Assembly: GCA_038245295.1 (NCBI GenBank)
Contig: JBBRSP010000011.1
Location: forward strand, 97,812 to 161,811
Reading direction: 5' to 3'
Source: Candidatus Binatia bacterium
GTDB lineage: Bacteria; Desulfobacterota; Binatia; HRBIN30
Length of the DNA: 64,000 nt
The notes below the pieces were generated by a model, which saw nothing but the letters and a program-made list of their open reading frames with translations, did not search any database and was not told the DNA's origin. The position numbers and the translations under genes are program-made. Of this stretch, positions 1 through 64,000 are shown piece after piece (position 1 is the stretch's first letter; the number at the start of each line of letters is the position of its first letter).

Positions 1-2324
1 GCGTGAGCGTTACGGATCTTCTCCCACAACCCTGCGTCAATCCCGAACAGCGGAGCGCTTCCCCGCAACGCGGCGTCCGTCGAAGCCCAGTCCGTACCGT
101 CCGGTAGAAGCTTGCTCAGCGCTTCATAGAAGTCTTCGGCCTCTTCCAATAGCTGCCTGTCGTGATCCCAAATCCTGTGTGCTGCCGGCTCGCCAGGCTG
201 GTCGTCGAGATGGAGCAGGTGGTACGTTGCCTGCAGAACGTCGATCGGATTGCGGAGCCACTTCACGTGTCGTTCGCGCACCTCGAAGTCGTGACGATGC
301 TCGCTCAGCCACGCGGCCAGGAAGTGCGGCTCTTCGATCAACATCGTGAGCGGGCGTTCGACCAGAGTTTCCTTGATATCCAACACAGCTCGCGTTGCTG
401 CGACAGCGGCATCGCCGCCTTGCTGCGCAGCAGCGACAGCGTGTTTCACGATGCGCTGGAAGGCGTAATCGAAGTCGACTGACTGTGCTTCGCGTGCCAG
501 CTCACCGACCAACGTAAGATACGGCACCACAAATTTGGTCGTCGGCTTGGCCCACGCGTCGCGGCTGGTGAACCACGTGACAATCCCGAAGAGGAACTCG
601 CGGTTCGTGGCCAGGTCCATTCCACGCAGCGTCGTCCGTCGCAGGATCTCCGCCGTCTTTGCAAAGCTCTCTTGTCGTCCCTCACCGGTGGCCAGCAATA
701 GAGCAATGTTGGAATCGTACGCGCCTGCCAAACGGTAACGCATGAAGAGATCGGTATCGGGGTTCTTGATCGAGATCCCTTGGTCGTCGCGAATCTCACC
801 GTCAATGGCATCCGACCAGGAGATAATGACCCCGCCAGCGGACGGCGTCAGAGCACGATCGGTCGCGTTGAGCCGCACTTCCAGGGCCGCGGCGTGACGC
901 GGAACTCGTATGGGCTTCGGGAGCCTGTCCTTGTGCTTGCCGATGATTGCCATGCACTCGACGAGGGAATGGATGTCGAAGCTGTCGGTCGGGTCCTCAG
1001 GGTTCACGAAGCGCAGGGCGTAACAAAGCTCCGAGACGCGGTGTTCCACCTGGATGCGGGTGTTGACCTCCATGAAATAGTGGCGTTGACCTTCGACGAT
1101 ACATTCGAAGGTGGACGCCGAGTCGAGTCCAACCGCGCTGCCAAAACGCTCGGCCTGTTCTTCCATGCGCTTCAGAACAGCCAGGTCCGCTTCGAGAATC
1201 GAGGCTCGTTTGTGGTCGGAGCCACGCTTGGCGCGGTCGATCTCTAGCTGCAGGCCCTCTTGAGTGACCGACACTTCGACGAGCTTCTGTTCGTACATTT
1301 GGAGCGAGCAATCGCGCCCACCGAGGGACAGGCACCACTTCCCATTGCCGATGATCTGAATCTCGTTGTGCCGAGTCTCTTCGACATTCAACTCGATCAA
1401 CATGTTCTTGTTGTCGCCGGCCCCAGTCGCCTTGACTTCATTGAGGACCTCGCGCGCCAGGCCAGCGACATTCTGGGCGTCAGAGAAAATCCGTTGCCCC
1501 TTGCCGCCGCCTCCGCCGATGGCCTTGAGTCGAAAGCGTCTGCCAGGGTTGTCTCGGAGAAGTACCGCGGCTTCGTTTTGGATCTGCGCGCACAAATCCT
1601 CAATGGAGAAGAGCTCGATCCCTTTGGCGTAGGACGCATCGAGGAGGCTCTCGGCCAACTCTTCCAAACCGACTCCGGTGTCGTGTAGGCTCTGGACATC
1701 GATTCCGTGCCCGGTCGCGGCCTGCTGAAGGGCGGCGCGCTCTGGGAACTTTGCCAAGAGCGTGCGGACGGTTGCGTCGTTGATACCCGGAGTGACCGAG
1801 ACGGCATTGGCGATTGCCGTTCGTTTGGCCTCATCCTTTGCCCCGGCTGCCTCTTGGGTGCGAGAGCAAGGTCCGATGAAAACCACTCCGGCGTTCTCCA
1901 GGGTGCGAACGAAGTCCGCGTCCTCGGCCATGAAGCCGTACCCGGCAAAAATAAACTTGTACCCGTGTGTGCGGCAGATTGCGATGATCTGCTCGACTCG
2001 CTGCACACGCTCTTCCTTGGTCGCGCCCGTGTAGTCGGGGATTGGATGTACGTTGCGCGGATCCATGACCCGCAATTCCGGGGACAGGGCGCGCGGAAAC
2101 ACAATACTGTCGCGTTCTGATAGGAGGATGCCGACGTTGGTCATCCCCATTTCGCGGAAGACGTCGATCGCCTCCTTGCGGATGGGGCCACGGCAGACAA
2201 TGAGAACACTCATGTCCTCGCTGGCGAAGGAGCGTACCCAAGCAGAGGCCGAGGTGCCGAGCCGACGATCGCGGTGCACCAGGGGATTGTTCGAATAAGC
2301 GTCGTAGGGGCGAGGGTCGCGCAT
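1..2324 (-). CDS. Large atypical biotin carboxylase subunit of an acyl-CoA carboxylase; 3' end runs off the window (>774 aa)
   Basis: Missing from the ORF track because there is no stop in the window. Manual translation from ATG 2324 (overlaps upstream TGA as TGATG) gives [21 protein letters not shown]...IFAGYGFMAED...LKAIGGGGGKGQR...RDCSLQMYEQKLVE...YFMEVNTRIQVEHRVSE, which are ATP-grasp biotin carboxylase motifs. I translated the frame in stretches, including the final codons at base 3, and saw no stop. Confidence 0.9.
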   Translation of the reverse strand, partial: MRDPRPYDAYSNNPLVHRDRRLGTSASAWVRSFASEDMSVLIVCRGPIRKEAIDVFREMGMTNVGILLSERDSIVFPRALSPELRVMDPRNVHPIPDYTGATKEERVQRVEQIIAICRTHGYKFIFAGYGFMAEDADFVRTLENAGVVFIGPCSRTQEAAGAKDEAKRTAIANAVSVTPGINDATVRTLLAKFPERAALQQAATGHGIDVQSLHDTGVGLEELAESLLDASYAKGIELFSIEDLCAQIQNEAAVLLRDNPGRRFRLKAIGGGGGKGQRIFSDAQNVAGLAREVLNEVKATGAGDNKNMLIELNVEETRHNEIQIIGNGKWCLSLGGRDCSLQMYEQKLVEVSVTQEGLQLEIDRAKRGSDHKRASILEADLAVLKRMEEQAERFGSAVGLDSASTFECIVEGQRHYFMEVNTRIQVEHRVSELCYALRFVNPEDPTDSFDIHSLVECMAIIGKHKDRLPKPIRVPRHAAALEVRLNATDRALTPSAGGVIISWSDAIDGEIRDDQGISIKNPDTDLFMRYRLAGAYDSNIALLLATGEGRQESFAKTAEILRRTTLRGMDLATNREFLFGIVTWFTSRDAWAKPTTKFVVPYLTLVGELAREAQSVDFDYAFQRIVKHAVAAAQQGGDAAVAATRAVLDIKETLVERPLTMLIEEPHFLAAWLSEHRHDFEVRERHVKWLRNPIDVLQATYHLLHLDDQPGEPAAHRIWDHDRQLLEEAEDFYEALSKLLPDGTDWASTDAALRGSAPLFGIDAGLWEKIRNAH

Positions 2325-4084
2325 CAGTGAAACTCCCGCTGTACGGATTGCCAGGGGCCGGCTTCGTAGTGGTTGAGAAGGAACCGCAGGCGCTGGCCGA
2401 GCACAGAGCGCAGGTCCGTGGGCATGACGATTTCGGAAATCGAACCCAGGCTAAGGGCTTCACGCGGGTTCATGAGCTCGCGCTCGTACCGTTGATTGAA
2501 CTCGACTTCCTGCGCTTTGAGCCAGTCGCTGGCTTCGCGCTCGGCTTCTGTCTTTGCCGCGCCCGGAGCCAGGCCGGCGGCGATACGCGCCGCCGTGCCG
2601 TCTTTCACCATGGAGGCGGCCTTGGCGCGCACCTGTTGGAGCTCTTTTTTGTATGTGTACTCTTTGCCCGCTGTTCCCATGACGGCAACGCGTGTCGTCG
2701 GCAGCGCCAGAACCAAGTCAGCACCCGTGGCGTAAGAGTTGAAGGCTGCGTAGGCGCCACCGAAAGCGTTGCGTAGGATCAACAGGATGCGCGGTGTGCG
2801 CAGATCGATGATTGCATCCAACATGGCTCGGCCGGCTTGAACGATGCCTCGGCTCTCCTGGTCGCGGCCCGGTAAGAATCCGGTCGTATCTTCCATGAAG
2901 ATCACTGGGATGTTGTAGATGCTGCAGAAGCGTACGAAGCGGGCAATCTTGTAGGCGGCGTCGATGTCGATTTGACCGCTCGCTACCGCGCTGTTGTTCG
3001 CCACAAATCCGACGACGTGGCCACCCAATCGTCCGAAACAAGTGATGGCATTGCGAGCCCGATCCGGTTGAATCTCGAAGTAGTCCCCGTGATCACACAC
3101 CTGCTGGATGATGATCGAGACATCGAACGGGGTATTGAACCCACTCGGTGAATTCAGAGCTTTCCGTAACATCGTATCGATCTCGGTCGTACGCCGCTCA
3201 ATTGAGTCGGAAGTGTTTTGAAACGGCGGCGCAGCCTTATTGGAAGCCGGCAGATAGCTGAGGAGACGTTGCGCCGTGCGCAAGGCCGCGACTTCGTCGG
3301 CTACGGTGATGTCGGTCACACCACTCGCCCCGTGCACACTTGGACCGCCGAGTTCCTCGGGGGTGACATCCTCGCCCAGGACACTCTTCACCACACCGGG
3401 GCCGGTGAGTCCAAAGAATGTTCCACTCGGCTGAATCATGAAGCTGCCTTGTCGAGGCAGATACGATCCACCACCGGCGTTAAAACCAAACATGCACATG
3501 ATGCTCGGCACCACACCGCTAATCTTGCGCAGCGCGGTGAATGCTTCGGCATACCCATCGAGGCCGCCGACACCAGCCGGAACAAATGCTCCGGCGCTAT
3601 CGTTCATGCCGATCAGGGGAATTGCGCGGTCACCGGCCAGATAAATGAGGTTCGCCAACTTGCGACCATTGGTCGCATCCATTGAGCCGGCGCGAACCGC
3701 AAAGTCATGTCCGTAGAGGGCGACATCGCGGCCGCGAATCTGGACAATCGCCGTGACGATCGACGCGCCATCGAGATTGGGCCCCCAGTTCTGATACAGG
3801 ATCGCCGGCTGGGTTCCCTGGTCCTGCAGGACATCGATGCGCTCCCACACCGTCATCCGATCTTTGGCGTGTTGCCTCAGGACTTGAATCGCGCCAGCCG
3901 CTGCTTGCGGTTTCCGGCGTAGTTCCTGGCCCTGTGCCAGAGCGAGATCGTACGGACTTTGCGTTGCCGTACCGACAATCTCTGGGATTGCCAAAGGATT
4001 GCTGAGGGAGGGGATGGCGAATGCGCTCCGAGTCTCTTCCACGTTGGAGGCGCCGCGTCCCTTCGTACTGGCTTTTGCTGCCAT
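2324..4084 (-). CDS. Acyl-CoA carboxylase carboxyltransferase (beta) subunit
   Basis: [31 protein letters not shown] and AFGGAY carboxyltransferase motifs; translationally coupled to the biotin carboxylase gene. Confidence 0.92.
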
Positions 4085-4317
4085 TCTGAGTGGCCCTTCT
4101 GCTACCGTTGCTATGGTTCGCTGTCGCTAGACGACCGGCGTTTCTAACAGGTTACTCGCCCGCGACAAGGGTGGGGCTCGCTTGGTACCGGGCCGCTTCA
4201 CCGTCGAGTAGACAAATGGTAAATCGACCACGGAGTCAAGTTCCCCGAAAGGGGCAGAAACTGGGTTTCGAGAGAGGCATGACCTGGGGTATGAATCCGC
4301 GACACTCGGGAGGATCT

Positions 4318-4725
4318 ATGTTCGACAGGGAAATTACATGGGCAAGCGTCATTCTGGCTGCCGTCGTTCTGCTGAGCGCTGCGTCATCCCGTGCCTGGGC
4401 CTGGGACGTGGCCTCGATCGCGCAGCGCGATACGATCCGCCTGCAAACCGATTGCCCCGGCGAGGGCCCGTACACCTTTCCCGTGTGGGTGGTCGCGGTA
4501 GACGGACACGTGTTCGTGCGTCTTGGGTCCCGGGCTGCGGATCGTGTCGAGTGTGCGGGACATTCGACCGTGGGTGTCGAGATCGGTACCCAGCACTACG
4601 ATGTCCGCTGGTACGCCGCGCCCGAACTGGTGTCGCGGGTGGATGCCGCCATGGCGGCCAAGTACCCAAGCGATCTGCTGATCCGGTGGTTTCCCCATCG
4701 CCTCGTTGCTCGCCTCGATCCTTAG
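4318..4725 (+). CDS. Secreted DUF2255-like / split-barrel protein
   Basis: ATG 4318 with GGAGGA RBS; signal peptide ending AWA; PVWVVAVDGHVFVR and VDAAMAAKY pattern. The ORF-track extension to 4090 looks non-coding. Confidence 0.6.
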   Translation: MFDREITWASVILAAVVLLSAASSRAWAWDVASIAQRDTIRLQTDCPGEGPYTFPVWVVAVDGHVFVRLGSRAADRVECAGHSTVGVEIGTQHYDVRWYAAPELVSRVDAAMAAKYPSDLLIRWFPHRLVARLDP

Positions 4726-4752
4726 ACCCGGTTCCTTGCCGCCATCCATGTC

Positions 4753-5208
4753 TTATTTCATGGGATCAGGCGGAACGTCGATGAAGTCGACGCCTTGACC
4801 GGCGGCGATGCGGTGTTTGGCAGCATAACCAGCGTGAACCTCAAGCACGTAGCGGGATGGGAGCCCGACGCTCCGCGGGGCCAGTGTGAATGGTTGTGCA
4901 TCATTGATGATCCCGACAATCTGGCGGCTGCTGTTGATGAAAATCATGTCGAGAGCCGTCGGCGTGTTTTTCATCCAAAAGGACTGCTCACTTTCCTTGG
5001 GAAACAGGAAGAGCATTCCGGCGTCGGCACCGAGGTTCGTCCGATACATCAACCCTTGCATCCGCATCTCGGGTGAGTCGGCGATCTCAACGACGACAGG
5101 AACCTCGCCTTGCGGTGTGTGGATACTTACCTTGGGCTTCGCTTCGCAAGCAGCCAATAACGTCACCAGTGCCAACGCCGCGAAAAAATTCGCATTACTC
5201 CTGTGCAC
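4753..5208 (-). CDS. DUF192 family lipoprotein
   Basis: EIAD...RMQGLMYR...GMLF.F...FWMKNT...LDMIFI...YVLEV motifs; lipobox LLAAC; start placed at GTG 5208. Confidence 0.88.
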   Translation of the reverse strand: MHRSNANFFAALALVTLLAACEAKPKVSIHTPQGEVPVVVEIADSPEMRMQGLMYRTNLGADAGMLFLFPKESEQSFWMKNTPTALDMIFINSSRQIVGIINDAQPFTLAPRSVGLPSRYVLEVHAGYAAKHRIAAGQGVDFIDVPPDPMK

Positions 5209-5296
5209 TCGGGCGACGCTACCTTGCAATGAAAATGCCTTTCTCGTAGGACTCGTCGTAGTCGCTACCCGCGCATAATCCGGAGGTTGATAGCCA

Positions 5297-7390
5297 ATGT
5301 CGTGGAGTCCGTTCATCTTCGCAGCTCTCATTGCCGGTGCCTTGGGCTATCTGGCGAAAACTCTTTACGGCCGAGTGCAGGTTCTGCTCAAGGTCCAAAA
5401 GGTTGATCGCTTCGATAACATTCCGGAGCGCATCAAAGCAGTCCTCGTTTACGCTTTTGGTCAGAAAAAGTTCGTCCAACAACAGCCCCGGCCGAATACG
5501 CGCATCAGCGAGCAGGCTGCCGGGTGGCTGCATTTCTTCGTATTTTGGGGTTTTGTCATCCTCGGCGAACAAGTGATTACCATGTTCGGTCGCGGTTTCT
5601 TCCCCAACTTCCAGGTTCCGCTCATGGGGGCGAGCCAACTGGGTGGGCCCTATTTCTTCTTGAAAGACATGATGGAGGTCGTGGTCTTCGTCTGTGTCAT
5701 CATCCTGCTGTATCGCTGGTTGGTCACTCACCCGGCCCGTCTCTACGGATACAAGCCCGCTGAGAATCGTCTCGCCGGCCAATCGCACGGCGAAGCCTAT
5801 CTGATCCTGTGCTTAATCGGCTGCATCATGATCGGCGGGAAGCTCTACGATGCCGGGCGTATGGTCTTCTTGGCGAACGATCCGGAAGTTCAGGCCGAGA
5901 TGTGGTGGCAGCCGGTCGGCCACTTCGTGGTTGCGCCAATGCTCAACGCCATCGGCGGCGCCAGCTTCGCGAAACTGGCCAGCGACTTCGGCTGGTGGCT
6001 GCATAACTGCGTCATTCTCGCTTTCGTCAACCTCCTTCCATTATCGAAGCACTTCCACATCATCACGTCACTGCCGAACGTGTTCTTCGTTAAGACCGAG
6101 CCGAAGGGCGCCCTCAGCAAGCAGGATCTCGAGAACGCGACGACGTTCGGCACGTCCCACATCAATCAATTCACCTGGAAGCAGGTTCTCGACATGTACT
6201 CATGCACCGAGTGCGGTCGCTGTTCGTCGCATTGTCCGGCAACGCATAGTGGCAAGGAGCTCGCACCACGTCAGCTGCTCCTCAATCTGCGCGACTACCT
6301 TTACGAACACGAGAAAGAGGCTGCCAACGTTCCGATCCCAGCGGCCGGGCCGGGCGAAGCCGCCGCCGAGGCGGTGAACGTCGGCGAAAACATTGTCGGC
6401 GAGCGGCTCATCCATGATGAGGTCTTGTGGGCCTGCACGAGCTGCCGAGCTTGCGAAGAAGCCTGTCCGGTCATGATCGAGTACGTCGACAAGATCGTCG
6501 ATATGCGCCGCCACCTGGTTCAGGAGGAAGCACGTTTTCCTGCCGAGCTGACCCGTACCTTCAAGAACATGGAGACGCAGAGCAATCCATGGGGTGTCGA
6601 TGCGATGACCCGCGACGCATGGGCCGAAGGGCTTGATATTCCCATGTTCGCGGACAAGCCGGACGCCGAATTTCTCTACTACGTCGGCTGCGCCGGCGCG
6701 TTTGATGACCGCGCCAAAAAGACCACGCAGGCCGTTGCCAAGGTTCTGAAGAAGGCGGGTGTCGACTTTGCCATTCTGGGCAAAGAAGAGATGTGCAACG
6801 GCGAAACGGCCCGTCGCATCGGCAATGAGTACTTGTTCCAGACCATGGCGACGATGTGTGTTGAGACGATCAACAACTACAACGTCAAAAAGATCATCAC
6901 CAACTGTCCACACTGCTTCAACACTTTGAAGAATGAGTTCCCGCAGTTTGGCGGTAACTACGAAGTTCAACACGCGGTAGACTTCGTGCGCCAGCTGATC
7001 GGTGAGGGGAAGGTGGAGTTCAACGTCAACGGCGCCCAGACGGTGACCTACCACGACTCGTGTTACCTCGGTCGGTACAATGAGGTTTACGAAACACCGC
7101 GCGAGATTCTCGGACTCATCCCGGGGGTGACTCTGAAGGAACCCGAGCGCAACAAGAAATTCGGGATGTGTTGCGGCGCCGGCGGCGGCCGCATGTGGAT
7201 GGAGGAAGAACCTGACAAGCGCGTCAACATCAAGCGCGTTGAACAACTGCTCGAAACCGAGCCGAATACGGTCGCGGTGGCTTGCCCGTTCTGCATGACG
7301 ATGATCGACGACGGCATCAAGGCCAAGGGAATGGAAGAGAAAGTCCAAGCCCTCGACGTCATGGAGATGGTGGCGAGCAACATGAAGTAG
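5297..7390 (+). CDS. Membrane Fe-S oxidoreductase (TM/heme-b-type domain + 2x[4Fe-4S] + 2 CCG domains), EtfD/FadF-like ETF:quinone oxidoreductase
   Basis: N-terminal TM helices with His (WLHFF, WLHNC); CTECGRCSSHCP and CTSCRACEEACP; CCGAGGG; TNCPHC; ACPFC; adjacent to etfBA. Confidence 0.88.
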   Translation: MSWSPFIFAALIAGALGYLAKTLYGRVQVLLKVQKVDRFDNIPERIKAVLVYAFGQKKFVQQQPRPNTRISEQAAGWLHFFVFWGFVILGEQVITMFGRGFFPNFQVPLMGASQLGGPYFFLKDMMEVVVFVCVIILLYRWLVTHPARLYGYKPAENRLAGQSHGEAYLILCLIGCIMIGGKLYDAGRMVFLANDPEVQAEMWWQPVGHFVVAPMLNAIGGASFAKLASDFGWWLHNCVILAFVNLLPLSKHFHIITSLPNVFFVKTEPKGALSKQDLENATTFGTSHINQFTWKQVLDMYSCTECGRCSSHCPATHSGKELAPRQLLLNLRDYLYEHEKEAANVPIPAAGPGEAAAEAVNVGENIVGERLIHDEVLWACTSCRACEEACPVMIEYVDKIVDMRRHLVQEEARFPAELTRTFKNMETQSNPWGVDAMTRDAWAEGLDIPMFADKPDAEFLYYVGCAGAFDDRAKKTTQAVAKVLKKAGVDFAILGKEEMCNGETARRIGNEYLFQTMATMCVETINNYNVKKIITNCPHCFNTLKNEFPQFGGNYEVQHAVDFVRQLIGEGKVEFNVNGAQTVTYHDSCYLGRYNEVYETPREILGLIPGVTLKEPERNKKFGMCCGAGGGRMWMEEEPDKRVNIKRVEQLLETEPNTVAVACPFCMTMIDDGIKAKGMEEKVQALDVMEMVASNMK

Positions 7391-7422
7391 CACCCGGCGC
7401 TGCGCGAGCGCTACTGAAACGG

Positions 7423-7454
7423 AAAAAGGGCAGCCGGTGACGGCTGCCCTTTTT
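7423..7454. terminator. Bidirectional rho-independent terminator
   Basis: AAAAAGGGCAGCCG-GTGA-CGGCTGCCCTTTTT, a perfect inverted repeat with A/T tracts between convergent genes. Confidence 0.92.
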
Positions 7455-7477
7455 CATTTGGAGTGTTCGACGCGTTG

Positions 7478-8443
7478 CTACTTGAGCTTCTTCACTTCTT
7501 CAGTCATTTCCGGCACGGCCTTGAACAAGTCGGCGACCAGGCCGTAATCGGCAACCTGGAAGATCGGCGCCTCGGCATCTTTGTTGATGGCGACGATGAT
7601 CTTCGAGTCCTTCATGCCGGCCAAGTGCTGGATCGCACCTGAAATGCCGACCGCAATATAAAGCGCTGGTGCTACGACCTTACCGGTCTGACCAACCTGC
7701 AGGTCGTTGGGAACGAAACCCGCGTCGACAGCCGCGCGGCTGGCGCCCATGGCGGCGCCGAGCGCATCGACCAGAGGCTCGAGAACCGTCTTGAAGTTCT
7801 CGCCCGACTTCAGGGCCCGACCACCGGAGACGATGATGCTGGCCTCGGTGAGGACCGGACGATCCGATTTGACTTCGTTGAAGCTAACGAACTTGGTCTT
7901 CTTGGAGTCGGCGTCGATACCCGCAGCGACCTTCTCGACCGCACCCTTGCTACCGCCCTTGGCCGCTGGATCGAAGGCCGTCGTGCGGACGCTTACCACC
8001 TTCTGAGCGCTGGTAATGCTCACTGTCGCAATGGCATTGCCGGCATACATCGGCCGCTCCAGGCTGCCGTCGGCATTGAATGCCATGACATCACTCGCCA
8101 TGCCGGCGCCGAGAAGGGCGGCGACGCGCGGGAGAAGATCCTTGCCCACTGCCGTGGCGGCAGCGACGAGTGTCGCGGCTCCCTTTTCGTTCACCACCTG
8201 AGCCAACGCGGCCGCGTGTGCGTCGGCCGTGTAATTGGCGAGGGCGGCATCGTCGACGACGTAGACCTTGACGCCGTATTCGGCGACTTCGTTCGCGACG
8301 GCATCGACGCCACTACCGAGGACGACGGCCTGGCACTCGCCGCCACTCTTCGCCGCTGCGTCTTTGCCCGCCGCGATCGCTACCTGCGTTGTCTTGAGAA
8401 CCTTCTGAGCGTGATGCTCTGCAAAAACGAGTACGTTTCCCAT
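7478..8443 (-). CDS. etfA: Electron transfer flavoprotein alpha subunit
   Basis: [46 protein letters not shown]. Confidence 0.97.
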
Positions 8444-8455
8444 GGTTCAACTCCA

Positions 8456-9250
8456 CTAGATGGCTTTGGCTTCGTTGTGCAGAACCTGCACGAGCTCTTG
8501 CACCGACTCGACCGTGCGGCCCGCTTGACGCTTGGGCGGCGGGCTCAATTTGAGAATTTTGGTCTGCGGGGCGATATCAACCCCGAGGCTGTCTGCGGCG
8601 ATTTCCTTCAGTTCCTTCTTACGCGCCTTCATGATGCCGGGGAGCGAAGCGTAGCGCGGTGTATTCAAGCGGAGATCCACCGTGATGACCGCCGGCAGGG
8701 GGCACTCGAGGGTCTCCAGGCCGCCATCGACCTCGCGCATAACTTTGGCCGTGCCGCCGGAGAGTTGAATGCCCGGTTGGCTGTTCTTTTCGGCTTCCGA
8801 GTCGAGGCTTTCCGCCTTCGAGGCGAACGTCGCCTGCGGCCAACCAAGGAGAGCTGCCAGCATCTGGCCAGTCTGATTGCTGTCGTCGTCGATCGCCTGT
8901 TTGCCCATCAAGACTAGGTCAGCCTTTTCATCGGTGGCCAGCTTGTGGAAGATTCGCGCCACCCCGAGTGAGTCGAGATCGGCCGGAGCGAGCACCAGGA
9001 TTGCCCGGTCCGCACCCATCGCCAACCCAGTACGCAACTGCTCAGAGGCGACTTTGTCGCCGACGCTGACCAGTACAACCTCCGCACCGCCACCTTTTTC
9101 CTTGATGCGCAACGCTTCTTCGACGGCGATTTCGTCGAATGGGTTGACGACGTACTTCAGGTTGGTCGTATCGATGCCCGTGCCGTCAGGTTTCACCTTG
9201 ATCGCGGCATTGGGGTCCGGCACACGCTTCACCGTGACGAGAATCTTCAC
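8456..9250 (-). CDS. etfB: Electron transfer flavoprotein beta subunit
   Basis: KILVTVKRVPD, NPFDEIAVEEA, LAMGADRA, GKQAIDDD, PRYASLPGIMKA; GTG 9250 with GGAGG RBS. Confidence 0.97.
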   Translation of the reverse strand: MKILVTVKRVPDPNAAIKVKPDGTGIDTTNLKYVVNPFDEIAVEEALRIKEKGGGAEVVLVSVGDKVASEQLRTGLAMGADRAILVLAPADLDSLGVARIFHKLATDEKADLVLMGKQAIDDDSNQTGQMLAALLGWPQATFASKAESLDSEAEKNSQPGIQLSGGTAKVMREVDGGLETLECPLPAVITVDLRLNTPRYASLPGIMKARKKELKEIAADSLGVDIAPQTKILKLSPPPKRQAGRTVESVQELVQVLHNEAKAI

Positions 9251-9412
9251 AGGAGCCTCCTCTTGAATTTGGGGGAATCTCAGGACGTCGGCGTAGCTAA
9301 CATAGGGGTATTGACCACTCAAGATAGCGCCGAACCAGAAGCTCTTATCGATCCATTAAGCGGTGTACGAAGCCTGTCCCCCGAGGTGGGACAACACACG
9401 GCGTAGCCGGTT

Positions 9413-10192
9413 CTACTCTGGCGTCTCGAAGCCGAGCCGGGCGGAGAGATCGCGGCCAGCCTTGAGCATGACGGGAACCAGTTCCTTCTCGATTCGCTCC
9501 TGGGATAGGCGGTAACTTGGCCCGGCGATCGCCAGGCTGGCGACCATGGTCCGCGTGTAGTCGCGAATTGGCACGGCGATCGAGCGTACGTCCTCGACAT
9601 GCTCGCCAATTTCAACCGCGTATCCGTTCTCGGCGATCTTCACGAGGTGTGCGTCGAGCGCGCCTCGGTCGATAATCGTCTTCTCCGAAAACTTTTGGAG
9701 GATGTCGGGCAGCGCGTCACGTAGTTCGGCCTCACCACAGGCCAAGTGCAGCTTACCGACTGCCGTGGCATGGAGCGGCAGGGGATCGCCAACCTGCGCC
9801 ACGAGCCGCACCGACTGCTCAGGTTCACATGCTTCGAGCGGAACGATGGATCGGTTGCGCAACACAGCCAGCAACGCCGTTTCACGGGTCGCTTGCGCAA
9901 CCTCACGCATGACCGTGCGAGCCTGGCGCAGCAAGCCGAGCTGGTTGACGAAACGTTCCCCGAGGCGCAGGCAGCGCACGCCCAGGCGATAGTTTTCGGT
10001 CGATTTGTTTTGTTCGATGTAGCCGCGTGCTTCCAGCGTGGCCAGGAGTCGGAATACGTTGTTCTTGTGCAACTTGAGGCGCTTGCTGAGGTCGGTCACC
10101 CCCAACTCATCGTCGCCGCGAAACTGCTCGAGGACGTCAAGCGCGTGCGAGACGGCAAGTATCGTGTAGTTGCTCTTTTCGCGCCGAACCAT
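9413..10192 (-). CDS. IclR family transcriptional regulator
   Basis: HTH (LGVTDLSKRLKLHKNNVFRLLATL) plus C-terminal effector domain (PLHATAVGK, SIAVPI); resembles the conserved deltaproteobacterial IclR type as I recall it. Confidence 0.93.
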   Translation of the reverse strand: MVRREKSNYTILAVSHALDVLEQFRGDDELGVTDLSKRLKLHKNNVFRLLATLEARGYIEQNKSTENYRLGVRCLRLGERFVNQLGLLRQARTVMREVAQATRETALLAVLRNRSIVPLEACEPEQSVRLVAQVGDPLPLHATAVGKLHLACGEAELRDALPDILQKFSEKTIIDRGALDAHLVKIAENGYAVEIGEHVEDVRSIAVPIRDYTRTMVASLAIAGPSYRLSQERIEKELVPVMLKAGRDLSARLGFETPE

Positions 10193-10312
10193 TGCGTCCT
10201 CCCGCCAGCCTGAGAGACCGTTTTACTAGATGAGTTATTGGATGGATGCAATTCGCATCGTAATTCGGGTCTGTGATCCGCGGTGCCGTCGCCGTCGCCA
10301 TGGCGTCGTCAC

Positions 10313-10341
10313 TTGAAATGGTTGGCCGCCGTTCCTATACC
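10313..10341 (+). promoter_or_regulatory. Putative sigma70 promoter for the 10373-12735 operon
   Basis: TTGAAA (10313-18), 17-bp spacer, TATACC (10336-41), followed by GGAGG RBS and ATG 10373. Confidence 0.55.
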
Positions 10342-10372
10342 GGCCGCGACCCTTCATGTCGGGAGGTAAACC

Positions 10373-11113
10373 ATGGAAATCTCAGCAGGAACGGTTGGTA
10401 TCAAGAGACCGGACGGCACCATGACCGGGTGGCTGGCCCGGCCTCAGGGTGACGGTTCCCACGCCGCGATCATCGTCGTCATGGAGGCCTTTGGGCTCAA
10501 CCCACACATCAAGGATGTTACCGAACGATTAGCCAAACAGGGCTACGTCGTCTTGGCGCCGGACGTTTACTATCGCGAAACAAACGGCGTCGCTGGTTAC
10601 GACCAGCTTCCCGACGCGCTGCGCCTGATGAGTTCGCTCTATGATGCAAAGGTCCTCGACGACATGGCCGCAGCCGTCGCGTTCCTGCAAGCCCAGCCGT
10701 CAGTTCGTCCCGACCGCATCGGCATGACCGGCTTCTGTATGGGAGGGCGCATCACGTTTCTCACCGCCAGCACCAACCCGGCAATCAAAGCAGCCGCGCC
10801 GTTTTATGGCGGCGGGATCAGCACGGTGATGCAAGGCGACGAACATACCCCTAAGCCGCCACTCGCGTATGCCGACTCGCTGCAAGCGCCAATGATCCTG
10901 TTCTTCGGCGAAAACGACCCCTTTATCCCGCTAGATCACGTGGCCGCCATCAAAAATCGTCTGGCCGATCTTGGCAAAGAGGCCGAGACCATCGTCTATC
11001 CGGAAGCCCCGCATGGGTTCTTCTGCGAGGAGCGCGATTCCTATCGCCCCGAGGCGGCCGCCGACGCCTGGCAACGCTTGTTGACGTTTTTTGCCAAACA
11101 TCTCAATCACTAG
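10373..11113 (+). CDS. Dienelactone hydrolase family protein
   Basis: MEAFGLN.HI, GMTGFCMGG nucleophile elbow, APHGF catalytic His. Confidence 0.93.
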   Translation: MEISAGTVGIKRPDGTMTGWLARPQGDGSHAAIIVVMEAFGLNPHIKDVTERLAKQGYVVLAPDVYYRETNGVAGYDQLPDALRLMSSLYDAKVLDDMAAAVAFLQAQPSVRPDRIGMTGFCMGGRITFLTASTNPAIKAAAPFYGGGISTVMQGDEHTPKPPLAYADSLQAPMILFFGENDPFIPLDHVAAIKNRLADLGKEAETIVYPEAPHGFFCEERDSYRPEAAADAWQRLLTFFAKHLNH

Positions 11114-11839
11114 ATGCAACCTGTCGCGATTCGCCAACCCGCCGTTGCGGCGCCCATCGTGCTGACCTGCGAGCACGCATCGTGCGCGATTCCTCTCGAG
11201 TATGATGCCCTCGGCCTCGGCCACGACGAGATCGCGGACCATATTGGCTGGGATATCGGCGCTGCGGATTTGACGGCCACACTGGCGGCGAGCCTCGATG
11301 CCGCCGCCGTTTTCTCCAGCGTCTCGCGGCTCCTGATTGATTGTAACCGATCGCTCCTTGACCACGATCTCATCGTCGAGCACACCCATGGCGTCCATGT
11401 CCCAGGGAATCAAAGGCTCGACGCCGACGAGCGGGCACGTCGGCTGCGCGACTACTACGATCCCTACCACGTGGCGATCGACGCACTGCTGCAGCGCCAC
11501 GGCGCGGCGAATTTGTTGAGCGTCCACAGCTTCACGCCTGAATTGAACGGCCGCGAACGGCGCTTCGATGTCGGCGTTCTGTACGATGAATACGAACGGG
11601 ATGCCCGTCACGTCGGGGAGCACATCGCCGAAAGTGGCCTGCGGGTGCGCTACAACCAGCCCTATTCGGGCCTCGACGGTCTGATCTACAGCGCCCGGAC
11701 GCACGGTGCGAATCACGCTCGGCGTTACATCGAGCTGGAAGTAAACAACGTGCTGCTGCGCGATACGGCAAGCATTAACCGGATCGCGGCGATTGTCCTG
11801 CCGGCGGTACGTTCTTGGATGGAGGCGTCATGCGGCTGA
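11114..11839 (+). CDS. N-formylglutamate amidohydrolase family protein
   Basis: LTCEHAS, HIGWDIGA, SRLLIDCNR, SVHSFTP, NQPY, ELEV motifs. Confidence 0.92.
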   Translation: MQPVAIRQPAVAAPIVLTCEHASCAIPLEYDALGLGHDEIADHIGWDIGAADLTATLAASLDAAAVFSSVSRLLIDCNRSLLDHDLIVEHTHGVHVPGNQRLDADERARRLRDYYDPYHVAIDALLQRHGAANLLSVHSFTPELNGRERRFDVGVLYDEYERDARHVGEHIAESGLRVRYNQPYSGLDGLIYSARTHGANHARRYIELEVNNVLLRDTASINRIAAIVLPAVRSWMEASCG

Positions 11840-12735
11840 TACTGATCGGGCAGGCGGCATTTGCCGAACAGGTTCTGGATCGTTTGCGCGATAAGGGTCA
11901 CGAGATTGCCGCGGTTTACTGCCCACCCGATGGCACGGGCAAGCCGGATCCGGTGAAGGTGCGAGCCCAGGCCCTCGGAATTCCGGTGCACCAGCATGCG
12001 TCGCTGAAGAAGCCCGAGGTGCAACAGGAGTTCGTTGACCTGAACGCGGATCTTGCCGTCCTCGCCTATGTCACGCAAATCGTGCCGCAGGCCGTCTTCG
12101 AAGTGCCGCGACTCGGCAGCATCTGTTTCCACCCGTCGCTGCTGCCGAAGTATCGCGGCGGCAGTGCCATTCCGTGGCAGATCATCAAGGGGGAAACGGA
12201 GACCGGCGTCAGTGTGTTCTGGGTCGACCCTGGTATCGATACCGGTCCGCTGCTCGTGCAGAAGACCGCGACGATTGGCCCAGAGGACAACGCCGCCACG
12301 CTCTATTTTAACAAGTTGTTCCCGATCGGCGTCGACGCCGTGGTCGAATCGGTCGAACTGATCGCCCATAGCAAGGCCCCACGTCTGGTTCAGGATGAAT
12401 CGAAAGCCACCTACGATCCGCTATGCCGCGACGAACACGCGGCGATCGATTGGTCGTGCCCGGTGGAGGACGTTTACAACCGGATCCGTGGCTGCGATCC
12501 GAATCCAGGCGCCTTCACGACAATCAATGGTGCCAAAGTCCGTCTATTCGATGCAAAGCTGGTCGAAGGCCGGTTCCGAGTCGGTGTGATCGAGGATATT
12601 TCTGCCGATGGTTTGCTGATCGGCGCCACCGGAGGCGCGGTGCGTATCAAGCGTGTCCGCGGTGAGGGTGCGAAGCTGAGCGCCCTCGACTTCAGCGCAC
12701 AGACGGGGCTGGGCGCCGGTACGAAGCTAGGGTAG
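11830..12735 (+). CDS. Formyltransferase/hydrolase (Fmt-like fold), most similar to the ALDH1L1 N-terminal 10-formyl-THF hydrolase type
   Basis: LIGQAAFAEQV start, FHPSLLPKYRGGSAIPW, DPGIDTG, RIRGCDPNPGAFT; lacks the FMGTP start of canonical Fmt; ATG 11830 follows GGAGG. Confidence 0.8.
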   Translation: MRLILIGQAAFAEQVLDRLRDKGHEIAAVYCPPDGTGKPDPVKVRAQALGIPVHQHASLKKPEVQQEFVDLNADLAVLAYVTQIVPQAVFEVPRLGSICFHPSLLPKYRGGSAIPWQIIKGETETGVSVFWVDPGIDTGPLLVQKTATIGPEDNAATLYFNKLFPIGVDAVVESVELIAHSKAPRLVQDESKATYDPLCRDEHAAIDWSCPVEDVYNRIRGCDPNPGAFTTINGAKVRLFDAKLVEGRFRVGVIEDISADGLLIGATGGAVRIKRVRGEGAKLSALDFSAQTGLGAGTKLG

Positions 12736-12765
12736 GCCCTTCCACCTGGGTGGTGGCCCGCTACC

Positions 12766-13239
12766 TTAGCCGCCGTACTCCAGCACCATGAGCACCTGGC
12801 CGCCGTTGATCATGTCACCGGCGGCTACGCGTACTTCCCGCACGGTGGCCGCAGCTTCGGCACTGAGACGGGTTTCCATTTTCATGGCTTCCAGAACGAC
12901 GAGTCCGTCACCGACCGCCACCTTGTCTCCAACCTGGACCAGGACCTGAAGGATCTTGCCTGGCATCGGTGCGGTGACTTCGGGGGCGGCGACATGCTCC
13001 ATCGTATGTTCGGCGCCGCTGTGTGGCTCGAACCGGTGCACCTCGCCGCCGATCGCGACCAGCCGGGCTTGCCCATCGCGCGCCGTTGCCACCGTATGCT
13101 GATGGCCGTCGACGACGAGAGCCTCGCCATGCAGACGAACCTCGTGGGTGTGCCCGTCGATCTCGACCACGTATCGATCACCGTCGGCTCGCACGTCGAG
13201 CTCGATCACTCCGTGTTGGTCGCGCAGGCTGATCTTCAT
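12766..13239 (-). CDS. Biotin carboxyl carrier subunit (BT-like region + biotinyl domain)
   Basis: APMPGKI...LEAMKME biotinylation motif; ATG 13239 lies 5 bp after the upstream stop. Confidence 0.9.
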   Translation of the reverse strand: MKISLRDQHGVIELDVRADGDRYVVEIDGHTHEVRLHGEALVVDGHQHTVATARDGQARLVAIGGEVHRFEPHSGAEHTMEHVAAPEVTAPMPGKILQVLVQVGDKVAVGDGLVVLEAMKMETRLSAEAAATVREVRVAAGDMINGGQVLMVLEYGG

Positions 13240-13243
13240 TGCC

Positions 13244-14740
13244 CTACGCCTCTCCCACGCGCCAATGCCCGAGGGTCTGCCACGGCGTGGCGACTTGGTG
13301 AGGTCCACTTGTCCCAGCGGCCGACGGTTGCTTCGCACGTTGTGCCTCAATTGCTGCGGCGATGGCGGCGATGTGGCGATGACGTTGTGGATTCTCCCAC
13401 TTGGGGAAATGTTCGGCGATGAAGTGGGTTTGCGTTGCGCCTTCCGAAAATGCCGTGTGTTCCAATACATCAATGAGGAAGGGAATGGCCGTGGTGCATC
13501 CAAGGATCACGTAGTCGCGCAGCGCGGTGATCATGCGGCGCCGCGCCGCTTCGCGTGTCTCACCCCATACCGCCAGTTTTGCCAGCATCGGGTCATAGAA
13601 AATCGGTACGGTGAATCCCTCGGCGACACCGGAGTCGACGCGTACGCCGGGCCCACGTGGTTCGCGCAGGCGCGTGATCGTCCCAGGACTCGGGAAGAAC
13701 TGCTGCGCCGGGTCTTCGGCGCAAATGCGGCACTCGATGGCGTGGCCGCGTGCGACAATATCTTCCTGACGCAACCAGAGCGGTTCACCCTGCGCGATGC
13801 GCAGCTGCGCTTGAACGAGATCAATGCCGGTAACGAGCTCGGTGATCGGATGCTCGACCTGGAGGCGCGTGTTCACCTCGAGGAAGTAGAACGAATCGTC
13901 GGGGGCCAGCAGGAACTCGACCGTGCCGGCGTTGCGGTAGTTGACCGCACGGGCGATGGCCAGAGCGGCATCGGTCATGGCGCGACGGATCGCCGGGCTG
14001 ACAGCGGGGGAGGGCGTCTCCTCGATGATCTTCTGGTGGCGGCGCTGAATCGAACACTCACGCTCGCCGAGATGCACCACATTGCCGTGATGATCGGCGA
14101 GAATCTGCACCTCGACGTGACGCGGGCGCTCCACGTAGCGCTCGAGGAAAACACGCCCGTCACCGAAGGCGCTCAGCGCCTCGCGTCCAGCTGCGGCGAA
14201 TGCTTCGATGAGATGGACCGCTTGGCGCACGATGCGCATTCCCTTGCCACCACCACCGGCCGCTGCCTTGATCAGGAGTGGATATCCAACCTTTCCGGCG
14301 GCAGCAGTCAGAGCGGCGGGTTCCGTGGGCGGAGCCTCGTCGGCCGGGACGACGGGTACGCCGGCGGCGACGGCCATGCGTCGCGCGTTGGTCTTGTCTC
14401 CCATCGACTCGATTGCCGCCGGCGTTGGGCCGATGAAGATGAGGCCGGCATCGATCACCGCCTGGGCGAACGCGGCGTTCTCGGCCAGAAATCCGTAGCC
14501 TGGATGGATCGCGTCGGCGCCGGTGTGTTTGGCCGCACCGATCAGCTTGGTGATGTTCAGGTAGCTTTCGCTGCTCGGCGGCGGCCCAATGCACACCGCT
14601 TGATCAGCGGCGGCGCGATGTGGCGCCTCGGCGTCGGCTTCGGAGTAGACCGCAACCGTCGACAGGCCCATCTCGCGGCAGCCACGTAGGATTCGGATGG
14701 CAATTTCGCCGCGGTTGGCAACTAGGACTCGTTTGATCAT
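13244..14740 (-). CDS. mccA: Biotin carboxylase subunit (3-methylcrotonyl-CoA carboxylase alpha-like, BC domain only)
   Basis: ANRGEIA, HPGYGFLAEN, GGGGKGMR, ECSIQRRHQK, EVNTRLQVEHP, YDPMLAKL. Confidence 0.85.
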   Translation of the reverse strand: MIKRVLVANRGEIAIRILRGCREMGLSTVAVYSEADAEAPHRAAADQAVCIGPPPSSESYLNITKLIGAAKHTGADAIHPGYGFLAENAAFAQAVIDAGLIFIGPTPAAIESMGDKTNARRMAVAAGVPVVPADEAPPTEPAALTAAAGKVGYPLLIKAAAGGGGKGMRIVRQAVHLIEAFAAAGREALSAFGDGRVFLERYVERPRHVEVQILADHHGNVVHLGERECSIQRRHQKIIEETPSPAVSPAIRRAMTDAALAIARAVNYRNAGTVEFLLAPDDSFYFLEVNTRLQVEHPITELVTGIDLVQAQLRIAQGEPLWLRQEDIVARGHAIECRICAEDPAQQFFPSPGTITRLREPRGPGVRVDSGVAEGFTVPIFYDPMLAKLAVWGETREAARRRMITALRDYVILGCTTAIPFLIDVLEHTAFSEGATQTHFIAEHFPKWENPQRHRHIAAIAAAIEAQRAKQPSAAGTSGPHQVATPWQTLGHWRVGEA

Positions 14741-14755
14741 CGCGTTGCCCCGGGC

Positions 14756-16363
14756 CTACATGCGGAAGACGCCCGGCTTGGTGTCCGGAACCGGTGCGTT
14801 GCTGGCGGCGGCGAGGGCCAGCCCAAGAATATCGCGTGTCTTGACGGGATCGATGACGCCGTCATCCCACAAGCGCGCCGTGGAGTAGTAGGCGCTGCCT
14901 TCCTCCTCGTATTTGGCGAGGATCGGTCGACGAAACTCGTCTTGCTCCGCCTGAGTCATGTCCTGCTTCTTGGCGGCCAATTGCTGCAGCTTGACGGTCA
15001 GCAACGTGTTGGCGGCCTGCTCGCCACCCATCACCGAGATCCGCCCGTTGGGCCACATGAACAGCAGTCGTGGCTGGTAGGCACGGCCACACATGCCGTA
15101 ATTGCCGGCGCCATTCGAGGCGCCGATGACGACGGTGAACTTCGGTACGGCAACCGTGCTCACCGCATGCACCATCTTGGCGCCGTCTTTGGCGATACCG
15201 CCGTGCTCGTACTGCTTGCCGACGATGAATCCGGTGATGTTCTGCAGAAACAGCAGCGGCACTTTGCGTTGCCCGCATAGCTCGATGAAATGAGCCGCCT
15301 TCAAGGATGACTCGGAGAACAGGATGCCGTTGTTGGCGACGATTCCAACCAGGTAACCGTGGACACGTGCGAATCCGGTGACCAGCGTTGTGCCATAACG
15401 CGGCTTGAACTCGTGTAGGCGACTGCCGTCGACCATGCGGGCGATGATCTCGCGCACGTCGAACTGGCGTCGTGCGTCGCGCGGCAGAATCCCGTAGATC
15501 TCTTGCGGATCGTAGGCCGGATCTTCGGCAGCCTCGTGGTCGAGAGAACGCGCCGGTGCGCGGCCAAGATTCTCGAAGATCGAACGGGTGAGCTCGATGG
15601 CGTGTTCGTCATTGGCGGCAAGGTGATCTGCTACGCCGGAGATGCGCGTGTGTACGTCACCGCCTCCGAGATCCTCGGCCGTGACTTCCTCGCCGGTGGC
15701 TGCCTTTACCAACGGCGGACCGCCGAGAAAGATCGTCCCGGTACCCCGCACGATGATTGTCTCATCGCTCATCGCCGGCACGTAGGCGCCGCCCGCCGTG
15801 CACGATCCCATGACAACGGCAATCTGCGGGATCGCCGCCGCGGACATACGTGCCTGATTGTAGAAGATACGGCCGAAGTGCTCGCGGTCGGGGAAGATCT
15901 CTGCCTGCATCGGTAGGAACGCGCCGCCGGAGTCGACCAGGTAGACGCACGGTAAACGATTCTCGAGGGCGATCTCCTGCGCGCGCAGATGTTTCTTGAC
16001 AGTGAAAGGGTAGTAGGTGCCGCCCTTGACGGTGGCGTCATTGGCGACGATCACCGTCTCACGCCCGTGGATGGAGCCGATACCGGTAACCACGCCGGCC
16101 GACGGTGCCTCGTTGTTGTACAGGCCATTGGCGGCCAGAGTCGAGAGCTCGAGAAACGGGGAATCGGGATCAATCAAGGCATCGATGCGCTCACGGGCCA
16201 GCAGCTTGCCACGTTCCTTGTGGCGTCGGCGCTGATCTTCCGGCCCGCCCAGTTGCGCCTGCGCCAAGCGCTCTTGCAGCTCCTTGGCGAGTCCCAGATG
16301 GTGCTGTCGGTTGTCCGCGAACTCGGCATCGGAAGGACGAACTTTCGATTCGATACGTCGCAT
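14756..16363 (-). CDS. mccB: 3-methylcrotonyl-CoA carboxylase beta subunit (carboxyltransferase)
   Basis: [58 protein letters not shown] are typical of MCC-beta; start set at ATG 16363. Confidence 0.88.
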
Positions 16364-16399
16364 CGGCGGCTGCAATAACAATGTTGCGAACGGCCGTCA

Positions 16400-17008
16400 C
16401 TAGCCGGTGACGTAACGGTGCAACATCCACAGGGTTGCGACTGTCATGACGGCGTATGTCCACCACCACCACTCGTTCGTGGCCTCATCGGGCGACACAT
16501 CCGCGTCCGCCTTGTTGGCTACTTCGGGCTCGATGGCTTCCAGGGCCTTAGCATCAAATGGCAGACGCCAGCGCAAGCCGCAGCGCTGACACCGATACAC
16601 GTGCGGCGAGCGCCACGGCATCAGGGCCGATTTGAGCTGATTCGGGGGGAGCGATAATACCGCCGGCAACGACATAGGCAGCAATAGAACCAGGGCGGCA
16701 GACGATGTAGTTCGATTGAGCAGCTTTAGCTCCGCGCTACCGCAACGCGGGCAGACATCCGTCGGCAGCTCGGTTCCGGCGGTGAGGCTGTTGAGGATTG
16801 ACAGAGCTTCCTCTGCCCTTGCTTGATGGACTTGAACCCCAATACCGCCGAGGGCGAGCGAATACTGCCAGTTCAGCGAAGCTAGATGTTCTTCAGGCAG
16901 GAATGCCTCGATGCCCGCTGCCTCGAGCGTGGCACGTGCCATCATCGCCGTGGCAACATCGGCAAAACGCATGATCACCACCAACCCATCGGGGTCCATC
17001 GTGAGCAT
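16400..17008 (-). CDS. DUF2007 domain membrane protein with Zn-ribbon
   Basis: A.MARATLEAAGIEAFL...GGIGVQV...AEEA..IL (DUF2007); CPRC...CQRC; TM segments. Confidence 0.75.
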   Translation of the reverse strand: MLTMDPDGLVVIMRFADVATAMMARATLEAAGIEAFLPEEHLASLNWQYSLALGGIGVQVHQARAEEALSILNSLTAGTELPTDVCPRCGSAELKLLNRTTSSAALVLLLPMSLPAVLSLPPNQLKSALMPWRSPHVYRCQRCGLRWRLPFDAKALEAIEPEVANKADADVSPDEATNEWWWWTYAVMTVATLWMLHRYVTG

Positions 17009-17059
17009 GCTAACAGGCGTGGCGGAAACGTCGACGTGGCGATTGATGTGGTCGTCGCC

Positions 17060-18589
17060 TCAGACGATCAGGGTGAACGTTGTCCCACTCTGGCCTGACT
17101 CGAAGCTTACGCTGCCGCCGCGGGTCTCTGCGACGGCGCGGACGATGGCCAAGCCGAGCCCGGTGCCGCCGGCATCGCGTTCGGTCGTGAAGAAGCGTTC
17201 GAAGACTCGGGCTCGATTGCCGGTGCTGATGCCGGCGCCGCGATCGTGCACTTGGAAGGCAACTTGGGCGTCTCCGAACTTGGCAACGCTAAGGTCCACC
17301 GGTTCCCCGGCGCCGTGGCGCACGGCGTTGTCGAGTAGATTGCGCAACGCCATCTCGAGATGATCGCGCTGCATGGTAAGCCGCTCCGGTGCGAGGCGTA
17401 GGTCGACCCGGACCTGATCGCCATAACGCTGCGCCAAGCCGCGACAGAATGGACCCAGCGCCAACTCCTCGGCGGTTTCCGGAGCACTCTGGATGCGTGC
17501 GAGTTGCAGCAGGCGTGACACCAGACGATCCATGCGCTCGGCATCGGCATTGATGTTGGCGAGGAAGCGTTGCTTCTGCTCGGGACTCATCTGTTCTCCG
17601 CTGTCACGCAACAGCTCGATGGCTCCTTTGATTCCGGCCAGCGGGGTCTTGAGTTCGTGGCTGACGGTAGCGGCGAACTCGGAGATGTATTTGGCGCGAT
17701 CGCTGAGCTGCGAAGTGACGCGCTGCAGGGCCGTCGCCAGACTTTCGACTTCCGCCGGGGCGAAGCCTTGAGGTATCAACGTGCCTACCGGCTCGCCGCG
17801 CGCCATGGCTTCGGCCGAGGCGGTGATGGCGCGCACCGGGCGAGCGATCCGACGCGAAAAGAAGAGACTGACCGCCACTGTTACGGCGATGCACAGGAGG
17901 GCTGCCGCCAACACGGTGAAGCGTAGCTTCCAAACCGCTTCGAGCGGACTGCTGCTGAGACGGGACAGATAGACCACGCCTGTAACCTCGGATCCTTCTC
18001 TTACTGGCAGCGCCATGAACACGCGCACGGAGCTACGCCGACTGAGGCCGGCCCATTGAATGAACTTGGCGCGCGGCAGACGTGCACGAGTCAACGCCGC
18101 ATAGTTTCCATCCAAGGCCTGCCGCACCTCGGGTAGGTCTCCAAGGCAGGCACCGAGGTCACTCGCTGTCGTGGCAACCACGCAGCCCTGCGCATCGAGA
18201 ACCCGCAACGAGCCTAGATTGGCCTGGCGCGCTCGCTGAAGGAGGGCTTGGATGCGCGCCCCGGCCACCCAGGCCGGACCGCTGCGATCGGCAGCCCAAT
18301 GAGTGGGCACCGCGGCGGGGGCGGCAAACTGGTAGTCGAGGGATAACACGCCGTCGATCGGTCGCAGCCCTTCGCGGTGCGGTGCATCGATTCGCCCGGG
18401 ATCGCTGGCAAGCTGTTGCTCCCGCCATGTTTCGCCGATCAGCAGGGCTTCGGCGATCAGCTGCTGCTCGGTTACACGGACCAGGTGACCGTCCCACAGG
18501 TGGAGGAAGGTCACCGCGAACACCGGCAGCAACAAGATGAACGCATTGGCGAGCAGCAGCAGGTAGCGGATGCTGAGGCGCGTCTTCAT
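17060..18589 (-). CDS. Sensor histidine kinase (CreC-like; HAMP + HisKA + HATPase)
   Basis: SHELKTPL H-box, NLLDNA N-box, DRGAGI, FERFFTT, GTGLGLAI; two TM segments. Confidence 0.95.
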   Translation of the reverse strand: MKTRLSIRYLLLLANAFILLLPVFAVTFLHLWDGHLVRVTEQQLIAEALLIGETWREQQLASDPGRIDAPHREGLRPIDGVLSLDYQFAAPAAVPTHWAADRSGPAWVAGARIQALLQRARQANLGSLRVLDAQGCVVATTASDLGACLGDLPEVRQALDGNYAALTRARLPRAKFIQWAGLSRRSSVRVFMALPVREGSEVTGVVYLSRLSSSPLEAVWKLRFTVLAAALLCIAVTVAVSLFFSRRIARPVRAITASAEAMARGEPVGTLIPQGFAPAEVESLATALQRVTSQLSDRAKYISEFAATVSHELKTPLAGIKGAIELLRDSGEQMSPEQKQRFLANINADAERMDRLVSRLLQLARIQSAPETAEELALGPFCRGLAQRYGDQVRVDLRLAPERLTMQRDHLEMALRNLLDNAVRHGAGEPVDLSVAKFGDAQVAFQVHDRGAGISTGNRARVFERFFTTERDAGGTGLGLAIVRAVAETRGGSVSFESGQSGTTFTLIV

Positions 18590-19263
18590 TCGCGTAGCCG
18601 GTAGCCTATCCCGTAGACGGTCTCGACGGGATCGGCGCCGAGGTCGGAAAACTTACGCCGTAGACGACGAATATGACTATCGATGGTTCGATCGGTGATG
18701 GCGTGGTCGAGCCCATACGCCAGATCGACGAGCTCGCCGCGTGAATACACTTTCCCCGGGTGACCCATAAGCGAACGTACAAGGCCGAACTCAGTGGCCG
18801 TCAGGACTACCTCCGTGCCCTTCCAGAGGCAGCGATGGCGCGACACATCCAGGACCAGATCGCCACGTCGAAGCGGAGTCTCCTCTGGAGATGCTCCGGC
18901 ATCGCTGCCGCGCCGCAGGATGGCTTTGACGCGGGCCACCAGCTCGCGCGGGCTAAAAGGCTTGGTGACATAGTCATCGCCACCCAACTCGAGGCCGAGG
19001 ACGCGATCAATTTCGTCGTCTCGACTCGAAAGGAAGAGGATGGGGACGCGGCTTTTCTCGCGAAGCTTACGGCAAACTTCGATGCCGTCGAGCTCCGGCA
19101 TGAGGATATCGAGTACGACGACGTCGGCCGGATGGTCGGCAAATGCTGCCAGGGCAGCCTTGCCATCGGCCGCTTCGCGTACCGTGTGTCCGGCTTGCAC
19201 AAGCGCGAAGCGCAGCACCTCGCGGATGTGACCGTCATCGTCGACTACGAGAATCTTCGCCAC
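18586..19263 (-). CDS. OmpR-family response regulator
   Basis: LVVDDD, VLDILMP, DDYVTKPF, RTIDSHIRRLR, TVYGIGY; overlaps the kinase start by 4 bp. Confidence 0.96.
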   Translation of the reverse strand: MAKILVVDDDGHIREVLRFALVQAGHTVREAADGKAALAAFADHPADVVVLDILMPELDGIEVCRKLREKSRVPILFLSSRDDEIDRVLGLELGGDDYVTKPFSPRELVARVKAILRRGSDAGASPEETPLRRGDLVLDVSRHRCLWKGTEVVLTATEFGLVRSLMGHPGKVYSRGELVDLAYGLDHAITDRTIDSHIRRLRRKFSDLGADPVETVYGIGYRLRE

Positions 19264-19599
19264 GCATCACCCCTCTATACGGAAGTCCACGTCGCGCCAA
19301 CGCTCAAACCAGGACGCCATGCACGACCTGAGGTCAGGCTCTCCCCTGTGAACGGAGTTGGCGAAGGGCGAGTTGGGTCAAACTCGTGCACGCCACGGCA
19401 CAGCAAGGTCGATCCCCGTGCGCCGCCGGAACCTTGGTGGTGTCATGTAGTCTCTACATGGTCGCTGGCGAATTGTAATCGTTGCAGACCTCCGTGTGCT
19501 TGAACCGCACACGTTGCGGAAGGCGGCGCGATGGCACGCGGAGCTGATCAGTGCCGGGACGATGTGCAACTGAGCCGATTCGACGGCCCACACCTCGCC

Positions 19600-20298
19600 T
19601 CAGTTTGGCTGATCGCCACTCTGGTGAGGGCTGTGGGACGGCAGGGCCTGCGCCGACGTCCACGACACCGCTGGAGTCTGCGGCGTGGCGCAGGCATTTC
19701 CAACCGGGGTACAGGCACTCCAAGCCTCGGGCGGCAGGGGATCATCCCCGTATCGACTCCGCTGGCATAGCCCACTGGCGCGACGATAGAGATTCTCGAT
19801 CGCGACGGCCTCGACCTCGTGTTCCCCAGGGTTGATGCCACGGCAGTCTTGCACGGCGTGGACGATCTCGTGCAGCAGCGAAGCAGTGGGGTCGCGGTAG
19901 ACTGGTTCTGTGACGTCGCCGTCGCACCCTTCTTCTAGTTCCGTACGCAGAGAAGGGTTCCAGGAAATAACGCCGGTTTGGCGGTCGAATACATTTCGAC
20001 CAATTTCCGAATCGGCACAAATTTCAAAACGCCGCCCAGGGCACTGATCCAACTCTTCCAACAAGGCGGCAATCTGCAGGGGTTGTCCGCAAGCATCCGC
20101 GGTAGTTTGCAGCGTCTGCAGGGCAGGCGTGACCACTTCGACGGCCTGTGCCTCGACGATCAACTCCGCGGCGGCGGATCGGTGCAAGACCGCCACGAGG
20201 GTGGCACACAGCAGCCGGCGCAGTAGGCGACTCCGGCAGCTGGCTAGCCACTCCCCTGGGACAGTCCGCGACGGGGCGGGTTCGGTCTCGTATTTCAT
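19600..20298 (-). CDS. Secreted HEXXH zinc metallopeptidase-like protein (M91-like)
   Basis: Signal-like segment ending SAAA; WNP...LLHEIVHA...E...ENLYRRASGLCQRSRY; start uncertain (20379 or 20298). Confidence 0.6.
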   Translation of the reverse strand: MKYETEPAPSRTVPGEWLASCRSRLLRRLLCATLVAVLHRSAAAELIVEAQAVEVVTPALQTLQTTADACGQPLQIAALLEELDQCPGRRFEICADSEIGRNVFDRQTGVISWNPSLRTELEEGCDGDVTEPVYRDPTASLLHEIVHAVQDCRGINPGEHEVEAVAIENLYRRASGLCQRSRYGDDPLPPEAWSACTPVGNACATPQTPAVSWTSAQALPSHSPHQSGDQPN

Positions 20299-20509
20299 CT
20301 TCAAGATCGGTTCGCACCTGTGTCCGCCGGTTGTCGTGCGGACGGAATTTTCCTTCACATACTCGTCTTCGACAGGCAACCGAAAAAGGCGAAAAGGCGC
20401 TTCCAGGAATTCCGACGCCCTTCGCGTTGACGCTTCGAAGCAGCTGTCGCCGAGGCGATCGGAGATTCAGCGTTGAGTCAGGCGGATTCGCACATTAGGG
20501 TGTCACACC

Positions 20510-21223
20510 ATGAAACGCCGCCTTCTAACCGCCGCTGCCGCGTGCACCGTTGTCGTGTTTGCGACAACGGTCCCGGCATGGGCTCACGGCAACATGCCGC
20601 CCTACATCGCCTTCTGGGGGCCCTTCAGTGAAGCGGCAACTCGCTGCCAGCGTATGCTTGGGTTGGCGGCGCAGCGCTGCGTCGGCGAGGTGTTGGCTCT
20701 GCCACGCACCTGTCCGGATTGTGATGCGGCTGAGCTGAGCGCGGCACGGGAAACAGCCATCATGGCCGAGGAGGAGCCAATCCGCTCTGCCTGCGTGGAG
20801 GCCAGTAGCATCGAGTTGGGCTTTCGCGGGGTCGATGAGGCGCTATCGGATCTGCGCCGTACCTGTACCAATGAGCCTGTCACAGTCGGACAACTCGTCC
20901 ACGCCGCCGCCGATGTTGCTGCGAGCGCGGATTGTAGCGAACGTACCAAAGCTCTGGCGGAGATGTTGCTCGAAGACGCAATTCATGTGAAGCGCGCGAC
21001 GCTGGACGTCATCGCTACGCGCTCACTGCAACCGAGCCAGCGCTTGGCGCGCATCAACCGTGCCGCTAACCGTCTCGCCAAAATGCGCACCCGACTCGAT
21101 GGGTTGTTGGCCGAAGTTTGCGTGAGCCCGCCACCGGCGAGCTTCCTGGTTCTGATCGAGTTGCGCGCCGACTGTGTTGTCGACGGCGCCTACTACCAGT
21201 CCGCCTACCAGTGCCCGCGATGA
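20510..21223 (+). CDS. Secreted Cys-rich hypothetical protein; predicted mature N-terminus His-Gly
   Basis: Signal peptide MKRR...PAWA then HGNMPP; about 10 Cys in the mature part. Confidence 0.7.
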   Translation: MKRRLLTAAAACTVVVFATTVPAWAHGNMPPYIAFWGPFSEAATRCQRMLGLAAQRCVGEVLALPRTCPDCDAAELSAARETAIMAEEEPIRSACVEASSIELGFRGVDEALSDLRRTCTNEPVTVGQLVHAAADVAASADCSERTKALAEMLLEDAIHVKRATLDVIATRSLQPSQRLARINRAANRLAKMRTRLDGLLAEVCVSPPPASFLVLIELRADCVVDGAYYQSAYQCPR

Positions 21224-21318
21224 GCGTGGCCGCAGCGTGGAGTGATCGTTGCTCCCACCAGGGTGGTTGTGTGTAAGTCGCACGGGGGACAGGCAATGCC
21301 GCCCTCCGCGATCGATTC

Positions 21319-22731
21319 TCAGTTGCCGTGACGAATGGTCGTGGTCTGCACCGCGTCCTTCGTCACGCAGGTGATGGCTTCGTTCTGACTATCCGTTGGG
21401 AAATAGAAGCCGAACCAATTGCAGTGCTCGTTGGTGTCCGTGAAGGGCCCGAATTTGAAGTCGTACGGCGTCGTATTCTCCCACTGACATTCCCACTCGA
21501 GACCCTGGCCGGCATCGAACAGCGGCATGTTGTCGACTGGATAAACCAGGAAAGGCGGATCACTGTATCCCTGGTAGTCGTACAGCTTCTCGCCGCGCTC
21601 GCCATTGTCGAAGCGGTAGGTGGTGAAGTGACGACCGCGGAAGTGGTAGTGGCCGGTTTGGGCCATCAACGTGATGTCTTTGGGGAAGGTGCAGCCGGCG
21701 GCCTTGGTTGTCACCGAGTGAGCTGGGACGAACACATCCTTGTCTTGCCCGAAGATTGCCCCGGCGTTGGCAACGATGGTTCCTGGCGTCGCGGCGTGGA
21801 TGTTCATCACGACTTTTCCCTCACCGCGGGTTTCCAACGAGCCGATGTTGACGAAATGGGTTTGCACCAGCAGCTGCTCCCCGGCCCTGAAGTGGTACCC
21901 GATGCCGCTGGGGAGTTGCCAGTCGGTAGCGCGGAGTTGGCTTGCCGCCACCAACTCCCACTTGTCGAAATCGACTGCCGTATTGCAGGTTTCGAAGCCA
22001 TCCGGGATGTCGAGTGTCGAGTCGTAGGGGCGGTACAGGTGAATGTGGTGGCTGCCACCACTGACGGCGATCTCGAAACGAGTGGCGTCTAAATCGACAT
22101 CGGATGGCAACTTCAGGTAGTGGCAGCTCGTCTCTTCTTTGCCATCCGGGATTGCCGCAGCCGTGACCTTGAGCTGCACACCGCGCAGCGGCGGCGGCAG
22201 GTTGATGTCGTTGCTGCCGGCATCGCCAAGGCCAAGCGGTTTACCATCATCGCCGGCTACTACACCGTCGTGCGGAGCTCCGGCGGCAATCCAGGCGCGG
22301 ATCACGGCGACCGTGTGTGTCGGCAATAAGGCCGCCCCGTAGGGCATCGAGGTTCCTTCGCCGGGGTCGAGAGTGTTCGCCAATTTCGATAGCAGCAGAC
22401 TCTTGCTCGGGTCGCCGGGCATGACCCTCATGTAACCGTGGGCGGCGGCAAGCGGGTTGGAGGGAGTCACTCGCATCAGGGCATCCCAGGAATCGCCATT
22501 GTCGAGCACAAGCGCGCCAGCCTGACCGACATGACTATGACAAGAATCGGAGGAACAGCTTACGTTGAATACTTGTGTCTGAATTCGCGAGAACGTCGAG
22601 GCGGAAGCATGCGCGTCGGAGTTACTGACGCTGCCGCCGCAGCCGGCGGCAACAACGAGGACCATCAGTCCACACGCCCAAACGCGTTGGTGGAGGGGGT
22701 TTCGCGCATGCCGAAATGTCTTCGAGCTCAT
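21319..22731 (-). CDS. Lipoprotein: cytochrome-c-like domain fused to a copper type II ascorbate-dependent monooxygenase (PHM/DBH)-like domain
   Basis: Lipobox AAGC; CSSDSCH...MPYG...IRAWIAAGA; SHHIHLY, QTHF, GHYH, NEHC. Confidence 0.75.
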   Translation of the reverse strand: MSSKTFRHARNPLHQRVWACGLMVLVVAAGCGGSVSNSDAHASASTFSRIQTQVFNVSCSSDSCHSHVGQAGALVLDNGDSWDALMRVTPSNPLAAAHGYMRVMPGDPSKSLLLSKLANTLDPGEGTSMPYGAALLPTHTVAVIRAWIAAGAPHDGVVAGDDGKPLGLGDAGSNDINLPPPLRGVQLKVTAAAIPDGKEETSCHYLKLPSDVDLDATRFEIAVSGGSHHIHLYRPYDSTLDIPDGFETCNTAVDFDKWELVAASQLRATDWQLPSGIGYHFRAGEQLLVQTHFVNIGSLETRGEGKVVMNIHAATPGTIVANAGAIFGQDKDVFVPAHSVTTKAAGCTFPKDITLMAQTGHYHFRGRHFTTYRFDNGERGEKLYDYQGYSDPPFLVYPVDNMPLFDAGQGLEWECQWENTTPYDFKFGPFTDTNEHCNWFGFYFPTDSQNEAITCVTKDAVQTTTIRHGN

Positions 22732-22828
22732 TGCGCCGCAACTCTAAAGAGCGGCCACACTAGGGTCAACCGCAAAGTTTGAAGTAGACAGCTGATTCCG
22801 GGCACGCGAATGGGCGATTTATTGCGGA

Positions 22829-24148
22829 TCACGGCCAAAACAGGCGATTGGCCTCGTCACGCAATGCATCCTGGAACTGTGGATGAGCAAGTTCGATCAG
22901 CGCCAGAGATCGTTCCCGCTGCGACAGGCCCTGCAGGTTCACCATGCCATATTCGGTGATGACGTAGTCGACGAACGTGCGCGGCACTGTGACGATGGTG
23001 CCAGGGGCGAAGGCCGAGACAATGCGAGAAACGGTTCCTTGCCGCGCCGTCGAGGGGAGCACGTGGATGGCGCGACCGCCGGGTGCGTACAAGGCTCCCA
23101 TGGTCCAGGTCAGTTGGCCGCCCGGGCCCGTGTACATGACCGGACCAATCGATTCCGACGCGACTTGTCCTGTCAGGTCAATCGCTGCCGCTTGGTTGAT
23201 GGCCACCAGGTTGCTGATTGAGGCAATCCGCGGCAAGTTGTTGCACCACTCGATGTCGTGCAAGGCGATCTTGTCATTGCCATCGCAGTACGCGAAATCA
23301 GAACCCGGCACGATGAACGACGCGGTGGCGAGGCCCGGGTGGGAGGTCTTGCACCGACCGTTCGCGACGCCCGACTTGATCAACTCGACGCCGGAAGCAA
23401 CCAGGATCTCGGCGTCAATTCCGAGGTCGTTCTTTTCCTGCAGGTAACCGCCCATGGTTGAGGACAGGGTGCCGGTGCCGATCTGGATCGTGTCACCGTC
23501 GTTCACCAATGTGGAGACGTAGGCGCCGACGACTTCGGTTACCTCGATGCGCTCGGGTGTTAGCTCCGGCAGGGCAACCGGCTGCGGCTCGTCCTTCTGC
23601 GCGACGATCACGTCAAACTCGGACAGGTGGACGCGATTCTCACCGCCGGTGCGTAGGACGTTGCGCCCGACCTCGGCGATGCTGATTTTGGCCGCCCTCA
23701 GCAATTGCTTCGAGTGCCACAGGCTATAGCCAAAGCTCACATACCCTTCGGCGTCGGGTTCCGAGACTAGCGCCATGAAGACGTCGGCATTCCAGATGTT
23801 GCGGCGCCCACCGGCCTGCACGCGCGAGCCGATGCTGTAGTCGGTGATCGCAAAATCGGCACGCCGCGACTCGATCGGTGGACGAATCAAGACGCCGATG
23901 AAGTCCGTCGCGAAGTCGATGTGGCCTTCCCATCCTGGCTCTGTCGTGGCGAAGGGCAGGGGCGAGCGGGATGCGCCCTGCATGACGCGCACGCCACGCA
24001 GTTCGCCGCGGCGGCGCCCCAACGCGTTGACCAGGGTCAACGGAACGGGACCCATCGGCAGTCGGACGAGATTTCCCGACTCGATGCGTTGAGCCGCGTC
24101 GTCAACGGAGACGAGACGGTCGCGAAACGTATTCTGCCAGCCGCTCAT
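22829..24148 (-). CDS. Acetyl-CoA hydrolase/CoA-transferase (4-hydroxybutyrate CoA-transferase-like)
   Basis: DGDTIQIGTG, DLGIDAE, AINQAAAIDLTGQV, SGPGG-like TGPGGQ, VPRTFVDYVITEYG, IELAHPQF. Confidence 0.9.
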   Translation of the reverse strand: MSGWQNTFRDRLVSVDDAAQRIESGNLVRLPMGPVPLTLVNALGRRRGELRGVRVMQGASRSPLPFATTEPGWEGHIDFATDFIGVLIRPPIESRRADFAITDYSIGSRVQAGGRRNIWNADVFMALVSEPDAEGYVSFGYSLWHSKQLLRAAKISIAEVGRNVLRTGGENRVHLSEFDVIVAQKDEPQPVALPELTPERIEVTEVVGAYVSTLVNDGDTIQIGTGTLSSTMGGYLQEKNDLGIDAEILVASGVELIKSGVANGRCKTSHPGLATASFIVPGSDFAYCDGNDKIALHDIEWCNNLPRIASISNLVAINQAAAIDLTGQVASESIGPVMYTGPGGQLTWTMGALYAPGGRAIHVLPSTARQGTVSRIVSAFAPGTIVTVPRTFVDYVITEYGMVNLQGLSQRERSLALIELAHPQFQDALRDEANRLFWP

Positions 24149-24166
24149 ACTGCGTCGTGTGTCGAC

Positions 24167-25411
24167 TCAGCCAGCTTTCGCTTGCTTGCCAAACAAGATT
24201 CCGGCGACGCGGCGGATCTGGATCTCGTCGGAGCCTTCGGTGATGCGGTAGCGGCGATGATGGCGATAGATATGTTCGAACGGTTTATGGCGCGTGTAGC
24301 CGATGCCACCGTGCACCTGAATGGCCTGGTCGGCGGCATTCACCGCGAGACGGTTCGCCCGGTAGTTGCACATCGAGACCTTGTCGCTGACTTCCATGCG
24401 ATGCTTCTGATCCATGAGCCAGGCCGTCTTGTAAACCATCGTGCGCACCATTTCACACTCGGTGTGGAGCTCCGCGAGGGGAAACTGGATGGCTTGATTG
24501 GTCCACAGGGGTTTGCCGAAGACGATGCGCTGCTTGGCGTAGGCGGCGCTCTCATGGACACAGTATTGCGCCACCCCGACGCTGGATGCGGCCTGGCGAA
24601 TGCGATTCTCGTGGACGAACGATTGTGCCAACTGGAGGCCGCGGCCTTCCTGGCCAAAGATCGCCGAGTTCGGCACGCGCACATTCTTCAGTGTCACTTC
24701 CGGGTGATCACTCGGCATGTTGAACGTCCACCACATGAAGTCGACGCTGAAGCCAAGGGAAGTCACCGGCACAATGAAGCACGTTATGCCCTCGGCTTCG
24801 CCCGACTTACCGCCGCTGCGCGCGAAGACCAGGTCGTAGTTCGCGGAGTGCAATCCAGAATTGAAGCGCTTTTGGCCATTGATCACCCAGTCGTTGCCGT
24901 CGCGTACCGCCGTGGTCTCGAGCCACGTCGCATCGCTGCCATGGTTTGGTTCCGTGAGGCCAAAGCCGAGCCGGTATGTTCCGGTGATCACGCCCGGCAA
25001 AAATTCCTTCTTCTGCTCCGCGGAGCCGAACTCCATGAGCATGTGGACGATTGGAAAGTTGCCGACGATCGACGCCTCATTCTGCAAGTCGTTGTGTAAG
25101 CCAAGGCCTTTGGCGGCAAGATGTTCGCGTACCACCGCCATCGCCAGATTGCCGGCGGCCTGTCCGCCGACTTCCTTTGGCAAGGCGTACCGGAGATGCC
25201 CGGCTGCATCGGCGCGGCGTCGCATCTCGCCGAGTAGCTCCTCCCACTCGTGCCGCGGTTGGCCGTCGTTCTCCCAGTCGGTGCGGGCGTGTTCGCGCCG
25301 ATGGTCGAAGAATTGTGGGTGCGCGTCCTCGAGTGGCTTGATCTCGCGTGCGATGAACTCGTCGAGCTCGGTCAGCTTGGCTGTGATCTCGGTCGGGATC
25401 GAAAAGTCCAT
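24167..25411 (-). CDS. Acyl-CoA dehydrogenase
   Basis: FGLTEPNHGSDA, INGQKRF, AIQVHGGIGY, YRITEGSDEIQ. Confidence 0.93.
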   Translation of the reverse strand: MDFSIPTEITAKLTELDEFIAREIKPLEDAHPQFFDHRREHARTDWENDGQPRHEWEELLGEMRRRADAAGHLRYALPKEVGGQAAGNLAMAVVREHLAAKGLGLHNDLQNEASIVGNFPIVHMLMEFGSAEQKKEFLPGVITGTYRLGFGLTEPNHGSDATWLETTAVRDGNDWVINGQKRFNSGLHSANYDLVFARSGGKSGEAEGITCFIVPVTSLGFSVDFMWWTFNMPSDHPEVTLKNVRVPNSAIFGQEGRGLQLAQSFVHENRIRQAASSVGVAQYCVHESAAYAKQRIVFGKPLWTNQAIQFPLAELHTECEMVRTMVYKTAWLMDQKHRMEVSDKVSMCNYRANRLAVNAADQAIQVHGGIGYTRHKPFEHIYRHHRRYRITEGSDEIQIRRVAGILFGKQAKAG

Positions 25412-25423
25412 GACGTTCTCCCT

Positions 25424-26035
25424 CTACAACGGCGTGCGGCGCAGATCGGATTCTTCCTCTTCGCTGCCGCACGCACTGTGATCGAGCTCAGCCCGCAGGA
25501 ACTTGCGAATTTGCTCCGGTGACGGCACCTGCGCGGCGGAGTGGCGCCGCTCGGATTCGGCGCCGGTGAGCAGGGTGACGAGCTTCTCGAGATCCTGGTG
25601 CGCCCCGGAGTCGTCCTTCAACAATTCGTCGCGCACATCGGCACTGGCGTACCAATACATCTGCAGCGGCAGGGCAAATTGATGGGCGATTATCGGCACA
25701 TCGATGGTGCCGTGTTCAATCAGGAATTCCATGTCGCGGTAGAAGTCCATGACCTCGCCAAGCTCATGGCTTGGGTGGCCGCCGAGAAGGCCATCGGCGG
25801 CGACGCCACGCAGGCTCAGCATGCTGTCCGAGTTCCAGTCGGCGTCGAGGCGCCACAGGGATTCGAGGGATGTGTTGAATTCGAGGTGGGCCGCCTGTTG
25901 TTGCATCTGCCGCGCAACCATCAGGGCCACCGCCAGGGCGGCTACTGCCGTGATGCTGGCGGCGAGAGCCGTAATCGCCGCCCAGTTTACGCTGCCGGTT
26001 TGTGAGAGGAGAGTGCTGCGCTTGCCTAAGCCCAT
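25424..26035 (-). CDS. Membrane-anchored hypothetical protein (DUF4760-like)
   Basis: N-terminal TM (WAAITALAASITAVAALAVALMV) followed by a helical domain (EVMDFYRDMEFLIEHGTID); the ORF-track extension to 26863 is a shadow of the neighbouring gene. Confidence 0.55.
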   Translation of the reverse strand: MGLGKRSTLLSQTGSVNWAAITALAASITAVAALAVALMVARQMQQQAAHLEFNTSLESLWRLDADWNSDSMLSLRGVAADGLLGGHPSHELGEVMDFYRDMEFLIEHGTIDVPIIAHQFALPLQMYWYASADVRDELLKDDSGAHQDLEKLVTLLTGAESERRHSAAQVPSPEQIRKFLRAELDHSACGSEEEESDLRRTPL

Positions 26036-26175
26036 GGGCGCCGTCGGTATAGAGGAAGGCGCGCGATGCACAAGGCCGGGCCGCCTCTTGGCGCGCGCCA
26101 GGCTTAGGCAGGGGCTTGGGCTCAGGCTGCACCTTCTTTGCCTTCGCCGTTGCCCCCGCCTTCGCTCGCCCATAC

Positions 26176-27297
26176 TCAGGCAGGCTCGGCGGCGATCATG
26201 GCGCCGAGCCTTGCCAGTTGTGGTGTTGCTGCTCCGAGGGTGAACTCGATTTGTTTGAGCCAGAGGAAGTAGCGGTGAATCGGGTAATCGATGTCGATGC
26301 TGATACCGCCGTGGATGTGCAGGCCGGCGTGGCCGATGCGACTGCCGCCTTCGCAGGCCCAGTACTTGGCCGTCGCCACCTCCTTGGGGGACGGTAGCTC
26401 GTCGGCGAGGCGTGAAACCGCTTGGAGCATTGCCACGTTGACTGCCTCGTTGTCGATGAACGAATCGGCCATGCGCTGGCCAACCGCTTGGAACATGGCG
26501 ATCGGCTTGCCGAACTGTTTGCGGTTGCTGGCGTACTCCGCCGTTAATCGCAACGCTTCCTGGCAGGCACCGGAAGCGATGGCGCAGTAGGCGACGGTCA
26601 CGCGGTCGACGATCCAATTGAGGACCGTTGCGGCCTTGTCGAGCGGCCCGAGCAGGGCATCGCGGCCGACAACCACCTCTTTCAAGTCGAGGTGAAACTG
26701 CCCTTCCCAGTTCATCGGGTCCTGCTGCGTCATGGAAACACCGGCAGCTTTCGGGTCGATGAGGAAGACACCGATTTCGCCGGCGTCGGTGCGCGCCGCC
26801 ACGAGCAGGGCCACCGCCCGATGGGCCATCGGGACACACGTCTTCGTTCCGTTGATCTTCCACCCTTCGCCGCTGGGTGTCGCTGTGGTCGCGGGATGGC
26901 GTTCGTCGGTGTTGAGCTCGCTGAGAGCGGCGCCGAGCAAGGTGCGTCCTTCGACGACGCCAGGGAGAAACTTTGACTGCTGCGCTTCCGACCCGAACCG
27001 GGCGATCGGCATGGCACCGCCCACAATGGTTGGAACCAGCGGCAGCAGCGGCAGCTTCTTACCCTGTTGCTCGAGGATGAGACACATCTCCAGGAATCCG
27101 CCGCCGCTGCCGTTGGCGCTTTCGGGCAAGGCGGCGCCGAGAAGGCCCGCCTTGGCTACTTCCGCCCACAAGGCGGTGTCGTAACGATCGGCGCTGCGCT
27201 CGACGGTCTTGAGGCGCTCCAGGGCGCTGTGGTCGCCAAAAATCTGCGCCGCCAGGTTCGACAGCGCTTGCTGGTCTTCGGTGATTGAAAAATCCAT
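26176..27297 (-). CDS. Acyl-CoA dehydrogenase, FadE27/ChsE5-like subunit
   Basis: MDFSITEDQQAL start; RKQFGKPIAMFQAVGQRMAD; HIHGGISIDIDYPIHRYFLWLKQIEFTLG resembles the mycobacterial FadE27 C-terminus. Confidence 0.85.
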   Translation of the reverse strand: MDFSITEDQQALSNLAAQIFGDHSALERLKTVERSADRYDTALWAEVAKAGLLGAALPESANGSGGGFLEMCLILEQQGKKLPLLPLVPTIVGGAMPIARFGSEAQQSKFLPGVVEGRTLLGAALSELNTDERHPATTATPSGEGWKINGTKTCVPMAHRAVALLVAARTDAGEIGVFLIDPKAAGVSMTQQDPMNWEGQFHLDLKEVVVGRDALLGPLDKAATVLNWIVDRVTVAYCAIASGACQEALRLTAEYASNRKQFGKPIAMFQAVGQRMADSFIDNEAVNVAMLQAVSRLADELPSPKEVATAKYWACEGGSRIGHAGLHIHGGISIDIDYPIHRYFLWLKQIEFTLGAATPQLARLGAMIAAEPA

Positions 27298-27320
27298 TAC
27301 GTGTTCTCCGGGTCCTTGGC

Positions 27321-28508
27321 TCAGCTGAAGGCGCGCGGGGCGACCGGCATTCCGAGCCCGAACAGGCAGATCAGGTCGCGCTGCAGCTCGTTGGTGCCGC
27401 CGCCGAAGGTGAGGATGTGGATCGAGCGCATGAAGAAGCCGACCCGACCGTCGGCCACCGCATCCGGGGAGCCGCCGCGAATCGGACCCGCGGCGCCCAT
27501 CACTTCCAGCATCAGACGGCATGCTTCGAGGTAGAACTCGGTGCCGAAGACTTTGATCCCCGAGGCATGTGCGGGGCTAATCGGCAGCCCTTGTTCCGCG
27601 CCCCAGGCAATCTTGAAGTTCATCAGGCGCAGAGCATCGAGGCGGGCGTAGATGCGCGCCAGGTTCAGCTGCACCCACTCTTGATCGATGACACGTTTGC
27701 CGTTGGCAAGGCGGGTTGCCTTCGCCCAGCGGACGGTATCTTCGTAAAGGCCTTCGATCATGCCCGAGCTGCACAGGGTGACACGTTCGTGGTTGAGCTG
27801 ATTGGTGATCAGCTTCCAGCCGCCGTTGAGTTTGCCGACCAGATTCGACGCGGGCACGCGCACGTCGTCGTAGAAGGTCTGGTTGGTATTCATGTCGCCC
27901 ATGTTTTTGATCGGCACGCAGCGAAAGCCGGGCGTGTTGGTGGGCACGATGATCATCGAGATGCCCTTGTGTTTCACGGCCTCCGGATCGGTGCGCACCG
28001 CCAGCCAGATGTAATCGGCATCGGTCGCCAGAGAGGTGAAGATCTTCTGACCGTTGATCACCCACTCATCGCCATCGCGCACCGCTTTGCACTGCAGCGA
28101 CGCGAGATCCGTGCCGGAGGCGGGCTCGGTGTAGCCGATGGCGAAGTGCAACTCGCCCTTGAGAATCTTGGGCAAGAAGAAGTTCTTCTGTTCGTCGGTA
28201 CCGAACTGCATGATCGTCGGCGCCACCGAGTTGACCGTCAGCATCGGCACGGGCGCGCCGGCGCGCATCGACTCGTCGAAGAAGATGAACTGCTCGATCG
28301 GCGTCATGCCGCGGCCGCCATATTGCTTGGGCCAACCGATGCCGAGCCAGCCGTCGCGGCCCATTTGCAAGACAACCTCGCGGACGATGGGTCCGACACC
28401 TTCACTTCGCCGCACTTCGGCGATGATCTCCGGCGTCAGGAGCTTCTTGTAGTAAGCGCGCAGCTCCTGGCGCAGCGCTTCGTGTTCTTCACTGTAGGCG
28501 AGTCTCAT
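27321..28508 (-). CDS. Acyl-CoA dehydrogenase, FadE26/ChsE4-like subunit
   Basis: MRLAYSEEHEALRQELRAY, QMGRDGWLGIGWPK, APVPMLTVNSVAPTIM, NQLNHERV, EWVQLNLAR, ILTFGGGTNELQRD, all FadE26-like; ATG 28508. Confidence 0.88.
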   Translation of the reverse strand: MRLAYSEEHEALRQELRAYYKKLLTPEIIAEVRRSEGVGPIVREVVLQMGRDGWLGIGWPKQYGGRGMTPIEQFIFFDESMRAGAPVPMLTVNSVAPTIMQFGTDEQKNFFLPKILKGELHFAIGYTEPASGTDLASLQCKAVRDGDEWVINGQKIFTSLATDADYIWLAVRTDPEAVKHKGISMIIVPTNTPGFRCVPIKNMGDMNTNQTFYDDVRVPASNLVGKLNGGWKLITNQLNHERVTLCSSGMIEGLYEDTVRWAKATRLANGKRVIDQEWVQLNLARIYARLDALRLMNFKIAWGAEQGLPISPAHASGIKVFGTEFYLEACRLMLEVMGAAGPIRGGSPDAVADGRVGFFMRSIHILTFGGGTNELQRDLICLFGLGMPVAPRAFS

Positions 28509-28610
28509 GGTTGGGCTTTCGTCTGAGAAGGGTTCGGGGTGCCGGGTGCCGGTTAGCGAAGGTTCCCGGACCCCGCACCCGCGCATAGTGTTGGGTCGAG
28601 TCAGAGCGGC

Positions 28611-29516
28611 CTAGTCAATTTCCTTGCCGTCCATGCCGGCGTTCTTGCGCGCTTCGGCGACGAGCTTTTCGACGATGGGGCCGAGTTTGGTCGGATCGTC
28701 GACGGGCTTGACGGTCGGACCGCGATGCCAGCCCTCGGCGACGCTCAGGATGTGGCCGGATGATTCGAAGATGCGGCCGCTGACGCCGGACGACTCTTTG
28801 CTGACGAGCCAGGTGACGATCGGTGCGATCCAGCGTGGATGCATGCGATCCTTCTCTTCCTCGGAGGCTTTGCCCATGCCGAGGTCTTCGGTCAGGCGGG
28901 TCAGCGCCGCCGGCGCGATCGCGTTGACGGTGATGCCGTAGCGGCGCAATTCGCGTGACGCGATGATCGTGAAGCCGGCGATACCGGCCTTGGCGGCGCC
29001 GTAGTTCGTCTGCCCGGCATTGCCGTAGATACCCGACACCGAAGTCGTGTTGATGATGCGCGCGTCGACCGGTTTGCCGGTCGTCTTCGATTTCTCGCGC
29101 CAGTAGACGGCGGCGTGATGCGCCGGGCCAAAGGTTCCCTTGAGATGAACTTTGATGACCGCGTCCCACTCCGCCTCGGTCATGTTGATCAACATCCGGT
29201 CGCGCAGGATGCCGGCGTTGTTGACCACGGCGTCGAGCGTGCCGAACGTGTCGACGGCTTGCTGGATCATGTTCTTGGCGCCCTCGAAACTCGACACGTC
29301 GTCGGCGTTCGAGATCGCTTCACCGCCCGCCGCCTTGATCTCGGCGACGACTTCGTCCGCCGGTCCCGCCGAAGCGCCACTACCATCACGCGAGCCGCCG
29401 AGGTCATTCACCACGACCTTGGCTCCGTGCTTGGCAAGCATCAGAGAATACTCGCGGCCGATTCCGCGTCCGGCGCCGGTTACGATGACCACACGTCCTT
29501 CACACAACTTTGCCAT
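28611..29516 (-). CDS. SDR family dehydrogenase (3-hydroxyacyl-CoA dehydrogenase-like, Rv3548c type)
   Basis: TGAGRGIG, NNAGILRDR, VHLKG, YGAAK, AEGWHRGP. Confidence 0.9.
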   Translation of the reverse strand: MAKLCEGRVVIVTGAGRGIGREYSLMLAKHGAKVVVNDLGGSRDGSGASAGPADEVVAEIKAAGGEAISNADDVSSFEGAKNMIQQAVDTFGTLDAVVNNAGILRDRMLINMTEAEWDAVIKVHLKGTFGPAHHAAVYWREKSKTTGKPVDARIINTTSVSGIYGNAGQTNYGAAKAGIAGFTIIASRELRRYGITVNAIAPAALTRLTEDLGMGKASEEEKDRMHPRWIAPIVTWLVSKESSGVSGRIFESSGHILSVAEGWHRGPTVKPVDDPTKLGPIVEKLVAEARKNAGMDGKEID

Positions 29517-29669
29517 GGCTTCCTCCTCGATTGGATCGCGGCGGCCGCGAAGGCGACCGAACGCTTGTTTGGCTTAGGCCAGGAGCGTCGACGAATCAAC
29601 ACGGGCAGCACGCAGAACAGGCCGTCGAGGCTTGCATCGTGCTCGGCGGTCTCGTACAGCCGCGCCACC

Positions 29670-30662
29670 ATGAATCGACTGCTCCAAGTGGTGCTGACGC
29701 TGTGTGTTTTGAGTGCCGCGGTTATGGCGGACGGTTTCGGCGGCCCGCTGCCGGTGCGCAACTACGCGCCGATTCAGCAGCTCTTTTTGAATCTACCGTT
29801 CGAGCGCGCCGTCACGCAGGCGCCGGGAACGTTCCGTCTGTCGATCGAGTCGGTCGAGAGCAACGTCATCTCCACCGAACAAGGGTACGTCGAGGCGTTG
29901 CTGAAGTTCGAGCAGAACCGCACGACGATCGGCGGCGCCTACGGCATCATGCCCGGCTGGGACGTCGGCCTGGATGTCCCGCTGATCTCGCGGTACGGCG
30001 GCTTTCTCGATCCGGTCATTGATAGCGTCGAGGACCTGTTCGGCAGCTTCAATGTCGAACGCAAACGATTTCCCAACAACTCCTACGGCGGTTTGCATGT
30101 CAGTCGGAACGGCCAGCCGCTTTTCCAAGGCCACAAACAGTACCTCGAGCTTGGCGATATCTTCGCCGGCACGAAATACGAGCTCTGGCATAGTGAGGGT
30201 GGCGGACGTGTGGCGTTGCGCGGTGCCATCAAGGCGCCGACAGGCCGCGCCAGCGCGGTGATCGGCAGCGGCAAATGGGATTTCGGGCTTGGGTTGGCGG
30301 CGGAAATGCCGGTGACCGAGTGGCTGGGCATCTACGGCAACGTTGGGCTCGTCTATCCGACAGGGCCCATCACGGCGGGTCGCCTCAGCTTGAACCCGAT
30401 CGTCACCGAAGGCTTCGCCCTCGAGGCTCTCCTGTTCTGGGGCGTTTCGGCGGTGTTGCAGCAAGAGTTTTACACCAGCCCGATTCACGGCACCGGGACG
30501 CCGGTCCTCGACGGCAACGTCGTCGAGCTCGCCGCCGGCCTCAACTGGCGCTGTGACCAGTGGCTGGTGCAACTCGGCGGCGTCGATAACGTCAGCGGCG
30601 TCGCGCCGGCTGCCGATTTTAGCTTGTTGGCACGCCTGACCTGGACGATGCCGACTCCCTAG
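29670..30662 (+). CDS. DUF3187-like outer-membrane beta-barrel protein
   Basis: Signal peptide then GPLPVRNYAPIQQLFL; YGGFLDPVIDSVEDLFG; KAPTG...GSGKWDFG; alternating beta-strand pattern. Confidence 0.75.
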   Translation: MNRLLQVVLTLCVLSAAVMADGFGGPLPVRNYAPIQQLFLNLPFERAVTQAPGTFRLSIESVESNVISTEQGYVEALLKFEQNRTTIGGAYGIMPGWDVGLDVPLISRYGGFLDPVIDSVEDLFGSFNVERKRFPNNSYGGLHVSRNGQPLFQGHKQYLELGDIFAGTKYELWHSEGGGRVALRGAIKAPTGRASAVIGSGKWDFGLGLAAEMPVTEWLGIYGNVGLVYPTGPITAGRLSLNPIVTEGFALEALLFWGVSAVLQQEFYTSPIHGTGTPVLDGNVVELAAGLNWRCDQWLVQLGGVDNVSGVAPAADFSLLARLTWTMPTP

Positions 30663-30682
30663 CGGCGGTTCGCGAACCGCTC

Positions 30683-31498
30683 CTACTTCGTTGGTTTCCA
30701 GCCGACCAACGCGAAGCCGAACGGCTGGCTGAAACGCTGGTCGATGCGGATGAAACCGGCGTGCCGCAGGCAATCATAGATCTTGTCCGGGCTGCGCAGA
30801 GCCGGATTGAAGCGGGCTCCGACGCCCTCCCATTGGACGGGACCCGCCATGACCTTAGTGATCGTCGTGCACACGAATGCGCCGCCCTTAGAGAGGTGGT
30901 CGAAGGAGAGTTGCATCGTTTTACGAACCTCGTCATCACCTGCGAGCCAGGGGAAAAGATCGATCGCCAAGATGATGTCGGGATCGCGATTCGTCAGGTA
31001 GCTCGAATGGTCGGTGGCGTCGCCGACCGAAAAGGAAATGCCGTGCAGGCCTTCGCTGACGAGGAGATCGCGACCGTGCATGACCTGGCGCGGATCGCGA
31101 TCGTGACACGCCACGGCCAGATCCTCACCGCCGTGTTGGCGGACAATCTCGCGTAGATACGGTGCGGTACCGGAAGCGATATCCAACAGCATCGTCGGCA
31201 AGCCGCGGCCTCGACGCTGCGAGATCAACCCGAGGACGATCTCCCTGGTGCTTTGCCAGCGCTGCCGCATCGCATCCCAGGCGCTCATCTGCAAAAACTG
31301 TCGGTCGATCAGTCTGCCGATCGCGCTGCTTCCCTGTGGCAGATTGCGATAGGCATACTCGCAAACCGCTACCGATCGAGCCCCGTGCTCCGCCGTAAGC
31401 CGGAAGCCTTCCGAGTAGCGACCCAGGAGTCGAACCAGATTCTCGTTGACTGCCACCACAGGGCTGGGAACCGTAAAGTAGGTTGATGTCATTCGCAA
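30683..31498 (-). CDS. Class I SAM-dependent methyltransferase-like protein (YnbC C-terminal / Methyltransf_20-like)
   Basis: YAYRNLPQG...GRLIDRQFL...RQR and LLDIASGTAPYL, GDATD. Confidence 0.7.
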   Translation of the reverse strand: MRMTSTYFTVPSPVVAVNENLVRLLGRYSEGFRLTAEHGARSVAVCEYAYRNLPQGSSAIGRLIDRQFLQMSAWDAMRQRWQSTREIVLGLISQRRGRGLPTMLLDIASGTAPYLREIVRQHGGEDLAVACHDRDPRQVMHGRDLLVSEGLHGISFSVGDATDHSSYLTNRDPDIILAIDLFPWLAGDDEVRKTMQLSFDHLSKGGAFVCTTITKVMAGPVQWEGVGARFNPALRSPDKIYDCLRHAGFIRIDQRFSQPFGFALVGWKPTK

Positions 31499-31626
31499 GC
31501 GGAATTCTACCGGCCGGGCGTTCCGGTGCGCCGAACGGAGCAGCTGCCCTTCCCGTTCGCTGCCGCATCCGGTAGGACAAATTCCCCGGTGACACGTCCG
31601 TCCCGGCCCCAGGGAGGGTGCCCGAA

Positions 31627-32643
31627 ATGCCGATCCTGAATGCTGCTGACCTGACCTACACGAAGGTGCGAGCTCTCAATCCGAGCCGGACGATTTGCTT
31701 CCAGCCCGTCAGCGCCCTCGAGGTTCACGGGCCGCATCTTCCCCTGGGAATGGATTTCTATATGGCCAAGTGGATGGCCGAGGAGACCGGCCGTCGCTTT
31801 GCCGAGGCGCACCCGGATTGGCTGGTAGTGCAGATGCCACCGTTGCCGCTCGGCACCGATGAGTTGCCCCTTGCCGGGTCGATGGACGCGTCACAGCGCA
31901 CCGTCTACGGCGCGCTGATGTCGCACGGCAAATCCATGGTGCGAGCCGGTTATCGTTACATCGTCTTGACCAACGGCCACGGCGGTCCGCGCCACGCCTC
32001 GGCGCTTGAGCGCGCCTGTCAGCAGATTAGCAAGCGTCACGGCATCAGCATGTTCACGCCGTCGGTCCTTGCCTTGCATCGTATCATCACCGGGCAACGC
32101 TTCGACGTGGTCGAACAACTTCTGGGACGCCAGCTCTCCGAACATGAAAAACATGGCCTGACGCACGGCGAGCACGCCGGCAGTTGGGAGACGTCCTTCA
32201 TGCTGGCGCAGAATCCTGAGCTTGTCGAAAGCAACTACGGTGAGCTCAAGCAGGATCAGCCGCCGGTGTTCGCGCCGCTGGCCAACGTCGGCGAACGCCT
32301 TGCCGCCTGGCGCGAACGCCGTGGCACCGACGCGTCGAAGATTCGTGAAGCGTTCGAGGGCATTTCGGGTGGCATCGGTTGGCTGCTCAATGCCCGTTAC
32401 GGTTACGGCGGCCCCCAAGTGACCTACAAAGGCGATCCGTCGATTGCGACCGCCGAGATCGGCAACGCGTTCCGCGAAGTCATGGTGCGCGAGTGCCTGG
32501 AGATGGTCGAGGACGTGACCACGGGCCGGGCGCGCGCGATCGACATCCGCAGCATTGCCTCCGACCACTTTGCCATCCAGCCGAACTTTGGACTGAAGCT
32601 GGGCCTGGCCGCCGCCGCGTTGTTGGCATTGCTTGTTCTCTGA
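31627..32643 (+). CDS. Creatininase / creatinine amidohydrolase family protein with C-terminal hydrophobic tail
   Basis: EVHGPHLPLGMD, NGHGG, HAGSWETS metal-binding motifs. Confidence 0.88.
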   Translation: MPILNAADLTYTKVRALNPSRTICFQPVSALEVHGPHLPLGMDFYMAKWMAEETGRRFAEAHPDWLVVQMPPLPLGTDELPLAGSMDASQRTVYGALMSHGKSMVRAGYRYIVLTNGHGGPRHASALERACQQISKRHGISMFTPSVLALHRIITGQRFDVVEQLLGRQLSEHEKHGLTHGEHAGSWETSFMLAQNPELVESNYGELKQDQPPVFAPLANVGERLAAWRERRGTDASKIREAFEGISGGIGWLLNARYGYGGPQVTYKGDPSIATAEIGNAFREVMVRECLEMVEDVTTGRARAIDIRSIASDHFAIQPNFGLKLGLAAAALLALLVL

Positions 32644-32644
32644 G

Positions 32645-32706
32645 GTCGCTGCAGTCCTTGGCGTCGTTGGAATGACGACCAAAAAGACTGCAGCGACTGC
32701 AGCGAC
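32645..32706. repeat. REP-like long inverted repeat between convergent genes
   Basis: GTCGCTGCAGTC (32645-56) pairs perfectly with GACTGCAGCGAC (32686-97); an extra TGCAGCGAC copy follows; imperfect inner stem. Confidence 0.7.
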
Positions 32707-32715
32707 AGAATTCCT

Positions 32716-33555
32716 CTAGCGGTTCAAGAACACCGGGCAGCTCGAATTGCGCAGCACATACTCGGTGGTGCTCCCCAAAACCATTTCGATGATGCGCCCG
32801 TGCCCGTAGGCGCCAATGAACAACATGTCATGGTTCTGTTCACGGAGGTAATTCGCGATGCGTTCGGGTGCATTGCCGGTTTGCTGCAATTCGTATTCGA
32901 TGTTGAGGTCGTAGGCGCGCAGATAGGATTTTGCTTCGTCGAGTGTGCGTTTGCCGACGATGTCGTCGCGATTCACCGTGAGAACCGTCAGCGGCAGGGA
33001 GAGCGCGGCACAGAAGTCGGCGGCGCGTTGCATGGCCGCGGCGGCCCGATGGCTGCCGTCGTAGGCCAACAGCGGGCGCGTTACTTCGTGGAACGTTGCC
33101 GGGCACACCAGGACAGGCTTGGGTGATTTGCGCGTGACGCTCTCGGCCGTGCTGCCGAGCAGGCCGGTCGAAAACTTTTCGTTGACGCCGCGATTGCCGA
33201 TGACCAGAAGGTCGGCGGTCTTGGCACGTTCCGCGAGTTCGTTGGGCACGACCCCGGTCGCCGAGATGGTCTCGTGTTTCACGCCGGCCGCTGCGGCGCT
33301 GGTGCCAAACTCTTCGAGGATCACGTTGGCGCGATCACGCAGGACCTCACGCATTTTCGACGCGAAATCGAGGTACGGCTCGAAGCCAAGCGAGCCGGAA
33401 ATGTCGTGCACGAACGAACCTTCGATGGCGATCACGTCGATGACATGCAGCCCGACGACGAAGGCCTTGAGTTGCTGCCCAAGGTAGATGGCGTACCGAC
33501 TCGCGGCCATGGAGTGCTCCGAACCGTCGAGGCCAACGAGTACTGTCTTGATCAT
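32716..33555 (-). CDS. Universal stress protein (tandem USP domains)
   Basis: LVGLDGSEHS, LVIGNRG...LLGSTAESV, LAYDGS, IGAYGHG...VLGSTTEYVL. Confidence 0.93.
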   Translation of the reverse strand: MIKTVLVGLDGSEHSMAASRYAIYLGQQLKAFVVGLHVIDVIAIEGSFVHDISGSLGFEPYLDFASKMREVLRDRANVILEEFGTSAAAAGVKHETISATGVVPNELAERAKTADLLVIGNRGVNEKFSTGLLGSTAESVTRKSPKPVLVCPATFHEVTRPLLAYDGSHRAAAAMQRAADFCAALSLPLTVLTVNRDDIVGKRTLDEAKSYLRAYDLNIEYELQQTGNAPERIANYLREQNHDMLFIGAYGHGRIIEMVLGSTTEYVLRNSSCPVFLNR

Positions 33556-33674
33556 GCTTGCCTTCTACGGCCGTCAGTTCCTCAGGGCAAGGGTGCTGTG
33601 TTGATTCGTGGCGCCCGATCCCTCCATCGCGAGGTAGGGTTGCTCTGGCTCGAACTTGTGAGTAAGGAAGCGAC

Positions 33675-33998
33675 GTGAGTCGATCCGCAGAAAAAACACC
33701 GACGGCCCTGCGCGGCGAGATGGCATTGCTTGACGAGTTGAAGCGGGCAGCGACCCAGGTCGGCTTTGCCGTGCGTGAAGAGAAGTTATTGCGTGATGTT
33801 GGCTACCGGGTGCGCAGCGGCGCGTGCCGCCTGCGCGACGCGCAGTTGATCATCCTGGATCGCAGCCTGCCGCCGGCCGCGCAGATCGACATCCTGGCAG
33901 AACAGCTTTCCGGCCGCGCTTTGGACGACCTCTACCTTTCTCCGGCGGCGCGCAAGTTGGTTGATCGGCGCGGGCAACCGGACGACGCCGCTGCGTAG
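33675..33998 (+). CDS. Conserved hypothetical protein
   Basis: VREEKL...SGACRLRDAQLIILDRSL...DDLYLSPAARKL; upstream of fur on the same strand. Confidence 0.7.
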   Translation: MSRSAEKTPTALRGEMALLDELKRAATQVGFAVREEKLLRDVGYRVRSGACRLRDAQLIILDRSLPPAAQIDILAEQLSGRALDDLYLSPAARKLVDRRGQPDDAAA

Positions 33999-34041
33999 CC
34001 CGAGCGCTCGCACGGCGAGCGTCCCGGCCGAGGTGTGGAGC

Positions 34042-34488
34042 ATGCGGTCTTCACCCAATCCAAAATTGGATCGTTTCACGATTTTCAAAGAGCACCTGAA
34101 ACAGCAGGGGCTGAAATCGACGGCGCAGCGTGATGACATCACCCACGTCTTCTTCGAGAGCAAACGCCACATCAGCGTCGACGAACTCTACCGCGCCGTA
34201 CGCGAGGTGAACCCGCACATCGGTTACGCAACGGTGTATCGCACCATGAAGTTGCTCACCGAGTGCGGCCTGGCCGCCGAACGCCACTTCCGCGATGGCG
34301 AGGCGCGCTACGAAATTGCCGAGTCGGCTCATCACGACCACATGATCTGTGAGCGCTGCGGGACGATCGTCGAGTTCGAAGAGGAAGCGATCGAGGCTCT
34401 GCAGGCGAAGGTGGCCGCCCGCCTCGGCTTCCGCTTCACCGGGCACAAGATGGAGCTCTACGGCGTGTGCCGAAAGTGCCAGCGCTAG
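34042..34488 (+). CDS. fur: Fur family transcriptional repressor
   Basis: GLKSTAQR, H.SVDELY, ATVYRTMKLL, HHDHMICERCG, GVCRKC. Confidence 0.9.
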   Translation: MRSSPNPKLDRFTIFKEHLKQQGLKSTAQRDDITHVFFESKRHISVDELYRAVREVNPHIGYATVYRTMKLLTECGLAAERHFRDGEARYEIAESAHHDHMICERCGTIVEFEEEAIEALQAKVAARLGFRFTGHKMELYGVCRKCQR

Positions 34489-35960
34489 GCGCGGCTCGCC
34501 GCGCCTGCCTGACGGGATCGCTTTACCGTTTCGAATGCGGCCAACGCCCGTTGACGTGCCACGGCATGGTCGACGATCGGTTGCGGATAATCGACGCCGA
34601 GGACTACGCCTGCGGCCTTCAAGACCTCCGCCGGCGCTTCCCAGGGTCGATGGATCCATTCCACCGGCAGCTTGGCCAACTCAGGCACCCAGCGCGCGAC
34701 ATAGTTTCCGTGGGGATCGAACTTGATCCCCTGGCTGATGGGATTGAATACCCGGAAGTAAGGGGCTGCATCGGCGCCGCAGCCGGCGGTCCATTGCCAA
34801 CCCAACGTGTTGTTCGCCAGGTCAGCATCTACCAACGTATCCCAGAACCACGCGGCGCCGCGCTGCCATGGTACCAGCAGGTCCTTGATGAGAAACGACG
34901 CGGCGATCATGCGCACGCGGTTGTGCATCCAGCCGGTCTCCCACAACTCGCGCATCCCGGCATCGACGATTGGAAAGCCGGTGCGGCCGCGCTGCCAGGC
35001 TCGTAAGCCGGTGGCATCATCGATCCAGGGGAAAGCGGCGAAGTCGCGCCGCAGAGGTTGCTCGGTCGTCTGCGGAAAGTGAAACAATAGATGATGCGCG
35101 AATTCGCGCCAGCCAATCTCGCGTAGGTAGGTTTCTGTGCCGGCGGCGGCGCCGGGCCGGTTGTCCATCTCCCCCTGTTGCTGGATTCGTGCCCAGATCT
35201 GTCGCGGACCGATTTCGCCAAAATGCAGGTGCGCCGACAGGCGCGAGCTTCCAGATCGATCGGGTCGGTTGCGGTCCTCGGGGTAGGCTGCCAGAGCCGA
35301 GTCGGCGAACTCAGCCAGTTGTGCTAGCGCGCCGGCTTCGCCCGGTGTCCACTGGTCGCGCATGCCTTTGGCCCAATCCAGCCGCGGCTCGAGGGCGCAG
35401 TCCGCGAGATCATCACTGCGCGGCCAATGGGGTGGCGTCGCCAATGTGTCGGGTGCGTCGCTTGGCGCCGCCGGACTGCCGGCATTCAGTATAGCCCGCC
35501 AAAACGGGGTGAAGACTTGATAGGGCGTTCCGGTCTTCGTCTTCAGGGCCCACGGTTCGACCAGCAACGAGGCGTTGAAAGATGCGGCCGCCAGTCCGTG
35601 TGCCTTGAGCTCCGCCTTGACCAGGCTGTCACGCTCAATCACCGACGGTTCGTAACGCCGATTCCAGACGATCCCCTCCGCTTGCGATTCGCCGGCGACC
35701 TCAAGAAGAGCCGGTAGCGTCGGGCCACAGCGGATGATCAAACGCGAGCCGAGTTTGCCGAGCGCACTTGCCAGGGCGGCGAGACTCTGGTGCAACCACC
35801 ACCGGCTGGCGCCCCCGGGTGGCCAGGCTTGTTCCTCGTCGGGGCACCAGATGTACAGCGGTACCACAGCGCGTTGCGACTCGATCGCCGCCTGAAGGGC
35901 CGGGTTATCTGTCAGGCGAAGGTCTTTTCGAAACCAAACGATCGTGGTGCCGGTGCTCAT
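34485..35960 (-). CDS. phrB: Deoxyribodipyrimidine photolyase (class I CPD)
   Basis: IVWFRKDLRLTDNPAL, SRLSAHLHFGEI, WREF, GWMHNRVRM, WQWTAGCGADAAPYFRVFNP; start at ATG 35960. Confidence 0.95.
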   Translation of the reverse strand: MSTGTTIVWFRKDLRLTDNPALQAAIESQRAVVPLYIWCPDEEQAWPPGGASRWWLHQSLAALASALGKLGSRLIIRCGPTLPALLEVAGESQAEGIVWNRRYEPSVIERDSLVKAELKAHGLAAASFNASLLVEPWALKTKTGTPYQVFTPFWRAILNAGSPAAPSDAPDTLATPPHWPRSDDLADCALEPRLDWAKGMRDQWTPGEAGALAQLAEFADSALAAYPEDRNRPDRSGSSRLSAHLHFGEIGPRQIWARIQQQGEMDNRPGAAAGTETYLREIGWREFAHHLLFHFPQTTEQPLRRDFAAFPWIDDATGLRAWQRGRTGFPIVDAGMRELWETGWMHNRVRMIAASFLIKDLLVPWQRGAAWFWDTLVDADLANNTLGWQWTAGCGADAAPYFRVFNPISQGIKFDPHGNYVARWVPELAKLPVEWIHRPWEAPAEVLKAAGVVLGVDYPQPIVDHAVARQRALAAFETVKRSRQAGAASRA

Positions 35961-36101
35961 GGTGGGCGTGACTATATCGTTGCGGCGCGACGAGCCAACC
36001 CGGCCGTGTCTCGATGAGACACGCCGAGGCCCCCCCCGACAGCCTCGGGGCAACGCCGGATTTCGGTTGCAAAGTCGTGATTCATCCGCGTAATTAGCCG
36101 C

Positions 36102-37511
36102 GTGGGGGAACAAACCCGATGGTCGCGGAGCGACTACTCGACGCCGCTTAGCCACCTTTGGTGGTTCGCGGTCGCGATATTGCTCGGTTTGGCGCCGGAA
36201 CTTGCGGTCGCAGCCGTGTTCAGGACCCCCGTGTCGGTGCGTGTCGACGGAATCTCGTTGAGCCTGTTGAGTGGTCAATTTAACGACGATCCGGCCGTTG
36301 ATCTGGTGTCGTTGACCGACGTCGGCAACGATGGACCGTCGCTTTCTGTTCTGCTCAATCGTGGCGACGGTACGTTTACCGCCGTGCGTCCGGTCGTTCT
36401 CGATCCGACGCGCTTCATTACCCAAGCCCTGGCTGCTGGGGACCTCGACGGTGACGCGCTGTCGGACGTCGCTGTGGCTGTAACCGATCTGAGCGCCCCT
36501 GGTTTTGCGAGTGCCATCGTCGTTTACACCGGCGCCGGCGAGGGCCGCCTCGTCGATCCGGTTGTGGTCGACGCTTCCGGCGGACAGTTCCCCAGCGCTC
36601 TCGGCATCGGCGACATTAACGGTGATCAGATTGCCGACCTTATCTTGTGCGATAGCCAGGTGCAGACCGGCAACGGTCGCGTGCTCCTTTTCCCTGGGCA
36701 ACACACGGCGAACGGCTCGACGTTCGGGACGCCCACACCGGTTATTACCGGCAGCTTGCTCAACCAGGTCGTGGTCACCGATCTCGACGGGGACGGCCGC
36801 ACGGATATCCTGCTCATGGATTCCGCCGAGGGTCGCCTGATCGGTCTCTATGGTGCGGCCAGCGGGCAGTGGGCCCCGGTGACGTTGGCGCCGTTCGACC
36901 TGCCCACGACCATCGTGACCACCAATGCCAACAAGGACGACCGCCTAGATGTGGTCGCTGTCTCTGAGCAGAGCGGGCAGATCACCCCCTTCCTGCAGCC
37001 TGAGAGGCGGCAATTCATAGCCGGCGTTTCGCCCAGTGATCCCAATGGGTTCGGCTCGATTGGTACGGCCGACTTCGATGGCGATGGGCGAGCCGACCTG
37101 GTTGCCACCAGCCGAGCCGGGGACGCCGTCCTCGTCTTGCGCGGCGACGGGCTCGGGTCCTTCTTTGGCTTCGATTCCACCGATATCGACGGTCCGGTCG
37201 ACCAGATCACCGTCGCTGATCTGAACGGCGATTTTCGCCCCGATATCGCCTTGACGCGAAGCGAGGATGAAGCGATCAGCATTTTGCTCAATGTGCTGCC
37301 GGCGCCGCCGACGATGACCCCAACGCCGCAAGCGACGGCAACACCGACGGTCGCCGTGGAAGGCGATGCCAATTGCGATGGCCATGTCGACCGCATGGAT
37401 CTTGCGGCGTTGGTGGTCAGACTGTTCAACGCCGGTTGTGCGCTTGCCGACGTGAATCAAGACGGGCGGGTCACAGCTGCTGATTTGGTTAGATTTAAAT
37501 GGTTCCTATAG
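36102..37511 (+). CDS. Secreted FG-GAP/VCBS repeat protein (7 repeats) with Pro/Thr linker and dockerin-like C-terminus
   Basis: Seven DxxxDxxxD-type repeats (e.g. GDLDGDALSD, ADFDGDGRAD); PTMTPTPQATATPT; GDANCDGHVD...ADVNQDGRVT. Confidence 0.85.
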   Translation: MGEQTRWSRSDYSTPLSHLWWFAVAILLGLAPELAVAAVFRTPVSVRVDGISLSLLSGQFNDDPAVDLVSLTDVGNDGPSLSVLLNRGDGTFTAVRPVVLDPTRFITQALAAGDLDGDALSDVAVAVTDLSAPGFASAIVVYTGAGEGRLVDPVVVDASGGQFPSALGIGDINGDQIADLILCDSQVQTGNGRVLLFPGQHTANGSTFGTPTPVITGSLLNQVVVTDLDGDGRTDILLMDSAEGRLIGLYGAASGQWAPVTLAPFDLPTTIVTTNANKDDRLDVVAVSEQSGQITPFLQPERRQFIAGVSPSDPNGFGSIGTADFDGDGRADLVATSRAGDAVLVLRGDGLGSFFGFDSTDIDGPVDQITVADLNGDFRPDIALTRSEDEAISILLNVLPAPPTMTPTPQATATPTVAVEGDANCDGHVDRMDLAALVVRLFNAGCALADVNQDGRVTAADLVRFKWFL

Positions 37512-37522
37512 GTTAGAAGGCC

Positions 37523-40500
37523 ATGGTAAGGAGCGTTCCCGTGCAATACGAAAAACTGAGATGGTGGTTGTTAGGGCTCGTCGCGATTGTTGTGGTGCCG
37601 GCTATGGCGGCGGCGCAGAGTGCCGATCTTGGAATCACCAAGAGCGACGGTCTGGTCAACGCTATCCCCGGCAACGCAATCATCTATACGATTGTCGCGT
37701 CGAACGCCGGCCCTGACCCGGTCGTTGGCGCGACCGTTACCGATGCCTTTCCCGTCGCTCTCGGTTTGGTCAGCTGGACCTGTGCTGCGTCGGCAGGATC
37801 GAGCTGCACCGGTGTCGGCGCGGGTGATATCAATGACAACGCCGCCAATCTGCTGGTCGGTGGTACCGCCACGTACACCGTCAACGCGACCATCAACGGC
37901 TCAGCCACGGGAATCCTCAGTAATACGGCTTCGATTGCGCCCCCGGCGTTGACGACGGATCCAGGCCCAACGGCCAACAGTGCAACGGATACGGACAACC
38001 TCACACCAACGGCGAATCTTTCGATTTTCAATACCGACGGCGCCATCAACGAAATCCCCGGCACGGGCATCACCTACACCAGCACCGTCGGCAACGCCGG
38101 TCCCAGTAATGTCACCGGAGCAACCGTCACGGACAATTTCCCGGCGGCGCTCACCGGCGTTACGTGGACTTGCAGCGCTAGCGTCGGTTCGTCCTGCACC
38201 TTGGCCAATGCGGGACCGATCTCCGATCCGGTCAACATCCTCTCCGGCGGTACCCTAACCTACACTGTAAACGCGACCATCAGCGCCGCCGCTACGGGTA
38301 ACCTCGTCAACACCGCGACGGTTGTGGTGCCCGGCGGCGTTACCGACCCGGCCGGCGCCAATAATTCTTCCACTGACACCGACGCGCTGCACCCAGAGGG
38401 AGATCTCACCATCACGAAGACCGACGGCTCGGCCACGGCGATCCCCGGCACCGCGATTGTCTACACGATCACCGTCGGGAACAACGGCCCCAGCAACATC
38501 ACCAATGCCGTCGTACAGGATATCTTCCCGGCCACGTTGACCTCGCCCACTTGGACCTGTGTTGCGGGCGGCGGTGGTAGCTGCGGCGCCGCCATGGGCG
38601 CCGGGAATATCTCGACAACGGCCACCCTGCCGGTTGGAGCCACTGCGGTATACACGGTGAACGCAACCATCAGCCCGGCCGCCACCGGGATGCTCACCAA
38701 TGTCGCCAGCATCGCGACCCCGGGAGGTTCGAGCGACCCGACTCCGGCGAATAACGTCGCTGTCGATACGGACACCCTGCAGCCTCAAGCTGACATCACC
38801 ATTGTGAAGACCGATGGCCAGGCGACGGAAGTCCCCGGCACGACGGTCGTCTACACGGTCACGGTCGGCAACAGCGGACCGAGTAACGCCAGCGGTGCCA
38901 TCGTGACGGATGCGTTCCCGGCGATCATGCAGGCGCCGATCAATTGGACCTGTGCGACGGCCGGCGGTGCGTCCTGCACCGCCGCGGGCATGGGGAACAT
39001 CAACGATGTCGTCAACGTGCCCGTTGGTGGTACCGCCACCTACACGGTCACGGCGACGATCAACGCGGCGGCGACGGGTGTCATTTCCAACACCGCCTCG
39101 GTGACTCCACCGGGCGGCGTTACCGACCCGAACATGGCCAACAACAGCTCGACCGACACGGATACGCTGACCCCGCAAGCCAATCTGTCGATCACCAAGA
39201 CCGACGGCTTCCTTACCGCCGTGCCGGGAACAGCAATTGTCTACACAATCAGCGTGACCAACCTTGGTCCGAGCACGGCCCCGAACTCCCTCGTGGCGGA
39301 TACGTTCCCGGCGGCTCTGAGCGGCGTCACCTGGACCTGCCTCGCCAGTGGTGGCTCAACCTGCGGCGCCGGCGGCGCCGGCAATATTGCCGACACGGCC
39401 AATCTTTTGGTCGGCGGTGTGGCTAACTACACCGTCAATGCGACCATCTCGGCGGCTGCCACGGGTATGCTCTCGAACAACGCTTCGGTCACTCCCGGAC
39501 CTGGAATCACCGACACCAATCTGTTGAACAACAGCTCGACCGATACGGATACCCTGACTCCGCAGGCCGATATGGGGGTCACCAAAACCGACGGCGTGGC
39601 AAGTGTGGTTCCCGGTTTGACGACGACCTATACGATCACGGTCACCAATACCGGCCCGAGCAATTCGGTGAATGCGACAGTCCAGGACCTCTTCCCGGCG
39701 GCCGTCTCATCGACGACATGGACGTGCTCAGCGTCGGCTGGGTCGACGTGTACCGGAGCCGGCGTCGGCAACATCAACGACGTAGTCAACGTGTTGGTCG
39801 GTGGAACACTGACCTATTCGGTGATTGCCAACGTTGATCCGTGTGCAACCGGCCTTCTCACCAACACCGCCACCGTGGCGGACGCCGGCGGTACCACCGA
39901 CACCAATGGTACCAACAATGCGGCTTCGGACGTGGATTCGCTGACGCCGCAAGTGGATCTGACGACTACGAAGGTCGACATCAAGGATCCGCAGTACGTC
40001 TGCCGCGAGATCACCTACACGATTACAGTGCAGAACAACGGCCCGTCGTGCGCCACGAACGTCGTCCTCGAAGACTTCGCGCCAACCGACACGACATTCG
40101 TCACCTCGGTTCCCGCGAGCTGCGTCAACGTGGTCGATACCACCACGTGTAATCTCGGTACGCTCGCCCCCGGTGGCAGCTCGGTGGTGACGATCGTCGT
40201 CAACGTCGACTTCGCGGCGAAGGGCACGGTGGTCACGAACACGGCCGTCGCCAGCTCCGATCCTACGGAAACCAACCTCGCCGACAACACTGGAACGGCG
40301 GATACGCGCATCCGCAAGGACGACCCGTATCTGTTCTTCTTGCTGGTGGCTCCCAAGAACCTGCGTATCGATAAGGTCATCGACCAGGTCTATCGCATCA
40401 AGGTTCGCAGCCTGTGCGAACCGTACATCACGACGACCAACGTCACGGTCGACCAGACCATCCCGTCGGAAGTCGACGTTCTGTCGACCAGTATCGTGCC

Positions 40501-41086
40501 CGATGTGCAGACGGATACGGAGCTGACCTGGAACCTGGGTGACATCAACGGTGGGGAGTCCAGGCAGATCATCATTGAGACCCAGCTCAACGATACGGCG
40601 TTGCCCGGGGCTTGCCTCGCCAGCACCGCTACGTTGGATGACGATCAGGGCAATCACATGACGCAGTCGGTGAGCGGCGAGGTGCGCGGCCTGCCGGCAC
40701 AACCGCCGCGCGTTCCACCCGACCTGCGCGTCGCCGTCACCGCGCCGCAGAAATTGCTGCGGACCCGATCGTTGGCGCACTCGATCTCGGTGGTGAACAG
40801 CTCCAAGCAAGCTGCGACCGGTGTAGTCGTCACCCTGGTGGAGCCGTCCGACATCGTCCTGGTGTCTTCAAATCCGCCTGCGACCTCGGAAACGGACGAT
40901 GGTGTAACTCGCACCGTCACCTGGATGTTCGATTCGATTCCGGCGCCCGGACACAAGCGCATCCGCTTGATTCAGAAGGCGACGGTTGCCGCGCCGCTCT
41001 GCGAAGTCCTGGATGTGAACGCCTCGGTGTCGAGCAACGAGGGCGATAGCGACGACGAGACGCGGCACGTCACCGTCCGCCAGTAA
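37523..41086 (+). CDS. Large secreted DUF11 (Ig-like) repeat surface protein
   Basis: Signal peptide; ADL.ITK.DG...YTI.V.N.GP...WTC...C repeats starting at 37622, 38012, 38399, 38789, 39179, 39566 and 39953 (387-390 bp period), plus two divergent C-terminal domains. Confidence 0.9.
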   Translation: MVRSVPVQYEKLRWWLLGLVAIVVVPAMAAAQSADLGITKSDGLVNAIPGNAIIYTIVASNAGPDPVVGATVTDAFPVALGLVSWTCAASAGSSCTGVGAGDINDNAANLLVGGTATYTVNATINGSATGILSNTASIAPPALTTDPGPTANSATDTDNLTPTANLSIFNTDGAINEIPGTGITYTSTVGNAGPSNVTGATVTDNFPAALTGVTWTCSASVGSSCTLANAGPISDPVNILSGGTLTYTVNATISAAATGNLVNTATVVVPGGVTDPAGANNSSTDTDALHPEGDLTITKTDGSATAIPGTAIVYTITVGNNGPSNITNAVVQDIFPATLTSPTWTCVAGGGGSCGAAMGAGNISTTATLPVGATAVYTVNATISPAATGMLTNVASIATPGGSSDPTPANNVAVDTDTLQPQADITIVKTDGQATEVPGTTVVYTVTVGNSGPSNASGAIVTDAFPAIMQAPINWTCATAGGASCTAAGMGNINDVVNVPVGGTATYTVTATINAAATGVISNTASVTPPGGVTDPNMANNSSTDTDTLTPQANLSITKTDGFLTAVPGTAIVYTISVTNLGPSTAPNSLVADTFPAALSGVTWTCLASGGSTCGAGGAGNIADTANLLVGGVANYTVNATISAAATGMLSNNASVTPGPGITDTNLLNNSSTDTDTLTPQADMGVTKTDGVASVVPGLTTTYTITVTNTGPSNSVNATVQDLFPAAVSSTTWTCSASAGSTCTGAGVGNINDVVNVLVGGTLTYSVIANVDPCATGLLTNTATVADAGGTTDTNGTNNAASDVDSLTPQVDLTTTKVDIKDPQYVCREITYTITVQNNGPSCATNVVLEDFAPTDTTFVTSVPASCVNVVDTTTCNLGTLAPGGSSVVTIVVNVDFAAKGTVVTNTAVASSDPTETNLADNTGTADTRIRKDDPYLFFLLVAPKNLRIDKVIDQVYRIKVRSLCEPYITTTNVTVDQTIPSEVDVLSTSIVPDVQTDTELTWNLGDINGGESRQIIIETQLNDTALPGACLASTATLDDDQGNHMTQSVSGEVRGLPAQPPRVPPDLRVAVTAPQKLLRTRSLAHSISVVNSSKQAATGVVVTLVEPSDIVLVSSNPPATSETDDGVTRTVTWMFDSIPAPGHKRIRLIQKATVAAPLCEVLDVNASVSSNEGDSDDETRHVTVRQ

Positions 41087-41095
41087 CAACCCCGA

Positions 41096-41130
41096 GCCTG
41101 CTCCCTCTCCCAACGCGAGAGGGGGCAGGC
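41096..41130. terminator. GC-rich hairpin (terminator or REP-like) after the DUF11 gene
   Basis: GCCTGCTCCCTCTC...GAGAGGGGGCAGGC, a 14-bp stem with one G.U pair; no U-tract. Confidence 0.5.
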
Positions 41131-41146
41131 GATATCCTTGTCTATC

Positions 41147-42124
41147 ATGCGCGCCATTCTCGTATCCGGTTGGTGTGAACCAAGGGACCTGAAGATCTCG
41201 GAAGAGGTTCCTGAGCCCGAGCCCGCTGCCGATCAGGTCCTAATCGATATTCGCGCCGCCGGCTGCAACTTCGCCGACATCCTGATGGTCCAGGGCAAGT
41301 ATCAGGTGTGTCCGCCGTTTCCATTCATCCCCGGCGCCGAAGTGGCGGGTGTCGTGCGGCAGGTCGGTGCCGACGTCACGACATGCTCGCCCGGCGATCG
41401 AGTTTTTGCCATGGTGCCCTGGGGAGGCTTCGCCGGGGCGGTTGCTGCCGCGCAAGGGTCGGTCGTGAGGATGCCGCCACGCATGTCATTCGAGCATGGC
41501 GCCGGCTTCGGAGTCGTGTACCAAACTTCCTACTTCGCCTTGGTCTATCGCACGGCGATCCAGCCTGGGGAGACGTTGCTCGTCCACGCCGCCGCCGGCG
41601 GTGTTGGCCTTGCGGCAGTGCAGATCGGCAAGGCCCTTGGTGCGCGTGTGCTCGGCACCGCCGGTTCCGCCGAGAAATGCGAAGTCGCGCGGCGCAACGG
41701 TTGCGAAGAAGCCTACGATTATACCGCCGAGGATTGGGTCGAACGCGTCAAGGCCGCCACCGATGGTCGCGGCGCCGATGTGATCTACGATTCGGTCGGC
41801 GGGGAGATTTTCGACCGGTCGATGAAGTCTATCGCCTTCGGCGGGCGCCTGCTTGTGATCGGCTTTGCTTCGGGCCAGATCCCTTCGGTTCAGCTCAACC
41901 GTGTCCTCTTGAAGAATATCTCGCTCATCGGACTGCACTGGGGAGCATACATGCAACACGACCCATCGCGGATTTCTGCCGCGACGCAGGGGCTTTTCGA
42001 AATGTACGAGCGCGGGCAAATCCAGCCGGTTGTTTCGGCTACCTTCCCGCTGGCGCAGGCAGACAAGGCCCTTGAGGAGATTGGCTCCCGACGCAGCGTC
42101 GGGAAAGTGCTCCTGATTCCCTGA
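41147..42124 (+). CDS. NADPH:quinone oxidoreductase (MDR family)
   Basis: GCNFAD, FIPGAEVAG, HAAAGGVGLAAVQ, DSVGG, VIGFASG, GKVLL. Confidence 0.93.
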   Translation: MRAILVSGWCEPRDLKISEEVPEPEPAADQVLIDIRAAGCNFADILMVQGKYQVCPPFPFIPGAEVAGVVRQVGADVTTCSPGDRVFAMVPWGGFAGAVAAAQGSVVRMPPRMSFEHGAGFGVVYQTSYFALVYRTAIQPGETLLVHAAAGGVGLAAVQIGKALGARVLGTAGSAEKCEVARRNGCEEAYDYTAEDWVERVKAATDGRGADVIYDSVGGEIFDRSMKSIAFGGRLLVIGFASGQIPSVQLNRVLLKNISLIGLHWGAYMQHDPSRISAATQGLFEMYERGQIQPVVSATFPLAQADKALEEIGSRRSVGKVLLIP

Positions 42125-42125
42125 G

Positions 42126-42782
42126 CTAACGCATCGGACGCAGGATTGCCGTGTCGTTGCATCGATCGCGCACATCGGCACCACAGGCGCGCGGCTCCAG
42201 ACTGCGATCGAGGCAGATCCGCACTTCCTGCAGATACTTTCCTTTGCACAACACAGCGATCGACTTCAGATCGACGTCGGGGTTGGCCGCCAAGAAGTGG
42301 CGCTTCAAGTCGGCGACAGTAACCTCCTTTGGCGCTTGTAGCTTCACATACAGCGGCGGGATGTGGATCTCGTTGAACACCTGTCGCACCAGGGCAAAAT
42401 ACTGGGCCGGCCTCATGCCGCTGCAAGTGCCGTGTTTCTGCCACTCGTGACGCACGAGATCCGGACTCGGCATGACGTCGAGCATGTCGTTGATCGTGTG
42501 TTCTTCGAGTGTTGCGGCATTCGGGCAGGATTCGGGAAAGCCACGCTCATACTGTGGCCACAATCCGTGCACTACGAAGCCATAGCTGCGCGGTGCCGCA
42601 CACTGGGTGTCCTGGCGCGCCGCCCCGTGATCGGCGCAGTACTCGGGCGACCACGATAGGCTGAGCAGGTAGTAGGCGAAGGCGCCTCCTTCCCCGACCC
42701 GACTTGTCTTGTGCCGCCGCGCCTGTGCCGGTTGCGCGACGAGCACCAACATCGCGCATACCCCAAGGATTAAACGATTCAT
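42126..42782 (-). CDS. Ribonuclease T2 family, secreted
   Basis: LSLSWSPEYC, FVVHGLWPQ (CAS I), HEWQKHGTCSG (CAS II), LQEVRIC. Confidence 0.93.
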   Translation of the reverse strand: MNRLILGVCAMLVLVAQPAQARRHKTSRVGEGGAFAYYLLSLSWSPEYCADHGAARQDTQCAAPRSYGFVVHGLWPQYERGFPESCPNAATLEEHTINDMLDVMPSPDLVRHEWQKHGTCSGMRPAQYFALVRQVFNEIHIPPLYVKLQAPKEVTVADLKRHFLAANPDVDLKSIAVLCKGKYLQEVRICLDRSLEPRACGADVRDRCNDTAILRPMR

Positions 42783-42789
42783 CAGCACC

Positions 42790-44940
42790 TCAGCGCGCCA
42801 GTGTGGTGACCACGTTGGTGATCAATCGCATGCCGACGTCGTCGGCCAGCGTCAGAATCGATTCCGGGTGAAACTGAACGGCGGCCATCGGCAAACTCGT
42901 ATGCTCGATCGCCATTACCACTCCATCGGCTGTCTCCGCCGTCACCCGTAAGACCGGCGGCAAGTACTCACGCAGCGCAAATAATGAATGGTAACGCCCG
43001 GCGACGATCTGCCGCGGCAGCCCTTCGAAGATCCGCCCGCCGAGCACGGTGACCGGCGATGGCTTGCCGTGCATCGGGTAGTCGAGCACACCAAGCTTGC
43101 CGCCGAAGTGCTCGACCATTCCCTGCAATCCAAGGCAGACCCCGAAGACGGGCAAATCGCGCTCCAGAGCTGCCGTGATGGTGCCGGAAACATTGAAATC
43201 CGTCGGTGTCCCAGGGCCGGGCGACAACACGACCAGATCAGGTCTTGCGTCATCCATCTCCGTGGCGGCGAAACCGGCGCGCAAGGTGATGACCTCGGCG
43301 CCTGCCTGTCGGAAGTAATTGGCGAGCGTGTGGACGAAGGAATCCTGGTGGTCCACGAGCAGGACCCGTTTGCCATTGCGGCGCTGCATCGGACTGGCGG
43401 TTGTTTCCGGCTTGCCGACGTCACGCGGGCGTCGAATGGCGTCGAGCAACGCCGAGCCTTTGACGCGCGTCTCGCGCTCCTCCTCGTCCGGGTCCGAGTC
43501 GTAGAGAAGCGTTGCGCCGGCCCGCACTTCGGCGACGCCGTCCTTGATCCGGATCGTGCGCAACGTCAGCCCGGTGTTGAGATTGCGATCGAAGCCGATG
43601 TAGCCGACCGCACCGCCGTACCAGGCGCGCGGCGACTTCTCGTGGTCTTCGATGAATTGCATGGCCCAGGCTTTGGGAGCCCCGGTAACCGTTACGGCCC
43701 ACGTGTGCGTCAGGAATGCATCGAGCGCGTCGAACTCTTTGCGCAAGCGACCTTCGACATGGTCGACCGTGTGGATCAGCCGCGAGTACATTTCGATCTG
43801 ACGCCGGCCGATCACCCGCACACTGCCAGGTTCGCAGATGCGCGATTTGTCGTTGCGGTCGACGTCGGTACACATCGTCAGCTCCGACTCATCCTTCGTA
43901 GAGTTCAGCAGGCGGAGGATCTGTGTTGCGTCGCCAATCGGATCGATACCGCGGGCGATGGTGCCGGAGATGGGGCAGGTCTCGACACGGTCACCTTCGA
44001 CACGAACGTACATCTCAGGCGACGCGCCAACGAGATACTCAGCGTTCCCTAGATTGGCGATGAAGCCGTAGGGAGCCGGGTTGCGTTCACGCAGACGGCG
44101 AAACACTTCGCTCGGCGGAGCCGGGCAGGGCTCGAAGAAGATCTGGCCGGGAACCACTTCGAAGAGATCGCCACGTTTGAACGACTCGCGCGCCTTGCGT
44201 ACACCCTCGGCATACTCACCGGGAGCATGGTCACAGTCCCGGGGGACATGCGTGACGCCCTGATACGGCGTGGCGGCACCCTCACGCTCGAAAGCCGCCG
44301 TCGTGCGGCCGCGATATTCAAAGTCATAGAGATGCCGCACCGCCCGTTCGCGGCGGTGATCAACGACCGTCAGTGCATCGGGCAGGTACAGAATGATGTC
44401 GCGCTGATCAGCCGGACGTTCCAGACGCAAACGAATCGGCTCGAACTGGAACGCCAGGTCGTAGGCGAACGCTCCGTAGAGTCCGAGGTGATTGTCGACG
44501 GAACTGAAGAAGAGGTCGAGGATCGCTCGCAAGACCGAGAAGACGGAAGGCTGCTTCGAACGCTGCTCCTCCGGAAAGCGCCCTTCGGTTTCGGCAATCG
44601 TACCCTCGACCAGATCGATCGTCTTCGTCAGCTCGGCGATGGCCGGGATACCCTGCAGCCAACCGGCGATGGCCGGCAGGATCACTTGCCCACGCGAATT
44701 CAGCGCTTCGATGCGGAAGCGGCGCTCGCGCGCCGTTAGGACCAGCGGCGGATCAGAGAAGCCGATGTCCCAACGCGTGTAACGACCAGGGTACTCGTAG
44801 CTTGACGCCAGCACGATGCCGCGATGGCTATCGAGCGCGTCGAGAATCGGCTCGATGGCGCCGAACGGGGAAATCTCTTCGGTGCGGCGGTGCACCGTAA
44901 TGCCACCCCGCGTCGTGTAACTGTCGTTGATCTCAATCAC
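42790..44940 (-). CDS. trpE(G): Anthranilate synthase, fused TrpE-TrpG
   Basis: SSYEYPGRY, LVGASPEMYV, CPISGT, ELTMCTDVDRND; C-terminal GATase (DHQDSF, SPGPG, GVCLG, QFHPES); start at GTG 44940. Confidence 0.94.
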   Translation of the reverse strand: MIEINDSYTTRGGITVHRRTEEISPFGAIEPILDALDSHRGIVLASSYEYPGRYTRWDIGFSDPPLVLTARERRFRIEALNSRGQVILPAIAGWLQGIPAIAELTKTIDLVEGTIAETEGRFPEEQRSKQPSVFSVLRAILDLFFSSVDNHLGLYGAFAYDLAFQFEPIRLRLERPADQRDIILYLPDALTVVDHRRERAVRHLYDFEYRGRTTAAFEREGAATPYQGVTHVPRDCDHAPGEYAEGVRKARESFKRGDLFEVVPGQIFFEPCPAPPSEVFRRLRERNPAPYGFIANLGNAEYLVGASPEMYVRVEGDRVETCPISGTIARGIDPIGDATQILRLLNSTKDESELTMCTDVDRNDKSRICEPGSVRVIGRRQIEMYSRLIHTVDHVEGRLRKEFDALDAFLTHTWAVTVTGAPKAWAMQFIEDHEKSPRAWYGGAVGYIGFDRNLNTGLTLRTIRIKDGVAEVRAGATLLYDSDPDEEERETRVKGSALLDAIRRPRDVGKPETTASPMQRRNGKRVLLVDHQDSFVHTLANYFRQAGAEVITLRAGFAATEMDDARPDLVVLSPGPGTPTDFNVSGTITAALERDLPVFGVCLGLQGMVEHFGGKLGVLDYPMHGKPSPVTVLGGRIFEGLPRQIVAGRYHSLFALREYLPPVLRVTAETADGVVMAIEHTSLPMAAVQFHPESILTLADDVGMRLITNVVTTLAR

Positions 44941-45095
44941 GTGCCGTATACTGCTGCAGCGCGTCAGAAAAGTCACGCGCCGGAACGTGCTCGATTCCTA
45001 ACGTTCGTAGAAGTGGAAATCGACGAACCAGGCTAAATCGGTGCCGTAACGCCGTGACTCAGACGGCGAGCCGGTGCTAAGGACACGCCATTGTC

Positions 45096-46532
45096 ATGAC
45101 CGAGATCAAACGAGACATTCCGACCGATGTCCTCGCCGAACGCTACGCCAGCCCCGCCATGTCGGCGATCTGGTCGGCGCGTGGCAAGGTGATTTTGGAA
45201 CGCGAGTACTGGATCGCCGTGATGAAGGCACAGCGCGAGCTGGGCTTGGCCATCCCGCCTGACGCCATTGCCGCCTACGAACGGGTGAAGGACCAGGTCG
45301 ACCTGGAGAGTATTCGCGCTCGCGAGCGCGTCACGCGTCACGACGTGAAAGCACGCATCGAAGAATTCTGTGACCTTGCCGGTCAAGAACACATCCACAA
45401 GGGCCTCACGAGCCGCGATTTGACGGAGAACGTCGAACAGCTCCAGGTGCGACGTTCGCTCGATCTCCTCCGTACCAAATACGCTGCCTGCCTGATTCGT
45501 CTGGCGACACGGGTGCGCGAGTTGCGCGATCTCGTCCTGACGGCGCGCACGCACAACGTGGCGGCGCAGCCGACGACGGTTGGTCGGCGTCTGGCGATGT
45601 TCGGCGAAGAGATGCTCCTCGCCTTCGAACAGTTGGAATCAGTCATTGATCGCTATCCGCTGCGCGGGCTCAAGGGCCCGGTCGGAACGCAACTCGATCA
45701 GCTGACGCTGTTTGATGGCGACGCGTCCAAAGTGGAGGCGCTCGAACAAGCCGTTGTACAATTCCTCGGCTTTAAACGTGCGCTCGGCGCGGTTGGTCAG
45801 GTTTATCCGCGTAGCCTCGACTTCGAGGTTGTCAGCGCTGTCTACCAGCTAGGCGCCGGCCCCAGCAGCTTTGCAAAAACCATCCGTCTCATGAGTGGCT
45901 TCGAGCTGGCGTCCGAAGGCTTCAAAGAAGGGCAGGTCGGCTCTTCCGCGATGCCGCACAAGATCAACGCTCGCAGCTCCGAGCGACTCAATGGACTACA
46001 TGTCATTCTACGCGGCTACTTGAATATGGTGATGGGCCTGGCCGGCGATCAGTGGAATGAAGGCGACGTGTCGTGTTCGGTGGTTCGTCGTGTCGCGCTG
46101 CCCGGCGCCATGCTGGCCGCCGATGGACTGCTCGAAACGTTCCTGACGGTGATCGGCGACTTCACCGTGTTCCCCGAAGTGATTGGTGCCGAACGCCAAC
46201 GCTACCTGCCATTCCTGGCGACGACGACCATTCTGATGGAAGCGGTGCGCCACGGGGCGGGCCGCGAAACGGCGCATGCGGCGATCCAGCAGCACGCCCA
46301 GGCCGTGGCGCGCGCCTTGCGCGAAGGCGGCCGGGAAAACGATATGCTCGATCGTCTCGCCGCCGATACACGCGTCGGGCTGACGAAGGACGAGCTACAT
46401 GGGTTGCTGGCGTCCGGTGGACGGCTGACCGGCGCGGCGGCACAGCAGGCGGATCACTTCGTCGCCGCTGTCGCAGCGGTGGCTCAACGGATACCGCAAG
46501 CGGCTGCGGTGACACCGGGCGAAATTCTCTGA
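45096..46532 (+). CDS. purB: Adenylosuccinate lyase
   Basis: RYAS..M..IWS, RHDV, HKGLTSRD, GSSAMPHKIN signature. Confidence 0.94.
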   Translation: MTEIKRDIPTDVLAERYASPAMSAIWSARGKVILEREYWIAVMKAQRELGLAIPPDAIAAYERVKDQVDLESIRARERVTRHDVKARIEEFCDLAGQEHIHKGLTSRDLTENVEQLQVRRSLDLLRTKYAACLIRLATRVRELRDLVLTARTHNVAAQPTTVGRRLAMFGEEMLLAFEQLESVIDRYPLRGLKGPVGTQLDQLTLFDGDASKVEALEQAVVQFLGFKRALGAVGQVYPRSLDFEVVSAVYQLGAGPSSFAKTIRLMSGFELASEGFKEGQVGSSAMPHKINARSSERLNGLHVILRGYLNMVMGLAGDQWNEGDVSCSVVRRVALPGAMLAADGLLETFLTVIGDFTVFPEVIGAERQRYLPFLATTTILMEAVRHGAGRETAHAAIQQHAQAVARALREGGRENDMLDRLAADTRVGLTKDELHGLLASGGRLTGAAAQQADHFVAAVAAVAQRIPQAAAVTPGEIL

Positions 46533-46652
46533 CGCTTGTCGCGGCAGTTTGCAAACGACTGGTGCATTTCCGCGTCGAAAAGTTTCGGATATTTGCACCA
46601 GGCATCGTTGCGCCGTGCGTGACAACCTGCGGCAATCTGGTAAGAGCCAACT

Positions 46653-47477
46653 ATGTCGAAGCCGCTTCCCACGAAGGACGATGAACGGCCGCGAGCCCTG
46701 GTTACCGGCGCTTCCGCAGGCATCGGCGCTGCCTTTGCCACTCGGTTGGCGCGTGCCGGTTACGACCTCGTCTTAGTCGCCCGCAGCGGCGACACACTCA
46801 AGAGACAAGCTTTCGCCCTGAGCGACAAGTTCCGCGTCAGTGTCGAAGCGCTGCCGGCCGATCTGATCGACCCGGCACAGCTGAAGGTCGTCGAGTCCTA
46901 CGTTGCGGCGGATGAGCGCCTGACACTGCTCGTCAACAACGCCGGCTTTGGAACGATGGGACGCTTCCACGAGCTCGACGTGGACAAGGAAGAATCGGAG
47001 ATCCGCCTCAACGTCCTCGCCCTGGTCCGCCTTACTCGTGCCGCGTTGCCGGGGATGGTGGCGCGCGCCGACGGTGCGATCATCAACGTGTCATCGATGG
47101 CGTCGTTCCAGGCCGCACCGTTTAATGCCACGTATGCGGCGACCAAGGCCTACATCAACTCGTTCACCGAGAGTCTCTACGAAGAGCTGCGCGGCACCAA
47201 CGTGCGGGTTCAGGCTCTTTGCCCAGGCTTCACGCGCACCGAGTTCCAGCAGCGGGCGGGTATCGATGTGACCGGTGTGCCGTCCATGGCGTGGATGTCG
47301 GCCGACGACGTTGTGGAAGCCTCGCTCGCCGCTCTGCAGCGCCGCGATCTGATCTGTGTTCCCGGCATGTCGAACAAGATCGTTTCGACACTCACCAGCG
47401 CTTTGCCGCGCAGCATCACCCGTCGCCTGGCCGGGATGCTTGCCTCCAGCGTGCTCGGCGGCGACGACAAGAAGTAG
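46653..47477 (+). CDS. SDR family oxidoreductase
   Basis: TGASAGIG, NNAGFG, YAATK, LCPGFTRTEF. Confidence 0.93.
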   Translation: MSKPLPTKDDERPRALVTGASAGIGAAFATRLARAGYDLVLVARSGDTLKRQAFALSDKFRVSVEALPADLIDPAQLKVVESYVAADERLTLLVNNAGFGTMGRFHELDVDKEESEIRLNVLALVRLTRAALPGMVARADGAIINVSSMASFQAAPFNATYAATKAYINSFTESLYEELRGTNVRVQALCPGFTRTEFQQRAGIDVTGVPSMAWMSADDVVEASLAALQRRDLICVPGMSNKIVSTLTSALPRSITRRLAGMLASSVLGGDDKK

Positions 47478-47480
47478 CCT

Positions 47481-47933
47481 CTAAGACATCCCGGAGTCGC
47501 CGTTCTCCAGATCCTCGGCGCGCAACGGCGCCACGTGGATGCTCTCGTAGCGTCGCAGCAAAACTTTCCCCGGCTCGAATCCGCGTGGCTTGCTCACGTC
47601 GGCGCACTGGGCAACATGCACCGTTGCGGTCTTCGCATTGCGCCCCTTGGAGTACCCGGCAGCCAACCCGGCGGCGAAGCGCAGGGTTTCGCGGGGCAGC
47701 TTCGGCAATTTGTCCGGATTGCGCACGACGACGTGGGAGCCGGAGTCGCCGGACAGGTGAAACCAGAAATCCTGCGGCGCGCCCAACTTGAGCGATAGGG
47801 TGTCGTTCTCGACCGCCGTCTTACCGACGAGCACGATGAAACCCTCCGGCGATACGAAGCGCCGCGCGATCCGTTTACCCTCGAAGATGCCGGCGTCCGG
47901 GTCTGTGACTCCGGGAGGACGACTGCCGCTCAT
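47481..47933 (-). CDS. NFACT RNA-binding domain protein (DUF814)
   Basis: LVGKTAVENDTL, WFHLSGDSGSHVV, AAGYSK, KPRGFEPGKV; ATGA-coupled to the upstream crotonase. Confidence 0.85.
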   Translation of the reverse strand: MSGSRPPGVTDPDAGIFEGKRIARRFVSPEGFIVLVGKTAVENDTLSLKLGAPQDFWFHLSGDSGSHVVVRNPDKLPKLPRETLRFAAGLAAGYSKGRNAKTATVHVAQCADVSKPRGFEPGKVLLRRYESIHVAPLRAEDLENGDSGMS

Positions 47934-48613
47934 TTGCCGGCGCTGAGGTCGGCCCGCTGCATGATCGAGTGTGCCTCGTAGTACATGCCGCGTTTGATCG
48001 CGCCCATCGTGCCACGATCTTTGTCGGTCAGGGCAGCAACCCGTTCGATGGCATTGCCCACGACATCTGTCACCGCCGCCGTTCCATCCACGACGCCGAG
48101 GGTGACGCAGTCCGCGGCGTTGACGCGTTTGCCGCTCAACAACAGGTCGCGCAACACACCGGGTGTCAGCCGGGTTTTGATCAGGGCCATCATGCCAGGA
48201 GCGAAGGGCATGCGTAGGTCGATCTCCGGTAGGCAAAAATAGCCGCGATCGGCGCGCATGATTCGGAAGTCGTGCGCCAAAGAGAGCATGGCGCCGCCGG
48301 CAAAGGCGTGACCGTTCATCGCCGCGGCGGTTGCCATGGGAAAGGTCATCAGGCGACCGAGCATCTTGATCAGATCGGCGACGACTGCCGTGAACTGCGG
48401 TGCGCCTTCTCCCATCAACCAATCGAGATCGAGGCCGTTCGAATAGAACTTGTCTTCGCCGGTGGTGACCAGCGCGGCTGGCCCTTCGGAACGCTCCACT
48501 TCGTCGAGCGCGGCATTGAAGTCGTCGATGAAAATGCGATTGAAGCGATTCTCCCCGGCGCGCATGGTCAGCACGAAAACCGACCCTTCTCGTTTGAGAT
48601 CAATCACTGACAC
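47930..48613 (-). CDS. Enoyl-CoA hydratase/isomerase (delta3,delta2-enoyl-CoA isomerase-like)
   Basis: ENRFN, KFYSNGLDL, NGHAFAGG, CLPEIDL. Confidence 0.88.
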   Translation of the reverse strand: MSVIDLKREGSVFVLTMRAGENRFNRIFIDDFNAALDEVERSEGPAALVTTGEDKFYSNGLDLDWLMGEGAPQFTAVVADLIKMLGRLMTFPMATAAAMNGHAFAGGAMLSLAHDFRIMRADRGYFCLPEIDLRMPFAPGMMALIKTRLTPGVLRDLLLSGKRVNAADCVTLGVVDGTAAVTDVVGNAIERVAALTDKDRGTMGAIKRGMYYEAHSIMQRADLSAGK

Positions 48614-48668
48614 GGTGGTCCCTTTCTTTCATTCTGCCGTGTGATGCAGGATCGCCGGTAGGCGTGTC

Positions 48669-49739
48669 TCACCCAAGCACCAATGGTCCTGTCTTGAGCC
48701 GCGGCAACACGTAGCGACCAACGTAGTCACACTCATCCGCGTGCGTATAACCGGAAAGGATGAAGCCACGCAGGCCGAGGTCGATGTACGCCTGCAGTTT
48801 GCTTACGACTTGATCCGGGTCGCCGACCAGTGCCGCGCCGCAGCCGCTGCGGGCGCGGCCAATGCCGGTCCAGAGGTTGTCTTCGACGAAGCCTTCGTCG
48901 TCCGCCGCGCCACGCATTTCAGCCTGGCGGCGCACTCCTTCGGAGGCATGATCGAGCGACTTCTTCCGGATTTCTTCCCCGGTTCCGGCGTCGAGTTTGC
49001 TCATCAGTTTGCGCGCCGCCGCTCGCGCCTGCGCTTCGGTTTCGCGCACGATCATGTGGATACGGTAGCCGAACTGCAGTTCGCGACCGACACGGCTGGC
49101 CCGCTGGCGCATGTCGTCGAGAAGTGTTCGCAGGGCCGGTATCGGCTCCGGCCACATCAAGAATACATCAGCCTCGGCGGCGGCCGCATTGCGCGCGTCC
49201 TCCGAGAGGCCGCCGAAATAAAAGGGCGGGCACCGACGGCCTACCGGTTGTGCGGCTGGGGCATCGAGATCGAGCTGGAAAAACTCGCCCTGGTGGTGAA
49301 TCGCCTCGCCATTCAGGAGAGCACGGAGAATCTGCATGCATTCACGGGTGCGTTGATAACGCGGCGCCGACGGTAGAGGTGCGCCGGGCAGATCACTCGA
49401 AATGATGTTGATCGTCAGTCGGCCGCCGAGCATCTGGTCGAGTGTTGCCAGCTGACGCGCCAATTGGGGCGGAAACATTTCGCCGCATCGCACGGCGACC
49501 AGTAGCCGTATACGCGACGTCAGTGGGGCAACTGCCGCGGCGAAGGCGACGCTATCGATGCCAAGGTTGTACCCCGACGGGCACAGTATGTTGTTGAAGC
49601 CATTCGCCTCGGCGCGTAGCAGGATATCGCGACAATGAGGGAAGGAGCTGCGCAGGGCTGGATTCGGTACGCCTAGATACTCGTAGTCATCATCGCACAG
49701 CGGCGCGAACCACGCGACCTCAACACTCGGGCGTTCCAT
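48669..49739 (-). CDS. smoC: LLM-class flavin-dependent monooxygenase, sulfoquinovose monooxygenase (SmoC/SquD)-like
   Basis: WFAPLCDDDY..LGVP...LRSS..HC, NILCPSGY, AVRCGE, NIISSDLPG, LWTGIGRARSGCGAALVG, FILSGY, matching the SmoC subfamily as I recall it. Confidence 0.75.
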   Translation of the reverse strand: MERPSVEVAWFAPLCDDDYEYLGVPNPALRSSFPHCRDILLRAEANGFNNILCPSGYNLGIDSVAFAAAVAPLTSRIRLLVAVRCGEMFPPQLARQLATLDQMLGGRLTINIISSDLPGAPLPSAPRYQRTRECMQILRALLNGEAIHHQGEFFQLDLDAPAAQPVGRRCPPFYFGGLSEDARNAAAAEADVFLMWPEPIPALRTLLDDMRQRASRVGRELQFGYRIHMIVRETEAQARAAARKLMSKLDAGTGEEIRKKSLDHASEGVRRQAEMRGAADDEGFVEDNLWTGIGRARSGCGAALVGDPDQVVSKLQAYIDLGLRGFILSGYTHADECDYVGRYVLPRLKTGPLVLG

Positions 49740-49764
49740 CAGCGAGGCCTCACTCCTTCGTGTG

Positions 49765-50682
49765 TCATGGCAACTTCTTTCCCTGGGATGCTTGGACGAT
49801 CGAGTACCAATCGTGGCGTGTCAGCTTGACGCGGAACGCTGCCAGGCAATCGCGAATGCGTTCGACACGCTGGGTGCCGATGATCGGAATAATGCCGGCC
49901 GGATGCGCCAACAAGAACGCCAGCGCGATGGCGCTGCGCGGCACACCCTCACGCGCCGCGAGGGTGTCGAGGCAGGTGATGAGCCCCGCCAAACGTTCAC
50001 CGTCGCGCTCCTTGATGGCTTGCTCCGGCGTCAGGCCGAGTTTGCCGCCGGCCAGCGGACTCCAGGCGAGCGGTGTCACCTTGGTGCGCAGGCACTGGTC
50101 GAGGACGCCGTCGCGCAGGGGTTCGAGCCACCAGCAGCTGAGCTCGGGTTGGTGCGTTGTAATCGGGAAGGGCAGGTAGTGCTGCAACGCCTCGAACTGT
50201 GCGGCGCGATGGTTCGAAACACCTACCTCGCGAATCTTCCCGTGCTGCCGCAAGCTGCTCAGCGCCGCCGCGGTCTCCTCGGGATGGCCGAGCATGTCGG
50301 GCCGATGGATTTGGTAGAGGTCGATGGCATCGATGCGCAGTCGACGTAGCGAGGCCTCGCATGATTCGAGAATATGAGCGCGGCTCGAATCGTAGGGCAA
50401 ACCCGGAACGATGCCGCACTTGGTGGCGATCAGCATGCTGTCGCGCAGATGAGGGGTCTCATCCAACACTTTGCCGAACAGCTCCTCCGCGGCGCCGTTG
50501 CCGCCGTAAATGTCGGCGTGATCGAACAGCGTGATGCCGGTCTCGAGAGCAGCTTCGATCTTGTCGCGTGAGCTACGGAGATCACTGCCCGCAAACCGCC
50601 AACAACCGTAGGCGATAGGAAAGGCGCGCAACGAAGTGATCCCCAGGGGGCGTGTCGCTGTCGAAATCGGGATGGCTTCCAT
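49765..50682 (-). CDS. smoB: Aldo/keto reductase (YdhF-like), 6-oxo-glucose reductase (SmoB/SquF)-like
   Basis: YGCWR, FDHADIYG, ATKCGI, IHRPD, GVSN, AWSPLAGG, LAHPAGIIPIIGT; stop 25 bp before the smoC-like start. Confidence 0.65.
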   Translation of the reverse strand: MEAIPISTATRPLGITSLRAFPIAYGCWRFAGSDLRSSRDKIEAALETGITLFDHADIYGGNGAAEELFGKVLDETPHLRDSMLIATKCGIVPGLPYDSSRAHILESCEASLRRLRIDAIDLYQIHRPDMLGHPEETAAALSSLRQHGKIREVGVSNHRAAQFEALQHYLPFPITTHQPELSCWWLEPLRDGVLDQCLRTKVTPLAWSPLAGGKLGLTPEQAIKERDGERLAGLITCLDTLAAREGVPRSAIALAFLLAHPAGIIPIIGTQRVERIRDCLAAFRVKLTRHDWYSIVQASQGKKLP

Positions 50683-50742
50683 TTCAGGGGCACGCTACCA
50701 GAGCCTTTTGTCTGTTTCGAGCAGGGTGTGAGGGAGGAATCG

Positions 50743-51810
50743 ATGGCGGACCGGATTCGTTACGGCATCATTGGCTCCGGCATGATGGGCTGCGAGCACA
50801 TTCTCAACATCAAGCTCACCCCGGATGCCGAAGTAGTGGCGATCGCCGACTCTAACGAGACCAGCCGTCACTGGGGCCGCAGTCTCGGTGGTGAGGGTGT
50901 CCAGGTCTATACCGATTACCGCGATCTCCTGCGCGAAGCGCCGGTTGATGCGGTGGTCATCGCCACACCCAACTTTACGCATCATGACGTCCTGCAGGAC
51001 GTCTTTCGTACCAACAAACACGTTATGGTCGAGAAGCCGTTGTGCACCGTCGTCGACGATTGCCATCGGGTCGTCGACCAGGCCGCCAAACATGCCGGTG
51101 TCGTCTGGGTCGGCATGGAGTACCGCTACATGAAAGCGGTCGGCCGCCTCATCGAAGCAGCGCATGCCGGCAGTATCGGCGCCTTGCGCATGATCGCCAT
51201 TCGCGAGCATCGCTTCCCATTCCTTCCGAAGGTCGACGACTGGAACCGCTTCAATCGCAACACCGGTGGCACATTGGTCGAAAAGTGCTGCCACTTCTTC
51301 GACCTGATGAATTTGATCGCGCTCAGTCGCCCGCGGTGCGTCTATGCGTCGGGAGCGCAGGACTTCAACCATCTGGACGAACGCTATGACGGCAAGATAC
51401 CGGACATCATCGATAACGCCTTCACCGTCGTCGACTACGACGGCGGCATCCGCGCCATGCTCGATCTCTGCATGTTTGCCGAAGGATCGCTGCACGAGGT
51501 GGAGATCGCCGTGACCGGGGTCGGTGGCAAGCTGCAGGCTTTCGAGCCCGATCACGAGTTTGTCCGCTGCCCGCGCGGCGGCGGCGAGCCGCGTCGCGAG
51601 CGTTTCGATCTCGAGGGCGGGGTGCAGGCCGCCGGCGCCCACCACGGCTCAACGTATTTCGAGCACCTCGCCTTTCAGGAGGCGATTCGTCGCGGCCTGC
51701 CGCCGCAGGTGTCGATCGAAGACGGCGCGCTTGCCGTCGGCGTCGGCGCTGCGGCCGAACAGTCGATCCGCGAACATCGTGTCGTCGAGCTGAAGGAATT
51801 GGGGTTCTGA
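50743..51810 (+). CDS. sqgA: Gfo/Idh/MocA-fold protein, NAD+-dependent sulfoquinovosidase (GH188/SqgA)-like
   Basis: GIIGSGMMG.EH, VEKP, MEYRY, EHRFPFLPKVDDWNRFNRNTGGTLVEKCCHFFDLM, NHLDERYDG, LCMFAEGS, HHGSTY. Confidence 0.7.
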   Translation: MADRIRYGIIGSGMMGCEHILNIKLTPDAEVVAIADSNETSRHWGRSLGGEGVQVYTDYRDLLREAPVDAVVIATPNFTHHDVLQDVFRTNKHVMVEKPLCTVVDDCHRVVDQAAKHAGVVWVGMEYRYMKAVGRLIEAAHAGSIGALRMIAIREHRFPFLPKVDDWNRFNRNTGGTLVEKCCHFFDLMNLIALSRPRCVYASGAQDFNHLDERYDGKIPDIIDNAFTVVDYDGGIRAMLDLCMFAEGSLHEVEIAVTGVGGKLQAFEPDHEFVRCPRGGGEPRRERFDLEGGVQAAGAHHGSTYFEHLAFQEAIRRGLPPQVSIEDGALAVGVGAAAEQSIREHRVVELKELGF

Positions 51811-51812
51811 AG

Positions 51813-52853
51813 ATTGAGTCGCAACGCGAGAGGGCGCCTGATGCGGTTGGTAGCGCTCGTGTCACCGTACTCTTGCCGGCATACAACGCCGCGCCAACAC
51901 TCGGCGTCTGCCTTCGCAGCATCGCGCGGCAAACGATCTCCGATTGGCAATGCCTGATTGTTGACGACGGTTCGACCGACGACACGGCCGCGATTGCTGC
52001 CGAGCACGCCGCCGCCGATAGGCGAGTGCGCGTGCGGCGACTCCCGCATGGCGGGCTCGTGACAGCTTTGAATGCCGGATTGGCAGAGTGTCGCACGCCG
52101 TTCGTCGCGCGGATGGATGCCGACGACCTCATGCATCGTGAACGTTTGCGGCTGCAACTCGCCGCGCTCGAGAACGACCCGACCCTGGCCGGTGTCGGCA
52201 GCCACGTCCGTCTCTTTCCCCGCCTCGGACTTAAGGACGGACGTCGTGCTTACGAGGCATGGCTCAACTCGATCGACTCGCCTGAACGAATCGCCCTTGA
52301 TCGCTTCATCGATTGCCCCGTGGTTCATCCCACGCTGACCTTCCGTCGCGCCGTGTTGCAGGAGTTCGCCTACCAAGACCGGGGGTGGCCGGAAGATTCC
52401 GACCTGATTCTCCGCCTGCACGCCGCCGGGCAGCGGATTGGCATCGTCAAGCGCCGATTGCTCGCCTGGCGCGACCACGCCAGTCGATTGTCGCGCACGG
52501 CGCCGAACTGTTCTCTAGATCGGATCATGGCGTGTCGAGCGCTGTTCCTGGCGACGGATTTCCTGGCTGGGCACGAGGACTACGTCCTGTGGGGCTATGG
52601 CGAGACGGGCCGTGACTTGCGCCGAGCGCTGTTGCCTTACGCGAAGACGGCCGCCTGTGTGGTTGAGGTGAATCCGCGCCGCATCGGCAACACGATCCAC
52701 GGTGCTCCCGTGATCGGAATCGACAATCTCGGTGCTCTACTCGGCCGCAAGATGATCGTCTCGGTTGCCGGTGCCGAGCCGCGACGTCTCATTCGCGCCG
52801 CTCTGGGCGACGTCGGGTTCACCGAAGGTGTCGACTTCGTTTGCGCCGCTTAG
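51813..52853 (+). CDS. Glycosyltransferase family 2 with C-terminal Rossmann-like domain; start codon uncertain
   Basis: VTVLLPAYNA, VDDGSTD, ARMDADD, WPEDSDL, LWGYGETGR; the first canonical start (TTG 51873) lies inside the conserved first strand. Confidence 0.85.
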   Translation: MESQRERAPDAVGSARVTVLLPAYNAAPTLGVCLRSIARQTISDWQCLIVDDGSTDDTAAIAAEHAAADRRVRVRRLPHGGLVTALNAGLAECRTPFVARMDADDLMHRERLRLQLAALENDPTLAGVGSHVRLFPRLGLKDGRRAYEAWLNSIDSPERIALDRFIDCPVVHPTLTFRRAVLQEFAYQDRGWPEDSDLILRLHAAGQRIGIVKRRLLAWRDHASRLSRTAPNCSLDRIMACRALFLATDFLAGHEDYVLWGYGETGRDLRRALLPYAKTAACVVEVNPRRIGNTIHGAPVIGIDNLGALLGRKMIVSVAGAEPRRLIRAALGDVGFTEGVDFVCAA

Positions 52854-52868
52854 CGGCGGTTGATCGTA

Positions 52869-54629
52869 TCAATCCGCCGCGTTGGTGGGCGCCGGATGAA
52901 GGGCCTCCAACGCATCGATTGCCTTGCGCAGCCCAGCCTCCACATCCACCTGAGCGGCGAAGGCTCGGGCGCGGCGCTGCAATCCCTTGTCGTTCAACGC
53001 CGCATGGATTGTTCGCCGCAGCATGTCCGACGAGTCGGCGGCGGATGCCACAACGCCCAATCGGCGTTGTTCGACGCAGGCCGCAACGGCGTGTTGGTCG
53101 CGGCCCATCGGTGTGCACACAAGAGGCACCCCGGTGGTGACCGCGGCCATGACGGTCCCATGCCCGGCATGTGTCACCACCAGGCTGGCGTGCGGCAACA
53201 CCCAGGCGTGTGGCACGAAGGGCTGCGCCACGGCGTTGTCCGGCAACTGCAGCTCTTCGGCCCTGATGGCGTGTCCGAGAGTGAACAGGACGCGGGCTGG
53301 AAGGCTGGCGACGGCGTCGGCGACGCGCTGCAGCGTCGCCACCTGATTCTGGAAGCTGGTGCTGTAGCTGACGACGATGAGTGGGCGAGTATCGGTCTCC
53401 GGCCACGGTAGGGAGTAGGCGGCTGTCGATTGGGCTCGAGTGAGGGGGCCGACGTAGTGCAGCTGGGGTGGTCGGTCCTGCGGCGCGACATCGAAGGCTT
53501 CCAACGTGAACGCGATGATCGCGTCCAACTCCTCGGCGACGCGACGTTGGTCGACGACGGCTGACAAACCAAACTTGCTGCGTACGGCATTGAGGGGATC
53601 CAGGGCGGCGCCGGTCATACGGCCCGGGCTGTTGGCGATCGCGCCATAGACGGTGTGCCAGAGCATGGCGGTTGGCAGGCCGGTGCTCTTAGCCGCGGCG
53701 GCGGCCGTCATCAGTATCTGATCGACGAGGATCGCGTCGGGACGGGCCCGGGAAATCTCGGCGAGCAACGCCTCGCCGTAGCTCGGATTGAAGAAGACGT
53801 CCCGCAGGACGCGTGTCATTTCTTCCTCCGGTGTTTCGTCAAGGCGCTCAGATCCGTGCAGCAGCGGTGGGCCGCCGTACTCAACATGCTGAGCCCCGGC
53901 ACCTGCAATCGCCGCGGCATGTTTGGCGTCGGACAGCACCCGCACGCTGTGGCCGCGTTGACGCAGGCCTCGGATGAGCTCCAGCTCCGGCGGCCAGTTG
54001 CCCGCGGCATCCAAGGTCACCAGGAGGAAATCGAGTTTGTGGTCTGGTCGTGCGGCCGCCCCCGCGCTGGCGATGCGCTTCTCCTCCAGATCGGCAAGGG
54101 TCCTCTGCTTGAGGGCGCGGTGGGTGCGTAGCAATTGGGCGCGGTCCGCTTCGTTCTTGAGCCGCTGTAGCCCCCGCCGCACGATGGCGTCGGCTCGTTC
54201 GACATCCTGCAAGTCGTTGAGGGCGATCTCCAGCATACCGATGTGCGGATAGAGCTCGTTAGGGAACTCATTGGCGATGCTCTGGTACTCGTCGATGGCG
54301 TCGGCGTAGTGTTCGCGCATGCGTCGTCCGATGGCGCCGCTGTAACGCGGTTCGTGCGTCGCGCGGCCTCGTGGGTAGAACAGACTTCCCGTCGGGGACG
54401 CGATCAGGATGGCGAGAAGAGGGGCGAGCAGCATCGCGCCGCTCACCGCGAGTCCGAGGCCAGCCAGCATGGGGAAGGCGCCGCCCGCCTTTAACAAGTG
54501 CCAGGCGACGACGAAGAGTACGCCGGCAAGCGGCGCCCGCCAGGCAAAACCGTTGCGCAGATCAAGGCGATCATTGTTGTCCAAGGCGCCCCAGAGATAG
54601 CCCAGCGCGGTGTGGCAGGTGAAGCGCAA
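52869..54629 (-). CDS. Fusion: membrane/TPR-like N-terminal domain + GT1 (UDP-glycosyltransferase, MGT-like)
   Basis: TM helices and helical repeats in about the first 190 aa; then AAGNWPP, RGHSV, PSPG-like FVPHAWVLPHASLVVTHAGHGTV...PMGRDQ. Confidence 0.85.
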   Translation of the reverse strand: MRFTCHTALGYLWGALDNNDRLDLRNGFAWRAPLAGVLFVVAWHLLKAGGAFPMLAGLGLAVSGAMLLAPLLAILIASPTGSLFYPRGRATHEPRYSGAIGRRMREHYADAIDEYQSIANEFPNELYPHIGMLEIALNDLQDVERADAIVRRGLQRLKNEADRAQLLRTHRALKQRTLADLEEKRIASAGAAARPDHKLDFLLVTLDAAGNWPPELELIRGLRQRGHSVRVLSDAKHAAAIAGAGAQHVEYGGPPLLHGSERLDETPEEEMTRVLRDVFFNPSYGEALLAEISRARPDAILVDQILMTAAAAAKSTGLPTAMLWHTVYGAIANSPGRMTGAALDPLNAVRSKFGLSAVVDQRRVAEELDAIIAFTLEAFDVAPQDRPPQLHYVGPLTRAQSTAAYSLPWPETDTRPLIVVSYSTSFQNQVATLQRVADAVASLPARVLFTLGHAIRAEELQLPDNAVAQPFVPHAWVLPHASLVVTHAGHGTVMAAVTTGVPLVCTPMGRDQHAVAACVEQRRLGVVASAADSSDMLRRTIHAALNDKGLQRRARAFAAQVDVEAGLRKAIDALEALHPAPTNAAD

Positions 54630-54789
54630 ATCGTTTGATTACGTCACCCATCGAGAATCGAGAACCCAATGGTCATCACGCAATCGTCATCCAAGCCGAT
54701 GAAAGTGAGGGTCTGGGGTGCCGGGTGCAGGGTTCGGTCGATACTTAGGAGACTTGCTTCGGAGGTGATGAGTTGGAAAGAGTTGCCGC

Positions 54790-55371
54790 ATGAAGCCCGT
54801 GCCGACCCTCCGCACCGCGCGTCTGCTCCTGCGCCAGTGGCGTGATTCGGATAGCGAGCCGTTTGCCCGCTTGAACGCGGACCCTCGTGTGATGGAGCAC
54901 TTCCCGTCAACCTTGTCGCGGGCTCGAAGTGATTCCCTCGTTGAAGCGAATCGAGTCCATTTCGCGGCGCATGGTTTCGGTCTGTGGGCTGTTGAGGTCG
55001 TCGACGAATCGCCGTTCATCGGCTTTGTCGGTTTGGCTGTTGTGCGCTTCGATTCGCACTTTACGCCAGCGGTGGAGATTGGCTGGCGGCTTGCCGCCGC
55101 GTCCTGGGGCCGTGGCTTTGCCTCGGAAGCGGCGGCGGCGGCGTTGCGGTTCGGCTTTGAAACGCTCGAGCTGAACGAGATCGTCTCGTTGACGGTGCCC
55201 AGGAATCAGCGGTCGCGTGGTGTCATGCAACGGTTGGGGATGCAGCATTCCGCGGCCGACGACTTCGATCATCCGGTGCTCGACAGCGGCCATCCCCTGC
55301 GCCGGCATGTGTTGTATCGCCTGTCGCGCCACCAATGGCTGACTCGTGGTCCCGGCGCGAGCAACGCCTAG
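54790..55371 (+). CDS. GNAT family N-acetyltransferase (RimJ/RimL type)
   Basis: TARLLLRQWR, FGLWAVE, VEIGWRL...WGRGFASEAA, NQRSRGVMQRLGM, HPLRRHVLY. Confidence 0.93.
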   Translation: MKPVPTLRTARLLLRQWRDSDSEPFARLNADPRVMEHFPSTLSRARSDSLVEANRVHFAAHGFGLWAVEVVDESPFIGFVGLAVVRFDSHFTPAVEIGWRLAAASWGRGFASEAAAAALRFGFETLELNEIVSLTVPRNQRSRGVMQRLGMQHSAADDFDHPVLDSGHPLRRHVLYRLSRHQWLTRGPGASNA

Positions 55372-55406
55372 TTCTACCAATAGACTTCACGCGGAGGCTT
55401 GGATGG

Positions 55407-56435
55407 TCACGTCAAGGCACGCAGATCCGTGAGTGCGGCCGCCGCTTCGGACGGCGTGATCTCGCGCAGGCAGTTGTAGTGCCCGAACTGGCAGGTTCGC
55501 TGCAGGCAAGGACTGCAGTCGATACCGCGGTAGAGCACACGCGTGTGCGGCCCGAGTGGGCCGGTGCGCACGGGGTTGGTCGAGCCAAAGATGCCGACGG
55601 TGGGGATGCCGAGTGCGCCGGCAATGTGCATCGAGCCGGAGTCGTTGCCGACAAACCCCTGGCACAATGACAACAGGGCGATGGCTTGTTCGATGGACGT
55701 TTCACCGGCCGCGACGACGGCGCCATATTGTGATGCGGCTGCAATTTCGGTGCACAAGCCACGTTCCGTCGGCGCGCCTAGAAGGACACACTCCGCACCG
55801 TGTCCAACCGACAAGGCGTCGATGAGAGCGCTGTACGACTCCGCCGGCCACTGTTTGGCGGGGCCATACGCCGCACCGGGCGCCAGGGCGATGAGCGGTG
55901 TATCCGGCGCACGCCGACGCGTCGTCAGCCAGGCGCGCATGCTTGTTTGTGCCGGCGGCGAGGCCTCGAGCAGGACATCATCGATGTCCCCGATGATCCC
56001 GAGCGTTTCTCGCAGCATGTCGAGGTATGCCTGTGCCTGGTGACGGTTCGGATTATGCGTGTCGATGGCGGCTCTTGCCGTCAGCAACCAGCCGCGCCCG
56101 TCGGCACTGACCCCGGCTCGGCGCGGAATCGCCGCCAGAGCCGGCCACAGCGCCGCTTCGAAGGAACGGGGGAACAGAATCGCCAGGGTAAAGCGTCGGC
56201 GCCGCAGCTGGCGGATGATTTCGAGATGATCGTTGATGCCGACCACGCCGCGACGACGCTCGTATGGAATGACCTCGTCGATCCACGTGGCGCCGGCGAA
56301 GAAGGAGGCGAGGTCGCGCCGAACCAGGACCGCGATATGTGCCTGTGGGTTGGAACGGCGAACGGCGCGCATGGCGGGCAGGCTGATCACTAGGTCGCCG
56401 AGCCAGTTGACAGCCTTGATGAGAATCCGCTCCAT
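55407..56435 (-). CDS. waaF: Lipopolysaccharide heptosyltransferase II (GT9)
   Basis: NWLGDLV, APGAAYGPAKQWP, NDSGSMHIAGALG, FGSTNP, CSPC. Confidence 0.88.
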   Translation of the reverse strand: MERILIKAVNWLGDLVISLPAMRAVRRSNPQAHIAVLVRRDLASFFAGATWIDEVIPYERRRGVVGINDHLEIIRQLRRRRFTLAILFPRSFEAALWPALAAIPRRAGVSADGRGWLLTARAAIDTHNPNRHQAQAYLDMLRETLGIIGDIDDVLLEASPPAQTSMRAWLTTRRRAPDTPLIALAPGAAYGPAKQWPAESYSALIDALSVGHGAECVLLGAPTERGLCTEIAAASQYGAVVAAGETSIEQAIALLSLCQGFVGNDSGSMHIAGALGIPTVGIFGSTNPVRTGPLGPHTRVLYRGIDCSPCLQRTCQFGHYNCLREITPSEAAAALTDLRALT

Positions 56436-56451
56436 GGGTTGGCTCAAGCGC

Positions 56452-57405
56452 TCAGGCGTTGACCGTATGGATCGGTTTGCCATCGAGGTACGCGCGCACG
56501 TTCCTCATGCTGGTTGCCATCAATCGTCGTCGTGCCGCCAGGCTCGCCCACGCGACATGCGGTGTGATGATACAGCGCGGGACGCGTTGTAGAGGGTTGC
56601 CCTCGCTCATTGGTTCGGCAGAAACGACATCAACGGCTGCACCTGCGAGTGTTCCTCGCATTAGAGCCGACGCCAGGGCGGCCTCATCGATCAAGCCTCC
56701 ACGTGCCGTGTTGATGAGGAAGGCGGTCGGCCTCATGCGTGTCAGCAACGCCTCATTGACGAAGGCGACATTCTTCGGCGTCAGCGGGCAATGTAGAGAA
56801 ATCACGTCGCTCTGAGTGAAGAGATCGCCGAGGGCTAGGCGCGGCATGTCGGTCGCGCTGGCGTCGTTGTGGTCGCCGGCTGCCACGACATTCATTCCAA
56901 ACGCGCGCGCCAGCGTGCCGACGCGGCGTCCGATGCGTCCGTAGCCGACGAGGCCCATCGTCAGGCCGGCAAGCTCGATTGGTGAATGTTGTACGAAGCA
57001 GAAGTCGGGTGAGCGCTGCCAGGCTCCCGCGTGCACGTCGGCGTCGTAGGCACCGACGTGCTGACAGAGCTCGAGCAGCAGGGCCATGACGTGTTGCGCC
57101 ACCGAGTCGGTGCCGTACTCGGGGACATTCGAGACGACGATGCCGTGGCGCTTTGCCGCGGCGATGTCGACGACGTCGTAGCCGGTTGCCAGCACGGCAA
57201 TGAAGCGCAGCTCCGGCAGCTGAGCCAGGAACTCGGCCGGCAGTCGTGTCTTATTTGTCAGGATGATGTCGGCGCCGCGGCTGCGTTCGACAGTCAGGTC
57301 GGGCGGCGTACGATCGAAGACGCTCACCTCGCCCATGCTGTCGAGATCATCCCAGGGATTGTCGCCTGGGTTCAGCGTGTGGCCGTCGAGAACTACGATA
57401 CGCAT
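56452..57405 (-). CDS. D-2-hydroxyacid dehydrogenase (glycerate dehydrogenase / hydroxypyruvate reductase-like)
   Basis: IVVLDGHTLNPGD, LATGYD, GYGRIG, SLHCPL, INTARG, TPHVAW. Confidence 0.9.
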   Translation of the reverse strand: MRIVVLDGHTLNPGDNPWDDLDSMGEVSVFDRTPPDLTVERSRGADIILTNKTRLPAEFLAQLPELRFIAVLATGYDVVDIAAAKRHGIVVSNVPEYGTDSVAQHVMALLLELCQHVGAYDADVHAGAWQRSPDFCFVQHSPIELAGLTMGLVGYGRIGRRVGTLARAFGMNVVAAGDHNDASATDMPRLALGDLFTQSDVISLHCPLTPKNVAFVNEALLTRMRPTAFLINTARGGLIDEAALASALMRGTLAGAAVDVVSAEPMSEGNPLQRVPRCIITPHVAWASLAARRRLMATSMRNVRAYLDGKPIHTVNA

Positions 57406-57422
57406 ACGCGGCTGGCCGAACC

Positions 57423-57878
57423 CTAGTGCTTCGGTGCTTGCGGTGGATGCTCGTGTGTCACCGCGGTTGGCTGCTGCGACAACTGCAGATGTCCCAGGTC
57501 TTTGACATTGGCGCAGGCATCGACGGTGCCGGACGTGCACTGCTCGATGTTCGGGATGTAGAAACGAAAAGGGCCGCCCTTTGCTCCTGGAAGCGGCGCG
57601 TCGCCGAGCCGGTAGGCGACGACGGCATCGGCGACGGCGTCGAGCGGCACGCAGATCGAAAAGCCCCCGTCCGCCGAAGTCAGCGTTAGATGCGCCGCTT
57701 GCGGCTGCACACCGACGACAGCGAGAACGGCGCGCAAGCGCACGCCGCCGCCTTCGCGGCCGGGGACGAGGGTGCCGATGTCGGCGACCTGATCGGGGAG
57801 CTGGCGCAGATCGTCGAAGGTCAGGCTAGCGGGACGGGCGACGGTGGCGTCGATGCCGTCGATGCGTAGTTGCGACAT
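57423..57878 (-). CDS. Small Oxidored_molyb-like (sulfite oxidase fold) domain protein
   Basis: LTFDDLRQLP, GVRLRAVL, SADGGF, LGDAPLP..KGGPFR, NVK. Confidence 0.65.
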   Translation of the reverse strand: MSQLRIDGIDATVARPASLTFDDLRQLPDQVADIGTLVPGREGGGVRLRAVLAVVGVQPQAAHLTLTSADGGFSICVPLDAVADAVVAYRLGDAPLPGAKGGPFRFYIPNIEQCTSGTVDACANVKDLGHLQLSQQPTAVTHEHPPQAPKH

Positions 57879-58171
57879 GAGTGAGAAATGACATCAGCCA
57901 AGCGGAAGGGCAACCACCGCCGACGGCGACCGACACATCGACGACGACCGGAGCGGCGATCATCGATCACCGAGCCTCGCGGTGGCGCCGGATCAATTCT
58001 GCCGCCGGCCTTGGGCCATTGGGCGCCCTCCGGTGTGATTGTTCAACTTCGCCGATCTAGTGCTTTGTGTGCAAAGCCCGACCCTTGACAAGGGCGCCGC
58101 GCTGAAGCGAATCTCCAGCGTGCACGAGATACTGCCGCGACTGCGGGCCTTGATCTCGGAAGGGGCTTGCC

Positions 58172-59476
58172 GTGAAACTGTTGGTCTGGCTGCTGGTTTT
58201 GTACCCGAGCTTGGTTGTTGCGTCCACGATCACCGTCAACACCGCATCGGATAGCGTGGTCTCTGCGGATGCTTCCTGCAGTTTGCGTGAGGCCCTCAAT
58301 AACGTGAATGCTGCCGCCGAGACGAGCGGTGGCGACTGCGTCGCCGGAAGCGGTACGGGCGATACGATTGTCTTTGGCTTGACGACACCCGCCGTGATCA
58401 AGCTGCAGCAAGGAGAGCTCACCATCTCACGGGACGTCGCGCTGGTCGGGCCCGTTCCGGGCCTGCCCAAGTTACTGCGAATCGACGGTCAGAATCGCTC
58501 TCGTGTATTCTTGGTGTCGACCGGAACTGTATCTTTCTCGAACCTGACGATCGAGCGCGGTTACGCAAAGGATACCACCGATCTGCTGTCAAACCGTGGT
58601 GGTGGCATCCGCATCGGACCAGCCGCGTCGGTCGAGCTGAACGGCTGTCTTGTGCGGAAGTGCAAATCCGTCGAAGTAAAGCCCGACGTGGTGCAGGCAA
58701 ACGCCGGTGGCATCTTCAACGAGGGAACTCTTACGATCAGCGATTCGTTGCTCCAGGGCAATCGTGCCGGGAACGGACCCGTCAGCCTCGGGGGAGCGAT
58801 CAATTCAAGCGGCGTTCTCACCGTCGTGCGTACGACATTCGACCGTAATCGAACGGGAGGGCGTGGGGGAGGAGCACTCTGGATCAGCTATTCGGGGGTG
58901 GCTGCCATTCGTGACTCGTTATTCATCGGGAACAAGGCGTACCACGCCGTTGGCGGAATCGTGGTGTCGACGTGCGGTTTTGAACCGTTTGACATCACCA
59001 ACTCGACCTTTTATCGAAACTCAGGGGCCATCTTGTCCTCTCTCGCGACTTTGGGGACCATGACCAATTGCACGCTGAGCGAAACCGGTCTGGTTATCGT
59101 CTCTGGAAGCACAATGAAGGCGACCAATACGATTTTTGGCGCCGGCACATATTGTGCGCATCCGGAGGGCGAGGAGGGCATCGTCTCTGGTGGGCACAAC
59201 ATCAGCGTCGATCCGTCCTGCGCGCATGGTTCTACCGACCTCATCTTTGTTGATCCAAAACTGATGCGGCTGCGCAACAACGGTGGTTCCACCAAAACCT
59301 TCGCGGTGTGTAGCGGTCCGGAGGCTCCCGTCGGCACGTGTGGACGAGCAAGCCCCGCTGTCGACGCGGGGGACGACGCGGTCCTTGGCCCACCGTACAG
59401 CTTCACCACGGACCAACGCGGCCTGGCGCGGCTGGCGGGAGCCCACGTCGACATCGGCGCCTACGAGAGTCAGTAG
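58172..59476 (+). CDS. Secreted CSLREA-domain / beta-helix protein with choice-of-anchor Q C-terminus
   Basis: ITVNT.SD...CSLREA; GGGI/AGGI/GGAI repeats; DPKL..L..NGG.T.T...SPAVDAG...DQRG..R...DIGAYE. Confidence 0.88.
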   Translation: MKLLVWLLVLYPSLVVASTITVNTASDSVVSADASCSLREALNNVNAAAETSGGDCVAGSGTGDTIVFGLTTPAVIKLQQGELTISRDVALVGPVPGLPKLLRIDGQNRSRVFLVSTGTVSFSNLTIERGYAKDTTDLLSNRGGGIRIGPAASVELNGCLVRKCKSVEVKPDVVQANAGGIFNEGTLTISDSLLQGNRAGNGPVSLGGAINSSGVLTVVRTTFDRNRTGGRGGGALWISYSGVAAIRDSLFIGNKAYHAVGGIVVSTCGFEPFDITNSTFYRNSGAILSSLATLGTMTNCTLSETGLVIVSGSTMKATNTIFGAGTYCAHPEGEEGIVSGGHNISVDPSCAHGSTDLIFVDPKLMRLRNNGGSTKTFAVCSGPEAPVGTCGRASPAVDAGDDAVLGPPYSFTTDQRGLARLAGAHVDIGAYESQ

Positions 59477-59591
59477 TTGCCGAGAAAGCTCGACAGTCTC
59501 CTTTGCGGGGACGACGTTGATGACCCTGGCAACTGACTAGACCCATCCAGCGCGCTGCCTTGGCACCGGCCTGTGTGCTAGAGCGGCGGCC

Positions 59592-60302
59592 ATGGCAACC
59601 AGGGCAGTTCTATTCGATTTCGGCGGCACACTTTACGACTATCGGTGTTTCGAGCAGGCGGAGCGGGACAGTTTGATCGAGTTGGCTTCATGGTCGGGGG
59701 CTCGTGCCGAGCCGGAGGCGATTCTGCAAGCCCACCGCGACTCGATGCGTGAGGTGTTTCGTTCCTACCTGCAGCAACCCTATTTTCTGCACGGCGATAT
59801 GTTTCGCGATGCCGCGCTGGCAACGCTGCATCGGCTCGGTGTCGCGGCGGATCAGGATCACCTCGAGCACTATCGCGCCGCCCAGTGGGCGCGTCATGCG
59901 CGTGACTTCCGGTTGCGCGAGGGCGTCGCCGAGACCTTGTCGACGCTCAAGGCGCGCGGCCTTCATCTCGGCATTGTCAGCAACATCGATGACGATCAGC
60001 TCGATCACCTGATGACCGCGGCAGGGATCGCACCGCACTTCGACTCGCTGCTGTCGAGCGAAGCCGCCGGCTCCTGCAAGCCGGATCAAGCGATCTATCG
60101 CGAAGCGTTGCGGCGCGCCGGATGCGCCGCCGGCGAGGTCCTGTTCGTTGGTGATACGTTGATGCAGGACATTGCCGGAGCCAACCGTGCCGGCATGCGT
60201 TCGGTTTTGCTTTGGCACCGGAGCGACCGCGAGCCGCCGGCTGACGCGCCGCAGCCGGCGCACGTCATTCAATCGATTCCGGAGATTCTGGATCTTCTGT
60301 GA
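59592..60302 (+). CDS. HAD superfamily hydrolase
   Basis: FDFGGTLYD, VSN, KPD, VGDTLMQDIAGA. Confidence 0.92.
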   Translation: MATRAVLFDFGGTLYDYRCFEQAERDSLIELASWSGARAEPEAILQAHRDSMREVFRSYLQQPYFLHGDMFRDAALATLHRLGVAADQDHLEHYRAAQWARHARDFRLREGVAETLSTLKARGLHLGIVSNIDDDQLDHLMTAAGIAPHFDSLLSSEAAGSCKPDQAIYREALRRAGCAAGEVLFVGDTLMQDIAGANRAGMRSVLLWHRSDREPPADAPQPAHVIQSIPEILDLL

Positions 60303-61218
60303 GGCGGGCGAGCCACGTGGTTGGGGAACTGGTCGCGAGCACACAGGCACCATTCCACAGGAAATTGCGGCGCGTCGGCGACAGGGTCAGCTGCCGCCAC
60401 GCCAGGCTCGACAACTTCTCGACCGGTGCGACACCGGTGTCGATTTCCAGTTTAACGTTGAGCCCGTGATGGTCGGAGTAAGGCGCGTCGGCGGCTTGGC
60501 TTTCGATGCGCACGATTTGCACCATACGCATGGTCCACGTCGGCTTGCGCAAGAGAACATAGTCGATCCACTGCGTCGGCTCCGACGCCATGACCGTCGT
60601 ACCACAGTGGCAGCCGTCACGGTGGCCCTTGGTGACGTCGAGCCAGGTTCCGATGAGAGAACGATAGATGGCGTCATCCGGCGCCGTATTGAAGTCGCCG
60701 CACGCAACAACCGGGATTTCGGGTGCGATGGCAGCGACCGTTTCGTTGAACTGATCCACCTGGGCGCTGCGGACTTCTGCGTAGGTGCGTGTGCCGTATT
60801 GTGCTTGCAGATGTGTGTTGAGGATCGTCAGCGGCTGCCCGTCCCGTTCCAGCTCGAGTTGGTGGAAACCCTTGTTGGCGTAGCCGTCACCTTCCCAGAT
60901 GCGCCAGACCGGCGCTTCGACGTGGAACGCTGTGAAGCGGCGCTGCCGAATCGCCCAGCGGCTGCGGCGGCGCACGAAGGTCAGCAAGCCGCCCTGCGAA
61001 CCGGGGAACCATCCGTGTGGCGGCTCGGCGACCACGTAGGCGAGCTCGAGTTGCGCCACGAGCGCGGCAGCTTCGGAAGGGAACCAGACTTCCTGTAGGC
61101 ACAGGATATCGGGCAACTGCTGCAGGATGTATTCGGCGGCGGCCGCGAAGCGTTGTGCCCGTCGCGGCGCCAGCGGTGGTCCGTGGAGGTTCCAGGTGAT
61201 GATGTGTAGGGGGAGCAT
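60265..61218 (-). CDS. Endonuclease/exonuclease/phosphatase (sphingomyelinase-like) protein
   Basis: TWN, LCLQEVW, ANKG, NTHLQA, CGDFN, IDYVL, SDHHG; start at ATG 61218. Confidence 0.88.
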   Translation of the reverse strand: MLPLHIITWNLHGPPLAPRRAQRFAAAAEYILQQLPDILCLQEVWFPSEAAALVAQLELAYVVAEPPHGWFPGSQGGLLTFVRRRSRWAIRQRRFTAFHVEAPVWRIWEGDGYANKGFHQLELERDGQPLTILNTHLQAQYGTRTYAEVRSAQVDQFNETVAAIAPEIPVVACGDFNTAPDDAIYRSLIGTWLDVTKGHRDGCHCGTTVMASEPTQWIDYVLLRKPTWTMRMVQIVRIESQAADAPYSDHHGLNVKLEIDTGVAPVEKLSSLAWRQLTLSPTRRNFLWNGACVLATSSPTTWLARLTEDPESPESIE

Positions 61219-61354
61219 CGTCCTCGGTGAAGCTGTCAGAGGTCGGTGGTTGGGTACGGGGTGAGGGATACAGGGTGGATCATCGGTTGCGTTCCGCGTA
61301 ACACCAATCGGCCTGCTCTTGAACCCCCGGGTCGGGACAGAGGATAACGGAATC

Positions 61355-62008
61355 ATGGAGATCGATATCGACCGCATTGGTGAAGACGTGCCGTTGCTCG
61401 AGGGCTTGCGAACGACACGCGCGCTGCGTCGTTTGAAGCCGGATCCGGTGCCGACAGCGCTGATTCGCAAAGTGTGCGAGGCGGCGACCTTCGCGCCGAG
61501 TGGCGGCAATCGGCAGCCGTGGTTTTTCATTGCCGTCACGGAAAGCGAGCGGCGTGCTTGGGTAGCGGAGCGTTATCGCCGATATTTTCTTCACTACATC
61601 GCCCCAGCCGTGGAGGCGTCGAAGCAGGCAGACTTTCCGGAAGCGAAGCGCAAGAATCTCCACTCGGCGGTACATCTGGCGCAGCATCTACACGAAGTGC
61701 CGGTGCATCTGTTTGTCGCCGGCTGGACCCGGCGTGGCGCGGTGCAGAGCCAGGCGCTGTTCCCGTGCATCCAGAATCTACTGCTCGCCTGCCGCGCCGT
61801 CGGTCTCGGCGCCTCACTCACCACGGTGCACTTGGCGTTCCAACGTGAGCTCGACGACTGGCTCGGCCTACCCGAGAATTGCCCCACGGCCGCGTTGATT
61901 CCGATCGGTTGGCCGACCGGCCGCTACGCTCGCCCAGTTCGCCGCCCAGTCGACCAATGCCTCTTTTTTGAACGTCTCGACCCCGCCGCCTTCCACCGCA
62001 CCAAATAA
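61355..62008 (+). CDS. Nitroreductase family protein
   Basis: TTRALRRLKPDPVP, APSGGNRQPW, QNLLLACRAVGLG, IPIGWP. Confidence 0.92.
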   Translation: MEIDIDRIGEDVPLLEGLRTTRALRRLKPDPVPTALIRKVCEAATFAPSGGNRQPWFFIAVTESERRAWVAERYRRYFLHYIAPAVEASKQADFPEAKRKNLHSAVHLAQHLHEVPVHLFVAGWTRRGAVQSQALFPCIQNLLLACRAVGLGASLTTVHLAFQRELDDWLGLPENCPTAALIPIGWPTGRYARPVRRPVDQCLFFERLDPAAFHRTK

Positions 62009-62092
62009 AAGGGGACAGGACCCTTTGTACGTGCCGACTTTCCCCTTGTTCTGCGGCTTACTCCCACCTGGAAAAGGGGGCAGGACCCGTTT
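62007..62092. repeat. Two imperfect direct copies of a 20-21 bp hairpin-forming element
   Basis: AAAAGGGGACAGGACCCTTT (62007-26) and AAAAGGGGGCAGGACCCGTTT (62072-92). Confidence 0.7.
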
Positions 62093-62154
62093 GGCGCCCC
62101 GGGTGGCTACGAGATCGGCGATGGGGTAGTCGCGACGTAATTAAGGAGTCATCA

Positions 62155-62868
62155 ATGTCCGAATCGATCGTGCGCTACGAACTGCGCGGCAATGTAGCTG
62201 TGTTGACCATGGACGATGGGAAGGCAAACGCGCTTTCCAATCCGATGATGCAGGCGCTGCACGCCGGCCTTGATCGTGCCGAGAAGGAAGCCAAGGCCGT
62301 GCTGTTGGTTGGCCGCCCGAAGCGGCTGTGCGCCGGCTTCGACCTCAGCGTCATGACCCAGAGTCTGGAAGCGATGCAGTCCATGGTGCTCGACGGTGCC
62401 GAACTGTTGATGCGAATGTATCTGTTCCCGCGTCCCGTCGTGATTGCCTGCACGGGCCACGCCCTGGCGGCGGGGGCCCTGCTTCTGCTGGCGGCCGATC
62501 GACGCCTTGGTGCCGCCGGTGACTGGAAGATTGGTCTCAACGAAGTTTCGATCGCCATGCCCTTACCGACCTTCGCCGTCGAGCTGGCGCGCGATCGCTT
62601 GTCGCCGCGCTACTTCGCTGCGGCCACGACCATGGCGCAGATTTTCGACCCGAGTGGTGCGGTCGAAGCCGGCTATCTGGATGCCACGGTCGAGCCCGGT
62701 GTTCTGCTGGATACGGCTCTGGCCGATGCCGAGCGTATGGCGGCCTTACCCGACCCAGCGTTCCGTCTGACCAAGCAACGCGAGCGCGGCGAGTCGGTGC
62801 GCCGCATTCGCGCGACGTTGAAAGAGGATATAACGCAGCTCACAACGCCTCGCCCCCCGGGAGCGTAG
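62155..62868 (+). CDS. Crotonase / enoyl-CoA hydratase family protein
   Basis: MDDGKANAL, CAGFDL, TGHALAAGALLLL, IGLNEV. Confidence 0.92.
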   Translation: MSESIVRYELRGNVAVLTMDDGKANALSNPMMQALHAGLDRAEKEAKAVLLVGRPKRLCAGFDLSVMTQSLEAMQSMVLDGAELLMRMYLFPRPVVIACTGHALAAGALLLLAADRRLGAAGDWKIGLNEVSIAMPLPTFAVELARDRLSPRYFAAATTMAQIFDPSGAVEAGYLDATVEPGVLLDTALADAERMAALPDPAFRLTKQRERGESVRRIRATLKEDITQLTTPRPPGA

Positions 62869-62886
62869 TCACCGAAAGGGTATGGA

Positions 62887-63957
62887 ATGATGAATCGACT
62901 GACACGTTGTTGTCGTCTCGTGCTGCTGCCCGTTCTTCTCTGCCTCGCTGCGTGCGACCGCGTCGAACAGAAACTGATCGAACGGGCCGCAGCGCGCAAT
63001 CTCGTCGCCGACCACACCGAGTTCCTGACCGACGGGAATCTGCATGTGATCCTCTGTGGTACTGGCAGTCCTGTGATCGATCGCGATCGCGCCGCGGCAT
63101 GCACTGCGGTGATCGCCGGAAACCATTTCGTCTTGGTCGACACAGGAAGCGCCTCGTGGCGCGAGGTGGCGCTGAGTCATCTGCCACGCGCCAATCTCGA
63201 GGCCGTGTTGCTGACCCATTTTCACTCCGATCACATCGGTGATCTCGGTGAGGCGACCGTGCAGAGCTGGATTTCCGGGCGCACCAAACCTCTGGTCGTG
63301 TACGGCCCCCCCGGGGTCGAGCGAGTCGTGGCCGGCTTCTCCGAGGCCTACGCGCTCGACAGCGGCTATCGCACGGCGCACCACGGCGCCGCCGCCATGC
63401 CACCGTCCGGCTCTCAGATGGTCGCCTCAACGTTGCCCATCCCCGAGCTCGGCAAGAGTGAAGTTGTCTTCGAAGCCGACGGTCTGCGCGTTACGGCGTT
63501 CGCGGTCGATCACAAGCCCGTCGAGCCGGCGTTTGGTTACCGCTTCGATTACAAGGGGCGATCGGTTGTCGTCAGCGGCGATACGAAGAAGGACAGCAAC
63601 GTCGTCACGCAGTCCAAAGGCGCCGACGTCCTCCTGCACGAGGGATTGGCGCGCAACATCATCCTGCCGGTGTCGGTGTACGCGCACGAGCATGGGTTGG
63701 AGCGTTGGGGCAAGTTGAGCAACGACATCACGACCTATCATGCCAGCCCTGTGGATGCCGCCGAGGTGGCGCGCGACGCCGGCGTAAAGATGCTGGTGTT
63801 CACACACATGGTGCCGGCAGTCTCTAATTTCCTGACGCGTCGTCTCTTTCTGCGCGGCGTCTCCGATACCTTCAGTGGCAAGGTCGAACTCGGCTACGAT
63901 CGCATGCACATGACCCTGGCGCCGAACAGTACCGAGGTGAAGATCAGCTCGATGTGA
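62887..63957 (+). CDS. MBL-fold metallo-hydrolase lipoprotein (RNase Z / AtsA-type)
   Basis: Lipobox LAAC; LCGTGSP, LVDTG, THFHSDH, VDH.PV.PA.GYR, VSGDT, FTHMVP. Confidence 0.88.
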   Translation: MMNRLTRCCRLVLLPVLLCLAACDRVEQKLIERAAARNLVADHTEFLTDGNLHVILCGTGSPVIDRDRAAACTAVIAGNHFVLVDTGSASWREVALSHLPRANLEAVLLTHFHSDHIGDLGEATVQSWISGRTKPLVVYGPPGVERVVAGFSEAYALDSGYRTAHHGAAAMPPSGSQMVASTLPIPELGKSEVVFEADGLRVTAFAVDHKPVEPAFGYRFDYKGRSVVVSGDTKKDSNVVTQSKGADVLLHEGLARNIILPVSVYAHEHGLERWGKLSNDITTYHASPVDAAEVARDAGVKMLVFTHMVPAVSNFLTRRLFLRGVSDTFSGKVELGYDRMHMTLAPNSTEVKISSM

Positions 63958-64000
63958 TGCGGTTCATCGTTGCACGGCGAAGTCGACCTGCAGCGCGGTC

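Follow-up and report, generated by a model that had tools for sequence, protein, structure and literature searches.

A conserved histidine at the CuM methionine position in a clade of bacterial PHM/DBH-fold proteins associated with a cytochrome-c-like module

The methionine ligand of the CuM copper, thought to be indispensable in animals, is replaced by histidine in a natural clade of bacterial proteins that share the fold of PHM and DBH. Judged from sequence comparison, this histidine is old and has become fixed in a large bacterial clade that branches within Met-type relatives. Our starting point was H436 of a protein encoded in a 64,000-nucleotide stretch of Candidatus Binatia DNA (hereafter the window), which we consider to be, more likely than not, a periplasmic, cytochrome-c-fed dicopper enzyme with a native His3 CuM, where the binding of metal and haem and the activation of O2 are predicted. 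Copper biochemistry has long asked why PHM, DBH and TBM need a weak thioether ligand at the copper that activates O2, and a large natural clade with the same fold, the same five other ligands and an invariant histidine would provide an evolved His3 CuM scaffold that can be compared with engineered mutants.

The gene occupies positions 21319..22731 of the minus strand (coordinates of its features below refer to the same strand) and is the single copy of a PHM-like gene in the whole window. The ORF encodes a 470-aa lipoprotein in which a lipobox-bearing signal peptide is followed by a cytochrome-c-like domain and then by a predicted dicopper catalytic core of the PHM/DBH fold. For the same contig the database has a shorter gene call (P0001, 396 aa) with a later start codon, which is a difference in annotation and nothing more. 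Near the C-terminus (...FGPFTDTNEHCNWFGFYF...) lies N434-E435-H436-C437 (NEHC, 21421..21432), with the codons of N434 at 21430-21432, E435 at 21427-21429, H436 at 21424-21426 and C437 at 21421-21423; H436 takes the place of Met314, the CuM ligand of PHM, and C437 is the equivalent of the disulfide-forming Cys315. An earlier note on this DNA had described E-H-C in place of E-M-C at this site, and the codons of the ORF confirm that the observation is real. The note had also advised a check of the read support for the codon; two runs of a sediment metagenome gave independent contigs (X1, depth 11.1; X2, depth 4.1) that agree, with zero differences over the H436 codon. NEHC was present in 120/120 of the closest database homologues, at 58-100% identity, which marks it as a conserved family character and not the product of chance or error, and histidine was found at position 436 in 115/115 cytochrome-less relatives and in 77/77 metagenome loci, so that the possibility that close homologues might all carry methionine was not borne out. 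Nothing in the ORF, which is intact, in the contigs of both runs or among the relatives supported a sequencing or assembly error, a pseudogene or a mutation private to one organism; these are refuted by the contigs of both runs and the universal histidine of the relatives, and we regard the chance of any such explanation as negligible.

The catalytic core has the PHM/DBH fold. The Pfam model PF03712 (Cu2_monoox_C, the CuM domain) matched residues 346-457 with 30.5 bits (E 2.9e-7), above its gathering score of 23. PF01082 (the CuH domain) gave no match to the query at E <= 1, and for the relative P0135 it gave 24.3 bits, below its cut-off of 30; the CuH domain aligns to PHM by the family profile, and by Foldseek over about 300 columns. 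The AF2 model (pLDDT 76.7) shows a beta-sandwich in the N-terminal jelly-roll, and the best 31 PDB matches in Foldseek were all PHM or DBH (E 6e-17 to 3e-13; PHM 6e-17, human DBH, PDB 4ZEL, 7e-16), with a target-normalised TM to PHM of 0.60-0.71. Model and matches together reveal the two-jelly-roll catalytic core of the copper type II monooxygenases, the same core as in DBH and TBM. In a phmmer search against the PDB, the protein as a single sequence did not match PHM, and a family profile was needed. This profile matched PHM at E 4.4e-5 over profile positions 188-448 with all six ligand positions in register, and DBH at E 6e-5. It pairs TDTNEHCN with TSSDEMCN of PHM, which sets H436 on Met314, and further places GGSHHIH on DTVHHML (H107/H108), QTHF on QVHY (H172) and GHYHFRG on VHTHHLG (H242/H244). 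The register obtained with hhalign was identical, Foldseek likewise sets H436 on Met314, and the alignment of the histidine with the CuM methionine of PHM, on which the earlier reading depended, holds.

The N-terminal jelly-roll, the CuH domain (residues 183-315, 21787..22185), was delimited by the profile alignment to PHM, AF2 and Foldseek. It contains H228-H229-I230-H231 (22039..22050) and H292 (21856..21858); H228, H229 and H292 are invariant and align with H107, H108 and H172 of PHM, the predicted three-His (HH...H) CuH site, while H231 is an extra histidine conserved in the subclade of this protein and Q290, which precedes H292, corresponds to PHM Q170. The C-terminal jelly-roll, the CuM domain (residues 320-468, 21328..21774), is placed by the Pfam match, the profile, AF2 and Foldseek, and it carries H361-Y362-H363 (21643..21651), equivalent to the CuM ligands H242/H244, invariant, and conserved in the His- and Met-type bacterial clades. 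Of the CuM set of His-x-His plus Met thioether, the former is present as H361-x-H363 and the methionine position is taken by H436. H436 and the five other ligand histidines are invariant among 29 aligned homologues, and no alternative conserved methionine was found in the catalytic core of the His clade. Compared with rat PHM (PDB 1PHM/1OPM/1SDW), to which identity is about 18-20%, the protein keeps E-x-C-N around the third CuM ligand, the neighbouring disulfide cysteine and the equivalents of Q170 and N316. Among the residues that bind the substrate in PHM proper (R240/N316/Y318), only N316 is kept, as N438; Y318 is replaced by F440 and R240 by T359, so the protein lacks the carboxylate anchor that R240 provides.

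Relatives amounted to roughly 3,000 hits at E <= 1e-10. Complete cores were present in 82 diverse representatives, 50 of them His-type and 32 Met-type. A neighbour-joining tree rooted on PHM recovered one His clade inside a Met-type grade of bacterial relatives, and when the ligand column was removed and Poisson correction applied, <=2/83 taxa were misplaced in 83/100 bootstraps; exact monophyly of the His clade appeared in just 25/100, which counts against a single-clade reading. By these trees the His-type proteins would amount essentially to a single clade that sits inside the Met-type bacterial relatives. The proposal that EHC versus EMC segregates phylogenetically and marks a distinct, large bacterial group is borne out by the tree, the bootstraps and the uniform histidine of the cytochrome-less relatives and the metagenome loci. 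The His clade comprises members of Binatia, Myxococcota, Chlorobi/Kapabacteria, Sericytochromatia and Armatimonadota. It also differs from the bacterial Met clade in second-shell residues, with Q versus N at 290, G versus S at 360 and N versus I at 438. The Met-type relatives (for example P0146, P0156 and P0197, each a 'hypothetical protein') have the same domain order and the same five His ligands, whereas they carry E-M at the CuM position, and they belong to the grade that gave rise to the His clade. The PHM fold is usually described as eukaryotic (PMC8812541). An NCBIfam scan of the protein and its relatives yielded no curated family, cluster look-ups for 20 representatives returned only 'hypothetical protein' or nameless entries, and searches of the literature on bacterial PHM/DBH-like proteins, Pfam names, natural His variants and Binatia copper monooxygenases found nothing relevant. 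In these searches neither a paper nor a curated family described the clade, which appears unstudied, and all members are annotated as 'hypothetical protein' or generically.

The N-terminal domain (residues 44-155, 22267..22602) is cytochrome-c-like: it weakly matches the HMM of the TIGR03806 dihaem cytochromes in their C-terminal haem domain (E 2.5e-5, far below the cut-off of that model). It contains a putative haem c attachment motif, C59-S-S-D-S-C64-H65 (CX4CH, CSSDSCH, 22537..22557), in which C59, C64 and H65 are invariant, and M129-P130 (22342..22347), likewise invariant in the family, whose methionine is a candidate distal axial ligand of the haem. The motif in what the earlier note had called the heme c fusion is CX4CH and not the usual CXXCH. 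Haem attachment through CX4CH is precedented in multihaem cytochromes. The CX4CH motif was found in 117/120 family members, and across the aligned domains of the superfamily this spacing occurred in 69/89 and CXXCH in 18. All aligned cytochrome-like domains keep the methionine (CCHM pattern), and all stand-alone copies have MP. Relatives of the domain match PSCyt1, Cytochrome_CBB3 and the N-terminus of CTI; stand-alone relatives mostly fall below the PSCyt1 cut-off, three lie above it, and P0154 also exceeds the cut-offs of Cytochrome_CBB3 and Cytochrom_C. The domain of the query by itself has no PSCyt1 match and no Pfam match of its own, and a Foldseek search with its AF2 model in isolation returned no PDB match with E < 1, so that the cytochrome fold is not confirmed structurally.

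Contrary to the suggestion that the histidine might co-occur with the haem c fusion, His-type proteins among the 82 representatives are mostly unfused (40 versus 10 fused) and Met-type proteins mostly fused (25 versus 7 unfused). A CX4CH...MP domain is encoded by a separate, adjacent gene on the same strand in 16/38 unfused His-type loci with adequate flanks, mostly 86-304 nt upstream, and also at L037 and L039; no adjacent cytochrome gene was found at the cytochrome-less Binatia paralogues L024-L029. Since such a gene lies beside 16 of these 38 unfused loci, the module partners the whole bacterial superfamily, and at the level of gene content it is a partner of both His- and Met-type proteins. 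Its fusion or adjacency suggests an electron donor other than ascorbate. In soil and sediment bacteria, where the PHM fold is abundant, the core would in this way be coupled to a dedicated CX4CH cytochrome-like module instead of ascorbate.

Ahead of this domain, the signal peptide (MSSKTFRHARNPLHQRVWACGLMVLVVAAGC, 22639..22731) ends in the lipobox V-A-A-G-C31, read directly from the sequence, and C31 hardly varies among the aligned family members. From the AAGC of the lipobox, recognized by eye, we infer that the protein is exported and lipidated, and the periplasmic export that haem c attachment calls for is likewise predicted from this N-terminal signal peptide. The protein would then be an exported, lipid-anchored enzyme with the fold of the non-coupled dicopper monooxygenases, in which a canonical His3 CuH (H228, H229, H292) would lie beside a His3 CuM (H361, H363, H436), with H436 as the native third ligand of the O2-binding copper. 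Electrons from the respiratory chain would enter via the CX4CH...Met domain, which might take the role of ascorbate and cytochrome b561 of animals, and would presumably move by way of CuH to CuM, the site at which O2 would be activated for the oxidation of a substrate other than a C-terminal glycine. Whereas PHM depends on soluble ascorbate, the bacterial protein is predicted to be lipoprotein-anchored and to be served by its N-terminal cytochrome-c-like domain. DBH carries an extra N-terminal DOMON domain (PMC12164859), so accessory modules occur in the family; the protein described here differs from DBH in having a CX4CH cytochrome-c-like domain instead of DOMON, and from both DBH and TBM in having His instead of Met at the CuM ligand position.

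The earlier note had stated that engineered Met-to-His PHM variants lose most activity, in agreement with published work: PHM M314H retains <= ~5% (PMC12164859) and TBM M471H is inactive (PMC2988203). As both mutants are nearly dead, monooxygenase chemistry with a His3 CuM is not guaranteed. The same architecture might therefore support another chemistry. With three histidines at each copper and a haem that donates single electrons, the protein could be an oxidase or reductase and not a C-H hydroxylase. It could reduce O2 or H2O2, or its type-2-like His3 copper could reduce a small oxyanion such as nitrite, in the manner of the His3 T2 site of copper nitrite reductase. Apart from the loss of hydroxylase activity in the mutants, this would agree with the second-shell changes of the His clade at 290, 360 and 438, with the missing R240 anchor and with the binding of nitrite at the CuM of PHM that is stated in the titles of PDB entries 3mib and 3mlk; yet all other hallmarks of the monooxygenase core are kept, including the equivalents of Q170 and N316, and no denitrification or peroxide-stress genes lie nearby in the neighbourhoods of the window, P0006 and P0091. 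Partners of the cytochrome type are a common trait of redox enzymes in respiration or in the periplasm, but the Met-type bacterial relatives have the same module, and the donor therefore does not discriminate between the chemistries. On balance we regard an oxidase or reductase as rather unlikely. With similar reserve, we tentatively raise the idea that the His-type proteins could constitute a distinct, widespread cytochrome-c-driven dicopper class whose His3 CuM chemistry extends beyond that of Met-type PHM/DBH (oxidase/peroxygenase-type turnover or small-oxyanion reduction). If a His3 CuM with other chemistry were true, the Met-to-His switch would represent a functional shift that took place once in bacteria, and the His clade would be a natural experiment on the need of the eukaryotic enzymes for the thioether.

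The two mutants also bear on whether H436 binds metal at all. EXAFS of TBM M471H showed no sign of coordination by His471 (PMC2988203), and the confidence of the AF2 model around the ligand is moderate (pLDDT <50 at 428-431 and about 71 for 431-440); moreover, the relative L037 adjoins a CsoR-like repressor and a P-type ATPase, a hint of copper homeostasis. The CuM site might accordingly be a two-His or non-functional site, in a protein for copper binding, storage or electron transfer without catalysis. PHM M314H, on the other hand, binds two Cu, and its introduced histidine gives a 3N(His) Cu(I)-CO species with nu(CO) 2075 cm-1 (PMC12164859), so that a histidine at this position can ligate CuM. 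The residue is invariant in >300 sequences from several phyla and flanked by the invariant E435, which would be unexpected in a non-functional site, and the six histidines of both copper sites are conserved together with the electron-donor module. A non-ligand role of H436 is for these reasons improbable. With H436 as the native third ligand, the CuM ligand set would be that of engineered PHM M314H; the latter is a point mutant of a Met-adapted scaffold, whereas the bacterial histidine is evolved and invariant and lies within a clade-specific second shell. Clade and mutants could be compared in their redox potential and CO/O2 binding, and through H-to-M swaps in both directions.

The gene neighbourhood is poorly conserved and gave no clue to substrate or function in the window, around P0006 and P0091 or over 31 loci whose ORFs were clustered. 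Nearby in the window lie genes for acyl-CoA metabolism and for a two-component system, along with two ORFs that have no annotation, and the neighbourhoods of P0006 and P0091 differ. The convergent downstream ORF (20510..21223, plus strand), which encodes a secreted, Cys-containing product of 237 aa, is a recurrent neighbour of the gene family in Binatia, although its membership in the system is uncertain. Its cluster occurs in 8 other Binatia loci. Over the 31 loci, the clustering of ORFs yielded just a partial neighbour, present in 9. In Myxococcota-type loci, a gene for a lipoprotein of ~320 aa recurs downstream. When the recurrent partner genes were scanned with Pfam, none could be assigned to a family with confidence. 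The product shares 27% identity over 203 aa (E 3.5e-9) with that of the divergent upstream neighbour of L003, and this L003 copy shows a weak match to DUF4215.

The query gene, the only copy in the window, has an intact reading frame of 470 amino acids at 21319..22731 on the minus strand. The stretch N434-E435-H436-C437 (21421..21432, minus strand), inside FGPFTDTNEHCNWFGFYF, was described in the earlier note as a natural replacement of the methionine ligand of the CuM copper site, subject to read support for the codon. This support was obtained from contigs independently assembled from two sediment-metagenome runs, in which the codon is free of differences, and an artefact is hardly conceivable. 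The N-terminus carries a predicted export signal, a signal peptide with the lipobox AAGC31 at its end (motif read from the sequence), and a sigma-70-like hexamer pair, a match to the consensus only, lies at 22769..22741, just 5' of the start codon. In the database gene call on this contig (P0001, 396 aa, 100% identical), the start lies about 74 residues inside the full ORF; this short start would drop the signal peptide and the CX4CH motif, and the long form is the conserved one, judged by homologues.

We were able to show that the protein has the PHM/DBH fold. The C-terminal domain of copper type II ascorbate-dependent monooxygenases (Pfam PF03712) scored 30.5 bits, with a gathering score of 23; a single-sequence PDB search with the query protein gave no relevant match. 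A profile of 29 homologues matched PHM chains in the PDB over the whole catalytic core (E 4.4e-5) as well as DBH (E 6e-5). It places GGSHHIH opposite PHM DTVHHML (H107/H108), QTHF opposite QVHY (H172), GHYHFRG opposite VHTHHLG (H242/H244) and TDTNEHCN opposite TSSDEMCN (M314), and hhalign gave the same register. The AlphaFold2 model has a mean pLDDT of 76.7, with residues 428-431, just before the ligand, below 50. The 31 best PDB matches of this model in Foldseek were all PHM or DBH (E 6e-17 to 3e-13), with a target TM to PHM of 0.60-0.71. Double-jelly-roll capsid proteins were weaker structural matches, which reflect a fold class in common (PMC8812541). Since profile, hhalign and model matches agree with PHM, H436 is at the CuM methionine position, as had been proposed, with only moderate pLDDT before the ligand. 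All six predicted metal-ligand positions are thus occupied by histidine.

Two extra histidines are invariant in the query family: H204, directly after the disulfide cysteine (C203-H204, 22120..22125, minus strand), and H231, two residues past the CuH HH pair (22039..22041, minus strand). The resulting CH...HHxH pattern was also seen in several subclades of the His-type, which has EHC instead of EMC at the sixth ligand (homologues P0131, P0141, P0209, P0215 and others), and the remaining His-type subclades have CY...HHxN. H204 and H231 might belong to an additional metal site or to an electron relay close to CuH.

Histidine at position 436 can be regarded as a family character, since it was found in every set examined. 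NEHCN is present in 120/120 of the closest database homologues (58-100% identity), mostly from MAGs of Candidatus Binatia or 'Deltaproteobacteria'; the 27 GTDB genome loci are likewise labelled mostly as Candidatus Binatia (13) or with older names such as 'Deltaproteobacteria'. A second search, queried with cytochrome-less His-type sequences, yielded 115 new proteins from Polyangiales, Myxococcales, Chlorobi, Kapabacteria and Sericytochromatia MAGs; each of the 115 has His, and a haem motif was absent throughout. Among the metagenome loci having the position, 77/77 encode His. In 1.84 billion representatives, searched exhaustively with HMMER, there were 10,746 matches at E <= 1e-3, of which 3,258 had E <= 1e-10 and 265 had E <= 1e-30; the query's own family formed one 50% cluster. 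One copy, on a long-read MAG contig (L030, CAVWTK010000004.1, 5962..7356), is broken across four frames, the cytochrome part being followed by three catalytic pieces, which indicates a pseudogene or indel errors of the long reads.

The 150 best representatives were aligned to the family HMM, and 82 had a complete core, selected by the presence of five His ligands. The sixth position is His in 50 and Met in 32 of these, preceded by Glu in nearly all and by Asp in one. A neighbour-joining tree built from the catalytic cores, with PHM as the root, has all His-type sequences in one clade nested in a Met-type grade. When the ligand column was left out, 25/100 bootstraps recovered the exact split, and 83/100 misplaced no more than two of the 83 taxa. 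The positions that discriminate the His from the Met clade are 290 (Q/N), 360 (G/S), 436 (H/M) and 438 (N/I), and the His clade keeps the PHM residues at 290 (Q170) and 438 (N316). Its core has no other conserved Met that could take the place of the lost ligand. The expected phylogenetic segregation of EHC and EMC is therefore borne out by the tree, but the suggested co-occurrence of His with the haem c fusion is not: 40 His-type proteins are unfused and 10 fused, against 7 and 25 of the Met-type, counts that are biased by a query profile containing both domains.

The fused domain (residues ~44-155) is helical, and C59-x4-C64-H65 (22537..22557, minus strand) and M129-P130 are invariant in the 29-homologue alignment. 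CX4CH replaces CXXCH in 117/120 members of the query family and in 69/89 aligned domains across the superfamily, a conserved putative haem-binding motif. The C-terminal haem domain of the TIGR03806 dihaem cytochromes matched the query domain weakly (E 2.5e-5), and the query's own domain reached no Pfam gathering threshold. Its stand-alone relatives match PSCyt1, Cytochrome_CBB3 and the haem-bearing N-terminus of fatty-acid cis/trans isomerase, mostly with weak scores under the cut-offs and in three cases above that of PSCyt1. The model of the isolated domain, whose pLDDT is 80 overall and low around the haem loop, found no significant structural neighbour in the PDB. On this mixed evidence, the motifs point to a probable cytochrome c. 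Members of this uncurated family are also found in tandem, in two-domain proteins of about 300-350 aa (e.g. P0155, P0165), or as part of large multidomain proteins (P0138, which has CHRD domains too).

Where His-type genes are unfused, a nearby gene in the same orientation often encodes the CX4CH...MP domain; it ends 32 nt upstream of the catalytic gene in L037 and lies about 1 kb downstream in L039. Among 38 metagenome loci flanked by >=1.5 kb on either side, 16 have such a gene, which in most cases stops 86-304 nt upstream of the catalytic domain and in some lies ~1 kb downstream. Among 19 distinct stand-alone copies, 18 have CX4CH, one CX5CH and all MP. A functional link between module and catalytic core has good genomic support, since they are fused in some lineages and adjacent in others. 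The cytochrome-less Binatia paralogues (L024-L029) have no adjacent cytochrome gene, so the link is frequent, not universal. Across the whole superfamily, His- and Met-type alike, the module recurs as a partner and putative donor, fused or adjacent; electron delivery to CuH is the most economical reading.

The protein would bind two coppers and one haem c, and electrons would pass from a periplasmic or respiratory pool to this haem and on to CuH; CuM with its His3 set would bind and activate O2. We consider such an O2-activating, cytochrome-fed dicopper enzyme fairly probable, with the chemistry as the main uncertainty. The loss of activity that the earlier note mentioned for engineered Met-to-His variants is documented: PHM M314H takes up two Cu and gives a 3N(His) Cu(I)-CO adduct but has <=5% activity (PMC12164859), and TBM M471H is inactive, its His apparently not coordinating (PMC2988203). 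That H436 is likewise a non-ligand, or the protein non-catalytic, seems improbable. In an evolved His3 site, second-shell changes may compensate, or oxidase- or reductase-type chemistry may take place instead; a different redox chemistry on the same architecture is a possible, if doubtful, reading. A C-terminal glycine is an unlikely substrate, since the carboxylate anchor R240 of PHM is absent (T359) and Y318 is replaced by F440; N316 is kept as N438.

The query protein is homologous to PHM, DBH and TBM and would work like them, but it lacks the His2Met CuM site, a defining feature of that family as described. PHM has been described as the eukaryotic branch of its clan (PMC8812541). The Foldseek matches included no bacterial relative with a solved structure, and no NCBIfam model covers the protein. 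Relatives are named 'hypothetical protein' or generically, the only other names among the 115 cytochrome-less proteins being 'monooxygenase' and one Pfam-domain label. In searches of the open literature, neither His-type PHM relatives from bacteria nor the cytochrome partnership turned up.

Upstream on the same strand, the window encodes an acetyl-CoA hydrolase/transferase and acyl-CoA dehydrogenases, and downstream a two-component system and two ORFs without annotation. Only one neighbour of the fused family is recurrent: a convergent ORF at 20510..21223 (plus strand) for a secreted, Cys-containing protein of 237 aa. It is 27% identical over 203 aa (E 3.5e-9) to a neighbour in L003, which has a weak DUF4215 match. 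Homologues are divergent and upstream of the PHM-like gene in eight other Binatia loci (L003, L006, L009, L011, L013, L015, L018, L030), and the product may be a functional partner or substrate. An unannotated 259-aa ORF at 19600..20379 (minus strand), with no Pfam or NCBIfam match, contains the HExxH-like stretch LLHEIVHAVQD and could encode a small metalloprotease-like protein or not be a real gene. Acyl-CoA dehydrogenase genes lie within a few kb of the PHM-like gene in eight loci, including the window (24167..25411 and 26176..27522, minus strand), L031 (8012..10344), L005, L024, L026 and L029; this could be chance, Binatia genomes being possibly rich in them.

In Myxococcota-type unfused loci, the order is cytochrome-like gene, PHM-like gene and, directly 3' on the same strand, a ~320-aa lipoprotein without a Pfam family (L037 5970..6947; L038 6096..6917; L040 3074..4093; L041 4816..5781). 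L039, L104 and L108 have a ~312-aa outer-membrane-barrel-like protein in its place. A CsoR-like metal repressor and a P-type ATPase follow the unfused His-type gene in L037 (7049..9252), and a DsbD-like thiol-disulfide transporter fused to thioredoxin precedes that in L038 (3483..4841); these are hints of copper handling or of maintenance of the periplasmic redox state. In 15 loci, fused as well as unfused, the PHM-like gene is flanked or preceded by genes for FG-GAP/UnbV_ASPIC (CRTAC1-like) proteins (L034 2286..4694 and 6237..8420; L003 5508..6728; 13 others). One His-type subclade has long C-terminal extensions (P0209, P0215, P0220, P0222, P0232, P0239, P0265). Both members scanned (P0209, P0265) gave a weak sub-threshold lamin-tail-domain match, and P0265 (1796 aa) an additional lactonase-type beta-propeller match; these look like surface-displayed multidomain versions.

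What the first reader, a model, noticed from the sequence alone, without database searches (positions are those of the whole stretch)
48669..51810. Compact three-gene sulfoquinovose catabolic cluster (smoC-like, smoB-like, divergent GH188-like)
Seen: AKR and LLM monooxygenase genes in tandem (25 bp gap), with a Gfo/Idh/MocA gene divergent only 60 bp from the AKR start. Known: the sulfo-SMO pathway (Agrobacterium smo, Novosphingobium squ) uses an LLM monooxygenase to desulfonate sulfoquinovose to 6-oxo-glucose plus sulfite and a YdhF-like AKR to reduce it to glucose. Inference: the three sequences match these subfamilies by motif, and their adjacency makes oxidative SQ desulfonation likely in a lineage (probably Binatia-like) where I do not know it to have been reported. 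Automated annotation would call them three unrelated oxidoreductases.
Basis: partly seen in the sequence, partly recalled or inferred. Interest (0 to 1): 0.75.

Follow-up and report, generated by a model that had tools for sequence, protein, structure and literature searches.

The report
Three-gene sulfoquinovose breakdown cluster
These three adjacent genes very probably release the plant sulfosugar sulfoquinovose from its glycosides, strip off its sulfur as sulfite and turn the rest into glucose; the pathway is already known, here found in an uncultured, probably Binatia-like bacterium.

Summary
The window has three genes:
- A luciferase-like monooxygenase, 48669-49739 (-).
- An aldo-keto reductase (AKR), 49765-50682 (-), 25 bp upstream of the monooxygenase.
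- A divergent Gfo/Idh/MocA gene, 50743-51810 (+), 60 bp from the AKR start.

The monooxygenase matches the characterised sulfoquinovose (SQ) monooxygenases RoSmoC and AtSmoC at 384 and 379 bits. It matches MsuD at 242 bits and SsuD at 193. It groups with the SmoCs, excluding MsuD and SsuD, in 100 of 100 bootstraps.

The Gfo/Idh/MocA protein matches the three solved GH188 NAD+-dependent sulfoquinovosidases at 345, 335 and 298 bits. The next hit scores 104. All nine catalytic and sulfonate-binding residues are kept.

By sequence the AKR is no closer to SmoB than to YdhF (about 41% identity to each). However, an orthologous AKR lies directly upstream of smoC in 58 of 68 informative loci from several phyla. 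Forty-one of those loci have exactly this layout.

No flavin reductase, transporter or sulfite-handling gene lies in the 64 kb. Such a bare cluster has a precedent in Novosphingobium.

GH188 plus sulfo-SMO clusters were published in 2023-2026. This is therefore a new member of a known kind, in a probably Binatia-like lineage not named in the SQ papers searched.

The parts
50743..51810 (+). sqgA: GH188 NAD+-dependent sulfoquinovosidase (Gfo/Idh/MocA fold), 355 aa. It is predicted to release SQ from sulfoquinovosyl glycerol and other SQ glycosides.
   Evidence: PDB phmmer: FlSqgA 8QC2 E 4e-102 (345 bits), ArSqgA 8QC3 E 5e-99 (335 bits), RdSqgA 8ZN9 E 1e-87 (298 bits). The next hit, 3EZY, scores only 104 bits. 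Identity to ArSqgA is 48%. The ArSqgA residues K107, Y136, E164, R166, L170, K172, E189, H193 and H321 are all conserved, as they are in 59 of 59 smoC-linked homologues. The roles of these residues come from PMC10755693. An RBS, GGGAGGAA, precedes the ATG.
50683..50742 (.). A 60-bp divergent intergenic region. It holds a candidate promoter for the AKR-smoC operon on the - strand: a -35-like TCGAAA (50715-50720), a 17-nt spacer, and an extended -10-like TGGTAGCGT (TAGCGT at 50692-50697) only 9 nt before the AKR ATG. The AKR has no Shine-Dalgarno sequence, so the mRNA may be leaderless.
   Evidence: Read directly from the sequence. A TAnnnT element 7-9 nt before the AKR ATG recurs in relatives L003, L007, L010, L012-L016. 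The consensus promoter scan found no full two-hexamer match, so this is inference only.
49765..50682 (-). AKR of the SmoB/SquF/YdhF group, 305 aa. It is the predicted NADPH-dependent 6-oxo-glucose (6-dehydroglucose) reductase that yields glucose.
   Evidence: Pfam Aldo_ket_red, E 1e-55. The best PDB hit is A. tumefaciens SmoB 7BBY/7BC1 at 178.8 bits, against 165-167 bits for YdhF-type proteins. The catalytic tetrad D71/Y76/K104/H151, plus R152, W232, T284 and R289, are conserved. The K120 loop is deleted and F241 is replaced by G. An orthologue lies directly upstream of smoC in 58 of 68 informative loci. In a neighbour-joining tree AtSmoB is sister to the smoC-linked AKR clade, with YdhF outside.
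48669..49739 (-). smoC/squD: FMNH2-dependent sulfoquinovose monooxygenase (luciferase-like monooxygenase), 356 aa. It is predicted to convert SQ to 6-oxo-glucose plus sulfite.
   Evidence: PDB phmmer: RoSmoC 7OH2 E 4e-114 (384 bits), AtSmoC 7OLF E 2e-112 (379 bits), MsuD 242 bits, SsuD 193 bits, SfnG 101 bits. The NJ tree places it with the SmoCs, excluding MsuD and SsuD, in 100 of 100 bootstraps. It carries the SmoC state at 55 of 119 discriminating columns, against 20 SsuD-type, and shares the SmoC-specific 6-residue deletion. W206, R236, H238, Y341 and H343, plus the FMN-phosphate residues Y136 and S189, are conserved (alignment; residue list from PMC8795539). An RBS, GGAGTGAGG, lies 8 nt before the ATG.

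Best explanation
This is a minimal sulfo-SMO (sulfoquinovose monooxygenase, also called sulfo-ASMO) module with a GH188 gateway enzyme. The predicted steps are:
1. SqgA uses a tightly bound NAD+ to oxidise C3 of a sulfoquinovoside such as sulfoquinovosyl glycerol. It then eliminates the aglycone, re-adds water and reduces C3 again, which frees sulfoquinovose.
2. SmoC uses O2 and FMNH2 to cleave the C6-S bond, giving sulfite and 6-oxo-glucose. The FMNH2 must come from a flavin reductase encoded elsewhere.
3. The AKR reduces 6-oxo-glucose to glucose with NADPH, and the glucose enters central metabolism.

The AKR and smoC form an operon (25 bp gap, an RBS before smoC). sqgA is transcribed divergently from a shared 60-bp control region.

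Shown here: family membership by sequence, conservation of catalytic and ligand-binding residues, and conserved gene linkage. Inferred: the substrates, the cofactor supply, uptake, the fate of the sulfite and the regulation.
For: SmoC identity:
- 384 and 379 bits to the two biochemically characterised SQ monooxygenases, against 242 (MsuD), 193 (SsuD) and 101 (SfnG).
- 53% identity to RoSmoC, against 40% (MsuD) and 35% (SsuD). The clade with the SmoCs excludes MsuD and SsuD in 100 of 100 bootstraps.
- In a library clustered at 50% identity, full-length representatives fall from about 350-455 bits (50-59% identity) to about 231 bits or less (40% identity or less), which indicates a discrete family.
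- SmoC-type residues at 55 of 119 discriminating columns, plus the shared 6-residue deletion.

SqgA identity:
- E 1e-102 to 1e-88 to all three solved GH188 SQases. The next structure scores E 7e-29.
- All nine catalytic and sulfonate-binding residues are invariant.

AKR:
- Catalytic tetrad, R152, W232 and the NADPH 2'-phosphate residues are conserved.
- The best PDB hit is SmoB.

Linkage:
- 41 of 68 informative loci from Binatia/'Deltaproteobacteria', Myxococcota, Alphaproteobacteria (Parvibaculaceae, Sphingomonadaceae, Hyphomonadaceae) and Actinomycetota (Acidimicrobiia) have the identical layout.
- Of the same 68 loci, 60 have sqgA next to smoC or to the AKR-smoC pair, and 58 have the AKR directly upstream of smoC.
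- A ROK-family sugar kinase follows smoC in 9 alphaproteobacterial loci, which fits glucose as the product.

Precedents:
- GH188 genes in sulfo-SMO clusters (PMC10755693).
- sqgA and smoC co-abundant in the ocean (PMC12780224).
- A cluster without a flavin reductase in N. aromaticivorans (PMC9594981).

GC content is uniform across the cluster at about 0.62, so there is no sign of recent acquisition.
Against: - No enzyme of this window, or of its 74-83%-identical relatives, has been assayed.
- The residues that give SmoC its specificity for SQ are unknown, because no SmoC-SQ complex exists (PMC8795539). Substrate identity therefore rests on about 53% identity plus gene context.
- The AKR is no closer to SmoB than to E. 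coli YdhF, whose function is unknown. It also lacks the SmoB glucose-contact residue Lys120.
- The 64-kb window has no flavin reductase, sugar or sulfonate transporter, regulator, sulfite exporter or sulfite dehydrogenase.
- Some close relatives (L002, L005, L008, L011, L022) lack the AKR beside smoC.
Confidence: 0.85

Rival explanations
1. The monooxygenase is a generic alkanesulfonate or methanesulfonate monooxygenase (SsuD/MsuD type) used for sulfur scavenging. The AKR and the Gfo/Idh/MocA gene are unrelated neighbours.
For: The best NCBIfam models are the SsuD models TIGR03565 and NF001939. The sulfonate-binding residues are shared with MsuD and SsuD. No SQ-specific determinant is known.
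Against: The SsuD model scores 258.7 bits against a cut-off of 518.2. SmoC structures score about 140-190 bits higher than MsuD and SsuD. The tree excludes MsuD and SsuD in 100 of 100 bootstraps. The three genes stay together across phyla while no other gene does. No ssuE or ssuABC-type genes are present.
Confidence: 0.03
2. The chemistry is the same, but the physiological substrate or role differs. The module could act on another 6-sulfo-hexoside. It could also serve mainly to salvage sulfur, perhaps from the cell's own sulfolipid, rather than to grow on imported SQ. This would explain why there is no transporter and no regulator.
For: There is no uptake or regulatory gene in 64 kb. The module stands alone in most loci. 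GH188 enzymes accept both alpha- and beta-SQ glycosides. Some relatives place a PlsC-type acyltransferase next to sqgA.
Against: Every residue that contacts the SQ hydroxyls, including the C4-OH ligand E189, and the sulfonate is conserved, which argues for a gluco-configured SQ. Transporters are often unlinked, and SQ clusters are known to use varied transport systems. No SQDG-synthesis gene is seen in the window.
Confidence: 0.08
3. The cluster is an incomplete or decaying remnant. Without its own flavin reductase and transporter it does not function.
For: No SmoA/SsuE-type gene lies in the window. Only two relatives, L005 and L008, have a Flavin_Reduct gene nearby.
Against: All three reading frames are intact with their catalytic residues. 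The same bare module is the commonest layout in dozens of species. N. aromaticivorans is reported to run the pathway with an unlinked reductase.
Confidence: 0.04

Closest known systems
Sulfo-SMO gene cluster smoABCDEFGHI of Agrobacterium tumefaciens C58 (Sharma et al. 2022, PMC8795539)
   Same: It has an SQ monooxygenase (SmoC, 52.5% identical to the window protein, with all sulfonate and FMN-phosphate residues shared). It also has an AKR 6-oxo-glucose reductase (SmoB, 41.8% identical, with the same catalytic tetrad and NADPH site). The overall logic is the same: SQ glycoside to SQ, then to 6-oxo-glucose plus sulfite, then to glucose.
   Different: Agrobacterium uses a GH31 sulfoquinovosidase (SmoI), where the window has a GH188 enzyme. 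It also encodes a flavin reductase (SmoA), an ABC importer with binding protein (SmoEFGH) and a regulator (SmoD), none of which is in the window. SmoB has a 9-residue loop carrying Lys120 that the window AKR lacks.
Sulfo-ASMO cluster of Novosphingobium aromaticivorans (SquD and SquF; Liu et al. 2021, as summarised in PMC9594981)
   Same: It has a monooxygenase plus a PF00248 AKR and no flavin reductase in the cluster. The smoC-linked AKR of a Novosphingobium MAG (L055) has the same short loop as the window AKR, and the two are 49% identical. The SmoC of L055 is 64% identical to the window protein.
   Different: That cluster was found through its GH31 YihQ-type SQase. In the Sphingomonas and Novosphingobium loci fetched here, as in the window, the gene beside the AKR is a GH188 sqgA.
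GH188 sqgA-containing sulfo-SMO clusters (Kaur et al. 2023, PMC10755693; Roseobacter denitrificans SqgA/SmoC, Ma et al. 2025, PMC12780224)
   Same: The enzyme set is the same: a GH188 NAD+-dependent SQase with SmoC and an oxidoreductase, and no GH31 enzyme. The window SqgA scores 298-345 bits against the three solved GH188 structures.
   Different: The host lineage differs: the window is probably Binatia or another 'deltaproteobacterial' MAG group, rather than Roseobacteraceae or Sphingomonadaceae. Here the module is bare, with no linked transporter. The window proteins share about 48-53% identity with the characterised enzymes.
SsuD / MsuD / SfnG two-component sulfonate monooxygenases
   Same: They share the luciferase-like TIM-barrel fold, FMNH2 and O2 chemistry, and the W/R/H/Y/H sulfonate-binding constellation.
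   Different: Identity is 35-40%. Scores fall below the NCBIfam cut-offs. The window protein carries the SmoC-type N-terminal motif (LCDDDYEYLGVP, against LPTHGDGHYLG), ILCPSGY (against VLIPTGRS), the 6-residue deletion, and WTGIGRARSGCGAALVG. There are no ssuE or ssuABC neighbours.

Membership tests
SQ monooxygenase SmoC/SquD (FMNH2-dependent luciferase-like monooxygenase) | Luciferase-like monooxygenase fold | tested here: met
   PF00296, E 5e-53, covering residues 31-324.
SQ monooxygenase SmoC/SquD (FMNH2-dependent luciferase-like monooxygenase) | Closer to characterised SmoC enzymes than to SsuD, MsuD or SfnG, and in one clade with them | tested here: met
   384 and 379 bits against 242, 193 and 101. 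The NJ clade excludes MsuD and SsuD in 100 of 100 bootstraps. 55 SmoC-type against 20 SsuD-type discriminating residues, plus a shared 6-residue deletion.
SQ monooxygenase SmoC/SquD (FMNH2-dependent luciferase-like monooxygenase) | Trp206-Arg236-His238-Tyr341-His343 constellation and the FMN phosphate gate Tyr136/Ser189 (RoSmoC numbering, PMC8795539) | tested here: met
   All seven residues are identical in the HMMER alignment to 7OH2. They are also shared with MsuD and SsuD, so they are necessary but not discriminating.
SQ monooxygenase SmoC/SquD (FMNH2-dependent luciferase-like monooxygenase) | Encoded next to a sulfoquinovosidase and a 6-oxo-glucose reductase | tested here: met
   The AKR lies 25 bp upstream and the GH188 gene is divergent at 60 bp. 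The same linkage occurs in 41 (identical layout) plus 11 (co-directional) of 68 loci.
SQ monooxygenase SmoC/SquD (FMNH2-dependent luciferase-like monooxygenase) | Partner flavin reductase (SmoA/SsuE) in the cluster. This is frequent but not obligatory. | tested here: not met
   No Flavin_Reduct or FMN_red gene was found among the ORFs called in the 64-kb window. tblastn with the L005 reductase finds nothing in the window. N. aromaticivorans also lacks one.
SQ monooxygenase SmoC/SquD (FMNH2-dependent luciferase-like monooxygenase) | SQ-specific sulfite release | not testable with these tools
   This needs an enzyme assay.
GH188 NAD+-dependent sulfoquinovosidase (SqgA) | Two-domain Gfo/Idh/MocA architecture, with the C-terminal domain matching GH188 members | tested here: met
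   PF01408, PF02894 and PF22725. Full-length matches to FlSqgA, ArSqgA and RdSqgA at E 4e-102, 5e-99 and 1e-87, with the next structure at E 7e-29.
GH188 NAD+-dependent sulfoquinovosidase (SqgA) | Catalytic residues (K107, Y136, H193, H321, E189) and the sulfonate triad (R166, L170 backbone, K172) of ArSqgA | tested here: met
   All are conserved in the window protein and in 59 of 59 smoC-linked homologues.
GH188 NAD+-dependent sulfoquinovosidase (SqgA) | NAD+-dependent cleavage of SQGro or PNP-SQ, with deuterium incorporation at C2 | not testable with these tools
   This needs an enzyme assay.
6-oxo-glucose reductase SmoB/SquF (AKR) | AKR fold with the Asp-Tyr-Lys-His tetrad | tested here: met
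   PF00248, E 1e-55. D, Y, K and H are conserved.
6-oxo-glucose reductase SmoB/SquF (AKR) | NADPH 2'-phosphate site (Thr284, Arg289) and the nicotinamide-stacking Trp232 | tested here: met
   T, R and W are conserved. Phe241, which stacks on the adenine, is replaced by Gly.
6-oxo-glucose reductase SmoB/SquF (AKR) | Glucose-contact residues Arg152 and Lys120 of SmoB | tested here: inconclusive
   Arg152 is kept. Lys120 lies in a 9-residue loop that is deleted in the window AKR and in all 44 smoC-linked AKRs examined, including the one from a Novosphingobium MAG.
6-oxo-glucose reductase SmoB/SquF (AKR) | Sequence closer to SmoB than to paralogues of other function (YdhF) | tested here: inconclusive
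   178.8 bits against 165-167 bits. 41.8% against 40-41% identity. In the NJ tree AtSmoB is sister to the smoC-linked clade with YdhF outside, but that node has no valid bootstrap value.
6-oxo-glucose reductase SmoB/SquF (AKR) | Gene directly adjacent to smoC | tested here: met
   The gap is 25 bp in the window. An orthologue is directly upstream of smoC in 58 of 68 informative loci.
Alkanesulfonate monooxygenase SsuD (NCBIfam TIGR03565 equivalog) | Score at or above the curated cut-off of 518.2 bits | tested here: not met
   258.7 bits.

The most novel reading that the evidence does not exclude
The bare three-gene cassette (sqgA divergent from AKR-smoC, with no linked transporter, reductase or regulator) may be the commonest natural form of the sulfo-SMO pathway. 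If so, it is spread over at least four phylum-level groups: Pseudomonadota, Actinomycetota, Myxococcota and Binatia/'Deltaproteobacteria'. That would make uncultured soil and groundwater lineages such as Binatia unrecognised mineralisers of plant sulfolipid. Lacking any uptake gene, the cassette may in some of these lineages salvage sulfur (and glucose) from SQ glycosides, possibly including the cell's own lipids, rather than support growth on external SQ.
Probability: 0.3. Interest if true: 0.45.

Novelty: new member of a known kind. Interest (0 to 1): 0.3.

Why it matters
[quoted passage not shown] The chemistry here is not new. The sulfo-SMO pathway and its GH188 gateway were described in 2021-2023 and surveyed up to 2026.

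The find does two things:
- It adds a probably Binatia-like, uncultured lineage to the list of likely complete SQ degraders.
- Together with the 85 related loci, it shows that a minimal sqgA | AKR-smoC cassette is the recurrent unit across phyla.

That cassette is a practical marker for annotating metagenomes. NCBI-style family models still label these genes only as generic oxidoreductases.

Tried and rejected
- SsuD/MsuD assignment: rejected. The NCBIfam score is half the cut-off and both the tree and the PDB scores favour SmoC.
- inositol 2-dehydrogenase (IolG) or another sugar dehydrogenase for the Gfo/Idh/MocA gene: rejected. The IolG model scores 124 bits against a cut-off of 355, while GH188 structures score 298-345 bits.
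- Flavin reductase, transporter, regulator or sulfite genes: Pfam was run on 57 ORFs called across the window and tblastn on the window with a relative's reductase. None was found.
- Enoyl-CoA hydratase-like (ECH) and NFACT-R genes downstream of smoC as part of the module: rejected as general components. They follow smoC only in a few close relatives (L002, L003, L004, L014, L015) and in none of the other loci.
- GT2 gene 62 bp downstream of sqgA: it is not conserved in any related locus.
- Consensus promoter and terminator scan: no two-hexamer promoter, and terminator-like hairpins no more frequent than in shuffled sequence.
- First tree attempt: it timed out and was redone with a faster distance routine.
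- Bootstrap check on the AKR tree: it was invalid because of the way the tree was rooted and is not used.
- Literature search for sulfoquinovose together with Binatia or Binatota: no paper holds sulfoquinovose together with Binatia, and none of the ten papers listed in the Binatota search holds Binatota.
- The window's own genome is not among the GTDB species representatives. The best match there is 81% identical.

Full report
**Observation.**
The reported interval holds three intact genes:
- A 356-aa ORF at 48669-49739 (-).
- A 305-aa ORF at 49765-50682 (-), 25 bp upstream of the first.
- A + strand ORF ending at 51810. Its best start is the ATG at 50743, preceded by GGGAGGAA, which gives 355 aa and leaves a 60-bp divergent spacer.

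Pfam calls them Bac_luciferase, Aldo_ket_red and GFO_IDH_MocA (N- and C-terminal domains). GC content is flat at about 0.62 across the region.

**The monooxygenase.**
NCBIfam's best models are the SsuD models, but they score only 258.7 bits against a cut-off of 518.2. Against solved structures the order is clear:

| Protein (PDB) | Bits |
|---|---|
| RoSmoC (7OH2) | 384 |
| AtSmoC (7OLF) | 379 |
| MsuD | 242 |
| SsuD | 193 |
| SfnG | 101 |

The entry names come from PMC8795539. Both SmoCs were shown there to release sulfite from SQ and not from SQGro or HEPES.

The sulfonate constellation W206/R236/H238/Y341/H343 and the FMN-phosphate residues Y136/S189 are all identical in the window protein (alignment). 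They are shared with MsuD and SsuD, so they do not discriminate.

The discriminating evidence is as follows:
- Trimmed-alignment identity is 53% (RoSmoC) and 52.5% (AtSmoC), against 40% (MsuD) and 35% (SsuD).
- A neighbour-joining tree was built from 61 sequences, including full-length representatives of a 1.8-billion-protein library. The clade containing the window protein and both SmoCs excludes MsuD and SsuD in 100 of 100 bootstraps.
- At 119 columns where both SmoCs differ from both MsuD and SsuD, the window protein has the SmoC residue at 55 and the SsuD-type residue at 20.
- It shares the SmoC-specific 6-residue deletion.

**The Gfo/Idh/MocA protein.**
It matches the three solved GH188 NAD+-dependent sulfoquinovosidases:
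- FlSqgA (8QC2), E 4e-102.
- ArSqgA (8QC3), E 5e-99.
- Roseobacter denitrificans SqgA (8ZN9), E 1e-87.

The next structure scores only E 7e-29 (entry identities). Kaur et al. describe the SQ contacts in ArSqgA: K107 and H193 at C3-OH, Y136 at C2-OH, E189 at C4-OH, H321 at C1-OH, and R166, K172 and the L170 backbone on the sulfonate. All of these are conserved in the window protein and in all 59 smoC-linked homologues I aligned.

**The AKR.**
Its best structural match is A. tumefaciens SmoB at 178.8 bits, but YdhF-type proteins follow at 163-167 bits. Identity is 41.8% to SmoB and 40-41% to YdhF.

The catalytic tetrad, R152, W232 and the NADPH 2'-phosphate residues T284 and R289 are kept. The 9-residue loop carrying the SmoB glucose contact K120 is absent, and F241 is Gly.

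The same short loop is found in all 44 smoC-linked AKRs examined, including one from a Novosphingobium MAG. Novosphingobium is the genus in which the AKR SquF was characterised. By sequence alone this gene is 'SmoB/SquF/YdhF-group'. The functional call rests on gene context.

**Context.**
A scan of one genome per species (GTDB) returned 80 SmoC loci at 62-81% identity. Five further loci of close relatives came from the protein look-ups.

Sixty-eight of these 85 loci have at least 2.3 kb of sequence upstream of smoC:

| Layout | Loci |
|---|---|
| The window's layout exactly (sqgA divergent, then AKR-smoC) | 41 |
| sqgA-AKR-smoC, co-directional | 11 |
| sqgA divergent directly from smoC, no AKR | 7 |
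| AKR-smoC without a nearby sqgA | 5 |

Clustering every ORF of all loci showed that no other family is present in more than 13 loci. The lineage-specific extras include a ROK sugar kinase, MFS transporters, TonB-dependent receptors, a TauD-family dioxygenase and a GST. The three-gene module is therefore the conserved unit.

The 64-kb window itself has no flavin reductase, transporter, regulator or sulfite-handling gene. Immediate neighbours are an ECH-like gene, an NFACT-R gene, an SDR, purB and a fused trpE/G on one side. A GT2, a macrolide-GT-like GT1, a GNAT and a GT9 lie on the other.

**Mechanism.**
The following is inferred from the characterised homologues. SqgA frees SQ from SQGro by transient C3 oxidation, elimination, hydration and re-reduction. 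SmoC, with FMNH2 from an unlinked reductase and O2, gives 6-oxo-glucose and sulfite. The AKR reduces 6-oxo-glucose with NADPH to glucose.

An unlinked reductase has a precedent in N. aromaticivorans.

smoC has its own RBS 8 nt before the ATG. The AKR has no Shine-Dalgarno sequence. Instead a TGGTAGCGT element ends 9 nt before its ATG, and a similar TAnnnT box at 7-9 nt recurs in relatives. This suggests a leaderless AKR-smoC transcript, which is untested.

**Lineage.**
The closest SmoC loci (74-81%) are MAGs labelled Candidatus Binatia, 'Deltaproteobacteria' or Myxococcota. The housekeeping PurB of the window has its best named hits (69-79%) in MAGs labelled 'Deltaproteobacteria', Binatia, and inconsistently Acidoferrales and Kryptonia. 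Binatia-like is plausible but not proven. The window's own genome is not among the species representatives.

**Comparison with what is known.**
- GH188 genes inside sulfo-SMO clusters were reported in 2023. Their family list already includes 'Deltaproteobacteria bacterium', Myxococcales, Acidimicrobiia and Parvibaculum entries.
- sqgA and smoC were analysed together across the oceans in 2025.
- A 2026 survey noted sulfo-SMO clusters in Actinomycetota and Spirochaetota.
- No paper in the library holds sulfoquinovose together with Binatia, and none of the papers listed in the Binatota search holds Binatota.
- One JGI homologue is already auto-named 'sulfoquinovose monooxygenase'.

**Verdict.**
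Novelty is limited to a new host lineage and to the recognition that this bare cassette is the recurrent form. Interest is about 0.3.

Noticed in passing
window 47930-48613 (-) and 47481-47933 (-): A short crotonase-fold (ECH_1) gene lies 55-94 bp downstream of smoC, depending on which start is used (GTG 48613 or ATG 48574). It overlaps by 4 bp a 150-aa NFACT-R (RqcH C-terminal-like) gene. An ECH gene also lies near smoC in close relatives L002-L004, L014 and L015 (the NFACT-R gene only in L003, L004 and L015), but in no other locus. Function and any link to SQ metabolism are unknown.
   Followed up: partly
window 50692-50720 (- strand); L003, L007, L010, L012-L016: A conserved TAnnnT (-10-like) box lies 7-9 nt before the AKR start codon, and the AKR has no Shine-Dalgarno sequence. 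This suggests a leaderless AKR-smoC mRNA. sqgA, by contrast, has a strong RBS.
   Followed up: partly
L002, L005, L006, L008, L011, L022, L032, L075: In these relatives, several of them Binatia-like, sqgA is divergent directly from smoC with no AKR between them. L002 and L005 carry a PlsC-type acyltransferase (PF01553) next to sqgA. L005 and L008 have a Flavin_Reduct gene about 1.5-3 kb from smoC.
   Followed up: partly
L027, L030, L040, L043, L044, L046, L049, L066, L076: A ROK-family sugar kinase gene directly follows smoC in these alphaproteobacterial loci, which fits glucose as the end product. Thirteen Parvibaculaceae/Rhodobiaceae-type loci carry a TauD-family dioxygenase nearby.
   Followed up: partly
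window 51873-56483: A run of glycosylation-type genes lies beside sqgA: a GT2 (51873-52853 +), a 586-aa macrolide-GT-like GT1 with an N-terminal extension (52869-54629 -), a GNAT (54790-55371 +) and a GT9 heptosyltransferase-like gene (55407-56483 -). Apart from one hit to the GT9-like gene in L014, none of them recurs in the related smoC loci.
   Followed up: partly
window 37523-41086 (+): A 1187-aa protein with seven DUF11 repeats, probably a surface protein.
   Followed up: no
window 34485-36704 (-): A 739-aa photolyase/cryptochrome with a roughly 250-aa N-terminal extension that has no Pfam match. A Fur-family regulator gene lies next to it (33961-34488 +).
   Followed up: no
window 2324-28586: A dense acyl-CoA metabolism region: two carboxyltransferases, a biotin carboxylase, ETF alpha and beta with an Fe-S/CCG oxidoreductase, three acyl-CoA dehydrogenases, an acetyl-CoA hydrolase/transferase and an IclR regulator. 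It fits an aerobic, lipid- or organic-acid-oxidising lifestyle.
   Followed up: no
(record titles): The NCBI organism labels of the nearest MAGs disagree with one another: Binatia, Deltaproteobacteria, Myxococcota, Kryptonia, Acidoferrales, Spirochaetales and Enterobacterales, all for 70-82%-identical proteins. Taxon names attached to these loci should be treated with caution.
   Followed up: no
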